A DNA stretch of 64,000 nt from Botryllus schlosseri. Its lineage: Eukaryota. The stretch is taken from positions 1,426,001-1,490,000 of the forward strand of contig CM119371.1 of NCBI GenBank assembly GCA_051294905.1. The letters are read 5' to 3'. The position numbers and the translations under genes are program-made. Under the pieces are notes generated by a model. That model was given only the letters and a program-made list of their open reading frames with translations. It did not search any database and had not been told where the DNA came from. Shown here one piece after another: positions 1 through 64,000 of the stretch (position 1 is the stretch's first letter; each line of letters begins with the position of its first letter).

Positions 1-439
1 ATATGTAGAAGTGGATAATATAATTATGACACCAAAATATAATTCTAACATCTGTGGTCGCACTCCTTTTGTGCTTATGAGTCAACATCTCCTTGGCTTC
101 CAGAGAAACCCGAATCAAGATGTAAAAATGATGAAGCAAATTTCAAAGTCTACGTTTACGGTTAAATCGCTCGTATTCCTCACAACGCTTACACAGGATT
201 GTCAGATGGCGACTAAAACAAAGCAAGCATGGCATTTCGCCAACGTATATCGTTGGTCCGGCCATTCATCGTAATTTCGCCAATTCGGTTGTTTGCGAAT
301 AATAAAGGTATTGATGGAATAGAACCAGATGGCCGTGATATAACGTGATTATTATAATGCGTATAGGCTTTATAATCAAGTATTCAAGTGAAAAACAAGG
401 GTGTTGATTTTAAGGAAATATTTTGGAATCATTTGACTG

Positions 440-499
440 GTCCGGCCCGCGAATGCTCTGAAAGTTTGACCATGACCCGCGACGACAGTTGAGTTTGAC
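440..499. mobile_element. Right end of a Buster/Charlie-type hAT MITE
   Basis: GGCCCGCG subterminal motif then AGTTTGACACCCCTG (TIR CAGGGGTGTCAAACT); the same end recurs at about 35280-35340. Confidence 0.6.
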
Positions 500-694
500 A
501 CCCCTGCTTCAGATGAATAAATTACCAGGAATCACGAACTCCGCAACTGCGGTGGATATCTCGGGCATGGAATGGAACTTAATTCATGTGGATGGGACAC
601 GTACTGTGCGGCAGAACTCAATGATAAATGTGCGATGGTGTGAGGAGAACGTTCAGTATATCAAATGCAACTAAAACTGGATGATAAGTACTAC

Positions 695-3600
695 CTTCTT
701 TTGCTGACAAGCTTCTAACGTCTTCCAGAATTCATCTGCTTCTCCAACGTAAAACATGGCATGGATATTGCCAAAAACGGAAATTGCTGTCCTGCGCTCC
801 AAAATTCGGCTGTAATCCTGGTCAGGTATCAGGCCATTCACGGCAATATCCAGGAGATCCAACTAAAATGCAAAAACAGTTTATCCCGGACTCAAATATA
901 GCCGCGGAAGAGATGATTGGTTTCAAGTCGTATAAAATGATAGGTAAATATACATGCGTTTAAAAATACTTTGGGAATAGAATCAGGAATCATACTTGAT
1001 ACTTTTTCCAGCAAGTCTCAATCAGCGTCCAATCAATGATTTCTTCTTTTTCTGTGCAATCGAGCAGGATCTTGCTTATCTAAACACAATATTGATTTCA
1101 TTACGTAAGATGACGAAATTGTCTGCATGTTTTCCTATTTGAATAATTATTCATATCGGTAAAGTTCAATACTGATCCATTAGAATTCTTCGATTCTCCA
1201 TAATGCATATGCTACATCAGTATTAGTCTCATTCCAGAGAATTATTTTATCTCAAGTAGAAGTGAAAGTAGCGATTCACAATTAGGTAAAATATAATTAT
1301 TGCAGGCCTAGTTTTGCATGAAAATGAAATCTGCCAAATAGAAGTAGTATGAAATCTTAACCACTTGAGTACGCAGGAAAAGTAGGATAAATCTACCTGA
1401 AGTATTACGACAAGTAGAAGTACATTGTTACTGACCACCTCTAGATAAATGTTGTAAGGAACGCTGGATAGCCTATGTAACGATGTCGCTTATGTTTACG
1501 CCAGTGGTTCCCAACCTGTGGTACGCGTACCACTAGTGGTACGCGAAGGTCTTCCAGGTGGTACGCGAGTAGATTCTGTTTTTCTTTTCGACCGAAGCAA
1601 GTTATTAGTTTAGTTGGGTTGATTTTGAATTTTTTCAATGTTTTTTGACTAGTGGTGAAAAAACAATTCCATGCATCTCATCAACCCGGGCTGATAATGC
1701 CTAGTTCAATTGAATTTGTTATTACTAGGGCGATTTTTCTTTACAAAATTGAGCGTGAAGTCAAAAAATTGTCAAAATTGTTCACAAAGTCAAAATTTTT
1801 CGGACCCCTCCATTTCGTTTGTATCATAGATTTTGATATTTTACAGCTGGTAGCCCACTTTATAGGCCTACCGTTGTAGGCGGCCCATTGTCTGCTCATC
1901 GTGGATCATAAACTGTCAAAAGAAACAAATAGGCTGACAATTGATATGTTGTTATGCTCAGCGTACCGCAATATCCTAACTGAAGCAAAACTGCTTGACA
2001 TTGCATGGTTATTTTATCAAGAAGCGCATGATGAAAAATTGTGATGCATGACAACATTGTCAGTATGAAGCAACAAGTTGTGTGACCAGCAATGTACGCA
2101 CAGCTTCAGTGGTGTCAGCCAACAACTACTGCTGTTAAACGGTATTTCTCCATTCTTGGCAAGTCAGGACAGACACTTTCTACCCGAGAATGTAAGAAAG
2201 TATATCTCGTTGTACTACAACGAATTTTAATTATCTCTACCATAATACGTGGTGTAACTACTGGGCCAGATATCTTTAAAATGAAGTTTTTCCATGTCAA
2301 AATTTGTCAATTTTTACGTCAAAAACGCTTTTTCGCAAGGACAGACAGTCCCAACCAGAAATGAATATAAGTAGTACAATTTTAACAATATGTGCGAAAA
2401 TACCTAATTTGCGTACGTGAAGTTAAAATCAAGTATTTTTAGGTCAAAATCCTCCGATTTTTAGGTAAAAAATCGTCCTAGTTATTACACCTCACTTAGC
2501 TCAAATACGTGAGTATGACGTCATAAATGGTGAAAACATTTTTGACCGCCAACGGCGTGCGTAAATTATGTAGGTGGTACGCGAGCACTGCATAAAACCT
2601 CGAAGTGGTACGTGGGTGGAAAAAGGTTGGGAACCACTGGTTTACGCAAAGGATTAATTTTATCCAGACAGTAAAACATCTTACAATCTGCGTAAAAACT
2701 TGCACGGACAGAAGCATACCCTATGTTAAATTTTATCTACCTGCTTTCGAAACCAACATTTCGAGCTGGCATTGTTGTTTTTCGCCTCAGACTGCTCCAA
2801 TGCTTGAGCGCACATTACGAGGTGAACAGTAACGATCTGCTTTTATTTCTTGAAAGTGAGTGGATATACCGATTTCACTTATGAAATTGATGCAAAATTA
2901 TGCCTGAAAGGGGCACTGCACTCTAAAAATGATGTGGTCTTAAATTGAATGGCAAAACGAAAATAAAAATTTGGCCACATCCATTTTCTTCAGAACGCCA
3001 CCGTAATGGAGCTGCAATTTATTGAAATTTCCACAGGACCTTCACGCTTCAGCAGTCATACAGAGATCGAACTTTATATAGTTGTCAGTCAATGTTATGA
3101 AGGAAATATGTCGTACATGTCAAGGTGGTTTAAATACCGTGTTCAACGGAAGATGCTCAGTGAGGAGATTTATGTCAAAATTGGGCATAGTGTAATCTAT
3201 TTCTTCAGGACAGAAATAGATGATGCTCAACAATTTTCTTATAAATAAACAATATTTTATGCATAAGAATAAGACATGATTTTAGACTACTTTCACACAA
3301 AATTGCTTACTTTTCACGGAATGGATTTTGATAGATAGAAAGTGATTGAGTTACGTTTGTATCACTGTGATGTGTGAAATCGTCTCAAGAAATCGCAATA
3401 GACATCATGGTAACTGTTGAAGCTAATTTCCAAGATTATACAAATTTGCAATAATAATCATTTTTAGTTACTCGCAGAGACTCATCTTGTAATTTACAAA
3501 GTAACCGCTAGCGATAAATCACAAAACACTTACGAGCGATCGACCAAAACTACTTTTCGAAAAGCAAGTACTTTTCACACTTGTCACTTTCTACCTCAAC

Positions 3601-4711
3601 TTGAAGTAGTTTTAACACATCGTGGACACATCTATTTCTCCATATAATTGCATATAAAATTAAAACGTATCTTCTACTCATCACGATTATCAAGGCTGAC
3701 TACTTTCGCCACATCTACGTACAATCGAGACCCGACTCGCAATACTAGAGATGCAAGTAGAGTAGAAATTGAGAATGGAAGTTTTTGTCGAACAGTGATG
3801 AGCGGATTTGAAATTTCAAAATACAAATCCTCTTCAAATCCATAATTAAATTTGTCTTAACTCCAAGTACAAATCCGATAACGGCTGAAATTTGTCCAAA
3901 AGTATCATGGAAATAAAACAATATCAGGAAATATTTTACAATAATATAATAGGAAATGTATGTAATACCTTGTTTGATTTACACTCGGATAATTTCTGCA
4001 AATCATCCCGCTTGGCGAACAGTTGTATTTGTCTTTTAAAGTTGATAAATTCAGCATCAAAAAGTATTCCAAGAAATGCAACGTATGCTACGGTATAAAC
4101 CCGGTTGAACGATAGATTGGAATCCTGCAAAAATAAAAATGTAAGTTACGTCACAATCTGCTTCAATACGAAACACTCAGAGGTACGATCATACATGAGC
4201 AGATTATTGTTACTATTCAATTCTAGTGCGGGTGAAGCGATGGCTATGATGCTTGTCCGTTGGAAAATGCGATGTGAAAGAAACACAATCCTTATATTTT
4301 TAAAGATGTAACCTAACATTTCGAATGGACTTGATCATCAAAGTACAGTGCCGACAATTCTTTTAATAAATTCATCAGGTAAAAACTCTTTACTTATAAA
4401 ATCAGCACGAGTTGTTAGCTTACTATTCTCAACAAAAGCATCTCGTCTCCATGACGCTTCTGATTACGTCATAAGCTACATCCTGGCTATACTACACGGC
4501 AAGGTGATCGTTGTACGTGCCTAGTGTAGCTGGCAGCTTCGTACAGTAAAGTCAGTGAAATGAGCGAAACTTCATTCGAATCATTAGTATGGACTCGTTA
4601 TCAAAGTTGAATAATCTTGATATCAAACCTTGATGGTGAAGTGCCCATCAACCATTGTACCACTTATTGTGATGATGTCTTCTTCGTTCTTCAATTCAAT
4701 CCCCCATATAT
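695..4711 (-). pseudogene. Multi-exon protein-coding gene of unknown family, probably decayed; likely continues beyond these coordinates
   Basis: Clean AG/GT-bounded open exons: 4711-4629 (IWGIELKNEED...FTIK), 4124-3969 (DSNLSFNRVY...KSNK, 52 aa), 2836-2741 (IVTVHLV...FRKQ, 32 aa), 1079-996 (ISKILL...KKYQ, 28 aa), 862-695 (LDLLDIAVNG...QQKK, 56 aa); most are phase 0-0. Intervening exon-like blocks (4480-4320, 3884-3600, 3245-2960, 1260-1110) stay open only with frameshifts or across stops. Confidence 0.55.
1502..2639 (+). mobile_element. Non-autonomous hAT (Buster/Charlie) element with transposase C-terminal relic
   Basis: TIRs CAGTGGTTCCCAACCT / AGGTTGGGAACCACTG; perfect 8-bp TSD GTTTACGC; GTGGTACGCG subterminal repeats; ORF 2092-2364 has CQPTTTAVKRYFSIL, resembling the hAT dimerisation-domain P..S...ER.FS motif. 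Confidence 0.9.
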
Positions 4712-5235
4712 CTGCAGACAGGTTGACAACCTGAATATTATGCAGATGTGAAACTTGGGATTGTGCATTGTATCGATCATCCAACAAATATCATGACGTC
4801 ATATCTTACATACAGTAACAACCGCAGTATCACAGATCATCATGTCATTCATGTGCTATATTTCGTTGACACGGGTCACAGATTTCACTGACGTTTTTGC
4901 CGGTGGTGGTATTTTGCTAATTTAGTGGCTCGATATCTCCAAAAATACTTGTTTATATGAGGTAAGAAGTATAATGGCGGAATCCGTAGAAAAAGTAGAT
5001 TATGGATACGAAGATATTTTGGGCAATATAGTTGACCTTTAATCAAATCGTAAACACCCGGAACCGTATTCCTGCATTGACACGAATTCATGAGCTGTTT
5101 TCGTTTTTTAATCGTAGCGCGAAAATGGACAGTTTCCTATTGTGAGCATATAAATCGGAATTACTCCATGGACATCATAGTGAGTCCTATATTACAAGGG
5201 AAATAAAACACTGAAGTCAAAAACGCTGTTATAAT

Positions 5236-5757
5236 TAGGGCTGAGCACAATGATTCGAGTGCACAAATCTGAATCGAATATCAATTTTGATGATTCAGGC
5301 CGAGTGGTAAAAGTCGTTTCTCAAGTATAGAAATTGTGCGTTCGTCGACACTGAAAGTTCCTTTATTGACAAAAATTGTGGTTTTGACAGTATTTTTCAC
5401 TTTTGAAGCCGTGAAATCACGATTGGTCGCATAGCAGCATATCAAACATATTGCACAAAGTTACGAACATTACTGGAATAACAAATTTTCAAAGTCATGA
5501 TCATGGCCTGAAATTGCAACAAACTGCAATGAAATTGGTACGTTCGAAAAACTACCGAATAATCTTTTTTGTGATACATAACAACAGTCATTATATTATT
5601 TAAAGTGACATAAAAGGTTCATATTTGAACTTTGACATATTATATTCTGTTATGACGTCATAACATAACGAGTGATACTCGAACAGTCGACTCGACTCTA
5701 AGCCTTATATGTGATTTAGAATTAAATCACTCAGATACTCGATTTTTCCCAGCCCTA
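5236..5757. mobile_element. hAT MITE, TAGGGCTG-ended family
   Basis: TAGGGCTG...CAGCCCTA ends; perfect TSD GTTATAAT; inverted homologues at 41104-41492 and 60632-61089. Confidence 0.9.
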
Positions 5758-6272
5758 GTTATAATCAGTGAACAATTTCGTCATGCAATGTCAAAATGAT
5801 CGTGTTGGTCTGAAAACCAGATGCGCACTTTGTTGAATAGGAGCAGTAATACTCTGTTGCGCACTAATTCATGTCGACATGCACACTTCTGAATTTTGAC
5901 GATGCTGACAATGTTACTTTTATTTACGCAGTGTGTTTTGTAGGGGCACGCGCCGTTTGCTTACGTAAATGTGACATAGTTTTTCAAAATATTGATGAAC
6001 AATTTGATCGTCGTCAGACTGCCTGGTATCGATCACACCAATATCGAATTTCATTACATTGCATTCATTTCATTCATTGTCAATGTAGTAGAAAGTTGAT
6101 TTTTGTTGATGACGTCGTGATATTAGCTCAGCGCTCTTATTTCTGCCACTACTTTACATAATCCCACATTTCACGAAATTCGATTACATAGCTCGATATT
6201 AATGACACAGTGCGGATATTAAAACATCATATCAGTGGGTAAATACTCTACGGCTTCGGGATGAAAGCAGAG

Positions 6273-7082
6273 TAGGACTGTTAAAAAAATTCTTCAGAAT
6301 CTACTGGATATGTGATAAAATTGTTAGGTTGGTTGAAACAACGCAGTAAACCAAATTTGGCTTCAAGTCCAACCAGTAGAAGCAAGAGTCTTGCTGTAAA
6401 AAGTTTTGAATTTATAATTAAAAAAATTCAAAGTTTTTCTTTCAACCCCATAAAATTGTTAGGCAATCAGTAGTGATGATACCAAATTTGGCTCAATTCC
6501 AACCGCTAGGAGCGAAGTTATTGCCGTAGTAAAATTTCCAATTCCATGATTTTATAGGAAATAATAATAGCTTTCAATACAACATCCATTGTAGTACAAT
6601 ATTTAAACTCAAATACTTTTCGGGACACTAAACCAAATCTATTTAACTCCCTTCTTGAAAGCGGCAACTAAAAAGTCTTCGAGTTCAATAAATATTCTAC
6701 TACAATGGATTTTGTATTGAAAGCTATATTCAAGTTCTGTACCACGAATCACCTATTTCAATAAATGATGAAAGAGTTAGCTACCGTAAAATTATTTTAT
6801 TCGAGTCTAAATTTTTTTCTATCGCAACAACTTAGCTTCTACTGGTTGGAATTAAGCCACATTTGGTCTGCATCGTCTCTACTGACAGCCCAACAATTTT
6901 ACGATATTGACAGAAAAATTTTAAAATATATTTTTGTAATGATAAATCCAAAATATTCTACTGCAAGAAAATCGCTTCTGCAGGTTGCAATTGATTAAAA
7001 GTTGGCGTGCAGCGTTGTTTTCGCCAACCTAACAATTTTATAACATAGCCGAAGAAATCGGAAGGTTTTTTGAACAGCCCTA
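6273..7082. mobile_element. hAT-type MITE with long (>130 bp) imperfect inverted arms
   Basis: TAGGACTGTTAAAAAA...TTTTTTGAACAGCCCTA; arms share TATGTKATAAAATTGTTAGGTTGG; TSD AAGCAGAG/ATGCAGAG (7/8); internal motif TTGGAATTGAACCAAATTT also at 41840-42040 and 58620-58680. Confidence 0.8.
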
Positions 7083-10000
7083 ATGCAGAGAATGTATGTA
7101 TAATGCTTTCTATCATTGACTATGGCGTCACCAATCACATGCGATTGTCACGTCACAAGTCACGCATACCCACATAAAATTATAGTGGCTTGTTAGTGCA
7201 CAACTAAATCATAGAATGGATCTCACTTCCCAATCCAATTTTCCAGATAGCGATTCAATCCAACGATGTCCGAGAAGTGAACGCAGTGCTGTTGCTGAGA
7301 ACTTATTGTCACACAAATTCACTTTCTTCACCTGGAATGATGAATGAAATATGATTACAATGTCTGCCAATATCATGTCAAAATATCAGAGCTTTGCACA
7401 GACTTATTCAGGATATATTTAGGAAGCTGAATATGTTCAACATCATTGCGATCCCCATAATAAAGGCAAACGACCCTAGGTTTAGAGCCACGGTCTTTTA
7501 CTAATCCATTCAAACGGCTTCAATCAATACACCGTAGTCTATAATTGAGATTACGATTTGATTTCAGTGAATGGCTAATTTTATTCACTTTCGATTTCAT
7601 TTTTGCGAGCGAGGCGGCCACAGTAGGATCAACTGCAATTTTGAATTGAGCTGCATGTAATTATATAAATTTTTTCATCTTATTCTAATTGTCATTGAAG
7701 CATTTCTATTCTGTGTAATTGTAATTTGATAAAACTTTTACTAATTACAATTTCAATTGCATTGTTATTAAAACCTGACAATCACAACATAAAATACTTA
7801 GCCTATTAACATGGGTGTTCTATGCGTACCTCGTTAACTAATTCAGCCATACTATACTGTTTCCGATAGGCCAACTTCAGCTCCAACATAAAACTTGGTG
7901 AATTACAATATAGGCTATCGAACAAAATCTTACTATTTCATAATTGGACGAAAAGGGAATAAACTCGTCTGTAATCCGTGCTGAACCATTTCCTACACCA
8001 CAGTAAGTGTTTTTTGAAATATCTTCCCAGTACTGAGGCTTGCTACCGCAATTGCAAAAAGAAATTAAAGTTTTCAACCAAGACTTCATCACGCTGGATC
8101 ACACATTTGTAGATATGTTATCCCAGTCTTACCTCATATCTTAGCCTAATTTACTGGGGCCAGAACCTTTCCGCATACTAATGTTCATCAAATGCAATCG
8201 AACAGTTTCGAGCAAGTGAAAATGTAGCTGCGAAACAAAATTTTGTAATTGGTAGTTATCAGGGGCTTCTTTACTTTTCCATTTATTTTAATTTTACTCA
8301 CCTTATCGGTATCATCCTTATCGCCTAACCAATTACATTTCATTCACCTTACTCAGCTCTGAGTATTTGTTTGAGTACATTTCATTGACTGTCTTGTATC
8401 ATATTCGCTATTAACCGTTGCCAGTCGCTCGAACTTTTGATTGTTAGTAGTCGCTTATAAAAAAAAATCAAAGCGCAAAATGGGAGGTAAGGCACAGGAC
8501 GGGACAAGCCTCCTTTATATTAGCGCAATAATCCATCGTAAATAGCTTTGAATCTATAACCGATATTAGTAGAATTGAATTGTCTCACTGATCCCAAAAA
8601 TCTAGATATTGATCGACTTCTCAAGTCTAAAAGTATTCAACGGTGACATAACGTTGCGCTATACGCCTACAATTTAGCGGCGGTAGTAGAAAAGTACTTT
8701 TAGCAATTAAGAACGTGGATATCGCTATGGTACTGTTCGTAAGTTGAATTTGTAAACGTGCATGTCACTTGCACGGCAGTTCATTTGTCGCAGCAGATCC
8801 AGACGAAAGTAAAGTGGGTCATTTTGATTCACAAATGATTTACGACATTACAGAAATTTCAGACTGCGCTAAGATACTATATTTCATAAGATTTGTTTGA
8901 CAAACACTGCGCACTTCCGCGTTTTCGATGTACGCAGATCGTGCAGCACGCGTGAAGATAGTTCTACTGGCATCCACCCGCAGTTCAAGTCTATAGTTCC
9001 AAGCTTTCGCCAAACCGGTATGATTACCTCTAGGGTTGGAAAATCTGCTTACTGATATAGTTTTATCAATTTTACTTCTCATTTATCAAATTGGCTTGTA
9101 ACAACGTTTTGCTACAAGCCCATATTTCAACTTCAGTGCAGGCACGTTATCTAACAATCACAATATGGATGGCTGGTTCCTAATTTGGATTGGTCAACGT
9201 TAACATCACTCCTAAATGAGTTCATTTCTACAGGGGCACTGTCATGTATGCTGTGACGAATAAACGTATTGTGCAAAAGCTAATCCAGCCTTCAAAGCAA
9301 TATGGCGTTGAAAGCGAACTACGATTAGATATTGATTGCCTGCATGACCGCAATTTTGATTTGTCAAATATACAAACTTCACATCGAACCCGATTTAGAT
9401 TATTGATCGTTTGCTATAGACTAGAAGTATTATACGTATAATTTCAAAATTTGCCGAATCTCTCGCGGCAGCCTCGCGAGACGTGAATGACACAAAAGTT
9501 TGCCGCAGTACACCGGTTGTAAACCACTGCCCTAGTCGTTCGTTTACTCTTTCAGTCCAAACAACTAGGTCGTCTAAATTCACTGTTGCAATTGTTATGC
9601 CACGTGGGCCTGTATATTGGATCACAAATTCGCTGCTGTGTGCGACGTTACTAGTTCCTGCACATTCAGAAAACAAACTGGCTATCAGGTTGTGGAATAA
9701 TTTTCCCCTAATAGCAGGGCTGTAATGACAAGAGTCATTACTCGACTCGAGTCACGATCTAGCCAATGTGAGGTCTACTAGCGTCATATATTGCGCAAAA
9801 TTTGCCAATTTTTTCCGCCCAGCAATTACATTAGGTCAATCGTCATTCGCGCGATCCTTGATTGACTCTGGATTAGTTTTTTTGAGACAGCAGTGGATGT
9901 CTATGTTCAGCCATCGGTTCGTGATATTGATTAAAATACTCCTGATATAGGCTATATCACGTATGTTCATTGAGCAGGTTGCTACTATATCGCTCCCATC

Positions 10001-10215
10001 GAATATGAAATTAAAAATTGCTATTTATTCCGCAATAGGCCTAAGCGACGTGAAATTATGATACCAAAGCGATTGCTACGAACAGTGCACCGCCGCGAAA
10101 AGATGTGAATATTGCACCATATCTGGAGAGGATAGACTTCACAATGACATGAATTCCAGATTAACAAATAATATAGTTTTCCTACGAAAGGAATCATTTA
10201 AAAAGTATGACTCAC

Positions 10216-10526
10216 TTGTATTCGATTTACCAAACACCTCGCAATGATGCCCAAAATCTCGTCGTCGATACTGCAGTTCCATAATATCAAAGAACCAAGG
10301 CTTTGATTCCTTGCTGCAAGCGATCCAACGATGTGAGCCTCATCGCGATTCAATGAGATATAAGATGCGTCGATAACGGAAAGATCTTTCATAAGATTGT
10401 CGTCGCCCGATTCGTAGATTGCTGTATATAGTTCCATGCGGACGAATTTGTCGTATTTTCCAGTCTTCTGAAGTCGCGAGCGGATCGACCGAGCAAGATT
10501 TTGTCGCTTCTGTGTTTGATCCGAGA
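10216..10526 (-). CDS. NLR exon: end of helical domain plus first RI-type LRR
   Basis: Acceptor TTGACAG (phase 1, matching the NACHT exon donor) and donor GTGAGT; encodes VSDQTQKRQNLARS...LGSLILWNCSIDDEILGIIARCLVNRIQ with an LxxLxLxxCxIxD LRR pattern. Confidence 0.85.
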
Positions 10527-10786
10527 CTGTCAAGCAATGCACAATGTCGTTGTATTCTTAATTATTCTTGCTTTACCGTTTACTTAACAATTGAATAATT
10601 CACGCGACTGTGATGAGCCAGGGTTCAGATGAAGTCATTGAACTCTAATGTCTAGTTCACAATAACATGAGCATTTCATGCGCATCAATATCGCATATGT
10701 TCGACTAAGATCAGCTCCAGAATTCATACTTAAGTGTTGGAGGTTTATTTAGGCTCACCCTCCGGAAGCTGTATCTTTCAAAAAAC

Positions 10787-10910
10787 TTAGAAGTGGGCCG
10801 TGCTACAAGTCAGCGGATGCGAAAACAAAAATACAAAATATCGGCCTGGCGTAAATGACACCTTTAGTCGACAGACACCATAAATACACGAAACAAACAA
10901 ACAAACAATG
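10787..10910 (+). mobile_element. SINE 3' region with (AAAC)n tail
   Basis: AGAAGTGGGCCGTGCTAC...AATATCGGCCTGGCGTAAATGAC...ACACCA...AAACAAACAAAC; homologues at about 28610-28725 (minus) and 42880-42995. Confidence 0.65.
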
Positions 10911-11170
10911 TCACATAGTGATCATCGATGAGCCCTGGTAGCGCTCACGATCAATAATCTGTGAAGTTATGCAGATTTTAGATACATAAGTTTTATTTAG
11001 CCGACTGAATGTAAAGACTTATTTACCGGCCGTGTATGAATTTAAGATCTTTCGACTATTTCACCCCTTCGATTGAGATGATACCATCAAATTCATGATA
11101 AACTATAAGCGACCCATAATAATCAATCGGTGCTGCGGCAGAATAGCCGCGAAAAATCATGATTACTCAC

Positions 11171-12712
11171 CGCTGTGAAGTTTGCTATTAGATTTCATGT
11201 AAACGATGCCTGTAACGAATCTTCGAACCACGGACCATCGTTTCTCATGTAGATGTTGGCCATCAAAGCGAGAGAACATTTCGAGCTCCATTTCCGAGAT
11301 AAAACCAGCTGCCAGAAATTCCTGCATGCTTTGATGACAGAAGAAGAATGTAAAGTCGCCTTCCATCAAGTGACGGCTGAGGATGTTGTTGCCAGGCACT
11401 TTCGTCATCAAATCCTGTACTTCGTCCGCGGAAACTCCAAACCGATCCAAATCTGACTTGTAGAATACGACTCGTCCGTCTTTCATGCCTTCAAACGCCA
11501 TTGCCTTCAATTTGTTGATAATCGAGAGGATTTCCTTACGGTTTCGGATATTTTCCACACTCTGTAAGACTAACATGATCCTGCTGTACAGTTCTGTCAC
11601 GGTAGACGGAGGAGGTCTATCTGGATCAATTCCCATCACCACTGCTATCAAAATCAGGAAAACCGGGACCGATACTAGTTGTATTAATCGCGGTGACATG
11701 ATTTCAATCTTTTTCCAGAGACGCTGCCCGTTCTCACAGAGCAGAAAAGTAAACAGTTTATAAGCGTCTTGCAGTGTGAGACCATTGAGTGTGATTATTT
11801 CTTCTGGACGTGCCTCTGCCGGTAACTCGGAGACTTTGAATTCACGTGACGCCACAATGATTTTGACATGGCGAAGGATTCTGCGTGATAGGATGTTGTA
11901 CATGATGGTTGAGGTGCTCGCTTTATCAAAGATTTTGATATTTCGTATGGTAGACTCCTCAAAGTCCCACTTTACTTGATCAAGCCCGTCAAAAATGATA
12001 AGTGCTTCGGATTGATTCTCGAGCAGCCATTTGAAAGATTCATCCTCTTCATACTCAGTTTCAAACAGACCGCCGAATAGAAATTTGGATGCTTTCATAC
12101 AGTTCTGTTCTTTCATGTTCTTCAATTCGACGTAATGTATCATTTTTTGCTTCGATTTCGGTTCGGAAGAAGATTGTTTACCTTTTTCAATACCAGAAGA
12201 AGTTCTGAGAGCCATTCGGACAAGTCTACGGAAGAGATTCGATTTCCTTAACGGAACCGCTTCATCCTTTACCTTCTCAGAGGGAATTTCAAGCGCTTTC
12301 CGTGCAATTCTACGCACAAGAGTAGTTTTGCCAGATCCCGCAGAGGCGACGATTGCAGTGTAACCAACTTTATTGTCAGGAGGTAATTTCTCAGACTTTG
12401 ACAGCCATTCCATTATCTTTTCCATTGTTATCGGTTTACCGTCATTGTCGGATTGACGGTAAAACCCGACTTCCTCTATCAACTGACTTTTAAAAGCTTT
12501 CCTTCTAGATTCAAGACCATATTCATCATCTGAAGATTTTTTTTCCCGACGGCCTTTGTAGTAGTCATCTACATTGAACTTTTTCATCTGCGGGAAAACT
12601 TCGAAGTCAGGTTCGTGAGGAAATTCATTCTTGAAATCTTCGCGAATTCCATTTGCCGTTTCTTGTCGAGTATGGTCGTTTATAACCTTTATCAATTTCC
12701 AGTAATCTACGC
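11171..12712 (-). CDS. NLR (NACHT-domain) protein, large central exon of 1542 nt
   Basis: ORF track 11163-12695; Walker A ASAGSGKTT, Walker B ALIIFDGLDQ, sensor IIVASR, winged-helix motif FFFCHQSMQEFLAA; polypyrimidine acceptor TTTTTCTGCAG at 12713 and donor G|GTGAGT at 11170. Confidence 0.93.
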
Positions 12713-12839
12713 CTGCAGAAAAATAAAATTATTGAAACTTTTATCAAGTATTGCGCAAAATTTAAAGGAGTAATTAAAAAAAAACATGCTATAAAACTAT
12801 TTATGGTGTGGTTCTCTTTGTTAGCAATTCTTATCAGTT

Positions 12840-13850
12840 CAATACACCACAAAATTGCGATACAATGAAAAGATAGGAAGATGTCGAAACCACATGGAGT
12901 AGTCTTTGGAGTCAGACAACCACCATGGCCTAGGCCAGGGGTGGACAACCTTTTCGGCTTAAGGGCAACATAAGATTTACGAAGCATTGTGCACGCCACT
13001 TGTACGTTGATGTCCTTTTAGTCGTCCGATAATAGCGGGCCGGATTAGGTAAAGGTAAAATGGACAAAAATAAAAACAACAAAATCGATAACACTTATGT
13101 CACAAAAACTCTCTGCACATGTCCGAGCCGCGCGAAGCGCGAATTTTTTCAAAGGTTAATAAAAGAATGTTAGTTGCATATATTTTGGTGGGTCTTTCCT
13201 GTATACCGCTGGGTTCATTTTACCAGGACATGATTAATCGGCGGTTGGACATATCAATATCGAAGATTTCAGTGAAAGTTGCGTCTATCACTTTGTGCAA
13301 TGATTTCATCGCTGAAGATCTTTCCGCGCGTGCAGACGCCAAGTCGCATGTCGGACCATACATTCTCGCATAATTGCCGATATAGTTACACTTAATTCCG
13401 TAAATTAGGCGTATTTTTGATTTCCGTGAGAAGGTAACACTACTAAAAGCAATAAATCGCACGCAGTTCTGGAAAATATTACCGGTAAGTCAAATTAATT
13501 TTATAAATCGTAAATATTCCCCTTTATGGTCATATACGGTGATCTACGAAAATGTTGATGCCCCTGGCTACGCTAATACGTCGGAACTGATATTTTAGTC
13601 ATGAATGTCCCAATGTCCGTGGTCAGGCTAATCATATTTTCGGCTGCTCTTGCAAGTTCACAATAAATTACCTGGCTAATTTATTTTTTGATATTATAAG
13701 TAATTTCAAGAATTGCCTTGCGGGCCACTCAAAACCTTCTCGCGGGTCACGGGTTGGCCGGCCCTGGCCTAGTCGAGGTAAAGAGGACTCATGTAAACTG
13801 AATGAGAAGTAAAAGTAGTACAGAAAAAAAGCAAGCGAAAACTGGAGTGG
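12840..13850 (-). repeat. LINE 3'-UTR-like dispersed repeat split by a MITE
   Basis: Removing 12936-13766 rejoins a sequence (ATGCCACTC...CTAGGCC...CTTCCTATCTTTTC.TTGTATCGCA.TTTTGTGG) homologous to 55960-56135, which follows a LINE ORF2 stop. Confidence 0.6.
12936..13766. mobile_element. Buster/Charlie hAT MITE
   Basis: CAGGGGTGGACAACCT...GGGTTGGCCGGCCCTG; TSD GCCTAGGC/GCCTAGTC; same family in inverted orientation at 38137-38859. Confidence 0.85.
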
Positions 13851-14629
13851 CATTTCACTGAAAACGAGATCGATAGATAGTCAGTAACAATAACAGTATC
13901 AGTTCTGCTCGATTCGCTCAACAAAGAGCTATGTGATGGATTAGCTGCATCCTAATGATATCTATGGCACAATGGCTTGCAAGCAAGAAGTTCAAAAACC
14001 ACATCCAAAGACGACAGTGCCTGATTTCTCTCTCTATATATAATATATCGCTTGATTTATTCATTTTCGTTTCAATCTGACGTCCTTCACTTCGGACGCT
14101 CAAGCGAGACCGCTGACAATGACACTTTCATTCGGTTACCTTTTCAGACTATTGATTTTGTTAAAGTCAGGAACGCTGCGTTTTGCTGCAATGCCTTTTG
14201 CGGATCTAGGGGGATTCAGGTGCGTGGTACTTGACTTGTTTTATAGATATGCATGGATTTTCACGGAAAATTACTTCCGCGTATTGCGTTACTTTGTTGC
14301 TGCGTACCGGCAAAACATGTAAGTTTCAGCTGTCTCGCCAGGCCGTTCGTGAAATAAGAAAGTACCATATTTGACAGCTCTGCGCGCATGAGGGGACAGC
14401 GAAATGCTGTCATGTAGTGTCAAACCCAAAGAACATGAAATGGTATTCATGATTGATTGAATAACGAAGAGAGAAGCTAAAAAAAAAACAGACATCCTGC
14501 AAATCTTAAACTTTTCGAGTATCTAATACCCTAATATATCAAAAAATTATAAATGAAAATCTTTACTGCAACTTTCCAAATGCAATAAAAACTTTCCATA
14601 GTAATGATTACACTTTCTTATGTAGAGAG

Positions 14630-15026
14630 CAGGGTTCTCAAAGGCTTGGCCATGGCCCACTGGTGGGCCACATGAGTAATGTAAGGTACAGTGATTTTTA
14701 TCGACAACTATTACTTGATGTCTTGAAATTGACTCATGAATTTTGCTCCCAGTCAATTGGCATTACTGATACGCCGGGTCAAGTCATGTCAAGTCATTTT
14801 AGCAACGTGACTCGAGTCAAATCAAATCACACGAAAAAAGGTATCTAGATTCTGACTTGAGTCAAGTTATGACTCGAGTACTCCCAACACTGGAAATAGT
14901 CATGTCGGCAGCTGCTATTTCCACACATTGAACAGGGCTATGACTCTAGGTAGGATAAGAGGTGGGCCATGGAACATTTTGAAACCTGAAAATGGGCCAC
15001 GGTCAAAAGAAGGCTGAGAATCCCCG
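14630..15026. mobile_element. Degraded Buster-type MITE containing a GACTCGAGTC-family fragment (about 14760-14890)
   Basis: CAGGGTTCTCAAA...GGCTGAGAATCCCCG ends; TSD matches only 6/8. Confidence 0.5.
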
Positions 15027-15288
15027 ATATAGAGGTTACCAGGGCTGAAACAACAGGGCTGAGAAAAATATAGATTACTCGGCAGTAAAGTGTAAAGAAA
15101 TCCTGCAAATGGTATTATTTTTAATTAGGACAGTGTCATCAAACCTAATCTTGTTGCGCCTACAACAGTATGACGGCCATCTTCAACGGGCCAGAGATCA
15201 GGTGTTGCTCAATGTAACCTAAAACAATTACAAGGTTTCTTCCATATTTAATCCTGGTAACACATCCGGACTATTGCGCAAAATTCTC

Positions 15289-16411
15289 GGCACTTCTTCG
15301 TTATTCCCCACACATCGAAAAAATGATCCCCATGACACCAATAAATGTTTCCCCATGAACATAAACAGAAAAATTTATAAACGTCAAAATGAATTGTTTT
15401 TCGCGTTGGGGTGGGATAGACGGATATTAGGGAAGGGGGATATTAGGATGGGTTAGGATATCCTAAGATTAGGGTTGGGGATATTAGGGTCGGGAGATAT
15501 TATGGATGGGGAGGGAGATATTAGGGTGGGTTAGGGTTAGGATATCCTAAGATTAGATTTGGGGATATTAGGGTCGGGAGATGTCAGGGATGGGGAGGGG
15601 GATATTGGGGTGGCTTAAGATATCCTAAGATTAGGGTTGGGGAGATTAGGGATGGGGAGGGAGATATTAGGGTCGGTTAGGGTTAGGTTAGGATATCTTA
15701 AGATTAGGTTTGGGGATATTAGGGTCGGGAGATGTCAGGGATGGGGAGGGGGATATTGGGGTGGCTTAAGATATCCTAAGATTAGGGTTGGGGAGATTAG
15801 GGATGGGGAGGGGGATATTAGGGTGGGTTAGGATATCCTAAGATTAGGGTTGGGAATATTAGGGATGGGGGATATTAGAGTGGGTTTGGGTCAATGATGG
15901 GGTTAGGATATCATAAGATCAGGGTTGGCAGGGAAGATAACAATATTTCAAACCCTAATTTCGGGATACCCTGAGCCCAAATTTAACCCTAATCTCGGGA
16001 TACTCAACCTTGACCCTAACCTACCCTAGCACCCTCACCCGCAACCCTAATCTTAGGATATCGTAACCCACCCTAATAACCCCTTCCGCAGCCCTAATCC
16101 TAGGATATCCCAACCTTGACCCTAACCCATCGTAATACCCCCTTCCCCAACCCTAATATCTCCACCCAACCCCAAAAAAACCTTCCCACAACCCTAATAT
16201 CTCCCACCCCGACCCTAATCTTAGGATGTCCCAACCTTGACCCAAACCCTCCCTAATATTCCCTTCCCCGACCCTAATATTCCCCTGGCCCTAATCCTAA
16301 CGCTAAAAACAATTCATTTTGACGTTTACAAATTTTCACATGTTCATGGGAATCATTTATTGGTTTCATGGTGATCACTTCTGGATGTGTGGGGAATAAC
16401 GAAGAAGTGCC
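15289..16411. mobile_element. Foldback DNA transposon with telomere-like internal tandem arrays
   Basis: About 125-bp TIRs, first 28 nt identical (GGCACTTCTTCGTTATTCCCCACACATC); perfect 8-bp TSD AAATTCTC; G-rich TTAGGG-type array 15410-15930 facing a C-rich CCCTAA-type array 15950-16300. Confidence 0.92.
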
Positions 16412-16744
16412 AAATTCTCTTATAGCTATCTTCTCATCCACCACTATACTCCAATGAATCTTTGCTGTATACTGACTGCTATTACAAATATCTACCTATC
16501 CCTGTAGTAGATCAGTCTTCCTTACCGCGACATGATTCCTGCTGCATGATTTGGTAAGAATACTAAGCGACTGTCCACCGTGTAGTTGTCGTTGTTGTTG
16601 CCGACATGGTCGAGTTATCATATTGTGACGTTCGGCCATGACAGCCGGCTTAACCTAAGGTTACGGAAGGGTAGTAGGACCAGAGTACACTCTGGTAGGA
16701 CGACAAGGACGTTCATTCATTGCGTAAGAATTAGTCTGTAGATC

Positions 16745-18146
16745 AATGAAAGCATTGAAGGGGGCGCGAAGAAGCGGTCAAGTAAAAAAAAATTCGCGCT
16801 TGGCGTGTTCATGCGTGATTCTTCATATACAGACCGAATTTCATATTTTTAATTTTTTCATCAGCACTCATAACCTTCCATGCCATCAAACAATCTGTTA
16901 AGGTTGCTAGCATCCCGGTTGGATTTTGTGATATGACTATAAGGTAGGGTTGCCATACGTCCGGAATTTCCCGGACATGTCCGGAATTTCACTGAAAAAT
17001 CTGCGTCCGGGAGGAATTTCTAAAATATGCTTAAATGTCCGGAATTATGAAGGCTTGAAGTAGGCTAAACAAGTTTTTCGTAAATCAACAGAAACAATAT
17101 TATTTTCCAGCAGACTACTGCTATTCGAAATTCTTCTTCGCGCCGCGCGCGAGCTAATGAAACGTATCTTGATATTAGTATGGGCACCAGGCGTCACCCT
17201 CACAAAATATGCAATCAAAAATATATATACATAACCATCATTTACTGAAATAAGTCGAATTGAAATCGCAATTATAAGCTAACGGTATATTCCTAGAGTT
17301 GGTTAAGGCCGATTGGATGCTTCAGTCACAGACAGTGATTCCAAATCTTGGACTCGTTTGCCTTTATCTGGGGATCGTGATGATGTTGGACGTAATAAGC
17401 TTCCTAGGTCGTGAGTGAGTTTGGGCAAGCTGATTTTTTTTACTAATCAGCTTATTCAAGTTTTGAGCTGGCCCATGGAACATTTTCCAAGAGGGAAATG
17501 AGGTCGCGACCATAAAAGGTTGGAAATCACCGGATGTGTAGCCTAACCTGCTGGTGAATTATATAGTAGCCTAATATATGGAAGAATCAATATTATTGAC
17601 AGAATTCATTCATAAAATTTAGCAGCCAAATGCATATAGTAACTGCCCAAAAAGTTACATCGATTACCATGTGATTGGCCCGAGATCAGTGCATTTTTGG
17701 GGCGGAAGGGGGCAGAAAAAATGTTGTTTCGGACCTGATTAAAACACACAATCAGATAGCCGAACTGACCAAACAGTATAGCAGGGCTGTCAAACACAAT
17801 ACCGACAGGCCAGACACGGCCCGCCGGACGATTTCATTCGGCCCGTGGATAAATCTATTGCGGACCCCAGCACGTAGCAATCACCAAAGCTAACATTACA
17901 GATGGCCCAATTCTTGACCTATGTTCCTCTCCATTTCTGTATACAGTCGATTGGAAATGCGTTGCTAGTGTGACGTCAAATTAACAGACAATATGTTATA
18001 CCGCATTTTTAAATCCGCTAGTGGGCGCTAAAAAGTGTCCGGAATTTGCTCCACAAAAATATGGTAACCCTACTATAAGGGGGACGCGAAATTTTTCACT
18101 ATCAAAAAGGGGAGCGTGTCTAAAAAAGGTTGATCGAGAACCACTG
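16745..18146. mobile_element. Buster-type MITE interrupted by the 16945-18072 element
   Basis: After removing the insert, GATTTTGTGATATGACTATAAGG|GGGACGCGAAATTTTTCACTATC...AGAACCACTG aligns with the MITE at 31752-32070. Left boundary approximate. Confidence 0.65.
16945..18072. mobile_element. hAT element, TAGGGTTRCCATA-ended family
   Basis: TAGGGTTGCCATA...TATGGTAACCCTA; TGTCCGGAATTT subterminal repeats; perfect TSD CTATAAGG. Confidence 0.9.
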
Positions 18147-19430
18147 CTTTAGAGGATTGGCAATCCGAGACTGGATAAACTACTCCATGTACAAAGTAGC
18201 ATTTGCAGGGGTTTTCTCTTCGCGATTTCCGCTGATAGCCACAATTTATGTACTTTTGAGACAATCTATTGATGAAGATTGTTGGGAATACGGATGGTGT
18301 CCAGTATAGCTTCACTTATTAATACATGCATTGAAGATGAAGAGTAATAGAAGATCAAGGTGAGGATCTTCGCACATGAAAAACTGTCTCAGATTTCTAC
18401 ATGTCGTATAATCACTGATGGCGTGTTGAATGGGAGATATTCACGCCCATGGTCAGATCAGTAGAGGGACAAAAGTTCAATCTAATCATACTTTATAACA
18501 AGGATCGGCAACCTACGGCCCGTGGGCCGGATCCGGCCCGCCACGCGAAATCGTCCGGCCCGCGGCATCATAACTAGTTGTCACAAGAATACGGCCCGCC
18601 GTTTCTTGTTGAGTTTCAAACTTCAGTGCCAGCACTGTTTAGACCAGTGGTTCTTAACCTTTTTTCTTCCAGCGCCCCCTTTCAAAAATTATCGTGCTCC
18701 AGCGCCCCCCAACTTCATATTGTAAAGAATGTAATAAAGACAATGAGTAAGAGGGAGGGCCGTAATAGCACTTCGTCAACCCCCCTAAAAACGATTGCCT
18801 TGCGCACCCATAGCGTGATAAACTGGACCTCTTGAGGGCTTCGCCCTCACGAACCCCATATCGTGATTTTGATGGTCAGCAAAGTTTGTGTGGCCTGGTC
18901 GCCCTAGGTACCACAATTTTTTATAATGCATGAATGGAAAGGTGGTAATTACATATATAAGTCGCTATAAACTTTTTATCCTCCCAGCCCACGTAATCAG
19001 ATTTACCAGTAGCACTGAGTGAGCTGTTGTATAGGAAAATAAAGGGCACGTACTTATTAATTAAACATTCTCGGGCGTGCCCGCAGGTACAATTATTCGT
19101 TACCAGGGCCGTAACAGTACTTCGTCAGCCCCCCTACAAACAAAAAACGTTGGTCCAGGGCTCCATCGGGTGCTAAACCAAACTTCCGGGGGACTTCACT
19201 CCCAGACCCCCATTAGGCTGTCCGCTATTTGCTGATAGCCTATTAGGTATCTACATTGGGTGTCCATTTAATGAGGCAGCCATGCTCGCCTTGTCGCGTG
19301 AAGCGCGAAAAATTTCACTAATTAATGATTAAATTGGTTAATATCATCGGGAATTGCATGTAAATTCAGATCAATTTTTATCCTCTCTCTGCTCACGTAT
19401 CAACATTTACCGGTAAAGCTGAATGTGGTG

Positions 19431-19616
19431 CAATGTTCCCTCTAAGCTGCGCACGTGCGCAGTGCTGACACGGTCTCTGCGCACAGGAAATCTACGTTGC
19501 GCGCAACAAATCCGAAGTTATTACCCTTTTTTTAGTCGTTACGCACTGTTGTCCAAGGGTCAGTGCAGTGAGTTGTTGAGTGTGCCCAGACTCATCAAAA
19601 CTTAAAGCGAACATTG
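19431..19616. mobile_element. CAATGTTCCCTCTAAG-family MITE
   Basis: CAATGTTCCCTCTAAGCTGCGCAC...CTTAAAGCGAACATTG; related copies at about 35775-35930, 45655-46386 and 47050-47250; no TSD recovered. Confidence 0.65.
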
Positions 19617-20132
19617 TGAGGATTCTTGGAAACTAGGGCATGTAACTACTAATTAAACATATTCGGGTGGGTGAGCCCGTTGGTATGACTTCGTTGCATG
19701 ATGTTATTTCGTGACCCCCTGTCTGCAATATCAAAAAATATAGAATCGCTCATCGGGGATATCGCCCAACAGGAATATCCCTGTCGCCCAATTGTACTAA
19801 AGTAAACGACGCACACGATTTCAGATTGGTATTTCTTCACTGACATATAATTTTCCCTGACAGATGGAATTCGGCTTCTGGGGTTCAGATTGCCAAGACA
19901 GGAACATTCGGTGTCAGTCATTTAGGCGCCCATGGACAATTAAACCTATATGTATTTTGAAGGCTATATGTGTGGTATTGTGATGTGCATCATGTGAACC
20001 ATTGCACAAAGTAGTGTACGGCGGCGACCTTTAGTCGTGGTCGGGGAGAAGCAGGAGAGCTGTGGGGGAGTGTGCACGTGCTGTGTCAGTTGTCGTTGTT
20101 TTCTACTTTTGAATACATACATCTTTATTACA

Positions 20133-20144
20133 AGCTATCGCGGC
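20133..20144 (+). promoter_or_regulatory. Candidate non-canonical primer-binding site AGCTATCGCGGC
   Basis: Directly follows the 5' LTR; reverse complement GCCGCGATAGCT fits tRNA positions 1-12; no TGG-type PBS in the 16 nt before the gag ATG. Confidence 0.65.
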
Positions 20145-20148
20145 CAAG

Positions 20149-20925
20149 ATGGCAAACGTAATGTTGACGGACATCGTTAAGAATTATGTGGATTGGGAGA
20201 CGTCAGGCGACTTTGCTGAATGGATAGAGAAATTGGAATTGGTTGCCGAACTGAAAAAGATGAAGGGGTCTCTTGTGACTATATTACCGTTATTGCTCGA
20301 AGGGCCGGCATTTGCGGTGTATAAACAATTGTCCGAGGATACCAGAAAAGACTACGAACTGCCTAAAGGAGAAATGTTGGCAGCTTTTGGAGTGGATTGC
20401 TATGTGGCATATGAACAATTCCGTAACAGGGTACTTCAAGCGGGGGAATCAGTTGATGTATTTTTGTCTGATTTGAAGAGGCTGGGAACGTTGATAGGGT
20501 TGAGCGGGGCTGCGGCAGAGCCAATAATCAAGTGTGCATTCGTTGCTGGTCTGCATGCGGATGTCAAGATACAGCTTAAGTCTGTCGCCGAGGTGGAGAA
20601 ATTGGAGTTGAGCGCTATTGCAAAAAGGGCACGTACATTATTATCCACAAGAGATGGTGAAAGTGTGTTATGTGCGGCTGGGGCACGACGTAGAGTGGAC
20701 GGCCCCTGTTACAGGTGTCATAATGTGGGTCACATCGCCAGAGACTGCCCGAATGGAAATAATACTGGTGCTGTACGAGGCCAAGGATTTTATGACAGTG
20801 TCCAGCGGCAGTGCTTTGCATGTGGACAATGGGGACATATGGCCTGGCAATGTAGAGGATTGCCGGCTGCGGGAAAAGACCTAGGAGGGACGTTGGCACC
20901 GGACGTCCCCTGCGCATCGCACTAG
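20149..20925 (+). CDS. gag: Retrotransposon Gag, 258 aa, two CCHC zinc knuckles
   Basis: CYRCHNVGHIARDC and CFACGQWGHMAWQC; ATG 16 nt after the LTR; uninterrupted ORF. Confidence 0.9.
   Translation: MANVMLTDIVKNYVDWETSGDFAEWIEKLELVAELKKMKGSLVTILPLLLEGPAFAVYKQLSEDTRKDYELPKGEMLAAFGVDCYVAYEQFRNRVLQAGESVDVFLSDLKRLGTLIGLSGAAAEPIIKCAFVAGLHADVKIQLKSVAEVEKLELSAIAKRARTLLSTRDGESVLCAAGARRRVDGPCYRCHNVGHIARDCPNGNNTGAVRGQGFYDSVQRQCFACGQWGHMAWQCRGLPAAGKDLGGTLAPDVPCASH
20871..20877 (+). promoter_or_regulatory. Probable -1 ribosomal frameshift heptamer G GGA AAA
   Basis: XXXYYYZ pattern in the gag frame just after the second knuckle; a -1 slip enters the open frame GKRPRRDVGTG...VLPFVPVEICG leading to the protease. 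Confidence 0.6.
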
Positions 20926-20936
20926 GGGGAAGAAAG

Positions 20937-21796
20937 GTGCTACCATTTGTGCCTGTGGAGATTTGTGGCATTGTGACAAATGGTCTTGTTGACACTGGTT
21001 GTGAACAGTCAGTCATTCGTGAAGACCTGTGTAAGCAACTGGGTTTTACACTTGAAGGATCGTATGGAGTTGTAGAAATGTTAAATGGAGCACTCACTAA
21101 TTGCCCAGGGGAGGTTCGGGCCAAGGTGACGATTGATGGTGTTGTTGTAGAGACTGAGTTTTTAGTGGCTTCAGATTTGGTGTATGATGCAAAAATAGTT
21201 CTGGGGGACGATATGGTGAAAGCGCTTGGTGGCGTTGCAGTTGATGCTGAGCTCAACGCGAAGTTTGGGCTTCCAGTGATCAGGACATGTGCTGTGACAA
21301 AGGTGGTTTCAGAAAGTCAGCCAGTGGAAAAAGTTGACTGCGACTACCAAGCTATGTTTGAAGGGGTGAAGTGGACGGTGAACGATGGCGAGGTGCGGAA
21401 ATGGAAGAGAGATGGAGAACTGCCTGTGGTGGCAGAAACCCTGACCAAAAGAGAGTTATTTTCAGTCTTTGGGAAGTTGATTGGACACTACCCAGTGGCT
21501 GGATGGTTGAGAGTGGCATGCAGTTACGTGGAAAGACTAACCGACGAAGTTGAATGGGATGCAGTTGTTTCAGGACAAGTGAAGACTCTGGCCGGAGAGA
21601 TTATGGCCAAGGTGCGGAGACAAGATCCAGTCAGTGGGAGTTGGCGAATGTCTCCAGGTGGTCGGGTGGAAGTGTGGTGTGACGCGAGCAATCTGGCGGT
21701 AGGATGCTGCGTGAGAGTAAATGGTGCCGTTGTAGAAGACGCGGCGTGGATGCGGAAGCAGGATGATTTTATGCATATCAATGTTGCGGAGTTGGA
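20937..21796 (+). pseudogene. pol: Deleted pol: aspartic protease fused in frame to the post-RT tether and RNase H N-terminus
   Basis: Protease LVDTGCEQSVI; then KRELFSVFGKLIGHYPVAGWLRVACS and RNase H WCDAS...HINVAELD running into LTR sequence; no YxDD motif; only about 150 aa separate the protease start from the tether. Confidence 0.8.
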
Positions 21797-24700
21797 CACG
21801 TGCTGTGTCAGTTGTCGTTGTTTTCTACTTTTGAATACATACATCTTTATTACAATATGTAACGAAGTTTTCGGTGTTAATTTGCTCTGAATACTCATTA
21901 ATGATAAGTCCTATCACCTCATCATTTACTGCGAAGCCATTTTACTCCAGCGCCCCCCCCCCGTACCGCCCCCTGAGCCCAGCGCCCCCCATATCGCCCC
22001 CTGAGCGCTTCCGCCCCCCTTCAAAGTCGCCAGCGCCCCCTGGGGGGGGGGGGGGCGCTGGGGGCAAGGTTAAGAACCACTGGTTTAGACAAATTGTGAC
22101 ATTGCTAAGATATAAGTACGTTGTACTACTCTATTGTTACGAAATAAAACTGATGCGTAAGCGGAATACTGGTAATATATCTACTAAGCGCAGTGCAATA
22201 TTGGGTGAAAGTGCAGCGAGCACCGTAGGGTCCGTCCCGGATCTTAAGCAAAATCTACCGTATCATAAACGGAAAATCATCAATGGGCACACTGCTTTTT
22301 ACCGGTTGGAAATTATAATAACCTGTTAGCTTCTGAGGTAGAAATGGGAAATAAAGGTGTTAATACTACCCCTGTGATTCTATAAAATCGAACGAGTGAA
22401 TTTATATAAATTGTTACAAATTAGTGATGTGAATACTTATAAATACCGATATATAATATGTAAATATGTTTGCAGGCGAACTACAATGTGACACAATTAG
22501 GAAAAGGATTGATAAACGAGTCGGTATAGAAGCGGGAAAAACCGTAGCATTACAGTTATTATAACCAAACGATCATCGCCTGGGGACCCGTAATTCTAGG
22601 ATTTGGGTGCGCTGATGAATGCATAGCAACTATGGCTAACTGGCGCTATCTAAAATTCGGACCGTTGTGTATGTTTTGAGATATCACGGATTATTATCAA
22701 AATCTACGGACTGTAACGATGCAACGCAAAAGGTTTATATGAATCTTTTTATTTGTTGAAACCCAAATTGAAATTAAATTGAGGTTGATGACATCATAAA
22801 CTAGAAAATACATCACCAAGTTAAATGCCCGAGTGATGCAATGAGGAAGTTAGCTGAATTTAAATACCGGAAGCTTGGACATATGGCCATATGTTGATCG
22901 TCACACATTAGATATAGGATAATACGTTAGTCGCCGTCATTATTATATTAGCGCGGATCTAAACATAGGACGGTAATTCCAGACCTTTTTGGATTCGAGA
23001 AATAGGATAGTGTTAGGGGATATCAGAAGTCTATAGTCGGAGCTTAAAATGCAAATTTAATGATGACAAATGAACCGTGTTTTGCCAGTAGAAGCATCGT
23101 TGAACGAGATTAGTTGTATTAATTGTAAAGATGTTGTTGAGCAGTGTCAGAATGTCGTAATAAATGGAGATTTGAAACTGAGCATATTTCGGACATGAAT
23201 AAAATATGTCTTTATAGCTCATTATGGATAAGGATCGAGCATCCAGATATCATCAAAAATGATATTTACCAAAAGTGTATAGTTGTAGTCAGCAGTCTTG
23301 ACGCATTGTATTAAAGTTCGAATGTCATTTTGTTAGTGATATCGAAATAACATAATGCTTGTGAACCGAGTTATTAAGCTCTGTTTTATGGTGTCTTTAT
23401 ATGACCCTTTTAAAGCAATATAGTGTCAATTTTTGTCAAGCAATAGTGGCTACTCGTCCTGTATCATTATTCGCAATTTGTAAACAATTACGAATCGTAT
23501 ATTTGCCTATATGGTGAAATATTAATTTTAATATAACTATAGCCTGTAATGAATTGTATTTCGTATTTCTTGACTTACTTATATTGCACTCCAAAGATTA
23601 GATTGGAGATGAGGCACGGTAATTTAAGGGTATGACGTCATTTGATGTTTGAACTGTAAATGCCTGTATGCTTTACTGCATTAATTGAATATCCGTAATA
23701 TGCCAGTATTAGGAACAAGCATGCTTTTAAAAATTAGGACGACATATATCTGTTGGCGATAGCCGTATAGATTATGGATTGGTGTTTATGTATACTATAC
23801 AGCTTTCGTTGAAGTTGCAATTAACTGCCACGGCGGCCCATAAGACGCCTAAGCACACGTGTGTTGTTGCTAAACAACAGAGGTGTGATTACCCACCTTA
23901 TAAGGAAACATTATCTAATGTTATCTGGGAATAATGTCAGTATTGTAACCCAGAAAATAATTACGACAGAGTACATAGGGCCTTAGGCAGATAACTTCTT
24001 GAAGAAGGTCATTAATAAAATAAGGTGATCGTTTTGGTCAACCAACTACCGATAGGTGATTATTGAAAACCACCCTACATACAACCCAAATCTGACACGC
24101 TTGTTATGCGTAACAAAGGTGTCTGAAGCGAATGCGAAGGATTAGCGTATGGAGGCTAATCCCGGCTTATCTGTAATTGTTATGTACAATACATGCAAAT
24201 ATTAAGTTGCATTATAATGATGGCTCCGCCATTTTCGGTGTCTGCGAACTTTTACAGTGAACTGAAAAGGCGTTTCAGTGAATTGGCGATACTGTATGTA
24301 TTATATATTATCCGTCGTATTATTATATCCACACATTGCGTTACCCTAGAAAAACGGTTAATAAAATCAAGCCCAACCCCATAGAAGTTACATGATTACG
24401 TCTATATGTGAAGTCATTATTGCATTTGTTTTTGGGATCAATGTATATTGGAAATTGTGTGATTTTGTGTGGATTATTAAGGATGCGTCATAACTAGTTC
24501 ACGCCCAAAGCGACTAGGACCCCTACACTTGAGTGAGGTTGGACGGTTATAAAACCAAGACGAGTTGCTTGGGAGAACTGTCATAAGATTAGATAAGTAA
24601 CACCCTAGTATACTCGAGATTATACAAATACACAAAAACCTTGATCAGCCTTAAACGATAATGTGAAGATGTAATAAGCCCTTCGACGGAATATTAATAT

Positions 24701-25102
24701 GCTTTGGCCTGGGGTTAATTATGAATACATGAAATAGACGTGGAATTGCTACTGAAATATGGTCTTGATCGCATATGTGTTGAATTGCACGATTTTAGAA
24801 GACTTTAGTAACAGTTGGATGGATTTTATGAATGTGTTGTTCGGGTTGTTGCTATGGTAACATCGCTATTTGAGTGTGACGTCTAAGATTGGAGTATTTG
24901 GTTCTATTAAGGTACCAAGATCAAGTACGTACCAATATGCTATCTAAGACTGGACCCCAAGGTCATTGAAAGTTCAAGACACTTCGAAGGCTGCACTTCC
25001 AGCAACAGTGATTTACCAAATTGAATTACAAGCAAAAGAACCAGGCAAAACAATATCTTCCTACTAACAAGATTGAAGGCAAGATATTTCTACTAACACA
25101 TA

Positions 25103-25123
25103 TGGAGGCACCCGACGGAATTG
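25103..25123 (+). promoter_or_regulatory. Canonical tRNA primer-binding site
   Basis: Reverse complement CAATT-CCGTC-GGGTGCC-T-CCA fits T-loop, T-stem, acceptor strand, U73 and CCA. Confidence 0.75.
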
Positions 25124-25327
25124 TAATTCAAGGCGCCTGGTAATCATTGTTGCTTCTGGAAGATTCGTCTTCAGACGAGACTGTTATTTTGGCTACGAAA
25201 ACGTAAAGAGGACACTCGCACCCTTCGCAAAAACACCCAACTGATGAAGACCACTCAACAACGACAGCTAACGACTCGGGCTAATGAAGGTCAGGTGACA
25301 GCAAGTGTCTAGCATCAAGCAAAATTC

Positions 25328-26146
25328 GTGAAAAAGGTGGCGTCTATTCTACACAAGACGGCAAAACTGTTCAAAAAAGCCAAAAGAGACGTGAAACAAG
25401 CGAAAACTTATTTGACTACCGTCCGGAAAGTGTGTACCAAAAATACTGCCGATTCGCTTGAACCAGTCTTAAGGAGCCAAGCAAAATCTGGAGTGGCCAG
25501 AAGTGAAATTACATGCCGAGTTTCAAATCTGTCAGAAATGCAGACGCGGACAAAAGTCGAACCAGCGGTACCTCTTCGAGCGTACGGGTTCCTTCAGTCG
25601 TCGCCCGGAGTCACAGAAGATATGCAGTTGGAATCTGGAAATCGCCCGACACCACGGTCAATGACAGAAAGAGTATCGCTCAATGCGAACGCAGATCATT
25701 ATATTGCACAGGAGACTTTCGTATCGCCCCTCGACCAAGAGAAGGTACCGCAGGTATTATTACCTTCTCAGCGTCCAAAATTGATCGATAAACAACAATA
25801 TACAGTCCAAAGTATACGGCACATAGGTATAAATGTCGTCTCTCCACTTGAGAAAATACCCAATGTTGCATGGCACGATCTCATATCTTGCCACGCAGAC
25901 GAGCAAGCGCAATTGATTGATTCTTCAATAGAGATCTGTGATGCGGATCTGAATCATGTAAATGCATATGCGCAACTGATTACTGCGGAAGAAGCAATAT
26001 TGATATCACCCAGTAATAGGCTGCTTATTTGGTTCATGATAGCTGTTTTCCGATATATGTTACATGTCGATACAGTTGCCGATAGTATTTTAGAAAATGT
26101 CGTAGGCCTACATTGTACACTGCTGATGCCCATGAAGTCGATATAA
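25328..26146 (+). pseudogene. Gag-like ORF remnant (272 aa)
   Basis: Long ORF just downstream of the PBS; assigned by position, with no diagnostic motif recognised. Confidence 0.45.
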
Positions 26147-26470
26147 AGACGCATCAACAATTATTATCTTCAATTCTATTTAGTTTGTCCGGATAACTTG
26201 ATTAGATAGAGGAAATAAATTTCACGCTGGTCAATGTAGTCAGCGTTGATACTCAAGTAGAAGTAGAGACAACGTTGTATATGCCTGCATGTATAAAAAA
26301 ATCTATTTTGAGTAGTACTCTGGAATAGTAGACTAAGCCTGATTGAACAGCTATGATTTGACTAAGCTATTAAGTGGAGAATACATGAATTTACTCGATG
26401 GAAATACAAAAGTGAAGTTTTGGCAGATAATTATCCGATCGTAGAGGCAATTAGCTTTATACGCGGGTAA

Positions 26471-27491
26471 TTGGCTACATCGACAATATTAGGTATATGT
26501 GGATCGTCACAGGTCGAGTCATTGATATATATAGAAATTGATGGGGTTTCAATTCCTTTTGCGCGTGGTAATGTCCCGTTAAATATTATTGGATATCATT
26601 GGATAAACAAGGTTATACCGCTGCCTTCAATTGATACGGTGTTAAAGAGCCCGTCGATTGCAAGTCACGAGCTGGCTCAGTCCGAAATAGGTGTTCCGTG
26701 TTCATTGTCGACACATGCCGTAATAGAATATGATGGTGAAGGGCGGGAAATAAAAACTTGTGCCAAACAAGGAAATAACGTGAAAAACAGCAATCGTGAA
26801 GCTGTTTCGAATGTTAGGTCGTTAGAAATTGGAAAGTCGCACCCGTGCCAATATAATATCGACAGCGCCGTTAGGGTTTGCGCTGAAAATAGTGGTGAAG
26901 TGCAGGCACGGAATTTGGTCACATTGGGTGTAAAATGTGAGTGCGACGGGTCGAAAAGTTTTAGGACGCAAGATCTTTTCGATCTAATAGGCCCCGAAGT
27001 GGATGTTGACGTAGGCGTACCGAAACATCAAAAATCTCATAGTGGAGATTTATTTGCCTCGTTTTTAACGACAAATAAAAGGCCAAAATATTTCCCGCGA
27101 AAGGTATTCGATGGTCCAATAACGGAATATGTGTTGCAAAATGAATCGGATATAGAGGTTACATTGGAATTGGAAGAACTTCGTAAGCAATCCGTATTGC
27201 TGTCAAAAGCGCCTTTCCAACCGCCCGACCTTAATGACAACGCTAATTGCTATTATAGCAGAGAAAATATGGAGAGTGGTGTATGAGCCGTTTGCCACAG
27301 AATTGGAAGATCTTGTCGGGCATTTGCGGGGGAAACAAGCCATGAAGTATCCATATAAAATAGAACTAAAAGATGAATCGATCCCTCCATTCGTGTGTTC
27401 ACCTTATAATTTGAGAGGGATAGAACAACTGAATGCAGCGATGAAGCCAATAACCCGAGTTTCACAGTTAAAAAAATGCGTAGTGTATTAG
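26471..27491 (+). pseudogene. Protease and pre-RT linker remnant of a Gypsy-like pol
   Basis: IYIEIDGVSIPF...NIIG resembles a retropepsin lacking DTG; QDLFDLIG resembles LLGRDLF; KYPYKIELKDESIPPFVCSPYNL matches the Gypsy pre-RT pattern; truncated before RT. Confidence 0.5.
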
Positions 27492-28350
27492 GGAATTATA
27501 TAAAACAACCTACCCTTTTAAAAAAGTTGGGGGAGAGTGATGGCCGTCTAGGTATGGTCATGCGATAGGACAAACGTCTGAATAGGATTGTTATAAACGT
27601 AATGACATTGCATACAAAATGACGTAACTCGCAAATGTTCTATACACCCAGACGGAAGGGTGAATTAATATGAATGGATCGTCGATATACTTATTGCACT
27701 AGGAAACGTGAAGACAAAACTGGAAATCGACCGATGGCCTTATATTTGAAATCGCAATAAGCAACGCTCGAATTGGGATTATATAGTCAATTCCCGATCC
27801 ATAAGTGATTTTGGGCTAGGAGTCAATCACAGTGTATTATTGAAATTGATGGAATAAAGTGATATATTGTATGGTTATATAGTACCGTACATCCATGTAT
27901 ATAGTATATAGCGATTAACGCAAAATAGAGTTTCTGAGCGCCCTATTATTGTATATAATGGTAAATATGAATTGACTATCTGAGTAGCATAATGCCGCAA
28001 CCTGTTAGTGTATAATTTAGATCTGCAAAGCGAAAATTGGCGCAATTCTGATGCCCTGGAGATTAATCTAAAATGAGGGAAGCTCTTGTGAAAAAATATC
28101 CATATGCTCGGTGATTAACAGTCGGAAATATGAATCATATGAAGCTGTGATCATGCATGAGATCACGCGATCATTTGCATCACGCTGTCGTCATAGGCTA
28201 TAGTGCGCCCCCATGACACCAGATAGATCGGTGAAAATTACACTTACACCTATGGACTAGGCCCTCTTTTTCCTTTAAAAAGTACGAGTTACGGTTTTCC
28301 ATGCACAAGCGCCCAATATTGTCTGCAGAGTCAACGATAGTTGCCAAGAA

Positions 28351-28450
28351 CAGTGCTCTTCAACCGAGTGCGTACACCCAATAGTGTACCTACCATATAT
28401 TTTAAAGGGTGTATCATGTGCCACTCTGATGGGTTGTACCAGATATCGCA
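28351..28450. mobile_element. Left-end fragment of the CAGTGCTCTTCAACC hAT family
   Basis: Matches 40561-40660. Confidence 0.65.
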
Positions 28451-30149
28451 TTTCATTCGGCCGATGACTAGCTATCAATCACAACAATGAATTTGCTACA
28501 GGCTGATATTTCAGAAGGGGTCGACTGGATGTAGAATACGGTATAATGCTCCCAAGTGTACGCACTACGCAGCTTGTAAATTACATACTATTAGGCATGT
28601 CATTAATGGCTCCACTTGTTTGTAGTATTTGTGGTGTTTTCCGACTGCAATGTCATTTACACCAGGCCGATATTCCGTACTTTGATTCTGTAGATATGCC
28701 GATTTGTAGCACGGCCTACTAATTTAATTACTGAATTTTTCTCACGCTTTTCGAAATTCGTTCTCTACGAAATAAATTCAGGCTATTCAGTACTCCGTTT
28801 GCTGTAAAAGTTAATAACACAGTAACGAATTGAAGGAAAAATTCCGTTCAAAGAGCATATCTTTATCCCAGCTTGACCAGCCATGCAAAAGAAACGAAGA
28901 GCAAGCAAAGATAGCGCATTTCCGACGCCCATTTAGAAAATGTTCTGGTTCTTGCATCATCTGACTTGGTACCAGATGTTAAAAAAAACTTTCAAAAAGC
29001 AAGCAGCATCAAGTTTCGCAATAATGCTGTGTTGTTGAAGTGTGAATATACATTTGCTCTTTTTGTGATTGGTATGGTTGAGATTGAGCAATATAGCGTA
29101 ATACACTGAAGTGAGTATGAATTGTAGTATGAGAAGTCCGGCCCGCCTATGAGTTGTGCATTTGATATTTGGCCCGCGACCAGCAAAAGGTTGCCGACCC
29201 CTGCTTTATAACTATGATTGGGCACCGTATGGAACCTTATGGCGAAAACAGGATCACGTGATCTCGAAACAGCGGTAAATTATGACTTCTTTAGGGTTAC
29301 GAAGTCCCATGCCGAAGTGCCCATTTAGAAATGTCTCCTACTAAACTGTCGCTTGTAATTATACGACATGTTGAAGTGTCGGGCAATCTGCACCTGAATG
29401 AAAAGCAGTTACATACTCCCATTGTTCATGTGAAATACGCAGGTGGGTTGTGGATATAATCGAGCCTAATTTATGCATCAACATACTGATACCACAGAAG
29501 CCATAACCTCATGACTTCTAGGCCCGAAAAAAAATTCTTAACATATTTTGCAATTCATTGAAAAGGTGCTTTCAGCACACCATTCTCCTAAATAAGCACA
29601 CCGTATTGAACTAAAGAGCATTATACTCACTTTTAATCCCGGAAGGTGTTTCTCCTTCAACAATTTTAATATTGTAGACGATCTTGTTTGCATTGATTTG
29701 ATCTCTGGCCACGACGTTAACAGTGCTCTTTGTGAACTTCAGATTGACATTTTCTCCTTCGGCCAAAGTTGCGGATCCTAAGAAAAACACATGATTATTT
29801 TTCTGCGTGCCAGGTTCCATACATAGCCTTATTAGAAAACATTATGAATTCTTTTATTTTCTTCGGTATCATTCGGAATATTATTTGCGCAACGAACAAA
29901 ATGTACGGTATTTGAATACCTTGTCAAATGTTTTAGATGGATAATATAATCATGTATTTTAAGTAGTCTGAGCTCAAATACAACAGAGATTGGGCTACTC
30001 ACCGCTTATTCCGGGTGATATTGATGTAGGCTTGACATCAGCGACATCAGAATTGTTATATTTACCCCCTTCTGCCATGGTCTTGATAACGCGGTACTAA
30101 TTAGCTAGCTTATATGACAATACTGAAAATATATAAGAACATTCTATGT

Positions 30150-30482
30150 TAGGGGTACCACACTTCCTCTTTTAATAGGATTTGTCCTCTTTTTTTACTT
30201 TTTGGAAAGTGTCCTCGGAGCATATGCCCCCATGGACTCTTTTTTTAGAATTTTGTTTCAATATATGCCAAAATTTGACTGAGATAGAGTAAATCAGTAT
30301 TGAAGTAACGAACGTTCCGGCGGCTATTTCGAGAGGTGAGCCGGAAAGTTGGCCTTATTTTAGTCAACCGAACACGAATTGACAAAAAATTACCATTTTT
30401 ACAGGATTTCATCCGGTATTGCAAGTCTGAAAATGTTGAAAATGTGTCCTCTTTTCATATTTCCAAAAATATGGTAACCCTA
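30150..30482. mobile_element. hAT MITE, TAGGGTTRCCA-type family
   Basis: TAGGGGTACCACAC...ATATGGTAACCCTA; GTCCTCTTTT subrepeats; TSD TTCTATGT/TTCTATAT. Confidence 0.8.
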
Positions 30483-30489
30483 TTCTATA

Positions 30490-31520
30490 TTTCTTTTCTG
30501 AACAACAGGCTAATATTATCAATACTGAGCACAGCGGGCTATGGAAGACCTGATGGATATATTGGGGCAATTGTCACCTGTCAACAGTCACATGCTGCTT
30601 ATGTCGAATAGATATTGTGTTATGACTAGGACAAGTTTTAGCAACTTTTGCAACTTTTTTACAGCTTATTAAATACTCAGAAGTTATTTAGTATGGTGTT
30701 TTAAGCTGTTTGGGGGATTCTTATGTTACAAGTTTTTGCAACTTTTCTCAATATTTTTCGTGCAACTTTTAGCATTTTTTTCGATTTTTCATGCAAATAA
30801 CTTTTTACTGCAAATAGTTGACACTATGTAAATAGATCACTCGATTATTTCACTGGCGTTTAAATTTGAGGTCCTTTCTGATTTGACGTATATATTTAGG
30901 CTAGACCGCCGAAAATTATATTTTCACTGGGTCAATTTTTTCGGGCTATTGATTTTGTTGAACTCGCCTACACTGAATTTTGCTACAGTGCCTTGCATAC
31001 GGACTGATTCGAGTATCTCATACCCACATAATTTCAAGGAACTTGTTCATAAATACAACTTTTCAGTGCAAATTTTGTGAAAATAAATGCAACTTTCCTC
31101 GGATTTGACTGCAACAAAAACGTGCCCTAGTGATGACGATCCGACTGCGGGAAATTATTTCCCAGTTCAACAACGAATTCATATAAATAATCATGTAACT
31201 GCTACATTTTCAGAGTCTGCGATTTTAAAACTTCTCTTCGTAGTTTACGGAGTGGAAGATACGATAAGTGAATTGCAGGTCGTAACGCGACAGTGGTCGT
31301 ATATAATTATATTGGAATAATAATTTTTAATATTATCACCTTTCTTCATATGTGTGTGTTGCACAACTTCGTTGCTTACGAGTAGATGTCGACCGGGCTT
31401 GGTCAGAAACCATGAGTCATGAATCGCAATTTGAGATGTGAACAAAGAAAGTGAACGATTTTCTGAGATTTTCTGACAAATCTAGAACAGGCTCATCGTC
31501 ATGGTGGTGGCAAGATTGTC
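30490..31520 (+). pseudogene. Possible decayed 7TM (rhodopsin-like GPCR) fragments
   Basis: HMLLMSNRYCVM (about 30585-30625) resembles TM3 with DRY; VVVYNYIGIIIFNIITFLHMCV (about 31290-31360) is TM5-like; frames are broken by stops. Confidence 0.25.
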
Positions 31521-31573
31521 ACAATAGGGAAGAGCACGATAAAAAAATCCAGAAAAGACTAAAATTTCTATAC

Positions 31574-32420
31574 CAGGGGTCACCAACACGCAGCCCGCGG
31601 GCCGCATGCGGCCCACGAGGTCATATTTTGCGGCCCGCGACTTGATTTGAGATTTTGGAAGAAAGCTAAGAAAACAATTTGCGAATGCTGAAATTGACCT
31701 GCAATGGCCGAAATACTGCCAAGACCGAGACGCCTAGAAAATGGCTTAGGGCATTGGTTCTGAAACTGTGGGGCGTGTCGCCTGTGGGGGCGTGAAAGCA
31801 TTTGAAGTGGTGCGGAGCTGCAGTCAACTGAGAAAATGTTCGCGCCTCGCGCGATTTACCTCAAGTTCATAGTTATAGTTATTGCTCTGTGTATAGTCCC
31901 GAATTCATATTATGGAATTCTGTCATCAACATTCATAACCATCCATGCCAATAAACTATCCGTTCGAATTGCTAGCTCTGTGGATGCATTTTGTGATGTG
32001 AAAATGAGGGGGGACGAAAATTTTCACTATCATAAAGCGAGACATGTCTAAAAAGGTTTCAGAACCACTGGCTTAGGGCTTCTGCACAAGATCAAGCTTT
32101 ACGTGGAGATGGTTTTTCATCTAGCAGCGTATATCGCTAGCCCCAAAAAGCGTTTCAAGGTATCGTGCACATCTCAGAGTTCAAAATAAAATGAAATTGA
32201 TGACGGTGGTCTTCTGTTGTATTTTTATTCCTTTAATAAAATATTACTTCTTTTGTGATCCCCATGCCCATCGACTATGTTAGGTAACACAGCGTTGTAC
32301 TGACACAGAGTTTTAAAACGCGGTTTTCTATACTATATATCGATATTGAATTCATGCGGCCCGCGGCCGCTACGAAATTTGAAAAGTGGCCCGCGACCCG
32401 TTTTGAGTTGGCGACCCCTG
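31574..32420. mobile_element. Buster-type MITE with a nested MITE at 31752-32070
   Basis: Outer CAGGGGTCACCAAC...GTTGGCGACCCCTG with TSD TTCTATAC; inner CATTGGTTCTGAAAC...GTTTCAGAACCACTG with TSD GCTTAGGG; both TSDs perfect. Confidence 0.9.
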
Positions 32421-32486
32421 TTCTATACCATACCATAGTTGCATATTTCCATATCCGATACCGATACTTCGTTCCATACCATATAC

Positions 32487-33140
32487 CAGGGGTCACCAAC
32501 CTTTTTGCAACCGAGGGCTACTTTTGCGTAATGATTGAAGCGGCGGGCTACTGTTTACTCCCGCCGTTTACCCGAGTCACACTGAATTTCCGCTTTGATA
32601 TTCATATCACTTGGCAGGACTGGACATCATGTTATCTGTTTCTATAGCAGTCAGTGGGAAGCCTGACATTGTATGATATCAACTAGTGCGCTGTTGGGTA
32701 TACAGATATTGAAAATCTGCTAGTACTTCATGGCTATCTGACTTCGAATAGTATAATACTGTGTACTACTCTGGCATTGTCTCTGTCGTCGAGCTATCAT
32801 AACGGAACCCCCCACCATTTCAAGAAGACTGTGGACGGCATTCCGTCATGTCGCCTTTATAGGCAATGTATTCTGGTGATTCTATCATATAAATCTTATA
32901 TTACTAATTGTAATTGAAGATATTATTTCTAAGTGTTTATATATATAAGTTATATGTTAGTGTGTTTTAAACAAGAAGAGCTGAATAAATATATTTATAG
33001 ATTTAAAAGCTCACTGGTAATAATCTGACGAATATTGGTAAATGCTGCTATTCCACCTATTTTTAGAATGGGCTCGCGGGCTACTCATCTAGTCCTCGCG
33101 GGCTACATGGTGCCCACGGGCACCGGGTTGGTGACCCCTG
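32487..33140. mobile_element. Buster-type MITE
   Basis: CAGGGGTCACCAACC...GGTTGGTGACCCCTG; perfect TSD CCATATAC; GGGCTAC subrepeats. Confidence 0.9.
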
Positions 33141-36100
33141 CCATATACCTTACCCTGCCATGGATGTAGGGTTGCGTTTATATCAAATGGTTTAAAAATG
33201 GTTTAAAACAGTGTTTTAAACAGAGTCATTTAAAATGTGCTTTTGTTAAGTTGTATAATTATGCCACAAGTGTTAAATATGTTCCAAATACATGCTCTAT
33301 GAGCCTGGACGAATACCACCCGATATAACTGACGTATACGATATAGAATGGTTGCAGCCCGCGAAATAGTCGGTTCAACGGTACGGAATGTATGTTCAGA
33401 TGACGGGTTGGAAGCCTATTTCGCCAAAGTAGCTATATTTACCCTATATTTTCAACTGCCGATGTAAATACACCATGACGTCACAATTAAATATTCGTGA
33501 CGTCATTGCTTAAAAAAACATGTTTTAAACAAGAGCCTTGTTTTAAACATGTTTATTTTAAATTGATTTTTACAAACACAACCGAACCTGTATGCAATAA
33601 TGAATAAGTATGTACCCACCATTTTCAATTACCCCACCTCCTCCCTTAGATCTACCGGCACATCATGATCACATGGATTGAGAGAGCTGGAGAAAATATA
33701 CCGATGTATGCAATTGCCAATATCATCGACCGAATTCAATCATGAATTCCGGAAAATGTCTACGCGAGCCACGACTAGCTAACCAGGGCCGAAACAGCAA
33801 CTCGTCAGGCCTCTCCTAAAAAAACCGTTGATATCGGGCCCCCATAGTATGATAAATCAAACATTCCTCCACCCCCATAATGATACACCTATTCCCCGCT
33901 ACTTGTAAGCATGACTTGTTCAACTCATTTCAGTGCGTCAGTTTATCTAACCCAGCGTTGAGCAATTATTTTTATCCGCGGGCCAAATGAGAAGCAGAAA
34001 ATGCTTTGGCGGGAGGAGTCGTGTAGCCGTGTTTTCCAGCGAATTGATTTTATTTTTAAATTGAGAGCTGTTAATTACACTGTTATTGAATGCTGCTCAG
34101 TGGATATGTCTGTGTTGAAATGAGGGAATGAGAAAGTGACGGTTAATTACCAAAAAGGGATATTTATTAGTTACATACTGAAGAATTAAATGAATGTCTC
34201 GAACGAAACTCGAATGATGCGCAAATACCAAGCTAATCCAGGAAATGCCAAACAATACTGACAACTTAAAAAAGTATTTCTGCTGTGCAGAGCAGCAAAG
34301 CGAGGATTACTTACTCACTTAATTACTCTCTTTCTCAGCGATTGTCCGTTTTTGGCCTGATGAAGATTAGCGATGAAAAATGGCACTCGCTCGTTATCAG
34401 GGATAAAAAAGAAACAATTGAGGATTCCAAATACACCACTACTGACATCATTGTATTGTAACTCGTCCTCTATAAACTAGTTTTCAACCCTGGAGCTACT
34501 ACACAGCTACATTGTGGAAATGTTCGGATCCATGAATCCCGTTACCGACAGAAGTTGAAATAGTTAGTAATAAATACTTTGACGCAAATAATTATATTTC
34601 ATCAAGACGGTAAATGTCTAGCATGTTCAAGTTCATGTTCATAGACGATAACCATCTGTCGTCAGTGTTAAGTCCTCAGTCTTGAAAGTAACCATAAGGA
34701 ACACGTCGATGACATTGTCGCTGCATTATTCTGAGAAGGCAAAAATTGCGCACTCAGTTCGGAACTTTCAGGAAAAATGGATCGAATAATAGTTTTATAT
34801 CCACAGAGGCGGAATCGCTTCATGGAAAATGCATGGAGAATATAATAGCTACACGAATAATATAATTCAGATTTATTTGGTCCCACTGCTGTTTACCTTA
34901 CTTTGACCCGAAAAGCCCCGCAGCCCCAGAGAAACTCGAACGATGAGTTGGTTGGTGATATAAAAATAATACGGCGCGTGTTGTTAACAATATCTTGTGT
35001 CGGGGCCAACGACGCATCACGATAAAAACAACGGGAGCACAGAAATATTCCAACTTGTATCGTCGTCAGAGCTACTGCTTGAGTGGTATATAACAGTAGT
35101 CAATCGTCTGATCATCGTATTTGTGCCAATTCCACTTGTTGCGAATGAATATGTTGCTCGAACAGAGCCCATAATTTTCGTAATATAATGTATAATACTA
35201 TTCTGCTTGGCGTTTAAGGCATTCCCGTAAAAACAAAGGTATGGATTTGGAGGTAATCTGTAATCATTGTCTAGTACGGCTCGCGAGTGATCAAAACTTT
35301 TTAATCCGGCCCGTGACCCAAGTTGAGTTTGACACCCCTGGTTCAACCTCGCTGACAATAATTTATCGCTAGAATAGCCATTAAGACGCACCGAGACCTG
35401 TTGAGTACGGCTGGAGTAGGGTTCTAAACAGGTCACAAGGCTCCGACTTACACGTCAATCTCACTTTCACAATTTTAACTCAAGTCAGTTCAATCACAAA
35501 GACAAAGCCGAGTTGTAGTCCGAGTGTACAACTGACATTCTATTTGGAGTCGCATAAAGTGTACAATGTACAATTGTACATATTTGTATTTCTCACGTCG
35601 TTTATACAGTTGTGATATCATTTGTCAATAATGTATGTTACTCTAATACTCGATTTTATTCCTAATACTCGATTCAGAATGGCATTAGTCAGGTGCACGA
35701 TTTCGATCACCGTTAATATTCAGTTAAATAGGAATCATCCATAACACTATAGCATATGTATCATGAGCAATATTCTCTATAAGCTGCGTGCGTGGGCGGC
35801 CGCGCTCCGAAAAACGTGTGCTGCGCACAAGTAAGCCGAAGTAGTGATATTTTTGTTGTTGTCACGCACTATTGTCCAAGGTGAGTTGGTAAGTGCGCGC
35901 AGACTCGTAGACAATTACAGGGAACATGGAACATGAGTATCATTGATGCTTTCGGGAGTGGTCTTTAAATGCGAAAAACTAAGTCTGGTTTATGCACAAT
36001 GCGTAATTCACATTGTAGCCCAATAATAAACCCACGCATCATCTCCCCAGAAAATAAAACAATGGCAAAAGAATATACACAAAATCAGCCCAGTGAACAT

Positions 36101-36689
36101 AAAATAATAAAAAAATCAAGGTTAAAAACTTGAATTAAATCGCATTGATTTAAATCAGCCTTTTTTAAACCAGAAACCTACCTCTGACTGGGTTTTAGTG
36201 TGCCTTCGCACATATTAGTTTATTTCCATGTATTGGCCTGAAATCCAGGGGCAAGTATACTCATTGTACGACAAACCAGTTACAAAAATGTTAATGCAGG
36301 GCTGGGCCAACTACTAGCCGCATGCAAAAAAATCGCGCATGTGTTAAGTGGAATCGCTCTCTGCATGTACAGAAGTATTCAGAAGTATATTTTGTCGGGA
36401 GCTTGAAGCTAACATGGTTATAACGCTGTCCGCACAGTGTATCCTGGAGTTGCACCAAAAGTAGAAGCAGGCTTCAAGATGTATTTTTGAAAATATATAT
36501 CAGGCCATATTTGCCAAGGAAAATGTTTGATAGTAGTGGAAGTAGTTGAATATCACAAACACTTTAGTATGGTTAAGAAGTGCCGGTAAATAATCCTAAT
36601 TGGATATCCTAAAAAAGTCTAAGTAGTTCATTGCTGGCCTATTGTGGTCAGACCTAATATCTGCGTACTATTGATATTCGGACGTGCTT

Positions 36690-37060
36690 CGGTATTGATA
36701 TCTACGCATCAAAAAGAGCCCAAGAATAATTCAGAACTCGGATCTGCGCAGTATTGGGGGCCGGGTATTCTACGGAACTGATTGTGCGCGGTGGAAGCTG
36801 GTATATACGCTCTATTTGGGGTCAGACATGCATCGGCGTGGACATATGTGCATCAAAAACAGTGCCACCGATGCCTCAGACCAAACTTTAGATTGTCGCA
36901 ACAATTGTATCCGGACATGAACCCGAGCTGATATGTGAACTTCAAAAAAGCCCTGACATGGCACGCACTCGATATCGTCACACTGAATGGACTCAGACAT
37001 GCTTCAAACGTGATATCCCCGCGCTATCCACCTTGCAAACAATGCGCGATCCGAGATAAC
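36690..37060 (+). pseudogene. Possible RTE-clade LINE RT remnant
   Basis: Broken frames give K.IQN...YLGSD...TKL in the expected order. Confidence 0.3.
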
Positions 37061-38136
37061 TTTTAAATGACATTTATACACGCAGTTACTATTACTTCCG
37101 ATTTATTTTCTAGATTGCGATTACAATTACTTGAAGATACTGCAATCGTCGAAATCGCTTGCAATTATAAATACGATTACCCCATGTCTGCTCTAAATGC
37201 ATTTTGTCATTTTTTAGCAGCAACATGATAAAACATTACCAAACATCAACAAAGGATTATTTCAACAACTATTCTATTCAGCAAATTCAATTGGAACACA
37301 TGGTAAAATGAGTAGCTAGATGTGAATCTGTTGAACGATTCCATCAATCAACTCGGGATAAAAGTTGAAACAATAAATAGATTAGTTAATTTGATATGGC
37401 ACGTCACTTCGTGCCTCCAGATCATTGAATCACCATCCTCCATACTCACATGATTCGGTTTATCGCTTAGTATGGCATGAAGTATGACGTGCTGAAAATT
37501 CCATGCATCAACACTTCTGCGCGTGACTGAAATCGTAGTTGTTTCCGGAATAATCTGTTATTGGCAGTCATTTTGCAGCGGAGAGATTTGCGCAGCGTTC
37601 CTTTATGCGTGTGACAAATGCGCGCGATTCAGCAGCGAAGTCAAATCGGTTAGTTTCAAATATAAAATTAATTGGAAAGCAAGTAACGGTTACCATTCTT
37701 GACGAAATGGTTTTATTAGGCAACATGTTCTATTACAGCTTACAAACTAGCTTTAATGCTATGTGCATTCCATTGATAGTTCAAGCATCATCATAATATT
37801 TCAGTCGACTGATGAAACATCTTGCTGCAAAGCTCTTAAACAGTAATGCGCAAACTTTTTTAAACACGCCCATTGATCGTGGAAATTATCGCGCCCCTTA
37901 GTATCACATTATAAAACTATTATCATGAGCAACAAGAATATTTGCGATCACAATGCATACTTTGATGGCATTTGAGGTTATGACTGTTGAGAGACCTTCC
38001 AAATATGGAATTCAGACTATACCCAGGCCAATTACCAGTTGGAGCATGGCCAATGGTTGGAGTGAATCTCGGTGGACGAGAAAAAAAATATCGTTGAATA
38101 ATGTGTCAAGAATAACCATGTCCTGTCCACGTAGCA

Positions 38137-38859
38137 CAGGGCCGGCCAACCCGTGGCCCGCGGGCCACATGTGGCCCGCGAGAAGGTTTTGAGTGGCCCG
38201 CGAGGTAATTTCCGAAATTTCTAATATCAAAAATGGATTGCACAGATTGTGAACTTGCAAGGCCAACCAAAAATTTGATTAGTTTGGCCGCAACACTTGC
38301 GATGTGATGACAAAATATCAGTTCCGACGCATTGACAGATCCATCAGCCAGTCACATATATTGGTATATCTTCGTACACTAAAATAAAGCAGAATAATTT
38401 GCGATAGATTTATCAAAAGTAAAAATTTTCTGCAAGCTTAGCGCGACATGTTGTCACTCGATTCCTTGTTTTTAATATTGTTGCCCTTTTTGTGAAAATG
38501 GACGAACGCCTGATGTATCAGATTGAGTCTAACTATATTCGCGATTACGGGACAAAGTGTCGTTCAACATATGCGACCTTGCGTTTACGCTCACAGTAAG
38601 ATCGTTGACTATGAAACCTAGGCACGGAAAGATTGACGCATGTTGGTCGCAGCTTTCGATATCGATATGTCCATGCGCCGAATAGCCCAGTCCTCGCAAA
38701 CTTAGCCGAGCGATATACGGCAGGCCCGCAATATAGTCAAGTGACAATATTATTGACCTATGAACTTCAAAAAAATTTCACGCTTCGCGCGGTAAGTGGC
38801 CCGCACAATATTTCGTCAATCGAATGTGGCCCTTTGGCTGAAAAGGTTGGCCGGCCCTG
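38137..38859. mobile_element. Buster-type MITE
   Basis: CAGGGCCGGCCAACC...GGTTGGCCGGCCCTG; perfect TSD ACGTAGCA. Confidence 0.92.
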
Positions 38860-39609
38860 ACGTAGCACGTAGCATATACATACTTCAGAAATTTTGGTGT
38901 CAAATGCCTTTTATTTCCTGACTTGGGCTAGGCTCAATCAAAAACCATAATTTCTAAAGATCCAAAAGCATTTCACACATGACATCAAAAAGCATGTCAC
39001 ACATGGCGTATGACATGACCTGATAAGAAAACATTTTATTTCTTCATAACATGGTCTCCTACTACGCACTCTGCACAGATGGCTCACAGACAGACCATAA
39101 AAGCATCAGCTAACATATACACGCAAGTTACTCCTAATTCATGGTCATTCCGATCGTTAGAAGGTGCGATGTATGGATGGTACGAAGCCATTATGGCATT
39201 TGAAATCGTACTATAATTCGGATTATTGGCATTGTTTAAACTTGGAAGTTTCCGCTCCCATTAAACTCACTCTGAGTTCGAGAAACTCCACTTTACTTAG
39301 GCGCCTTACCGCCCCGTCAGACGCTTTCACAACCCCGAAAGGGACGCGTCCCACAAGAATCACTACTGTATGGGGAGTAAGCTGACATTGCCAAATTAAC
39401 TGTGAATTGGTTTACACGAGTCGTAAACTCAAATATATCATATTTCAGAGACCCTTACCGCCAAATAGTTTTATCAAACTTACCCCACATACACCACAAG
39501 CACGTTTATGGAACAATCCAAGTGGCAACGAAGCTGGGACACGCTGCTTTTTCACAATAAATTTTCCCGCATGCGTTTTAAATGAAGAATGATATGATAT
39601 AATGATTAG

Positions 39610-42470
39610 GGAAGTTACCAGTGGAAGATTCCAATGAAGAAAAAACTGCGAAGAAACCCGACAAGTATATGTTATCTTATCGATATGACATTATATTGCA
39701 CGATAAATATTACCGTCCCGTCGCTGTAGTTTGCTAACGAACTGTTTTATGCCTTCGTGAAGCTATGCTAGTACCAGCAGCATAAGTTATCTCATCTTCC
39801 ATGAATTCTACTAATTGCGCAATTCCTGTACCGGGCTGTATATTCGTAACATATATTGCCACTTCAACTGCACGAAAATCGTACATTGCGTTACAGCGCA
39901 ATGAGAACATCCTGCTATTGCAACCTTTGATTTAATATCGAACACTAAAATGGAGCTCCTATTATGCATCGAATTCATATTATGCCTGTAAGGAGAGTAA
40001 TGGATCATTTTATACAATTACAACGTTTTCTGTACCATAGTTTTGTTGTGGCTGCGCAATCTCTAAATTCTTTACAACATTGCCTTTTCCAAGTGCTTTC
40101 GGCGCGTGAGGCGAAATATAAGTGATGATTAGTTCTCAGGAGTTCCGCCTGTGACGCATCACTATGGACGAGCTATCTGTCCGCCTAATAATTATCGTCA
40201 ATGCAGTGTACATTTCATCGTTACGACAAGAATCATGATAATATTTCAGTTGGCTGATGACAGATATTGGTGCCATAGGCTCTCTATAAGGATTGAGTCG
40301 ACATTGCCATGTCATTGAGTGTTTATTTTTTTATACGAGTCGTGAAATTACATATATCTTAGTTTTGACAAATTTATATGTCATGCATGGTAGGCAGGTT
40401 TATAGCACATTATATGAGTGGCAACTTAGCGGGGACACGCTACTTCATGATAATATATTATACTCAGGCTTTTGATTGAAGTGTGATATCAAATATTAAT
40501 GAGGAAAGTAGCCAGTGGAAGATTCCATTGAAAAAACAACTGCTGCAAAACCCTCTAATGCAGTGCTCTTCAACCGGGGTTGTCGTACACCCTAGGGTGT
40601 ACCAGAATTTGCAAAGGGTGTACCACTCAGATGGGGTGTACAGGGGTGTACCAGATCCGAATTACAATGAGCCGATGGCCAGCTATCACAAAGGCAGGTT
40701 TATGGGTCAGTACAGGTTGACGCACAGGTTGATGAGCAATATGGTACGATGTTATCTAGTGATTGTGATGTCATAAGCAAATATTTCTACTTTTCATTTA
40801 GCCGTCGGCAATACACCAATGGTTCCGTTTGGTATTGGAAAGTATGCAGTTAACAAACATGTGTTCAGCTATAGTCATTTGTCTTTTAGTGATTTTTGAG
40901 GTAACCGCCGCGATAGCTCAGACTTTTTGAATCGGTACTTCCTACCCGACGTTAATAAATACCGCAATGCACATAAATGAAGTGTCGTAGCCAGCCAGGG
41001 TCGAAACTGCTTCCATGTTGAAATCGGAACCCTTTTGTTTTAAAATGCCGATTTTATGTCCAATATTTCGCCATACATTTGCAATTTAGTATTTTGTTAT
41101 TAGTAGGGCTGGGCAAAATCGAGTACCTGAGTGATTCGATTCTGAATCACGTAATATGCTTCGAGTCGAGTCGAGTAATCGAGTATCACTCATTATGACG
41201 TCATAACAGAATGTAAAATTTCAAAGTTCAAGTTGTGGGAAGATATGACTTCAGCAATATGCTATTTCCAGTAACGTTCCGTTTCGTATGCTACGATACG
41301 GCCAAGCAAGGTTTCAAGGCTTCAACAGTGAAAATTAGTATCGAAACTAATTCCCGGTGATAAATTAACTTTCAGTCGCGAGGAGCGTATAATTTCAGTA
41401 CTCGAAAAAGTCGTCTTTTCCTACTCGACTCGAATCATTAAAATTAATACTCGATTCAGATTCGAGTACTCGAATCATTATGCCCAGCCCTAGTTATTAG
41501 TGATGCCAATTAGCGACAATACACTGTGTATAGCGGCATACGATCTGAGGTTACTGACATCTCTTCCAGCCCATGTGCTACTATCGACTGTGTGTGGTGT
41601 GGGGCAGGCCTGATACGCAGTGGACTGGTGCGCCTACCATCGCTGATCTGAATTACCGCTTCTGCAGCAGTAGCTTTACCTACTCTTTCCCCAATACTGT
41701 TACATTTAGGTACATTATCGTTCGTAATGTCATGCTGTTTTGGGCTGACACGAAATAAATACCAATTTGCGTGGCGGGCGGCCTAACTGGCTGCGAATAG
41801 ACTCTGTGACCAAATGCTATTATATTCAAATCCAATTTTTTGACGGCAATAACTCCGCTTCTACTGGTTGGAATTGAACCAAATTTTAAGAACATCTTTT
41901 TTAGAGACAACCCAATACTTTCATGGGGTGAACAGAAAGATTTCACATTTTTCGGTATTTATTTTTATATTATAAAGAGAAAGTTTCTTCTCCCGTAGCC
42001 ATGCGGCTACTGGTTGGAATTGAACCAAATTTGGTGTGTAGGCTTAAGTTAGGTAACCTAACCATTTTATCAAGTAGCCAGTACGATTTGAGGAAAAAAG
42101 TCATTTTTGAAGACCCCTAATGAACAGGGGTGTACGAGTTTTGAGCAAACGTTAAAAGGGTGTACCACGTCGAAAAAGGTTGAAGAGCACTGCTCTAATG
42201 CCATGCTATCTTGTCGATATGTAATCATATTACATAATAAACATTAGCAACACTTTGCTTTAGCTGTTCGCAAACTGTTTTATGCCTCTGTGACGCTGTG
42301 TTCATAATAGCAGTATAGGTTATCCAATCCAGCATAAACAATACTAACTTAACAGTGCCTGTACCAGACTGCATACTCGTCGCATATGCTGTCACTTTCT
42401 GCACGAAGCTCGGGATTGCGTTACATCGCTGCGAACGGATTCCTGTGCGGTGTACGAGCTCAGATGTCTG
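39610..42470. repeat. Old local direct duplication (39610-39930 versus 40505-40560 plus 42193-42470)
   Basis: Shared CCAGTGGAAGATTCCA.TGAA, AACTGTTTTATGCCT, CCTGTACC.G.CTG.ATA and ATTGCGTTACA.CGC; the second copy is split by the 40561-42192 hAT. Confidence 0.7.
40561..42192. mobile_element. hAT element with a nested TAGGGCTG MITE at 41104-41492
   Basis: CAGTGCTCTTCAACC...GGTTGAAGAGCACTG with TSD CTCTAATG; inner TSD GTTATTAG; both perfect. Confidence 0.92.
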
Positions 42471-42757
42471 CATTCTAAACCGATGACGCGCGATTCAGCT
42501 TGCAATTGCTTCCGCTTTGCAAGTAACCCGATCGATTCTCAAACTGAACTAGATAAATATGTCATTACTTTGCATTTCACCACAGACATGCGATGTCACG
42601 CGCCTTAATAGCGTGACGTGTGTATTCCGAGAATAAACATTTTTGAACTGCATCAATGAAGATACTTCTTAGTTCACAATTCACATATAGACCGTGTAAC
42701 CTGATGGGATGATAATCGAGCTACACATTCATAAGATACAGTTCAAGGCCATACATC

Positions 42758-42995
42758 AGTGGCGAGTAGTTTACTTGTATAATCCACAGCTGCAACGGCA
42801 ATGTATTGCGGATTCGAGTCCGACCGAGGTCGACTGGAAATTTATCTAGGTTCTTCTTCGCCATATCAGCCGTGAAAACTAGAAGTGGACCGTGCTATGA
42901 GTCGGCAGCTACGGAATAAAAATGAAGGAAATTGGCGTGGTGTAATTGACAGAGAAGTTGATAATCACCACGGATACCACAAACAACAACAAGGC
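42758..42995 (+). mobile_element. tRNA-derived SINE
   Basis: A-box-like TGGCGAGTAG, B-box-like GGATTCGAGTCC, family body AGAAGTGGACCGTGCTA, (AAC)n tail. Confidence 0.6.
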
Positions 42996-43411
42996 TATAT
43001 TGTTTATGGGTAATATAAATGTGTAAACTGTAGCAGTTTATTCAAAACCATATATACGAGATTTGTTAATGACTTGAGAGGAATACACGGAACACGTTAG
43101 CAGTCTATAGAAAATATTTACATAGGTATAAATCAGGGTTTCCTTGGGAATCTATGGTTCTTTTGATGACATATGACTCTCAGAGAAATATAAAATGTGA
43201 TTTATCAAGTATTAATGAAAATCAAATAGCAGCAAAATCAAAATCTCTTACAAATCTGCTTTGTTATCATTCATCAGAAATATACATTCGTGGTGTACTT
43301 TGCACGGTAAACATACAACGCATCTCCTGACTTTCTATGATTCTCATAAGGAAAATACTAGGGAAACGAAATGAGGAATATCGACTGCATCTAATATCGA
43401 TATTTCAGATC

Positions 43412-43873
43412 AGTCGGGTGGTAATGACTTGAGTCATGTCTCGACTCGGGTCGCGATTTTTCAGTGACTAGACTTTTCTCGACTCGATTCGAAGCAATTT
43501 GTGTATTGACTCGACTTGTACTCGAGTCACTACACAAGACTCAACCAAGTCATAAAACTCAGGACTCGGATGGCCTAGACAGGCATTTCGTTGTAACTTC
43601 GAAAAATAGTACCCAAAGATACCTCATAATGCTGGCATTAAATATCTACTACACAGAGTTGCAAAAACGGGAGTTTAATAGGATTGAGCTTGAAAATGAA
43701 CAGGTAACACAATGACTTGGACTCAGACACGAATCTCAACACTGTGACTATGGACTAAAACCTTTGAACCCTGACTATGACACGGACTTGACTCGGTGGT
43801 GAATTGAAAATGACTCGACTGGACTCGAGTCAAAGCAAATAAAGTAGAATTGATTATGACTCGGTCAACCCTG
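43412..43873. mobile_element. Repeat family rich in GACTCGAGTC/GACTCGACTC motifs (probably hAT-type MITE)
   Basis: Ends in TCAACCCTG; 43770-43873 is related to the reverse complement of 58960-59085; further clusters at about 9715-9765, 14760-14890, 35440-35530, 44030-44225, 58050-58480, 59270-59420 and 61190-61280. Confidence 0.6.
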
Positions 43874-44233
43874 TGATATGGTAATGTTTGATAGATCACG
43901 ACCCAAGCGCAAAATTGACTGATACAACCTCCAAAAATACTAGCGGTCTAGCAGCAACAACATTACCATAAAAATGACTTATTATGGCGTGCCAATTATT
44001 CGCTACAAAGCCCGAATTCAATGGCTGTAACTAAGTCACCTGATTGCAAGTCGCAAGTCAATCTTACTTTTCTGTTATTAATGGAGTCGAGTCATTTTGA
44101 ATTTATAATCGAGTTAAGTCCAAGTCAAGGTGCAAAGGGTCGTGCCCGAGTCCAAGTCATTGTGTCCTCTGTTCAGTTTCGATGTCAGTCAGTCATGCTC
44201 AACCCGATTTCTTACAACTCTGCTAGAGTGGTA

Positions 44234-45100
44234 TAGAGAGAGAGAGAGAGAGAGAGAGAGTCTTTATTTTCATCGAACCAAAATACATAACAAACGGCAG
44301 TGATGGTGGTACAGAAAATATGCGTGCACAGTATTCGGTATTAGAAAGGAATGATCGATAAGACCGTGAAGGTCATCTAGTCTGATCACACCAGCATCAA
44401 ACAGGTACACTTGACTCAGAACAGTATGGCTGTAAAAAAATGTTTAGTTAGGAAAGGAAAATAGAAAAAAATTAAACAATGGTAGCAAATGATCAATGAA
44501 GCAATGTCTGGGCGAGGTAGGGCAACAGTGTTAGTGTAACGACAAGAGGTGATCAAGTAGGGCTTTTTTGAATCTATTATATGGCAATTCACGGATATGT
44601 GATGGTAATGCATTCCAGATGATAGGTCCCGAGTAGTCGATAGATCTCTTAGTTAGGTTGCTATTGGGTTGGGGTAAGTAGACGTTTCCTTTAGACGAAG
44701 ATCTCGTGTAATGGGAATGGACATGTTTAGCAGGTATGAAGAAGTCATCAAACACAGGAGGGAGACTATTGGAAAAATATTTGTGAACAACTTTTGATAC
44801 TTCGAAGCGATACAGTTCATCAACTCGCAAAATTCTATGCTTACGGTGGTAAGGCGATAAATTAGTACGTAAAGGTACATATGAGATCAGCCGTATCGCA
44901 CGGTTTTGCAGGGTTCGAATTCTGCACAAAAATGTTGTACATGCATTTCCCCATACTACGATTCCATATTGCAGATGCGAGTGGAATCAATGGTGACGCC
45001 GAGATATTTTGCTGAGTCACATATTGAGATTTGTTTATGATTGATGTTCACAGTGAAATTATGACTGGCATTAGAATTCGGCTTAATTTCAACCTACAGA
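44234..45100 (-). mobile_element. 5'-truncated LINE (L2/Crack/Daphne-like) 3' end with (CT)n tail
   Basis: KYLGVTID...SHLQYGIVVWGNA...LQNRAIRLI...HSHYTRS...SIDYSGPIIWNALPSHIR...FKKAL (ORF 44531-44929); 3' UTR with ACTAGATGACC; AATAAAGA followed by (CT)n. Confidence 0.9.
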
Positions 45101-45654
45101 AATATTGCCATTAGACGAGAGAGTTTTCGATCTGTATTCAACAAAATCAAAAACATTTCAAATTTTACTAGGCTAGCCTACTTCATGAAATTGTTAGGTT
45201 GTAAAAACAAATCAGTGCAAAAATTGGAAAAAAATCGACACAAAAACAACAAATCCAATTTATTTCTCATACTCAGCCTATGAATACTTTCCGGTTCCCT
45301 CCACTTTTGGCAATAAGGCATAATCATTTTTTTTTACGAGTTGGTGATATTGTTTACACAAAATGTCATTAAAATTTCTTAGCGTACATCAGTCAAGTTG
45401 CTCGAAACTGATTCATGTAATACGTCTGTTACAGTCGAACATGCGCCAGAAAAATTACGACATACCGGTATCCTCACATGTAAGAAGGCCAAGACGTTAG
45501 AAAGAATGTCAAAGATTCAAATATTATTAATGTGATAGCCTATTACTACATTTTAATACAAAATTCTACGAGTGCCGACTTTACTAGTTATCATGTTTGC
45601 AATAACAGTCAAGAAGGCATATATATAGGGGTGGTAGAACAATTTGTTGGAAAG

Positions 45655-46386
45655 CAATGTTCCCTCTAATTTTTCACAATTGTGCAATTGGAAACATCAT
45701 GTTTCTATCTGTCTTAAGAAGAAAGTTTTCTCTATTGTGAACACAAAATTAGTTATAGCCAAAAAACAATATATACGCATATTTTTGTTGAAATTCAGCA
45801 TTTATTCTGACGAATTGTGATCCGTCATCAGTTTTTTTGAAAAGAAAAGTAACACACTAACAATAATGAATATTGGGCCCATAATACAAATATATTCACA
45901 ACACAGTCCTTTTAAAATCGGTTCAAAATATCATAATGAAGCACTCACATTTAACGACTTATTGAAAATGCATTTTTGGTCAAGTTTTTTCATCAGTTCA
46001 CGAGAATTTTTCGGCGAATGAGGCCATCTTGTCTTTTAAATCCTGAAACTTGTGCTGATGCTTCTGTTACAAGCTTTACATGTTCACAATAGAGAAAACT
46101 TTCTTCTTAAGACGGATAGAAGCATGATGTTTCCGCAGATTTTGAGCTATAGCCTATATCATGACTCTACGACCATGCAGCGGTTGTCGAGATGGGCCAT
46201 TTTACCCCCACGTGCAGAAATTGGGGGGTTGCCGGCTGGTAAATGGGAGTAATCCCCTGAAGTCACTTTCTATGGAAGTTTTAGGTCATATTTGTCAGGA
46301 TTGAGGAATCCCTTTTTTCGATTTGAAAAAAAAGTCATTTTCACTCCAGCCTAGTGTGCGCACTGCGCAGCTTAGAGGGAACATTG
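45655..46386. mobile_element. hAT MITE, CAATGTTCCCTCTAA family
   Basis: CAATGTTCCCTCTAA...TTAGAGGGAACATTG; perfect TSD TTGGAAAG. Confidence 0.9.
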
Positions 46387-46682
46387 TTGGAAAGCATTTT
46401 TAAACCAGCAATTCATCATGTTTCGTGGCAACTTCTGTAAATAAATACAATACCTTGTCTACTGAAAGTACTGTTGAAAGTAAGCAACTATAACTCCATT
46501 ACGGTATGAGCATTTTCAAGCTTCCTTGGAGGACCAATTCAATTTTGTGAGATAAAAGAGGACACATCGATCGTAGTACTATTTATAACAGAAATATCAT
46601 GTAGCCTTTACCGTCTGCTGTGTAACCACGACAACAAACTTAACTTCATACCACGAAATTCTGTCTGACCGACAAGATAACG

Positions 46683-46950
46683 TGATGGTGAAGCGTCCGG
46701 CTTCTTGATCGGTAGGTCGTGGGTTCGATTAGTAACACTGGTATCCATGACTTCCCTGCTTGGGGCTCATACATTACTGGGATAGCATGGAATGGTGGTG
46801 CATGACACAGAGCGCCGTAAAGGCTATATCTGCACTTCCTTGTCCAGCGACATATGCACATCATTAGTAGGTGTATGCCGCAAAAAACATCAAGGACAAA
46901 AATAAACTGCGTCCTGTCCTTGCTACTCCTATACCACTATCCTGTCAGGA
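46683..46950 (+). mobile_element. tRNA-derived SINE-like element
   Basis: TGGTGAAGCG (A-box-like) and GGGTTCGATT (B box) at tRNA-like spacing, with no acceptor-stem closure. Confidence 0.55.
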
Positions 46951-47847
46951 AGTTAGTCAGTCAGACTGTAGCGTCAGCGTGGGGAACGGGGATCAGCTAG
47001 TCGGCAAAAGTATCATACAGATCTTTACCTTATAAGCAATGCAATGTGCCAATGTTCCCTTCCCTCTAAGCTGCGCACGTGCGCAAATCACGGAGCTATA
47101 TAAACACGAAAATGCGCAGTGATGACACGGTCTCTGCGCACAGAAAACCTAAGTTGCGCACAAAAAATCCTAAGTGACGACATTTTTTTAGTCGTTACGC
47201 ACTTTGTCCAAGGGTCTGCGCAGTGAGTTGGTGAGTGTGCGTGGGAACAGGGTCAAACTACAACCCAACTGAATTCGCCAGTGTACATTCTGATTCATTA
47301 ACTTTTGGATCGCCGACCCCTTCAACTTTATACATGCGCGTAATCGTAAAATCGCTCAGCCTCACGACCCTTTTAGATTTGTTTAGAGCCCCCCGAGGGA
47401 CGTCTTTTCATCAGTTTGTTTTAGTGATAGCAATAAAGCATTCATCTTCAATTTCTCGATAAGCTGATCTCACTCCATGTTTGACACGAGGCAGGGCAAT
47501 CGATGTACGTGAGGCATTATCGACGTCACCCAGGAGAAATACCGGCGTCAAATCGATAGCGGCCATTCAGATCGATATTATATCTACTTTATATTCAGTT
47601 TAGTTATTTTTAAGTGCATAATGTTATTATTGCAAAAGATGCGATGCGAATCATCGACATTTAGAAGAACTATACGGGGTATTCCCTAAAGCGAGACTTG
47701 TTTGTTTCTGGCGCAATAGAAAATAGAAATGAGACAGAATTGGATAAGGTGGGGTGCAAATAACCTATTTTTAGATCGAAAAAGGAGGTTCTCGAATCTC
47801 GACAAATTACCGGTAATTTCAATAAAATTTAACATTAGATGATTGCC

Positions 47848-48258
47848 TGTTGCGGTCGCTGAACTGCCTATGTGATTCTGTGTAAGCTGTCTTCCCTTGA
47901 ACTTACAGCGCCGCAAAGTCCTATAAGTTTCCCGATGTAAATATACGCGATCTTGAAGTATGGTAGAAACAGTATATTGCTTGAAGTTCCAATTGATCGA
48001 ATTTCCTTATATCCAAATATAATAAGACACGATAGTAGCACGAATAAGATATTGTCCCAACAAGATCGGTAGATACAGTGAGGGAACGTCCGGTGGGCCA
48101 ATTACTATTGACAAACTGTACCCTATCACAGCTATATCCAGAATATTCCCTTAGACCAGACCAGGAAGTATCGTCAAGCATACGCCATCTAGCGAGTACA
48201 AGTATGGCTCCTAAATTATTGAACCCCCCAAGATTAACATGAAATGCCCACAGTAACA
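47848..48258 (-). repeat. 3' LTR of the BEL/Pao element
   Basis: No difference from 54523-54933 found by eye; identical ORF translations in both copies. Confidence 0.95.
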
Positions 48259-48316
48259 TACCCCCCCAAAAAAGTTATAAAATGACAAAGAACTTTTTTG
48301 CAAATTAAGTAAAACA

Positions 48317-51300
48317 TTAGTCCATTAGTGGCTCCTCGTCGGTGGAATCCTCGGTAACTTCCTCTGCAGCGAGAAGCACGACCAATTTGTGGATAGGTCG
48401 CTCCAAAAACTGCACATCGTTGATTCTTCTTCCGTACTGATCAATAGTACGGTCGGCGATGCGTATCTTGGCCTTTCGCACCAGCCCATCTGTCGAACTC
48501 GAAACCGAGTGTACGATTCCCAATTTCCAAGAGTTTCGCGGAAGGTCATCATCATGAATGATAATAATATCTCCCACGCGAACATTTCGACTAACTTTGC
48601 TCCATTTAGTGCGTTGTTGCATGCCAGGTAAAAACTCCCTTCTCCATCTGAACCAAAATTGATTCACAGCGTATTGTGTTCTTCTCCAGCGCCTTCTTGC
48701 ATAGAGATCTGGCTTGCCAAATTCCCCTGGAGGTGACAACAAAATTTTTGGTTTCATCGTTAACAGATGATTCGGTGTCAATGGTTCTGGCGCATTGACA
48801 TCACCCAAATTGATAACAGTTAGTGGTTTTGAATTTACCACATTTTCCACTTCTGCGAAAAAGGTTCTGAGTGATTCATCATCCAAATGTGAACCTATTT
48901 GACAAAGCAATGGTTCCAAAACACGACGCACCGTAAGAATTTGGCGTTCGACATTCCCATTCATATGACTAGCTTTTGGCACGTGAAAGTTGAATTCTAT
49001 CAGATCACAATTTTCAGACAATAGATAATCTCTGACCTTTTTCTGATTCATCTCACCCATCGCCTTTTGGAAAGCATTCTTTCCCCCAATGATATTGCTT
49101 CCGCAATCACTCAACAGTGATTTTATCGGCCCTCTCCTTGCAAGAAATCTTCTCAATGCATTAATGAATGAATCCAAGTCCATAGAGTTTGTCGTCTCCA
49201 AGTGTATAGCTCTGGATGACATACACGAGAAAATAACTCCGTACCTTTTCAATACGGATCGCCTTTCTTTGATTTCAAATGGCCCGAAGAAATCGCACGA
49301 GCAAAATGTGAATGGACCTTGCTCAGCCATTCTCGACTCTGGTAGATCGCACATCTTTTGTGCCGATAATGGTTTCCGTAATTTCCGACAAGTTATGCAT
49401 TGGTGGATGTGCTGAGAGACAGCGCTCACACCACCTATAATCCAATATCCATGTTGACGTATCTCATTGTGCGTAATTCCACGTCCCATATGATTGACCT
49501 TTCCATGAAAATGGCGAATGATCAAGTCCGTTACATGAGATTTCCGAGGCAGCAAAATTGGATTCTTGACTTCAGAAGACAAAGAGCTATTACGGATTCT
49601 TCCGCCAACTCTTATCAAGCCATCACAGTCCACAAATGGATCTAGTTTGTACAAAGGACTGTCTTTCTTTACAGTAGAACCCTTCGACTTTGATGCAGGA
49701 TCAAGACGTTCCATTTCATCCGGAAAGAATTCGCTCTGTAAGTCTTTCAAGATGATCCTTTCTGCCATTGACAACCTTTCAACAGTGAGAGAACTGTTTA
49801 TTGGCAAACCCTTCAATCTGTCTTTGAATTGCAGGCAGTTTGCAACAGCCCGTTTTGCCTTGAACCACGACGAAAACTGTTTCAAGTTCGTATTCCAAGA
49901 TTTAGATCCTGAATTTTCATTGGAAGTTGTACAGAATGACACAGTCTTCCTGACTTCCACATCTACCAAGTCATCCACAGATTCGCCTGATGGACGAGCG
50001 TCCTTTGGTATTTCAAATCTTCCCTCTTTCCACAAGAATTGCGGTCCATCCCACCATAACGAAAGTGATAAAAGTTTTTCCAGCGACATACCTCTGCTTG
50101 CAATGTCACTTGGATTATCATGTCCTGCCACATGCATCCATGCAGAAGAGTCTGTCAAATCATGTATCAGTTGAACTCTGTTTGCCACGAAAACATGAAA
50201 TCGCCTCGCTACGTTATTTATATATCCCAAAACAACATTGCTGTCAGTCCAAAAATACTCTTTCAAATTTTCATACCGCAACTCTGTGTTGAGAAATTTG
50301 CTCATCTTGGCGGATACCACAGCCGCAGTCAGTTCCATCCTAGGAATTGACACTTGCTTCAAGGGTGCAACTCTCGATTTTGACATAATGAGAGTGCAAT
50401 GCACTTTCCCTTTATCACTAACCAATCGGAGATATGAACATTGTCCGTATCCATACTCACAAGCGTCCGAAAAATGATGAAGCTCCACTTCCTCAATAGT
50501 ACCGAATTCATCAGGTTTCACACATCTTTTGATTTGAATTTTATCCAAATTATTCAAATCATTTAACCAATCTTCCCATCTACGAGCATAACTTTCTGGT
50601 AGCGCAGTGTCCCAATCTAGTTTCATTTTGCACAATTCTTGCAATAATACCTTTCCAACCAGAAGAACAGGGGCTAGAAAACCCATCGGATCGAAGATAG
50701 ATGATACGACACTCAATACCGTTCGTCTTGTTACTGGCTTCTCCACCAATTCCCTGTGGAACCGAAACACATCCAATGATGGATTCCATAAAATTCCCAA
50801 AGACCTCTCTGTTAACGACGACATAGTATCGAGGTCAATGTCCTGTAATCCCTTCGCCCTTTCCGATTTATCAATCGATTCCAATACTTGCATTTTGTTC
50901 GACACAAATTTATGCAGTCTCAATCCAGCCTTTCCACATATACCCACGCTGTTTTTCACCAATTCAACAGCTTCGTCCACAGTCTCTACCGAGGTTAATC
51001 CATCATCAACGTAGAAATTGGATCGAACAAATTCTGCAGCCTTGCAGCCGAACTCTTGCTCTCCATCATCAGCGGCCAACTTCATGCCATACATGGCCGC
51101 GCCTGGCGATGAGACACTTCCAAAGGGAAATACCTTCATACGATACTCTAAAAGTTCCTTTGAAAGATCTCCATCTTTCCACCACAGAAATCTCAGCATA
51201 TCACGATCCTTTTCATTGACATAAAATTGAAAAAACATTTTCTCAATGTCCGCCATGATGGCTACTTCGTTTTTTCTAAATCTCAACAAGATTCCCGTCA

Positions 51301-54268
51301 TATTGTCCATCAAATTCGGTCCGCTCAATAGTACGTCATTGATGCACAGACCACCGTACTTGGCGCTCATATCATTTACAATACGAAGACTTCCTTTCTT
51401 GTTATGAAATACAGGAGAATGAGGTATGTAGTTGATACGACCATTCTTTAAATCAAGTATGTTTTCTGGAACCTTTTCCGCGTACTTTTCAATTGTCAGA
51501 TTCATTTGATCCTTATACTCCTCATGAAGATTCTGGTTTTTACCCAATCGTCGTTTGACCTGCTCTGCTCTTTTCTCCGCCAAAGGCCTGTTGTTTGGCA
51601 CTCTAACATTGTCGTATTTCAATGGCAGAGGGAATTCGTAATGCCCGTCCTCTCTCCTTGAAACACCGTTTGAGAGGATGTCCATAAAACGCTTGTCCTC
51701 AACCGACAAAGAAGCTTCCAAATTCCTATGTTCGATGAAATCCATTTCTAGCAAATGATTGATATTCTGTGGACACATAATTTCCTTCGTCTTTGTCATG
51801 TATACAAAGGCGGTATTCCCTTCAGCAACAACTTCTGAAGTTTCGAAGCCATCTTCCATCTGTGCATCTGTCACAATAGTATGATGCGATACCACACTAG
51901 ATGATTCACCCTTCAAGTCCATACAAACATTACCAACGATTCCCCAACCAAACATAGATAGTTGACCATACGGATCCTCATCATCACCGGCTACAACCTC
52001 ACGAGGACGTAAGGCGTTAGGAACATCAGTGCCAATTATTATTCCAACTTTCATAGATGGGTCATAGGGCATAATTTTATCCGCAATGCTCCGAAGATGA
52101 GCCCACTCTCTTGCAACCTGAGGTTTAGGGATTTGTGAAATTTTAATTGGAATTTTTGCTCTTGTGTACACTTGAGGAATAGTGACAGAAGAGGTTTCAT
52201 CGATACTTGAGACTTTTATTCCAGTGATCCTGCTTGAGTTAATAACTGCATCAGATTTATACAATGTGGACATCTGTAACTTAGTATTGACAGATTCCAG
52301 TCCTAAGGTTTCCTTTAGATCATCAATGATGAAAGTCCGATTACTTTGACCATCTAGTGCACAATAACATTTGACCTTCTTGGAAGGATTGGCAGCAGTA
52401 CTCACATATACCGGAACGATCATAGAATTTTGCTTACCTTCCTTCTGTCCTTCCTTGGAGCACACTTGCGTACATTTCGAGTCCACCTCATCAGGTTTAA
52501 CATGCAGAGATGTCAAATGCCTCCTTTTGCATATCCTGCAAGTTATTCTTGCTGTACAGTCCTTGGCCATGTGGTCTTGCGATGAGCCACAACCAAAACA
52601 TAGTCCTCGTTTCATGATAAATTCCCGTTTGTCGATATGGGATAGCTTTCCAAAGCCTTCACAATCATCAATGTGATGTGGTTCTTCACAAAAGTAACAC
52701 TTTGTCCTTGTAACACTCGTGTCGTCCTGACATTCTGTCGAGAACGATGTGACCTTAAATTTTCCCTTGTAAGAGTCTCTATTGCTCACTACTTCAGGAG
52801 TGCCAATTTTTCCTTTGTCATTTGGCGAATCCAGATCATCCAATTCTGGAATATTCATCTTTTCGGCACAGACATCGACAAATCCTGCCACTTCTTTCAA
52901 TGGTGGATATGACGCCTCACCATATTTACTTCGCCATTTGTAAACTTCATCCCGCCATTTACCTCTCAGAAATTGCGGTAGTTTTCCAATGATTTTATTA
53001 CTTTCAATAGCATAGTTCAAAACACCAAGAGCAGGTATTTTCTGCTCAGCTGCTGCGATTTGATCCAAAAAATCTGCAAATTTTCTCAGACCAATCCCAT
53101 CTTTGACATTGATTTTTGGCCAAGAAGATAGTCGATTCAAAAATGCATTCCCAACTACATTGTCGTTGCCGTATCTATTTTTCAATCTCTTACGTGCCTT
53201 TTCATAGGCATCTCTACTCTGCAAGAGCAGTAAACCTTTTATCATTTCCTTAGGCTCACCAGATAGATGTGACTCTAGATAGTTCAAGAGCTCATGCACA
53301 TTGCATGTCTTCGACTGAATCAATGCATCAAACGAAGTTTCCCAGGCTAAATATTCAAGAATATTGCCATCAAAAACACCAACCTTAATTTCTGGTAGAC
53401 CACACGATCGCGCCAACATGGCATTCGAAACAGCCAATTCCTTCAAAACCTGATCCAGGTTTGCATTACCATGATATATCCCATGAGCACCATCGTTATT
53501 AGGTGCTCTATCCATTACATTTTCGGTGTTATCCAGTACACTACTCGGTGTCGACTTCCGCCCTCTATCAATTAGCCTTTGCAAGTCTCGTTGATTCTGA
53601 GCCGATAGGTCTTTCATCTTCTGCTCGTTGTCTCGTTGATTCTGAGCCGATAGGTCCTTCATCTTCTGCTCGTTGTCCCGTTTCATTTGTTCAACCAGCA
53701 GAGCAGTCTCTCTTTCGGGAGAGTTCGAATCTTCTAATACAGCGAACCTATTCCGTCTTGGAGTGGGCTCAGAGAACTTAGCCTTCACTTCGCCGTTGTA
53801 TTCGTCCAGATAATCCTTTGCTTCGTAGCCAGTCTCTTCTACACGACCTTGTATATCCTTGAATGAACAAGAAATTGCATTCGATTCCTCTGGCCTAAGA
53901 CGAGGCTCAAGATCACTCCAAAAATCTTGCAGTAGAGCAAACTTCTTCTGCATATCTAAATATGTTTTTAAAACATATTCCCGATCGTCCCGCGACTCTA
54001 GCAGGTCATTCAAACATCTGCACTGTCGCAATACCTCTTTGACATGGAAGTCAAACTCTTGCTTCATGTTTTCAATAACTGCGGAGGTTCCTCTAGTTCT
54101 CCTGTCCGATATCACGGTTTGGCCACGCTTGTAATCCTCATGCATAATTCTATTAGGATCCGAATCTACGTTATCTTCACCCACCAAAGTAGAATTACTT
54201 GAATTAACACCTTTGCGGCCGTCACCAGAAGCCTTCGCCGACTTCTTCCTATTTCTGCCAGGAGTCAT
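48317..54268 (-). CDS. BEL/Pao Gag-Pol polyprotein (1983 aa from the first ATG)
   Basis: Gag FDGNILEYLAW; three Cys-His boxes (CYFCEEPHHIDDC, CFGCGSSQDHMAKDC, CRICKRRHLTSLH); protease CALDGQS; RT FYVDDGL; Pao RNase H LHHFSDAC/IPRMEL/FWTDS/NPSDIASRG; integrase H-H-C-C, CDFFGPF, SDCGSN, GNVER. Confidence 0.96.
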   Translation of the reverse strand: MTPGRNRKKSAKASGDGRKGVNSSNSTLVGEDNVDSDPNRIMHEDYKRGQTVISDRRTRGTSAVIENMKQEFDFHVKEVLRQCRCLNDLLESRDDREYVLKTYLDMQKKFALLQDFWSDLEPRLRPEESNAISCSFKDIQGRVEETGYEAKDYLDEYNGEVKAKFSEPTPRRNRFAVLEDSNSPERETALLVEQMKRDNEQKMKDLSAQNQRDNEQKMKDLSAQNQRDLQRLIDRGRKSTPSSVLDNTENVMDRAPNNDGAHGIYHGNANLDQVLKELAVSNAMLARSCGLPEIKVGVFDGNILEYLAWETSFDALIQSKTCNVHELLNYLESHLSGEPKEMIKGLLLLQSRDAYEKARKRLKNRYGNDNVVGNAFLNRLSSWPKINVKDGIGLRKFADFLDQIAAAEQKIPALGVLNYAIESNKIIGKLPQFLRGKWRDEVYKWRSKYGEASYPPLKEVAGFVDVCAEKMNIPELDDLDSPNDKGKIGTPEVVSNRDSYKGKFKVTSFSTECQDDTSVTRTKCYFCEEPHHIDDCEGFGKLSHIDKREFIMKRGLCFGCGSSQDHMAKDCTARITCRICKRRHLTSLHVKPDEVDSKCTQVCSKEGQKEGKQNSMIVPVYVSTAANPSKKVKCYCALDGQSNRTFIIDDLKETLGLESVNTKLQMSTLYKSDAVINSSRITGIKVSSIDETSSVTIPQVYTRAKIPIKISQIPKPQVAREWAHLRSIADKIMPYDPSMKVGIIIGTDVPNALRPREVVAGDDEDPYGQLSMFGWGIVGNVCMDLKGESSSVVSHHTIVTDAQMEDGFETSEVVAEGNTAFVYMTKTKEIMCPQNINHLLEMDFIEHRNLEASLSVEDKRFMDILSNGVSRREDGHYEFPLPLKYDNVRVPNNRPLAEKRAEQVKRRLGKNQNLHEEYKDQMNLTIEKYAEKVPENILDLKNGRINYIPHSPVFHNKKGSLRIVNDMSAKYGGLCINDVLLSGPNLMDNMTGILLRFRKNEVAIMADIEKMFFQFYVNEKDRDMLRFLWWKDGDLSKELLEYRMKVFPFGSVSSPGAAMYGMKLAADDGEQEFGCKAAEFVRSNFYVDDGLTSVETVDEAVELVKNSVGICGKAGLRLHKFVSNKMQVLESIDKSERAKGLQDIDLDTMSSLTERSLGILWNPSLDVFRFHRELVEKPVTRRTVLSVVSSIFDPMGFLAPVLLVGKVLLQELCKMKLDWDTALPESYARRWEDWLNDLNNLDKIQIKRCVKPDEFGTIEEVELHHFSDACEYGYGQCSYLRLVSDKGKVHCTLIMSKSRVAPLKQVSIPRMELTAAVVSAKMSKFLNTELRYENLKEYFWTDSNVVLGYINNVARRFHVFVANRVQLIHDLTDSSAWMHVAGHDNPSDIASRGMSLEKLLSLSLWWDGPQFLWKEGRFEIPKDARPSGESVDDLVDVEVRKTVSFCTTSNENSGSKSWNTNLKQFSSWFKAKRAVANCLQFKDRLKGLPINSSLTVERLSMAERIILKDLQSEFFPDEMERLDPASKSKGSTVKKDSPLYKLDPFVDCDGLIRVGGRIRNSSLSSEVKNPILLPRKSHVTDLIIRHFHGKVNHMGRGITHNEIRQHGYWIIGGVSAVSQHIHQCITCRKLRKPLSAQKMCDLPESRMAEQGPFTFCSCDFFGPFEIKERRSVLKRYGVIFSCMSSRAIHLETTNSMDLDSFINALRRFLARRGPIKSLLSDCGSNIIGGKNAFQKAMGEMNQKKVRDYLLSENCDLIEFNFHVPKASHMNGNVERQILTVRRVLEPLLCQIGSHLDDESLRTFFAEVENVVNSKPLTVINLGDVNAPEPLTPNHLLTMKPKILLSPPGEFGKPDLYARRRWRRTQYAVNQFWFRWRREFLPGMQQRTKWSKVSRNVRVGDIIIIHDDDLPRNSWKLGIVHSVSSSTDGLVRKAKIRIADRTIDQYGRRINDVQFLERPIHKLVVLLAAEEVTEDSTDEEPLMD

Positions 54269-54522
54269 TATGAAACCAGAGTACACCAACTTACTGTTTT
54301 CTCCAACAGAAGTGTGTCCTTTCTCCAATATCAGTATAAATGAAGCAAGTCCTATTACCGGCACCAATCCACACAATATGGAATTGTCCTTTACTTATGT
54401 ACCGATAGTCGTCCTGTGTTACTGTTCCGCTTCCTGGCGTTGAATTGTATATTCCAATACAATACTCCACCAAGGGACCTTTGTTGTGTTTACTCCACGA
54501 CCGGACCTTTAGCTGTATCTAC

Positions 54523-54933
54523 TGTTGCGGTCGCTGAACTGCCTATGTGATTCTGTGTAAGCTGTCTTCCCTTGAACTTACAGCGCCGCAAAGTCCTATA
54601 AGTTTCCCGATGTAAATATACGCGATCTTGAAGTATGGTAGAAACAGTATATTGCTTGAAGTTCCAATTGATCGAATTTCCTTATATCCAAATATAATAA
54701 GACACGATAGTAGCACGAATAAGATATTGTCCCAACAAGATCGGTAGATACAGTGAGGGAACGTCCGGTGGGCCAATTACTATTGACAAACTGTACCCTA
54801 TCACAGCTATATCCAGAATATTCCCTTAGACCAGACCAGGAAGTATCGTCAAGCATACGCCATCTAGCGAGTACAAGTATGGCTCCTAAATTATTGAACC
54901 CCCCAAGATTAACATGAAATGCCCACAGTAACA
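54523..54933 (-). repeat. 5' LTR of the BEL/Pao element
   Basis: Upstream of the polyprotein ATG on the minus strand; TG...CA termini. Confidence 0.95.
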
Positions 54934-55699
54934 TTGCCCCCATTTTACAGCCGGCAACTTCCCAATTTATGCGCTTGAGGGGGTAAAATTGCCCATCTGC
55001 CATCTCGAGAACTACTGGTCGTACATTCATAATATATAGCTCGATAGCTGCCAAACGTCATGTGTCTATCTGTCTTAAGAAGAAAATTTTCTCTATTGTT
55101 TAGTGGACAAACACCTTTTCTAAACAACTTGCGTATCAAGCATATTTGTTGATGGTGCAAAACCAAAACATACCGGTTGGTCCGGTATCGATACTTATGG
55201 TTTGGCATTGACGATCATCTAATGAAAAGTGGACGGTAAATAACACCGTGTAACAAGGAAGAGACGAATTTGCTTATCAATCTTTTCGGTTAGCGTGAAG
55301 TGCAGTATCAAGCGCATTTATAATAAGAATCTGTCCCGTGCTTTTCCGAGTTGTGAAATAGGCTATATTAGTATTATACTTGTAAATTTCCATACCTTTT
55401 AGTGATAACACTGGCTGGCTGGCAGACTTCTGATAACCCACCTTGTAATCACTACAATTTGATTACATGTTTGTGCAATGCAGAGTCCCGTTCAAACTAT
55501 CTACTCTATTTTGGCTCTTGTGTTTCTTATGAATCTTCACCATTTTCTATACGGTATTCCATCCATTGTACTGTCAAATGTCATCGAATTGTAGGGTAGA
55601 AGTCTCTAATAGCATTCACCTATTACGGGTCTGTCAGGATTTCTAAGCAAATTGTAAACAGTTACGTTCAAATCTTGCAGCAATATGGCGTAGGATAAG

Positions 55700-56165
55700 T
55701 CAATAGCAGATGAGCTGCCGATATCACTACATATGATCAACTGCAACTACAATATGATCAGGACGGAACACAAGAAAACGCATTGTTCCATCAAGTATGC
55801 CGGACCCCAATCGTGGAACATCTGGCCGACTATCAGACAATCGTCGAGCATGTCCGTACGGTATTCAAGTCGAAATACAAGCAATTTCATCTGAATGAAA
55901 ACTAGCCAGCCTCCAGGATCACCGGACCACGACCTAACACATCGATCTTGCCTTCCGTCACATGCCAACTCATTTTGTCGCTTGCCTTTTCTATTCTCAG
56001 CTTTAATGTTCAATCGGTGTGCATGTCTCTTCTCTACCTAGCCTAGGCCAAGGTTGGGGTCTGATTTCAAAGACTATTCCAAGTCGTTTAGGCACCTTCC
56101 TATCTTTTCGTTGTATCGCAGTTTTGTGGCGTTTTGACATTATGAAAATATTAATAAAACTGATA
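55700..56165 (+). mobile_element. Degenerate LINE 3' end (ORF2 tail plus 3' UTR)
   Basis: CSIKYAGPQSWN and VFKSKYKQF...stop in broken frames, then a UTR ending near AATAAA at about 56152. Confidence 0.65.
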
Positions 56166-58555
56166 CTGACAATGATATCACTTCCGTTATATATTCCAAA
56201 CGCGACACGATTGCAAGGCAATGAAATGGTACATCACCTAACGAATTGATGCCAGTAAGACAAAGCTGCTTGACAACTCCAAAAATTAGAAGCAGCCTAC
56301 TTCATTACTGACGATACCATAGCAAAAATCGCTTAATACATTACACATAGCTGCAATTTTTGAAAGTATTTTCAGTTATTGTCATATATATTTCACCTAG
56401 TTGTTATGACATACACTGATAAAAGTGATTCGAATACAACCTCGACCTACTTGCTACTAAATAGGCATAGGTAGTTTTCGTTCTTTCCATGTTTTTTCGC
56501 AGGATATACACCGACTCAAGTAGCCTAGCAATGGCATGATACAGTTTCACACGATCTGTGCATGTGCAATTTCAACTGATTCATATCGCTGAATTCGATG
56601 AGAATTAAGTAGAGGTGCACCATTCTGGCGTTTTCCAGTTCTCTTGCCAGGCAGTTCCAGCATGCTGGTCAATATCATTTCCGAGCAGAGCAGTGGAATT
56701 CCACGATTCTTCAAGGGCTATCTGGATCATCTTGGCCTTTATGGATGTCGTTTTGACAAGTTCTTATTCTCTTTGGAACATTGCATCACATTGCATTGCA
56801 TTCACATCGTTTTCGGTCTGCAAATAAACGAGGGGTCAACACTATATAGGGTATGTTGCAGTTTGAAAGAAATATTGGTATTTGCCATTGGAGGTAATAA
56901 ATATCGCCAATTTTCATGGCATCGCAAAACACAGTAGTAGGATTCAGAGAATTATAATTTACAAAGGCTATATACTGAGAATATCGATCGATTTTCAATA
57001 GCTTACAGGTCACAGTGGTCACGTAGTCATTGTTGGTGCTCAAGTAGAAGTATCGTCATACAATCTCGAGTACAACCATACCATATTTTTCAGGTATGAT
57101 ACGTCTCAACGTATAATACGCACCCTTAAAATGGCATGTAAATTCAGGGAAAAGGCACGCACCCAGTTTATCGAAGTTTTCTTCATAGAGTCATTTCCAA
57201 AAATCAAGGTCAACACAGAATGTAATGACGACAACAGCATGCAATTTGAAACCAAGTATCTGAACATTAATTAAATGAGAAATTTCCTACTGCCCCTTAA
57301 ATATCACTCCAAAACTAACAAGAAATATATGCACATTTGAGTTGGATACCTTGTGATACGGAGATAAACAGTGACCTTGGATATATAAAAACCATTTTAA
57401 GAAATTCCACAAATTTTACATGCCAATTATCAGTCCGCTTCGGTGAGGTGTATACCCAAAATTATACCCTTTGCGACCCATACTTTGAGGACCCTTGCGT
57501 TACATAGGGTTACCATACGTCCTTTAGGAGGATTTGACCTCATTTTCAAGGTTTTAGAAAATGTCCTACTTTTTGAGATTTTGTCTCGAGATACAGTAAA
57601 TCAGCACTAAAATAACGCTTCACCGGCTATTTCGGGAGCTGAGCCAAAAAGTTGACCTGTTTTTGGTCAACGACCGTTAAATATTGACTGTACCTTTTGC
57701 AGACATCTGAGAGTATAATATAGTCTCGCCCACACCAAAGTTGCAGCCTTACCTGTCGAGATACGAATTCCTCTTGTCCTACTTTTCATTATTTTGCTTC
57801 TTATGCTGATTGAGAACCCTTTTCATAGCAGTCCTGCTGTCTCCTTGATGCACTCAAATCTCTTTCCCGTTCAGGAGTTCGCCTGAAATGGCAGCCACAC
57901 ATATGTTTACAGACATACTTGTACAAACTAACAATCCAGTTAGTTGGCGATCAACTAACTAGTGATTATTCAGTACTTCAGTAGTTCTAGTTGTGGATTT
58001 TGAAAAGCGAGTAGTTCTAGCCTAGCTCATGTTTTGGATTTCATAAAGTTAGCAGTGCTAGGGGTTCGCCTACTCAAGTCACGATTTTTGGTGACTCGAC
58101 TTGACTCGAGTCATTTCTACAAATGCGTAAAATGACTGGAATCGAATTAATTTGATTATTGACTCTAACCACGTCATATGACTCGAAACTGGGACGGTCA
58201 AGACCAATTGTAACTTCAAATAATAGTTAAGTAATCGTATTATTGGTATTTCGGCTACCGGTCAGGATATTCGGAAAGTAGGGTCAGGAACTGTTAGAAT
58301 TGAGGAAATTTATGATATTATGTCTGCGGGCAATTCTATTTCACTAGAGTGCAGTTGAAAGAGTGGGTGGAATCGGATTGAACTCAAAACTTAACAGTGA
58401 ACACAATGACTCGTACTCGCGTCAAAACTATAAAAGTGAGATTGACTCGTGACTCGGATCCTTGCGACTTGATCACAACCCTGATTTGTTTTGCCTCGTT
58501 TTCTCCGACAACTCAACAATTTCATGAGGTTTACAGTAAAATTAAATTAGAAAAA

Positions 58556-58558
<3 letters not shown>

Positions 58559-58587
<29 letters not shown>
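58559..58587. repeat. (TA)n microsatellite
   Basis: Directly visible run. Confidence 0.95.
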
Positions 58588-60170
58588 TTAATAAATTTCA
58601 ATTGGCTCTGTGTCGGCCTCTACTGGTAGGAATTGAGCCGAATTTGGTGTGCAGCGTTTTTTAGGCAACCTAACAAATGTGTTGTGAACCACTGGCCTGT
58701 GACTCTGTCGATTCCCTTAATCGTATTGGTGTATTCATTAAACATGTTGAAGAAGATGCATTCGAAATAATACACCTGACACCTATTACACACAAAATCA
58801 TCGTCAAGCGATTTCACCCAAAAGGTTTCCAAAAAAAAAACAGGCTGGGGAAGGATGAACTAGGCGAATATTAGAGACTGCGAATTCTCCCATTGCATAC
58901 TATGGGTTAGTTTTGTAACATCTGACGTGGTCAGTGATGAAGTATTTTTACTTTTGGTCAGGGTTGTAACCTAGTCACAAGGTTCCGGGTCGCAAGTCAA
59001 TCTCACTTTTATAGTTCTGACTCGAGTCAAGTTGATTCATTTTCAATTCACCACCGAGTCAAGTCCGAGTCCAAGTCAGCGAGAAAAGGGTCTAATCTTG
59101 TTCAATCCACTTTTTTAATAACTGTTCGGTGATATCGAGCGGTTCGCATTTATAATATACTAATTTTTCTCACTTTTAACAGTTTATGATCGCATTTTCA
59201 AGTACCGCTAACAATAAACGAAATACCAATCGCGTGGTTAATGTCAGTCTTGGCTACCTAAATCTCGAGTCATATGACTTCGTCAAAGTAATACAGAATG
59301 ACTCGACTCTAAGTCGAGTCATTACGCAGATTGACTCGAGTCGAGCTGTTTCCGTACTTTGAGAAAATGACTCGAGTCAATTTGAGTCATCAGAAAATCG
59401 TAACTCGAGTCATTTTGGTAATGCTCAAGTACAGGTAGATTTGTCTAGTTGCACTATCAACTCAATTCGTTATGATTTTAGACTGCTACCACTTGTACTT
59501 CACAGTTTCGTGTAAAACTGGCCTACCTACTTCTCAAACTTGATGATTTGTCAAGTGCAAGGTAGTTTGAACGAGCTTGCGTGATTTTAATCAGCTACAT
59601 TGGCATGACACATGGGCGGAATACAACTGCCTCACCGACACCAAATATATTTTTGAAAATTGGTCGTGTCATTTGTCATGCTACGTTACTCACGAAGATG
59701 CACATGCAATTCTTGAAATTATCCAACTTCGATACTCGTTAGAATCATGTAACACGTCCAACAAATTGACTTTTTTCAACTGCTTACTCGTGTAGGCCTA
59801 CTTGGCATATACATTGAAAATCTATTTGAAATCGAGTAGAAATTTACGGAGATCTTCCACCTCAATTCCAATTTCTTCCTTGGCTACTAAGATCACCAAG
59901 TAACATACCGTACAGTTTTCCAGTTGTATGTTCAATCTTGCGGACCCTTATTTTTCGCATCAAGGTCAAGGACTGCGTCACGAACATTGCTCACCATGCT
60001 AGTGATAAGAAGAGGCATCAGTCTACACCACACAAGAACCGCGCACAATAGATTGATACTGCCAATCTAGATAGTTGACGGTATACCAACTACAGGCTTT
60101 TTATAGTAGGTCTAGTTTTAGTTTTAGTTGCAGGGTTTAAAATGTGAGTAGTCCTGGTTGTAGATTTTAG

Positions 60171-60412
60171 ATATAAAAATCCAGAGCTTACACAAGACTC
60201 GCGGACTGCCGACCAGTGATGCAATGAAACGCATGTTACAAAATAAGCTCTACCTTGGCATCGTAAATCTGGACATGCACCGAAAAAGCCTCGGCCAAAA
60301 CGTTTTCCGAAAATTGACATATTTCGAACAAATAATCCAGTCGTCCTTCGCGAACATCGTTAGACGTCTTGGCATCGCCTTTCTTCTCGAACTTAAAGCA
60401 AACAAGAACTAA
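60171..60412 (+). CDS. Candidate terminal coding exon of an unidentified gene
   Basis: Acceptor GATTTTAG, then an open frame IKIQSLHKTRGLPTSDAMKRMLQNKLYLG...ELKANKN-stop (about 80 aa); upstream exons not resolved. Confidence 0.3.
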
Positions 60413-60631
60413 GACCAAGCACACACAGCATGGCTCGAAATGACGTTTTGCTTTTCTCGTATGGGTGTAGCTATTTTCCTAATGTCGCCGATTACGGTAT
60501 ACTGCTTGAGTAGCAGTATCTCGGAAACTATGATGAAGTGAGAGACAAGGCGCTAATTTTCTTTTGTATAATCCTATAACGTTGAATTGCATAAAATTTC
60601 GGGGCAGTTTCATGCTATCTGGAACAATGAG

Positions 60632-61089
60632 TAGGGCTGGGCAAAATATCGAGTACCTGAGTGTTTCGATTCTGAATCACGTATTACGCTTCGAGACGAG
60701 TCGAGTATTCGACTATCACTCATTATGACGGCACAACAGAATGTACCTTTCATGCGACCACAAATAACATAATGTCTGTTATCGGTCACAGTGAAGATAC
60801 TTCGGTATTTTTTCGCCCATACCGATTCCATTGCAGTTTTTGGCAATGTTGTCGGAGGATCATGACTTCGGAAATGTGTTATTTTCAGTAACATTCGTAG
60901 CTCCGTACTATTTTGCGTATGCCACGACATGGCCATTCCAATCAAGTTTTCAAGGCTTCCTTAGTGGAAATAGCATCAAAACTATAATTATTGTTGGTAA
61001 ATTAACTTTCAAATGCGAGAAGCGTATGATACCAGTACTGGATTAAATCGTATTTTACTACTCGACTAGAATCATTGTGCCCAGCCATA
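60632..61089. mobile_element. hAT MITE, TAGGGCTG-ended family
   Basis: TAGGGCTGGGCAAAA...TGCCCAGCCATA; TSD ACAATGAG/ACAATGCG. Confidence 0.85.
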
Positions 61090-62219
61090 ACAATGCGTAT
61101 AATAATTGTGAGGGAGGTATAGAGCAGACAACTAGATCGATAAAAATGGCAACGCAATTACTTCTTCTGCGACCACAACATAGTATAAGGCTAGAGCTAG
61201 GATGGCATTGACTCAACTTGAGTCGGACTCGAGTCATTATCTTGGATATACAAAATGACTCGACCCGCGCTTGGATCATTGTGCATTCCTCGGCCATGGT
61301 TTTAAGACTCGTGTATTAGTACCGATACTTGGAAAATAGGCAGAGAGACTGTGTTTATCTCTATTTATAAACATGATAGGAGTGAGAAGAATGACTAGTG
61401 GTTGTTACTGGTAGTGGCGAGAAAACGCAAATATTTTGCTCTGAAATCATTGGTTTGTCAAAAAATATAATTCATAATTTACTCACCTTTCACCTCCTCA
61501 TATTTCATTCGGACATTGATGTTTGTCAGATTCCGACCGATCGATTGAGACTGTCGTGCAAACGTCTTTTACGAAAAAAATTCTGATGCACCAGAAGAAC
61601 AGCCTTTCAAATGAGATGTATGTATGAAGATCTTGTGATTGCAATCAACTGTAATATAATCAGAAGCGGTTGTATAAATTAGATTTAGTAAATCTATCTA
61701 GACATAGAAAGCACAGTACTCGGCTATATTGATCTATTTCCTATAGTTTACGGGCACAAATGATCAAGATGTCCTAGATGTTACTCAGGTAGAAGTAACG
61801 TCATACATTTCCACTCATGCACAATTCTAATTACAGTATGTTAGTTAAAAGGTAAATGCCAGTTTTGCCCAGAAACTGAAAGCTGTTCATGTAGTTTAAA
61901 AAGACCAAAATTATAACCACTCCGATAATTAGTGCTAGTATGCAAAACCTATTTTGGATTTTATCACCGTCAAAAATTAAAATGACTTCATTACTGACCA
62001 CCACTGCGTGCATAGGACCAGAAACAGTTTTCTAGTTTATTTCATGTCCAAGTTTAGCAGTGTGTGCTTGAAACGAGATGAAATATATTTTGAATATCGG
62101 ATGCAGCATTGGCATTATCAGCGAATGTGTAGTTTGATCGGTAGCTGATGAAATATCCAGTAATGGTCAGGCTCTAGTTCAACACACAATGGCAGGGGGC
62201 AGACTTGTACACTCTACTC

Positions 62220-62790
62220 ATTTTCCAAACTAGCAACTAGAACTACTTATTTTTCAAAACTAGAAACTAGAACTACTTAATTTTCAAAACTAGTAACTGG
62301 AATTACTCATTTTTTAAATTCGCCACTAGAAATGAAAATATAATTACTCAATTTTTAAAAATTAGCAATTTCAGTTAATCTGGAACTACGCTCTTTTCAA
62401 AATCCGTAACTGGAACCGGAACTACTTGATATTCAAAACTAGTAACTGAAATTATACATTTTTAAAAATTCGCCACTAGAAATAAAAATAATAATTATCA
62501 ATTTTTAAAAAATTAGCAATTTGAGATATAACTGGAACTACGCTCTTTTCAAAATCCGTAACTAAAACTGGAACTACTTAATTTTCTAAACTAGTGACTG
62601 GAATTACTCATTTTTTTAAATCCGCCACTAGAAATATAAATATAATTGCTCAATTTTTTTAAAAATTGCTATTTGAATTAGACTGGAACTACGTTCTTTT
62701 CAAAATCTGTAAATAGAACTGGAACTAGAACTACTTAATTTTCAAAACTAGCAACTAAAATTACTCATTTTTAAAATTCACCACTAGAAA
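62220..62790. repeat. Tandem repeat with about 150-bp period (about 3.5 units) built from TTTTCAAAACTAG.AACT(A/G)GAACTAC subunits
   Basis: Unit starts near 62281, 62430, 62582 and 62739. Confidence 0.85.
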
Positions 62791-64000
62791 TAGAAATACG
62801 AATGCACATTTCCTTGTAATTGCAGCTTCAACATTATTTGTTACATTTTTTCATTATCAGAAAACAGATTGCCACGATTCCAGAATGATAGCAATTACTT
62901 CTCAACTCTGCATGTCTAGAAGCAGACTTGGACAAAAAGAAAATTTTCATCTTCTCCGAATTAGATCAGAATTAGAATTAGAGCTACGCAAGGTTCTCCA
63001 AATTAGATTAGAATTAGAATTAAAGGTACACAGCTTTTTTCAAATGAGATAAGAATTGGATAACTGAATTCACAGAAACTTGGCAATTGAATAAAATTGT
63101 GAATGGGAAATGAATACTGTAAAAATCAGTTTATATCAAATCACTGTGCATTCCATAACCATGAGAATAGTTATCGTCTATAGCCTTACAGCAAGCTTGG
63201 TTCGTTTTCTACTATACCAGGGGTCACCGCAATCGCCGACGTCGATCTGATTTGAGATTTTGAAAGTACTAGAAATAAAGCATTTTGAAATGCTAAAATT
63301 GATTTCAGTTTTAAACTATTGTGGTTGTTTCAAAATAAGCCATTCACATGTGCCCAACAACACTACTCCACACTAGCTGAAACGGCTTCTGCGATGGCAA
63401 CAGCATTCCATCGAGGGATATCTGCTTATATCAATAAGCATATTGCCTTGACATGCAATGGCTCAAACACTGCCAAGACAGAGACGCATAGAAAGTGGCC
63501 CACAAGATCAATCTTTAGGATGAGATAGTCTTTCAGATTAGATTAAAATTAGATTGCTGGCATTTCGCTCATTTCTGCCTAGAAGTTTCATAATGAAAGG
63601 TGTTGATAGAGAAAACACACTTCAAGTGTTTGTGAAGCAAAGTGATCTCTTTACAATCCAGTGATCAACTCTCTTTACGATTTTTGTGGATAGGCTTTGC
63701 TCATGCCACTTTGCTAACACACAATCAAAATGACAAATCCTATTACCGGTGCAATATTTTATATCCCAGCAAACACAAAACCGTAAAAGGATCATCCGGG
63801 ATCATCTCGATTAGGTTCTGATTTTCTAAGTGTCGAGGGAATGTCTAAAATACGTAGTAGGATGGTCTTGTGGTTATATTCAATCAGAATAAATTCATAC
63901 TCGGTGTTGTTCCATCTCATGCATTAGACTTCGTTATATCCGGTAGTTAACCTAATAATGCAAATTTTCTATCTCTCGCGGGTACGACTAAAATACGTAG

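Follow-up and report, generated by a model that had tools for sequence, protein, structure and literature searches.

In the textbook account, LTR elements prime reverse transcription from the 3' CCA end of a tRNA. In copia and Ty5, the primer-binding site pairs with an internal stretch of a tRNA (mostly the initiator tRNA-Met) that ends in the anticodon stem-loop, at approx. nt 39. The known exceptions, i.e., the half-tRNAs of copia and Ty5 and the self-priming of Tf1, have each been informative about the mechanism of reverse transcriptase (RT) and RNase H. Elements of C. albicans carry sites that match internal regions of tRNA-Arg(UCU) and tRNA-iMet (PMC4139406). Tf1 requires complementarity to the first nucleotides of its mRNA, and the fungal element GalEa has a hairpin primer site (PMC5445492). 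The BEL/Pao element Achilles has the tRNA-Tyr 3' end as its primer (PMC4580426), and in a broader BEL/Pao survey primer sites were not analysed (PMC3118150). For the annotation of such sites, a 12-nt search of tRNA 3' ends has been used (PMC13524379). Tools that test only tRNA 3' ends would report no site in the lineage described here, which carries a DUF7047 domain; thus, annotation pipelines would record no primer site for it, and it may be discarded or wrongly classified. In the literature on Troyka, Kuafuorterviruses, Odin, BEL/Pao, ERV priming, Culex, olive fly, and Candida, we found no published site complementary to a tRNA 5' end, and an older description in Repbase Reports or in subscription journals is possible.

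The window analysed here is a 64,000-nt stretch of the Botryllus schlosseri genome (contig CM119371.1, 1,426,001 to 1,490,000, forward strand), and coordinates given without a locus name refer to it. At 19966-21859 it contains an LTR element in which the 5' LTR is followed directly by the complement of the first 12 nt of the host tRNA-Phe(GAA). We propose that the element is an internally deleted, further truncated, non-autonomous member of a compact LTR lineage, and that its site primes minus-strand synthesis from the 5'-terminal 12 nt of the host tRNA-Phe(GAA) and not from the 3' CCA end. Taken jointly, these two proposals have, in our estimate, a probability of approximately three in four.

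Anatomy and lineage of the element

The element comprises the following features:

19966-19970, plus strand: left copy of the target-site duplication, ATATG, a pentamer repeated at 21855-21859
19971-20132, plus strand: 5' LTR of 162 nt, TGTGG...TTACA, 89-97% identical to both LTRs of the genomic copies L062, L063, and L069
20043-20047, plus strand: apparent RNA 5' end (U3/R boundary) inside the LTR, placed by RNA-seq template-switch reads and a depth step
20133-20144, plus strand: putative primer-binding site AGCTATCGCGGC, exactly complementary to nt 1-12 of tRNA-Phe(GAA)
20145-20148, plus strand: spacer CAAG, 4 nt, between the site and the gag ATG (20149)
20149-20925, plus strand: gag ORF of 258 aa with two CX2CX4HX4C zinc knuckles (zf-CCHC), homologous to the gag of families B-E
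20937-21796, plus strand: truncated pol in the -1 frame relative to gag, with a DTG protease, a deletion of the RT core, DUF7047, and the first part of RNase H (...HINVAELD)
21797-21854, plus strand: 3' LTR remnant, the last 58 nt of the LTR, repeating the 5' LTR end
21855-21859, plus strand: right copy of the target-site duplication, ATATG

The LTR boundary is independently fixed by the 58-nt repeat, by ATATG at both ends, and by the full copies found elsewhere in the genome. The LTR terminus, ...CTTTATTACA, lies at 20132, and the site starts at the next base with no spacer, so that the order within 20100-20160 is ...CATCTTTATTACA, AGCTATCGCGGC, CAAG, ATG. Inspection of the window copy revealed no TGG at or beside the 5' LTR end. 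The earlier note had described this junction in the same way (no TGG, the 12-mer directly after the LTR, then CAAG and the gag ATG), and its description is accurate to the base.

Three full genomic copies of 2.84 kb (L062, L063, and L069) have the same LTR ends and the same 162-nt LTR, and each is flanked by its own 5-bp duplication (GAATG, CTAAT, and ATATT, respectively). In all three, a polypurine tract, ...AGATCAGGGGGGAA, lies just 5' of the 3' LTR (TGTGG). The window copy is without this tract, which was removed by an internal deletion; approximately 955 nt have been lost between the RNase H region and a point inside the 3' LTR. The traits of an LTR retrotransposon are thus present, i.e., TG..CA direct repeats and 5-bp duplications in four copies. 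At 20112-20117, 15-20 nt before the LTR end, there is an AATACA-like, A/T-rich motif, with similar motifs in other families. If it serves as a poly(A) signal, cleavage would occur close to or exactly at the terminal CA, leaving almost no U5.

Both the RT core and the integrase (IN) are missing from the window copy. Since the 2.84-kb copies, at 96-98% identity, carry the same RT and IN deletions, they represent a non-autonomous derivative that has been propagated. An uninterrupted, autonomous pol is found in family B (L090:589-2970), which is approximately 79% identical at the DNA level and encodes PR-RT(YIDD)-DUF7047-RNase H-IN. Autonomous members are approximately 4.2 kb long and combine a gag bearing two CCHC knuckles, a PR-RT-DUF7047-RNase H-IN pol, TG..CA LTRs, and 5-bp duplications. 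The PR-RT-RH-IN order of domains indicates that the element is not of the Ty1/copia type.

Assignment to a superfamily is less straightforward, as Pfam, BLASTP, the PDB, and the protein atlas yield no clear answer. The Pfam signature of BEL/Pao (Peptidase_A17, DUF1759, and DUF5641) gave no match to the pol even at E<=1, and a BLASTP comparison of the lineage pol with that of the canonical BEL/Pao element at 47847-54821 was not significant. The lineage is thus without the canonical BEL/Pao Pfam signature, and it may still be a distant member of BEL/Pao. The Gypsy RT_RNaseH families (PF17917/PF17919) likewise had no Pfam match in the pol, and the lineage therefore fits the standard Pfam signatures of neither superfamily. 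Its RNase H matches RVT_3/RNase_H in Pfam, its integrase is nearest to the MMTV integrase among solved structures (PDB search), and the protein atlas clusters that combine DUF7047, RVT_3, and rve are eukaryotic, mostly arthropod. Odin and the retrovirus-like elements have a tether (a degenerate RNase H) and a second RNase H between RT and IN, as well as a GPF/Y motif in IN (PMC9040795, PMC12440569). In the autonomous family-B pol, approximately 165 aa separate YIDD from the DAS motif of RNase H, which is too short for a thumb plus a tether and argues against an Odin-type dual RNase H; no GPF/Y motif was seen by eye in the integrase. The earlier note had guessed at a Troyka-like element. The termini of Troyka are CG..CG, its duplications measure 3 bp, and its finger is of the form CX2CX8-10HX4C (PMC12440569, PMC11673190), and the TG..CA termini, 5-bp duplications, and CX2CX4HX4C knuckles found here rule out this identity; the guess was wrong with respect to termini, duplication length, and zinc-finger spacing (PMC12440569).

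Several other features were observed in the same window. In the canonical BEL/Pao element at 47847-54821, on the minus strand, the LTRs show 100% identity across at least 300 nt, and the repeat reaches farther upstream than this. The element has an uninterrupted 2019-aa gag-pol ORF (48317-54376) with Peptidase_A17, DUF5641, DUF1759, RVT_1, and rve; from its sequence, it looks like a very recent insertion. Its 5' LTR is followed by GTAGATACAGCTAAAGGTCC..., with no TGG start. A 151-nt tandem repeat occupies 15440-15887, degenerate CCCTAA-rich repeats (interstitial telomere-like) lie at 16070-16280, and 11163-12695 on the minus strand holds a 510-aa ORF, an NLR-type gene fragment in which NACHT and NOD2 winged-helix domains are present.

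The post-LTR 12-mer and tRNA-Phe

The tRNA-Phe(GAA) genes that ARAGORN calls at L012 and L013 start exactly with GCCGCGATAGCT. A pattern search of the genome, in which acceptor-stem positions 2-7 were left free, returned 68 exact-pattern tRNA-Phe genes, all of which (68/68) begin with GCCGCGA, as do four of the five near matches. Because all genes found by the pattern begin in this way, the site is perfectly complementary to nt 1-12 of the single tRNA-Phe species of the host. The earlier note had recognised the layout of tRNA nt 1-12 in the complement of the 12-mer and had called for a host tRNA starting with it. The ARAGORN genes bear out the first claim, and these genes together with the 68 exact-pattern genes provide the second.

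The site pairs with the acceptor strand (nt 1-7), U8, A9, and G10-C11-U12 of the D stem. This pairing cannot be lengthened at either end: downstream it stops at tRNA nt 1, and upstream the ACA of the LTR is unpaired with C13-A14-G15. The complement of the tRNA-Phe 3' end, TGGTGCCGCGACC, is absent as a primer site, and a TGG at the LTR end is lacking from all 14 elements compared. No second conserved complementarity to tRNA-Phe, as in the bipartite contacts of Ty1 and Ty3, was found; additional matches of 7-8 nt occur in family C only and were rejected as such a contact because they are not conserved.

With regard to the arrangement of the tRNA genes, approximately 45 tRNA-Phe(GAA) genes are arrayed in tandem on contig C12 (26.00-26.16 Mb) at a spacing of approximately 2.0-3.4 kb, most often 2.7 kb. 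At L013:1420-1573, a tRNA-Ile(AAT) gene ends 6 nt before a tRNA-Phe gene, and the shortness of this gap suggests a dicistronic pair.

Within the B. schlosseri genome, CA followed by the 12-mer occurs 83 times, compared with 0 times for the reversed control. At least five families (A-E) are represented among the first 30 of these loci listed. Their LTR ends and leaders are unalignable, their gag proteins are homologous, and all of them read ...ACA, then AGCTATCGCGGC, then N. When site positions 7-8 were freed (ACAAGCTATNNCGGC), 80 of the 83 genomic matches had CG, the complement of host tRNA nt 5-6, and the remaining three had CC, TT, and GA (one each); the reversed control gave 8 matches. Junctions were also sampled at the 5' end by DNA homology, and nine of 11 were intact, with single substitutions in the other two. 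Since junctions sampled in this manner are mostly intact, the site was not selected by the search. Intact autonomous copies bear the same 12-nt site and are without a TGG site, which disposes of the possibility, named earlier as a refutation, that intact copies carry a normal TGG site. The 12-mer also occurs at position 1503 of L052 and L055, where it stands after ...CTACCA, not ...ACA, and is itself followed by GGACCTCATTTTAGCAG with no gag-like ORF; these loci may represent a different element type or a chance occurrence.

Nine relatives, all with DUF7047, were identified by pol homology (43-61% identity). Their LTRs are 140-310 nt long and end in ACA, the 12-mer follows at once, and the gag ATG comes 3-20 nt later, a variable spacing that is also seen in other families. 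Their sites are as follows:

AGCTATTTCGGC: Watersipora subatra (bryozoan), Macrosteles quadrilineatus (leafhopper), two ENA contigs, and one NCBI contig
AGCTATCCCGGC: one ENA contig
AGCTATCACGGC: two ENA contigs
AGCTATCGCGGC: one element in two JGI metagenome samples (L096, L097)

These sites vary at two positions only (TT, CC, CA), namely those opposite tRNA nt 5-6. An information profile of 14 elements shows the same picture: only (T)ACA and the 12 nt are conserved, positions 7-8 within the 12 nt are variable, and the flanks are essentially random. The expectation that the post-LTR 12 nt would be kept in relatives is thus borne out, with variation limited to the partners of tRNA nt 5-6. In the order listed, the four sites are the complements of GCCGAAA-, GCCGGGA-, GCCGTGA-, and GCCGCGA-TAGCT. 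GCCGAAA is the usual start of the metazoan tRNA-Phe 5' end. The human tRNA-Phe 5' end is GCCGAAATAGCT, i.e., the GCCGAAA variant (PMC12025293). Among metagenomic tRNA-Phe(GAA) genes, at least 28 start with GCCGGGA and at least 98 with GCCGTGA. No tRNA-Phe gene was found beside the relatives' elements in 10 loci. The host-by-host match between site and tRNA-Phe is therefore demonstrated for B. schlosseri, and the other variants are matched to tRNA-Phe from human and metagenomes, not from their own hosts. By sequence similarity, the DUF7047 lineage is present here, in the bryozoan, and in the leafhopper, its other members coming from metagenomes or other assemblies. It should be noted that L096, a JGI metagenome contig, contains two copies of a related element head to tail (1-7776) that share the middle LTR; its self-match (1-3915 versus 3862-7776, 99.9%) is that of a tandem LTR-element array.

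Proposed priming and competing explanations

It is from the position of the site that we infer priming, together with the place at which the tRNA is cut and the agent that cuts it. Minus-strand synthesis would start at the end of U5, beside the site. Because U5 ends there, the priming 3'-OH would lie on U12, paired with 20133, and the cut would fall between U12 and C13. The primer would thus be a 12-nt 5' fragment of tRNA-Phe (GCCGCGAUAGCU), cut in the D stem, much as the earlier note had proposed in suggesting a very short 5' tRNA fragment cut in the D-arm; this suggestion gains support here. Such a primer could arise by either of two routes. A short 5' tRNA fragment might pre-exist, or the 5' strand of the tRNA might anneal to the site with the help of the two-knuckle nucleocapsid and then be cut in place at the duplex end. 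A model for an in-place cut is offered by Tf1, in which RNase H cuts the element's own transcript on an 11-bp RNA duplex. Synthesis of the plus-strand strong-stop would proceed through all 12 ribonucleotides and end by run-off at G1 of the tRNA, from which a site length of exactly 12 nt would follow. The natural end of this product would then be the tRNA 5' end instead of a modified base. Within nt 1-12 of yeast tRNA-Phe, m2G10 is the only modified base known, and it still pairs with C. To our knowledge, tRNAs are not known to be cleaved between nt 12 and 13, inside the D stem, and we count this against the proposal. A broader reading, in which DUF7047 marks a metazoan-wide lineage of compact LTR elements that use the first 12 nt of tRNA-Phe, freed by a cut in the D stem, to initiate reverse transcription, seems to us an evenly balanced proposition.

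The alternative that survives best is that the 12-mer binds the tRNA-Phe 5' strand, or a fragment of it, for packaging, for translational control of gag, or in small-RNA silencing, with another primer being used for reverse transcription. The gag ATG lies only 3-20 nt downstream, and binding at the site could affect translation. In addition, the RNA-seq data show no priming product, that is, no pile of molecule ends at 20144, in a library of a type that would not capture one. However, the site adjoins the LTR end in 14 of 14 elements, and the LTR end is by definition the start of the minus strand. There is also no other candidate site, whether a TGG, an LTR complement, or a second conserved tRNA complementarity. 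As for silencing, selection would remove such a target, yet the host-matched pairing stays perfect. We therefore regard a role other than priming as unlikely.

A second alternative retains priming and assigns it to another cellular RNA with the 3' end GCCGCGAUAGCU, tRNA-Phe being uninvolved. The 12-mer GCCGCGATAGCT occurs 533 times in the 495-Mb genome (13 for the control), and these copies fall into three classes: true tRNA genes, LTR junctions, and an abundant repeat of more than 1.2 kb. We rejected the 533 copies as a count of elements because most of them are in this unrelated repeat, the specific count being the 83 occurrences of CA plus the 12-mer. The repeat accounts for 24 of the first 30 loci listed among the 533, in two subfamilies, and could be a source of such an RNA. 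It contains GCCGCGATAGCTCAGAC internally, with 17 nt identical to the tRNA-Phe 5' end plus two bases. A copy is present in the window at approximately 40450-41700 (plus strand), where the 12-mer (40907-40918) is preceded by GAGGAAACC and is not at an LTR junction. The complementarity of the site, however, ends exactly at tRNA nt 1, whereas in the repeat the 12-mer is internal and follows ...AACC. Moreover, the relatives in other phyla have variants that match tRNA-Phe 5' ends known elsewhere. An origin of the primer in some RNA other than tRNA-Phe is, on this evidence, quite improbable.

Self-priming of the Tf1/sushi type, in which the element's transcript would fold its own 5' end onto the site and supply the primer after a cut, is suggested by a site length (12 nt) near the 11 nt of Tf1 and by the lack of a CCA-type site. 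The transcript start near 20043 follows from 45 RNA-seq reads with the SMART template-switch oligo directly before this position, where depth also rises approximately 10-fold. The exact start base is ambiguous within a run of G, and strand invasion by the oligo is a possible artefact; the depth step agrees with a real start. The expressed copy has fixed differences from the window copy and diverges from it after 20725, which means that the family is transcribed and that the transcripts need not come from the window copy. Starting at approximately 20043, the RNA reads GGGGAGAAGCAG and does not pair with the site. Furthermore, four LTRs, taken from different hosts, contain no sequence complementary to the site: the closest candidate has at least 4/12 mismatches, and the longest exact match is 5 nt. 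The lack of an LTR complement had already been reported for this element and taken as leaving self-priming unsupported; with the unpaired RNA 5' end, it excludes self-priming as far as we can judge, and we assign that reading almost no weight. The same negligible weight falls to coincidence, i.e., a conserved leader or packaging motif of only 12 nt that merely resembles the tRNA-Phe 5' end, given that every base matches, with the register fixed at nt 1 (a chance of approximately 4^-12 per tRNA species), and that the only variable positions pair with acceptor nt 5-6, with the host value in 80 of 83 matches and with values in the other relatives that all complement tRNA-Phe 5' ends existing elsewhere.

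Comparison with known priming systems

If priming by the 5'-terminal 12 nt of tRNA-Phe is correct, it would constitute a further mode beside the tRNA 3' end, the half-tRNAs cut in the anticodon arm, and self-priming, and it would give very short 5' tRNA fragments a replicative function. The question is directly testable, as the host tRNA, a transcribed family, and natural site variants are in hand.

Among the known systems, conventional 3' CCA priming shares with the present elements a host tRNA, a site that immediately follows the 5' LTR, and a polypurine tract preceding the 3' LTR. In contrast to it, the site described here has no TGG at its start, and its pairing is with the tRNA's other end. 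Elements of the copia/Ty5/Tca2 type resemble the proposed mechanism in that the primer is a fragment of the 5' part of a tRNA and not its 3' CCA end, so that cleavage of the tRNA is needed. However, they use an internal stretch and a cut in the anticodon arm, whereas the complementarity found here covers tRNA-Phe nt 1-12 only, without a half-tRNA match, and the cut would lie in the D stem. In Tf1 and sushi elements, the 5'-terminal 11-12 nt (approximately) of an RNA likewise anneal beside the LTR, and a cut at the end of the short duplex yields the primer; the RNA is the element's own transcript in that case, whereas here it would be a host tRNA acting in trans, with no self-complement. Finally, as a little-known metazoan LTR lineage outside the textbook superfamilies, the elements recall Troyka and the Kuafuorterviridae, from which they differ in having TG..CA termini, 5-bp duplications, and CX2CX4HX4C knuckles rather than CG..CG, 3 bp, and CX2CX8-10HX4C.
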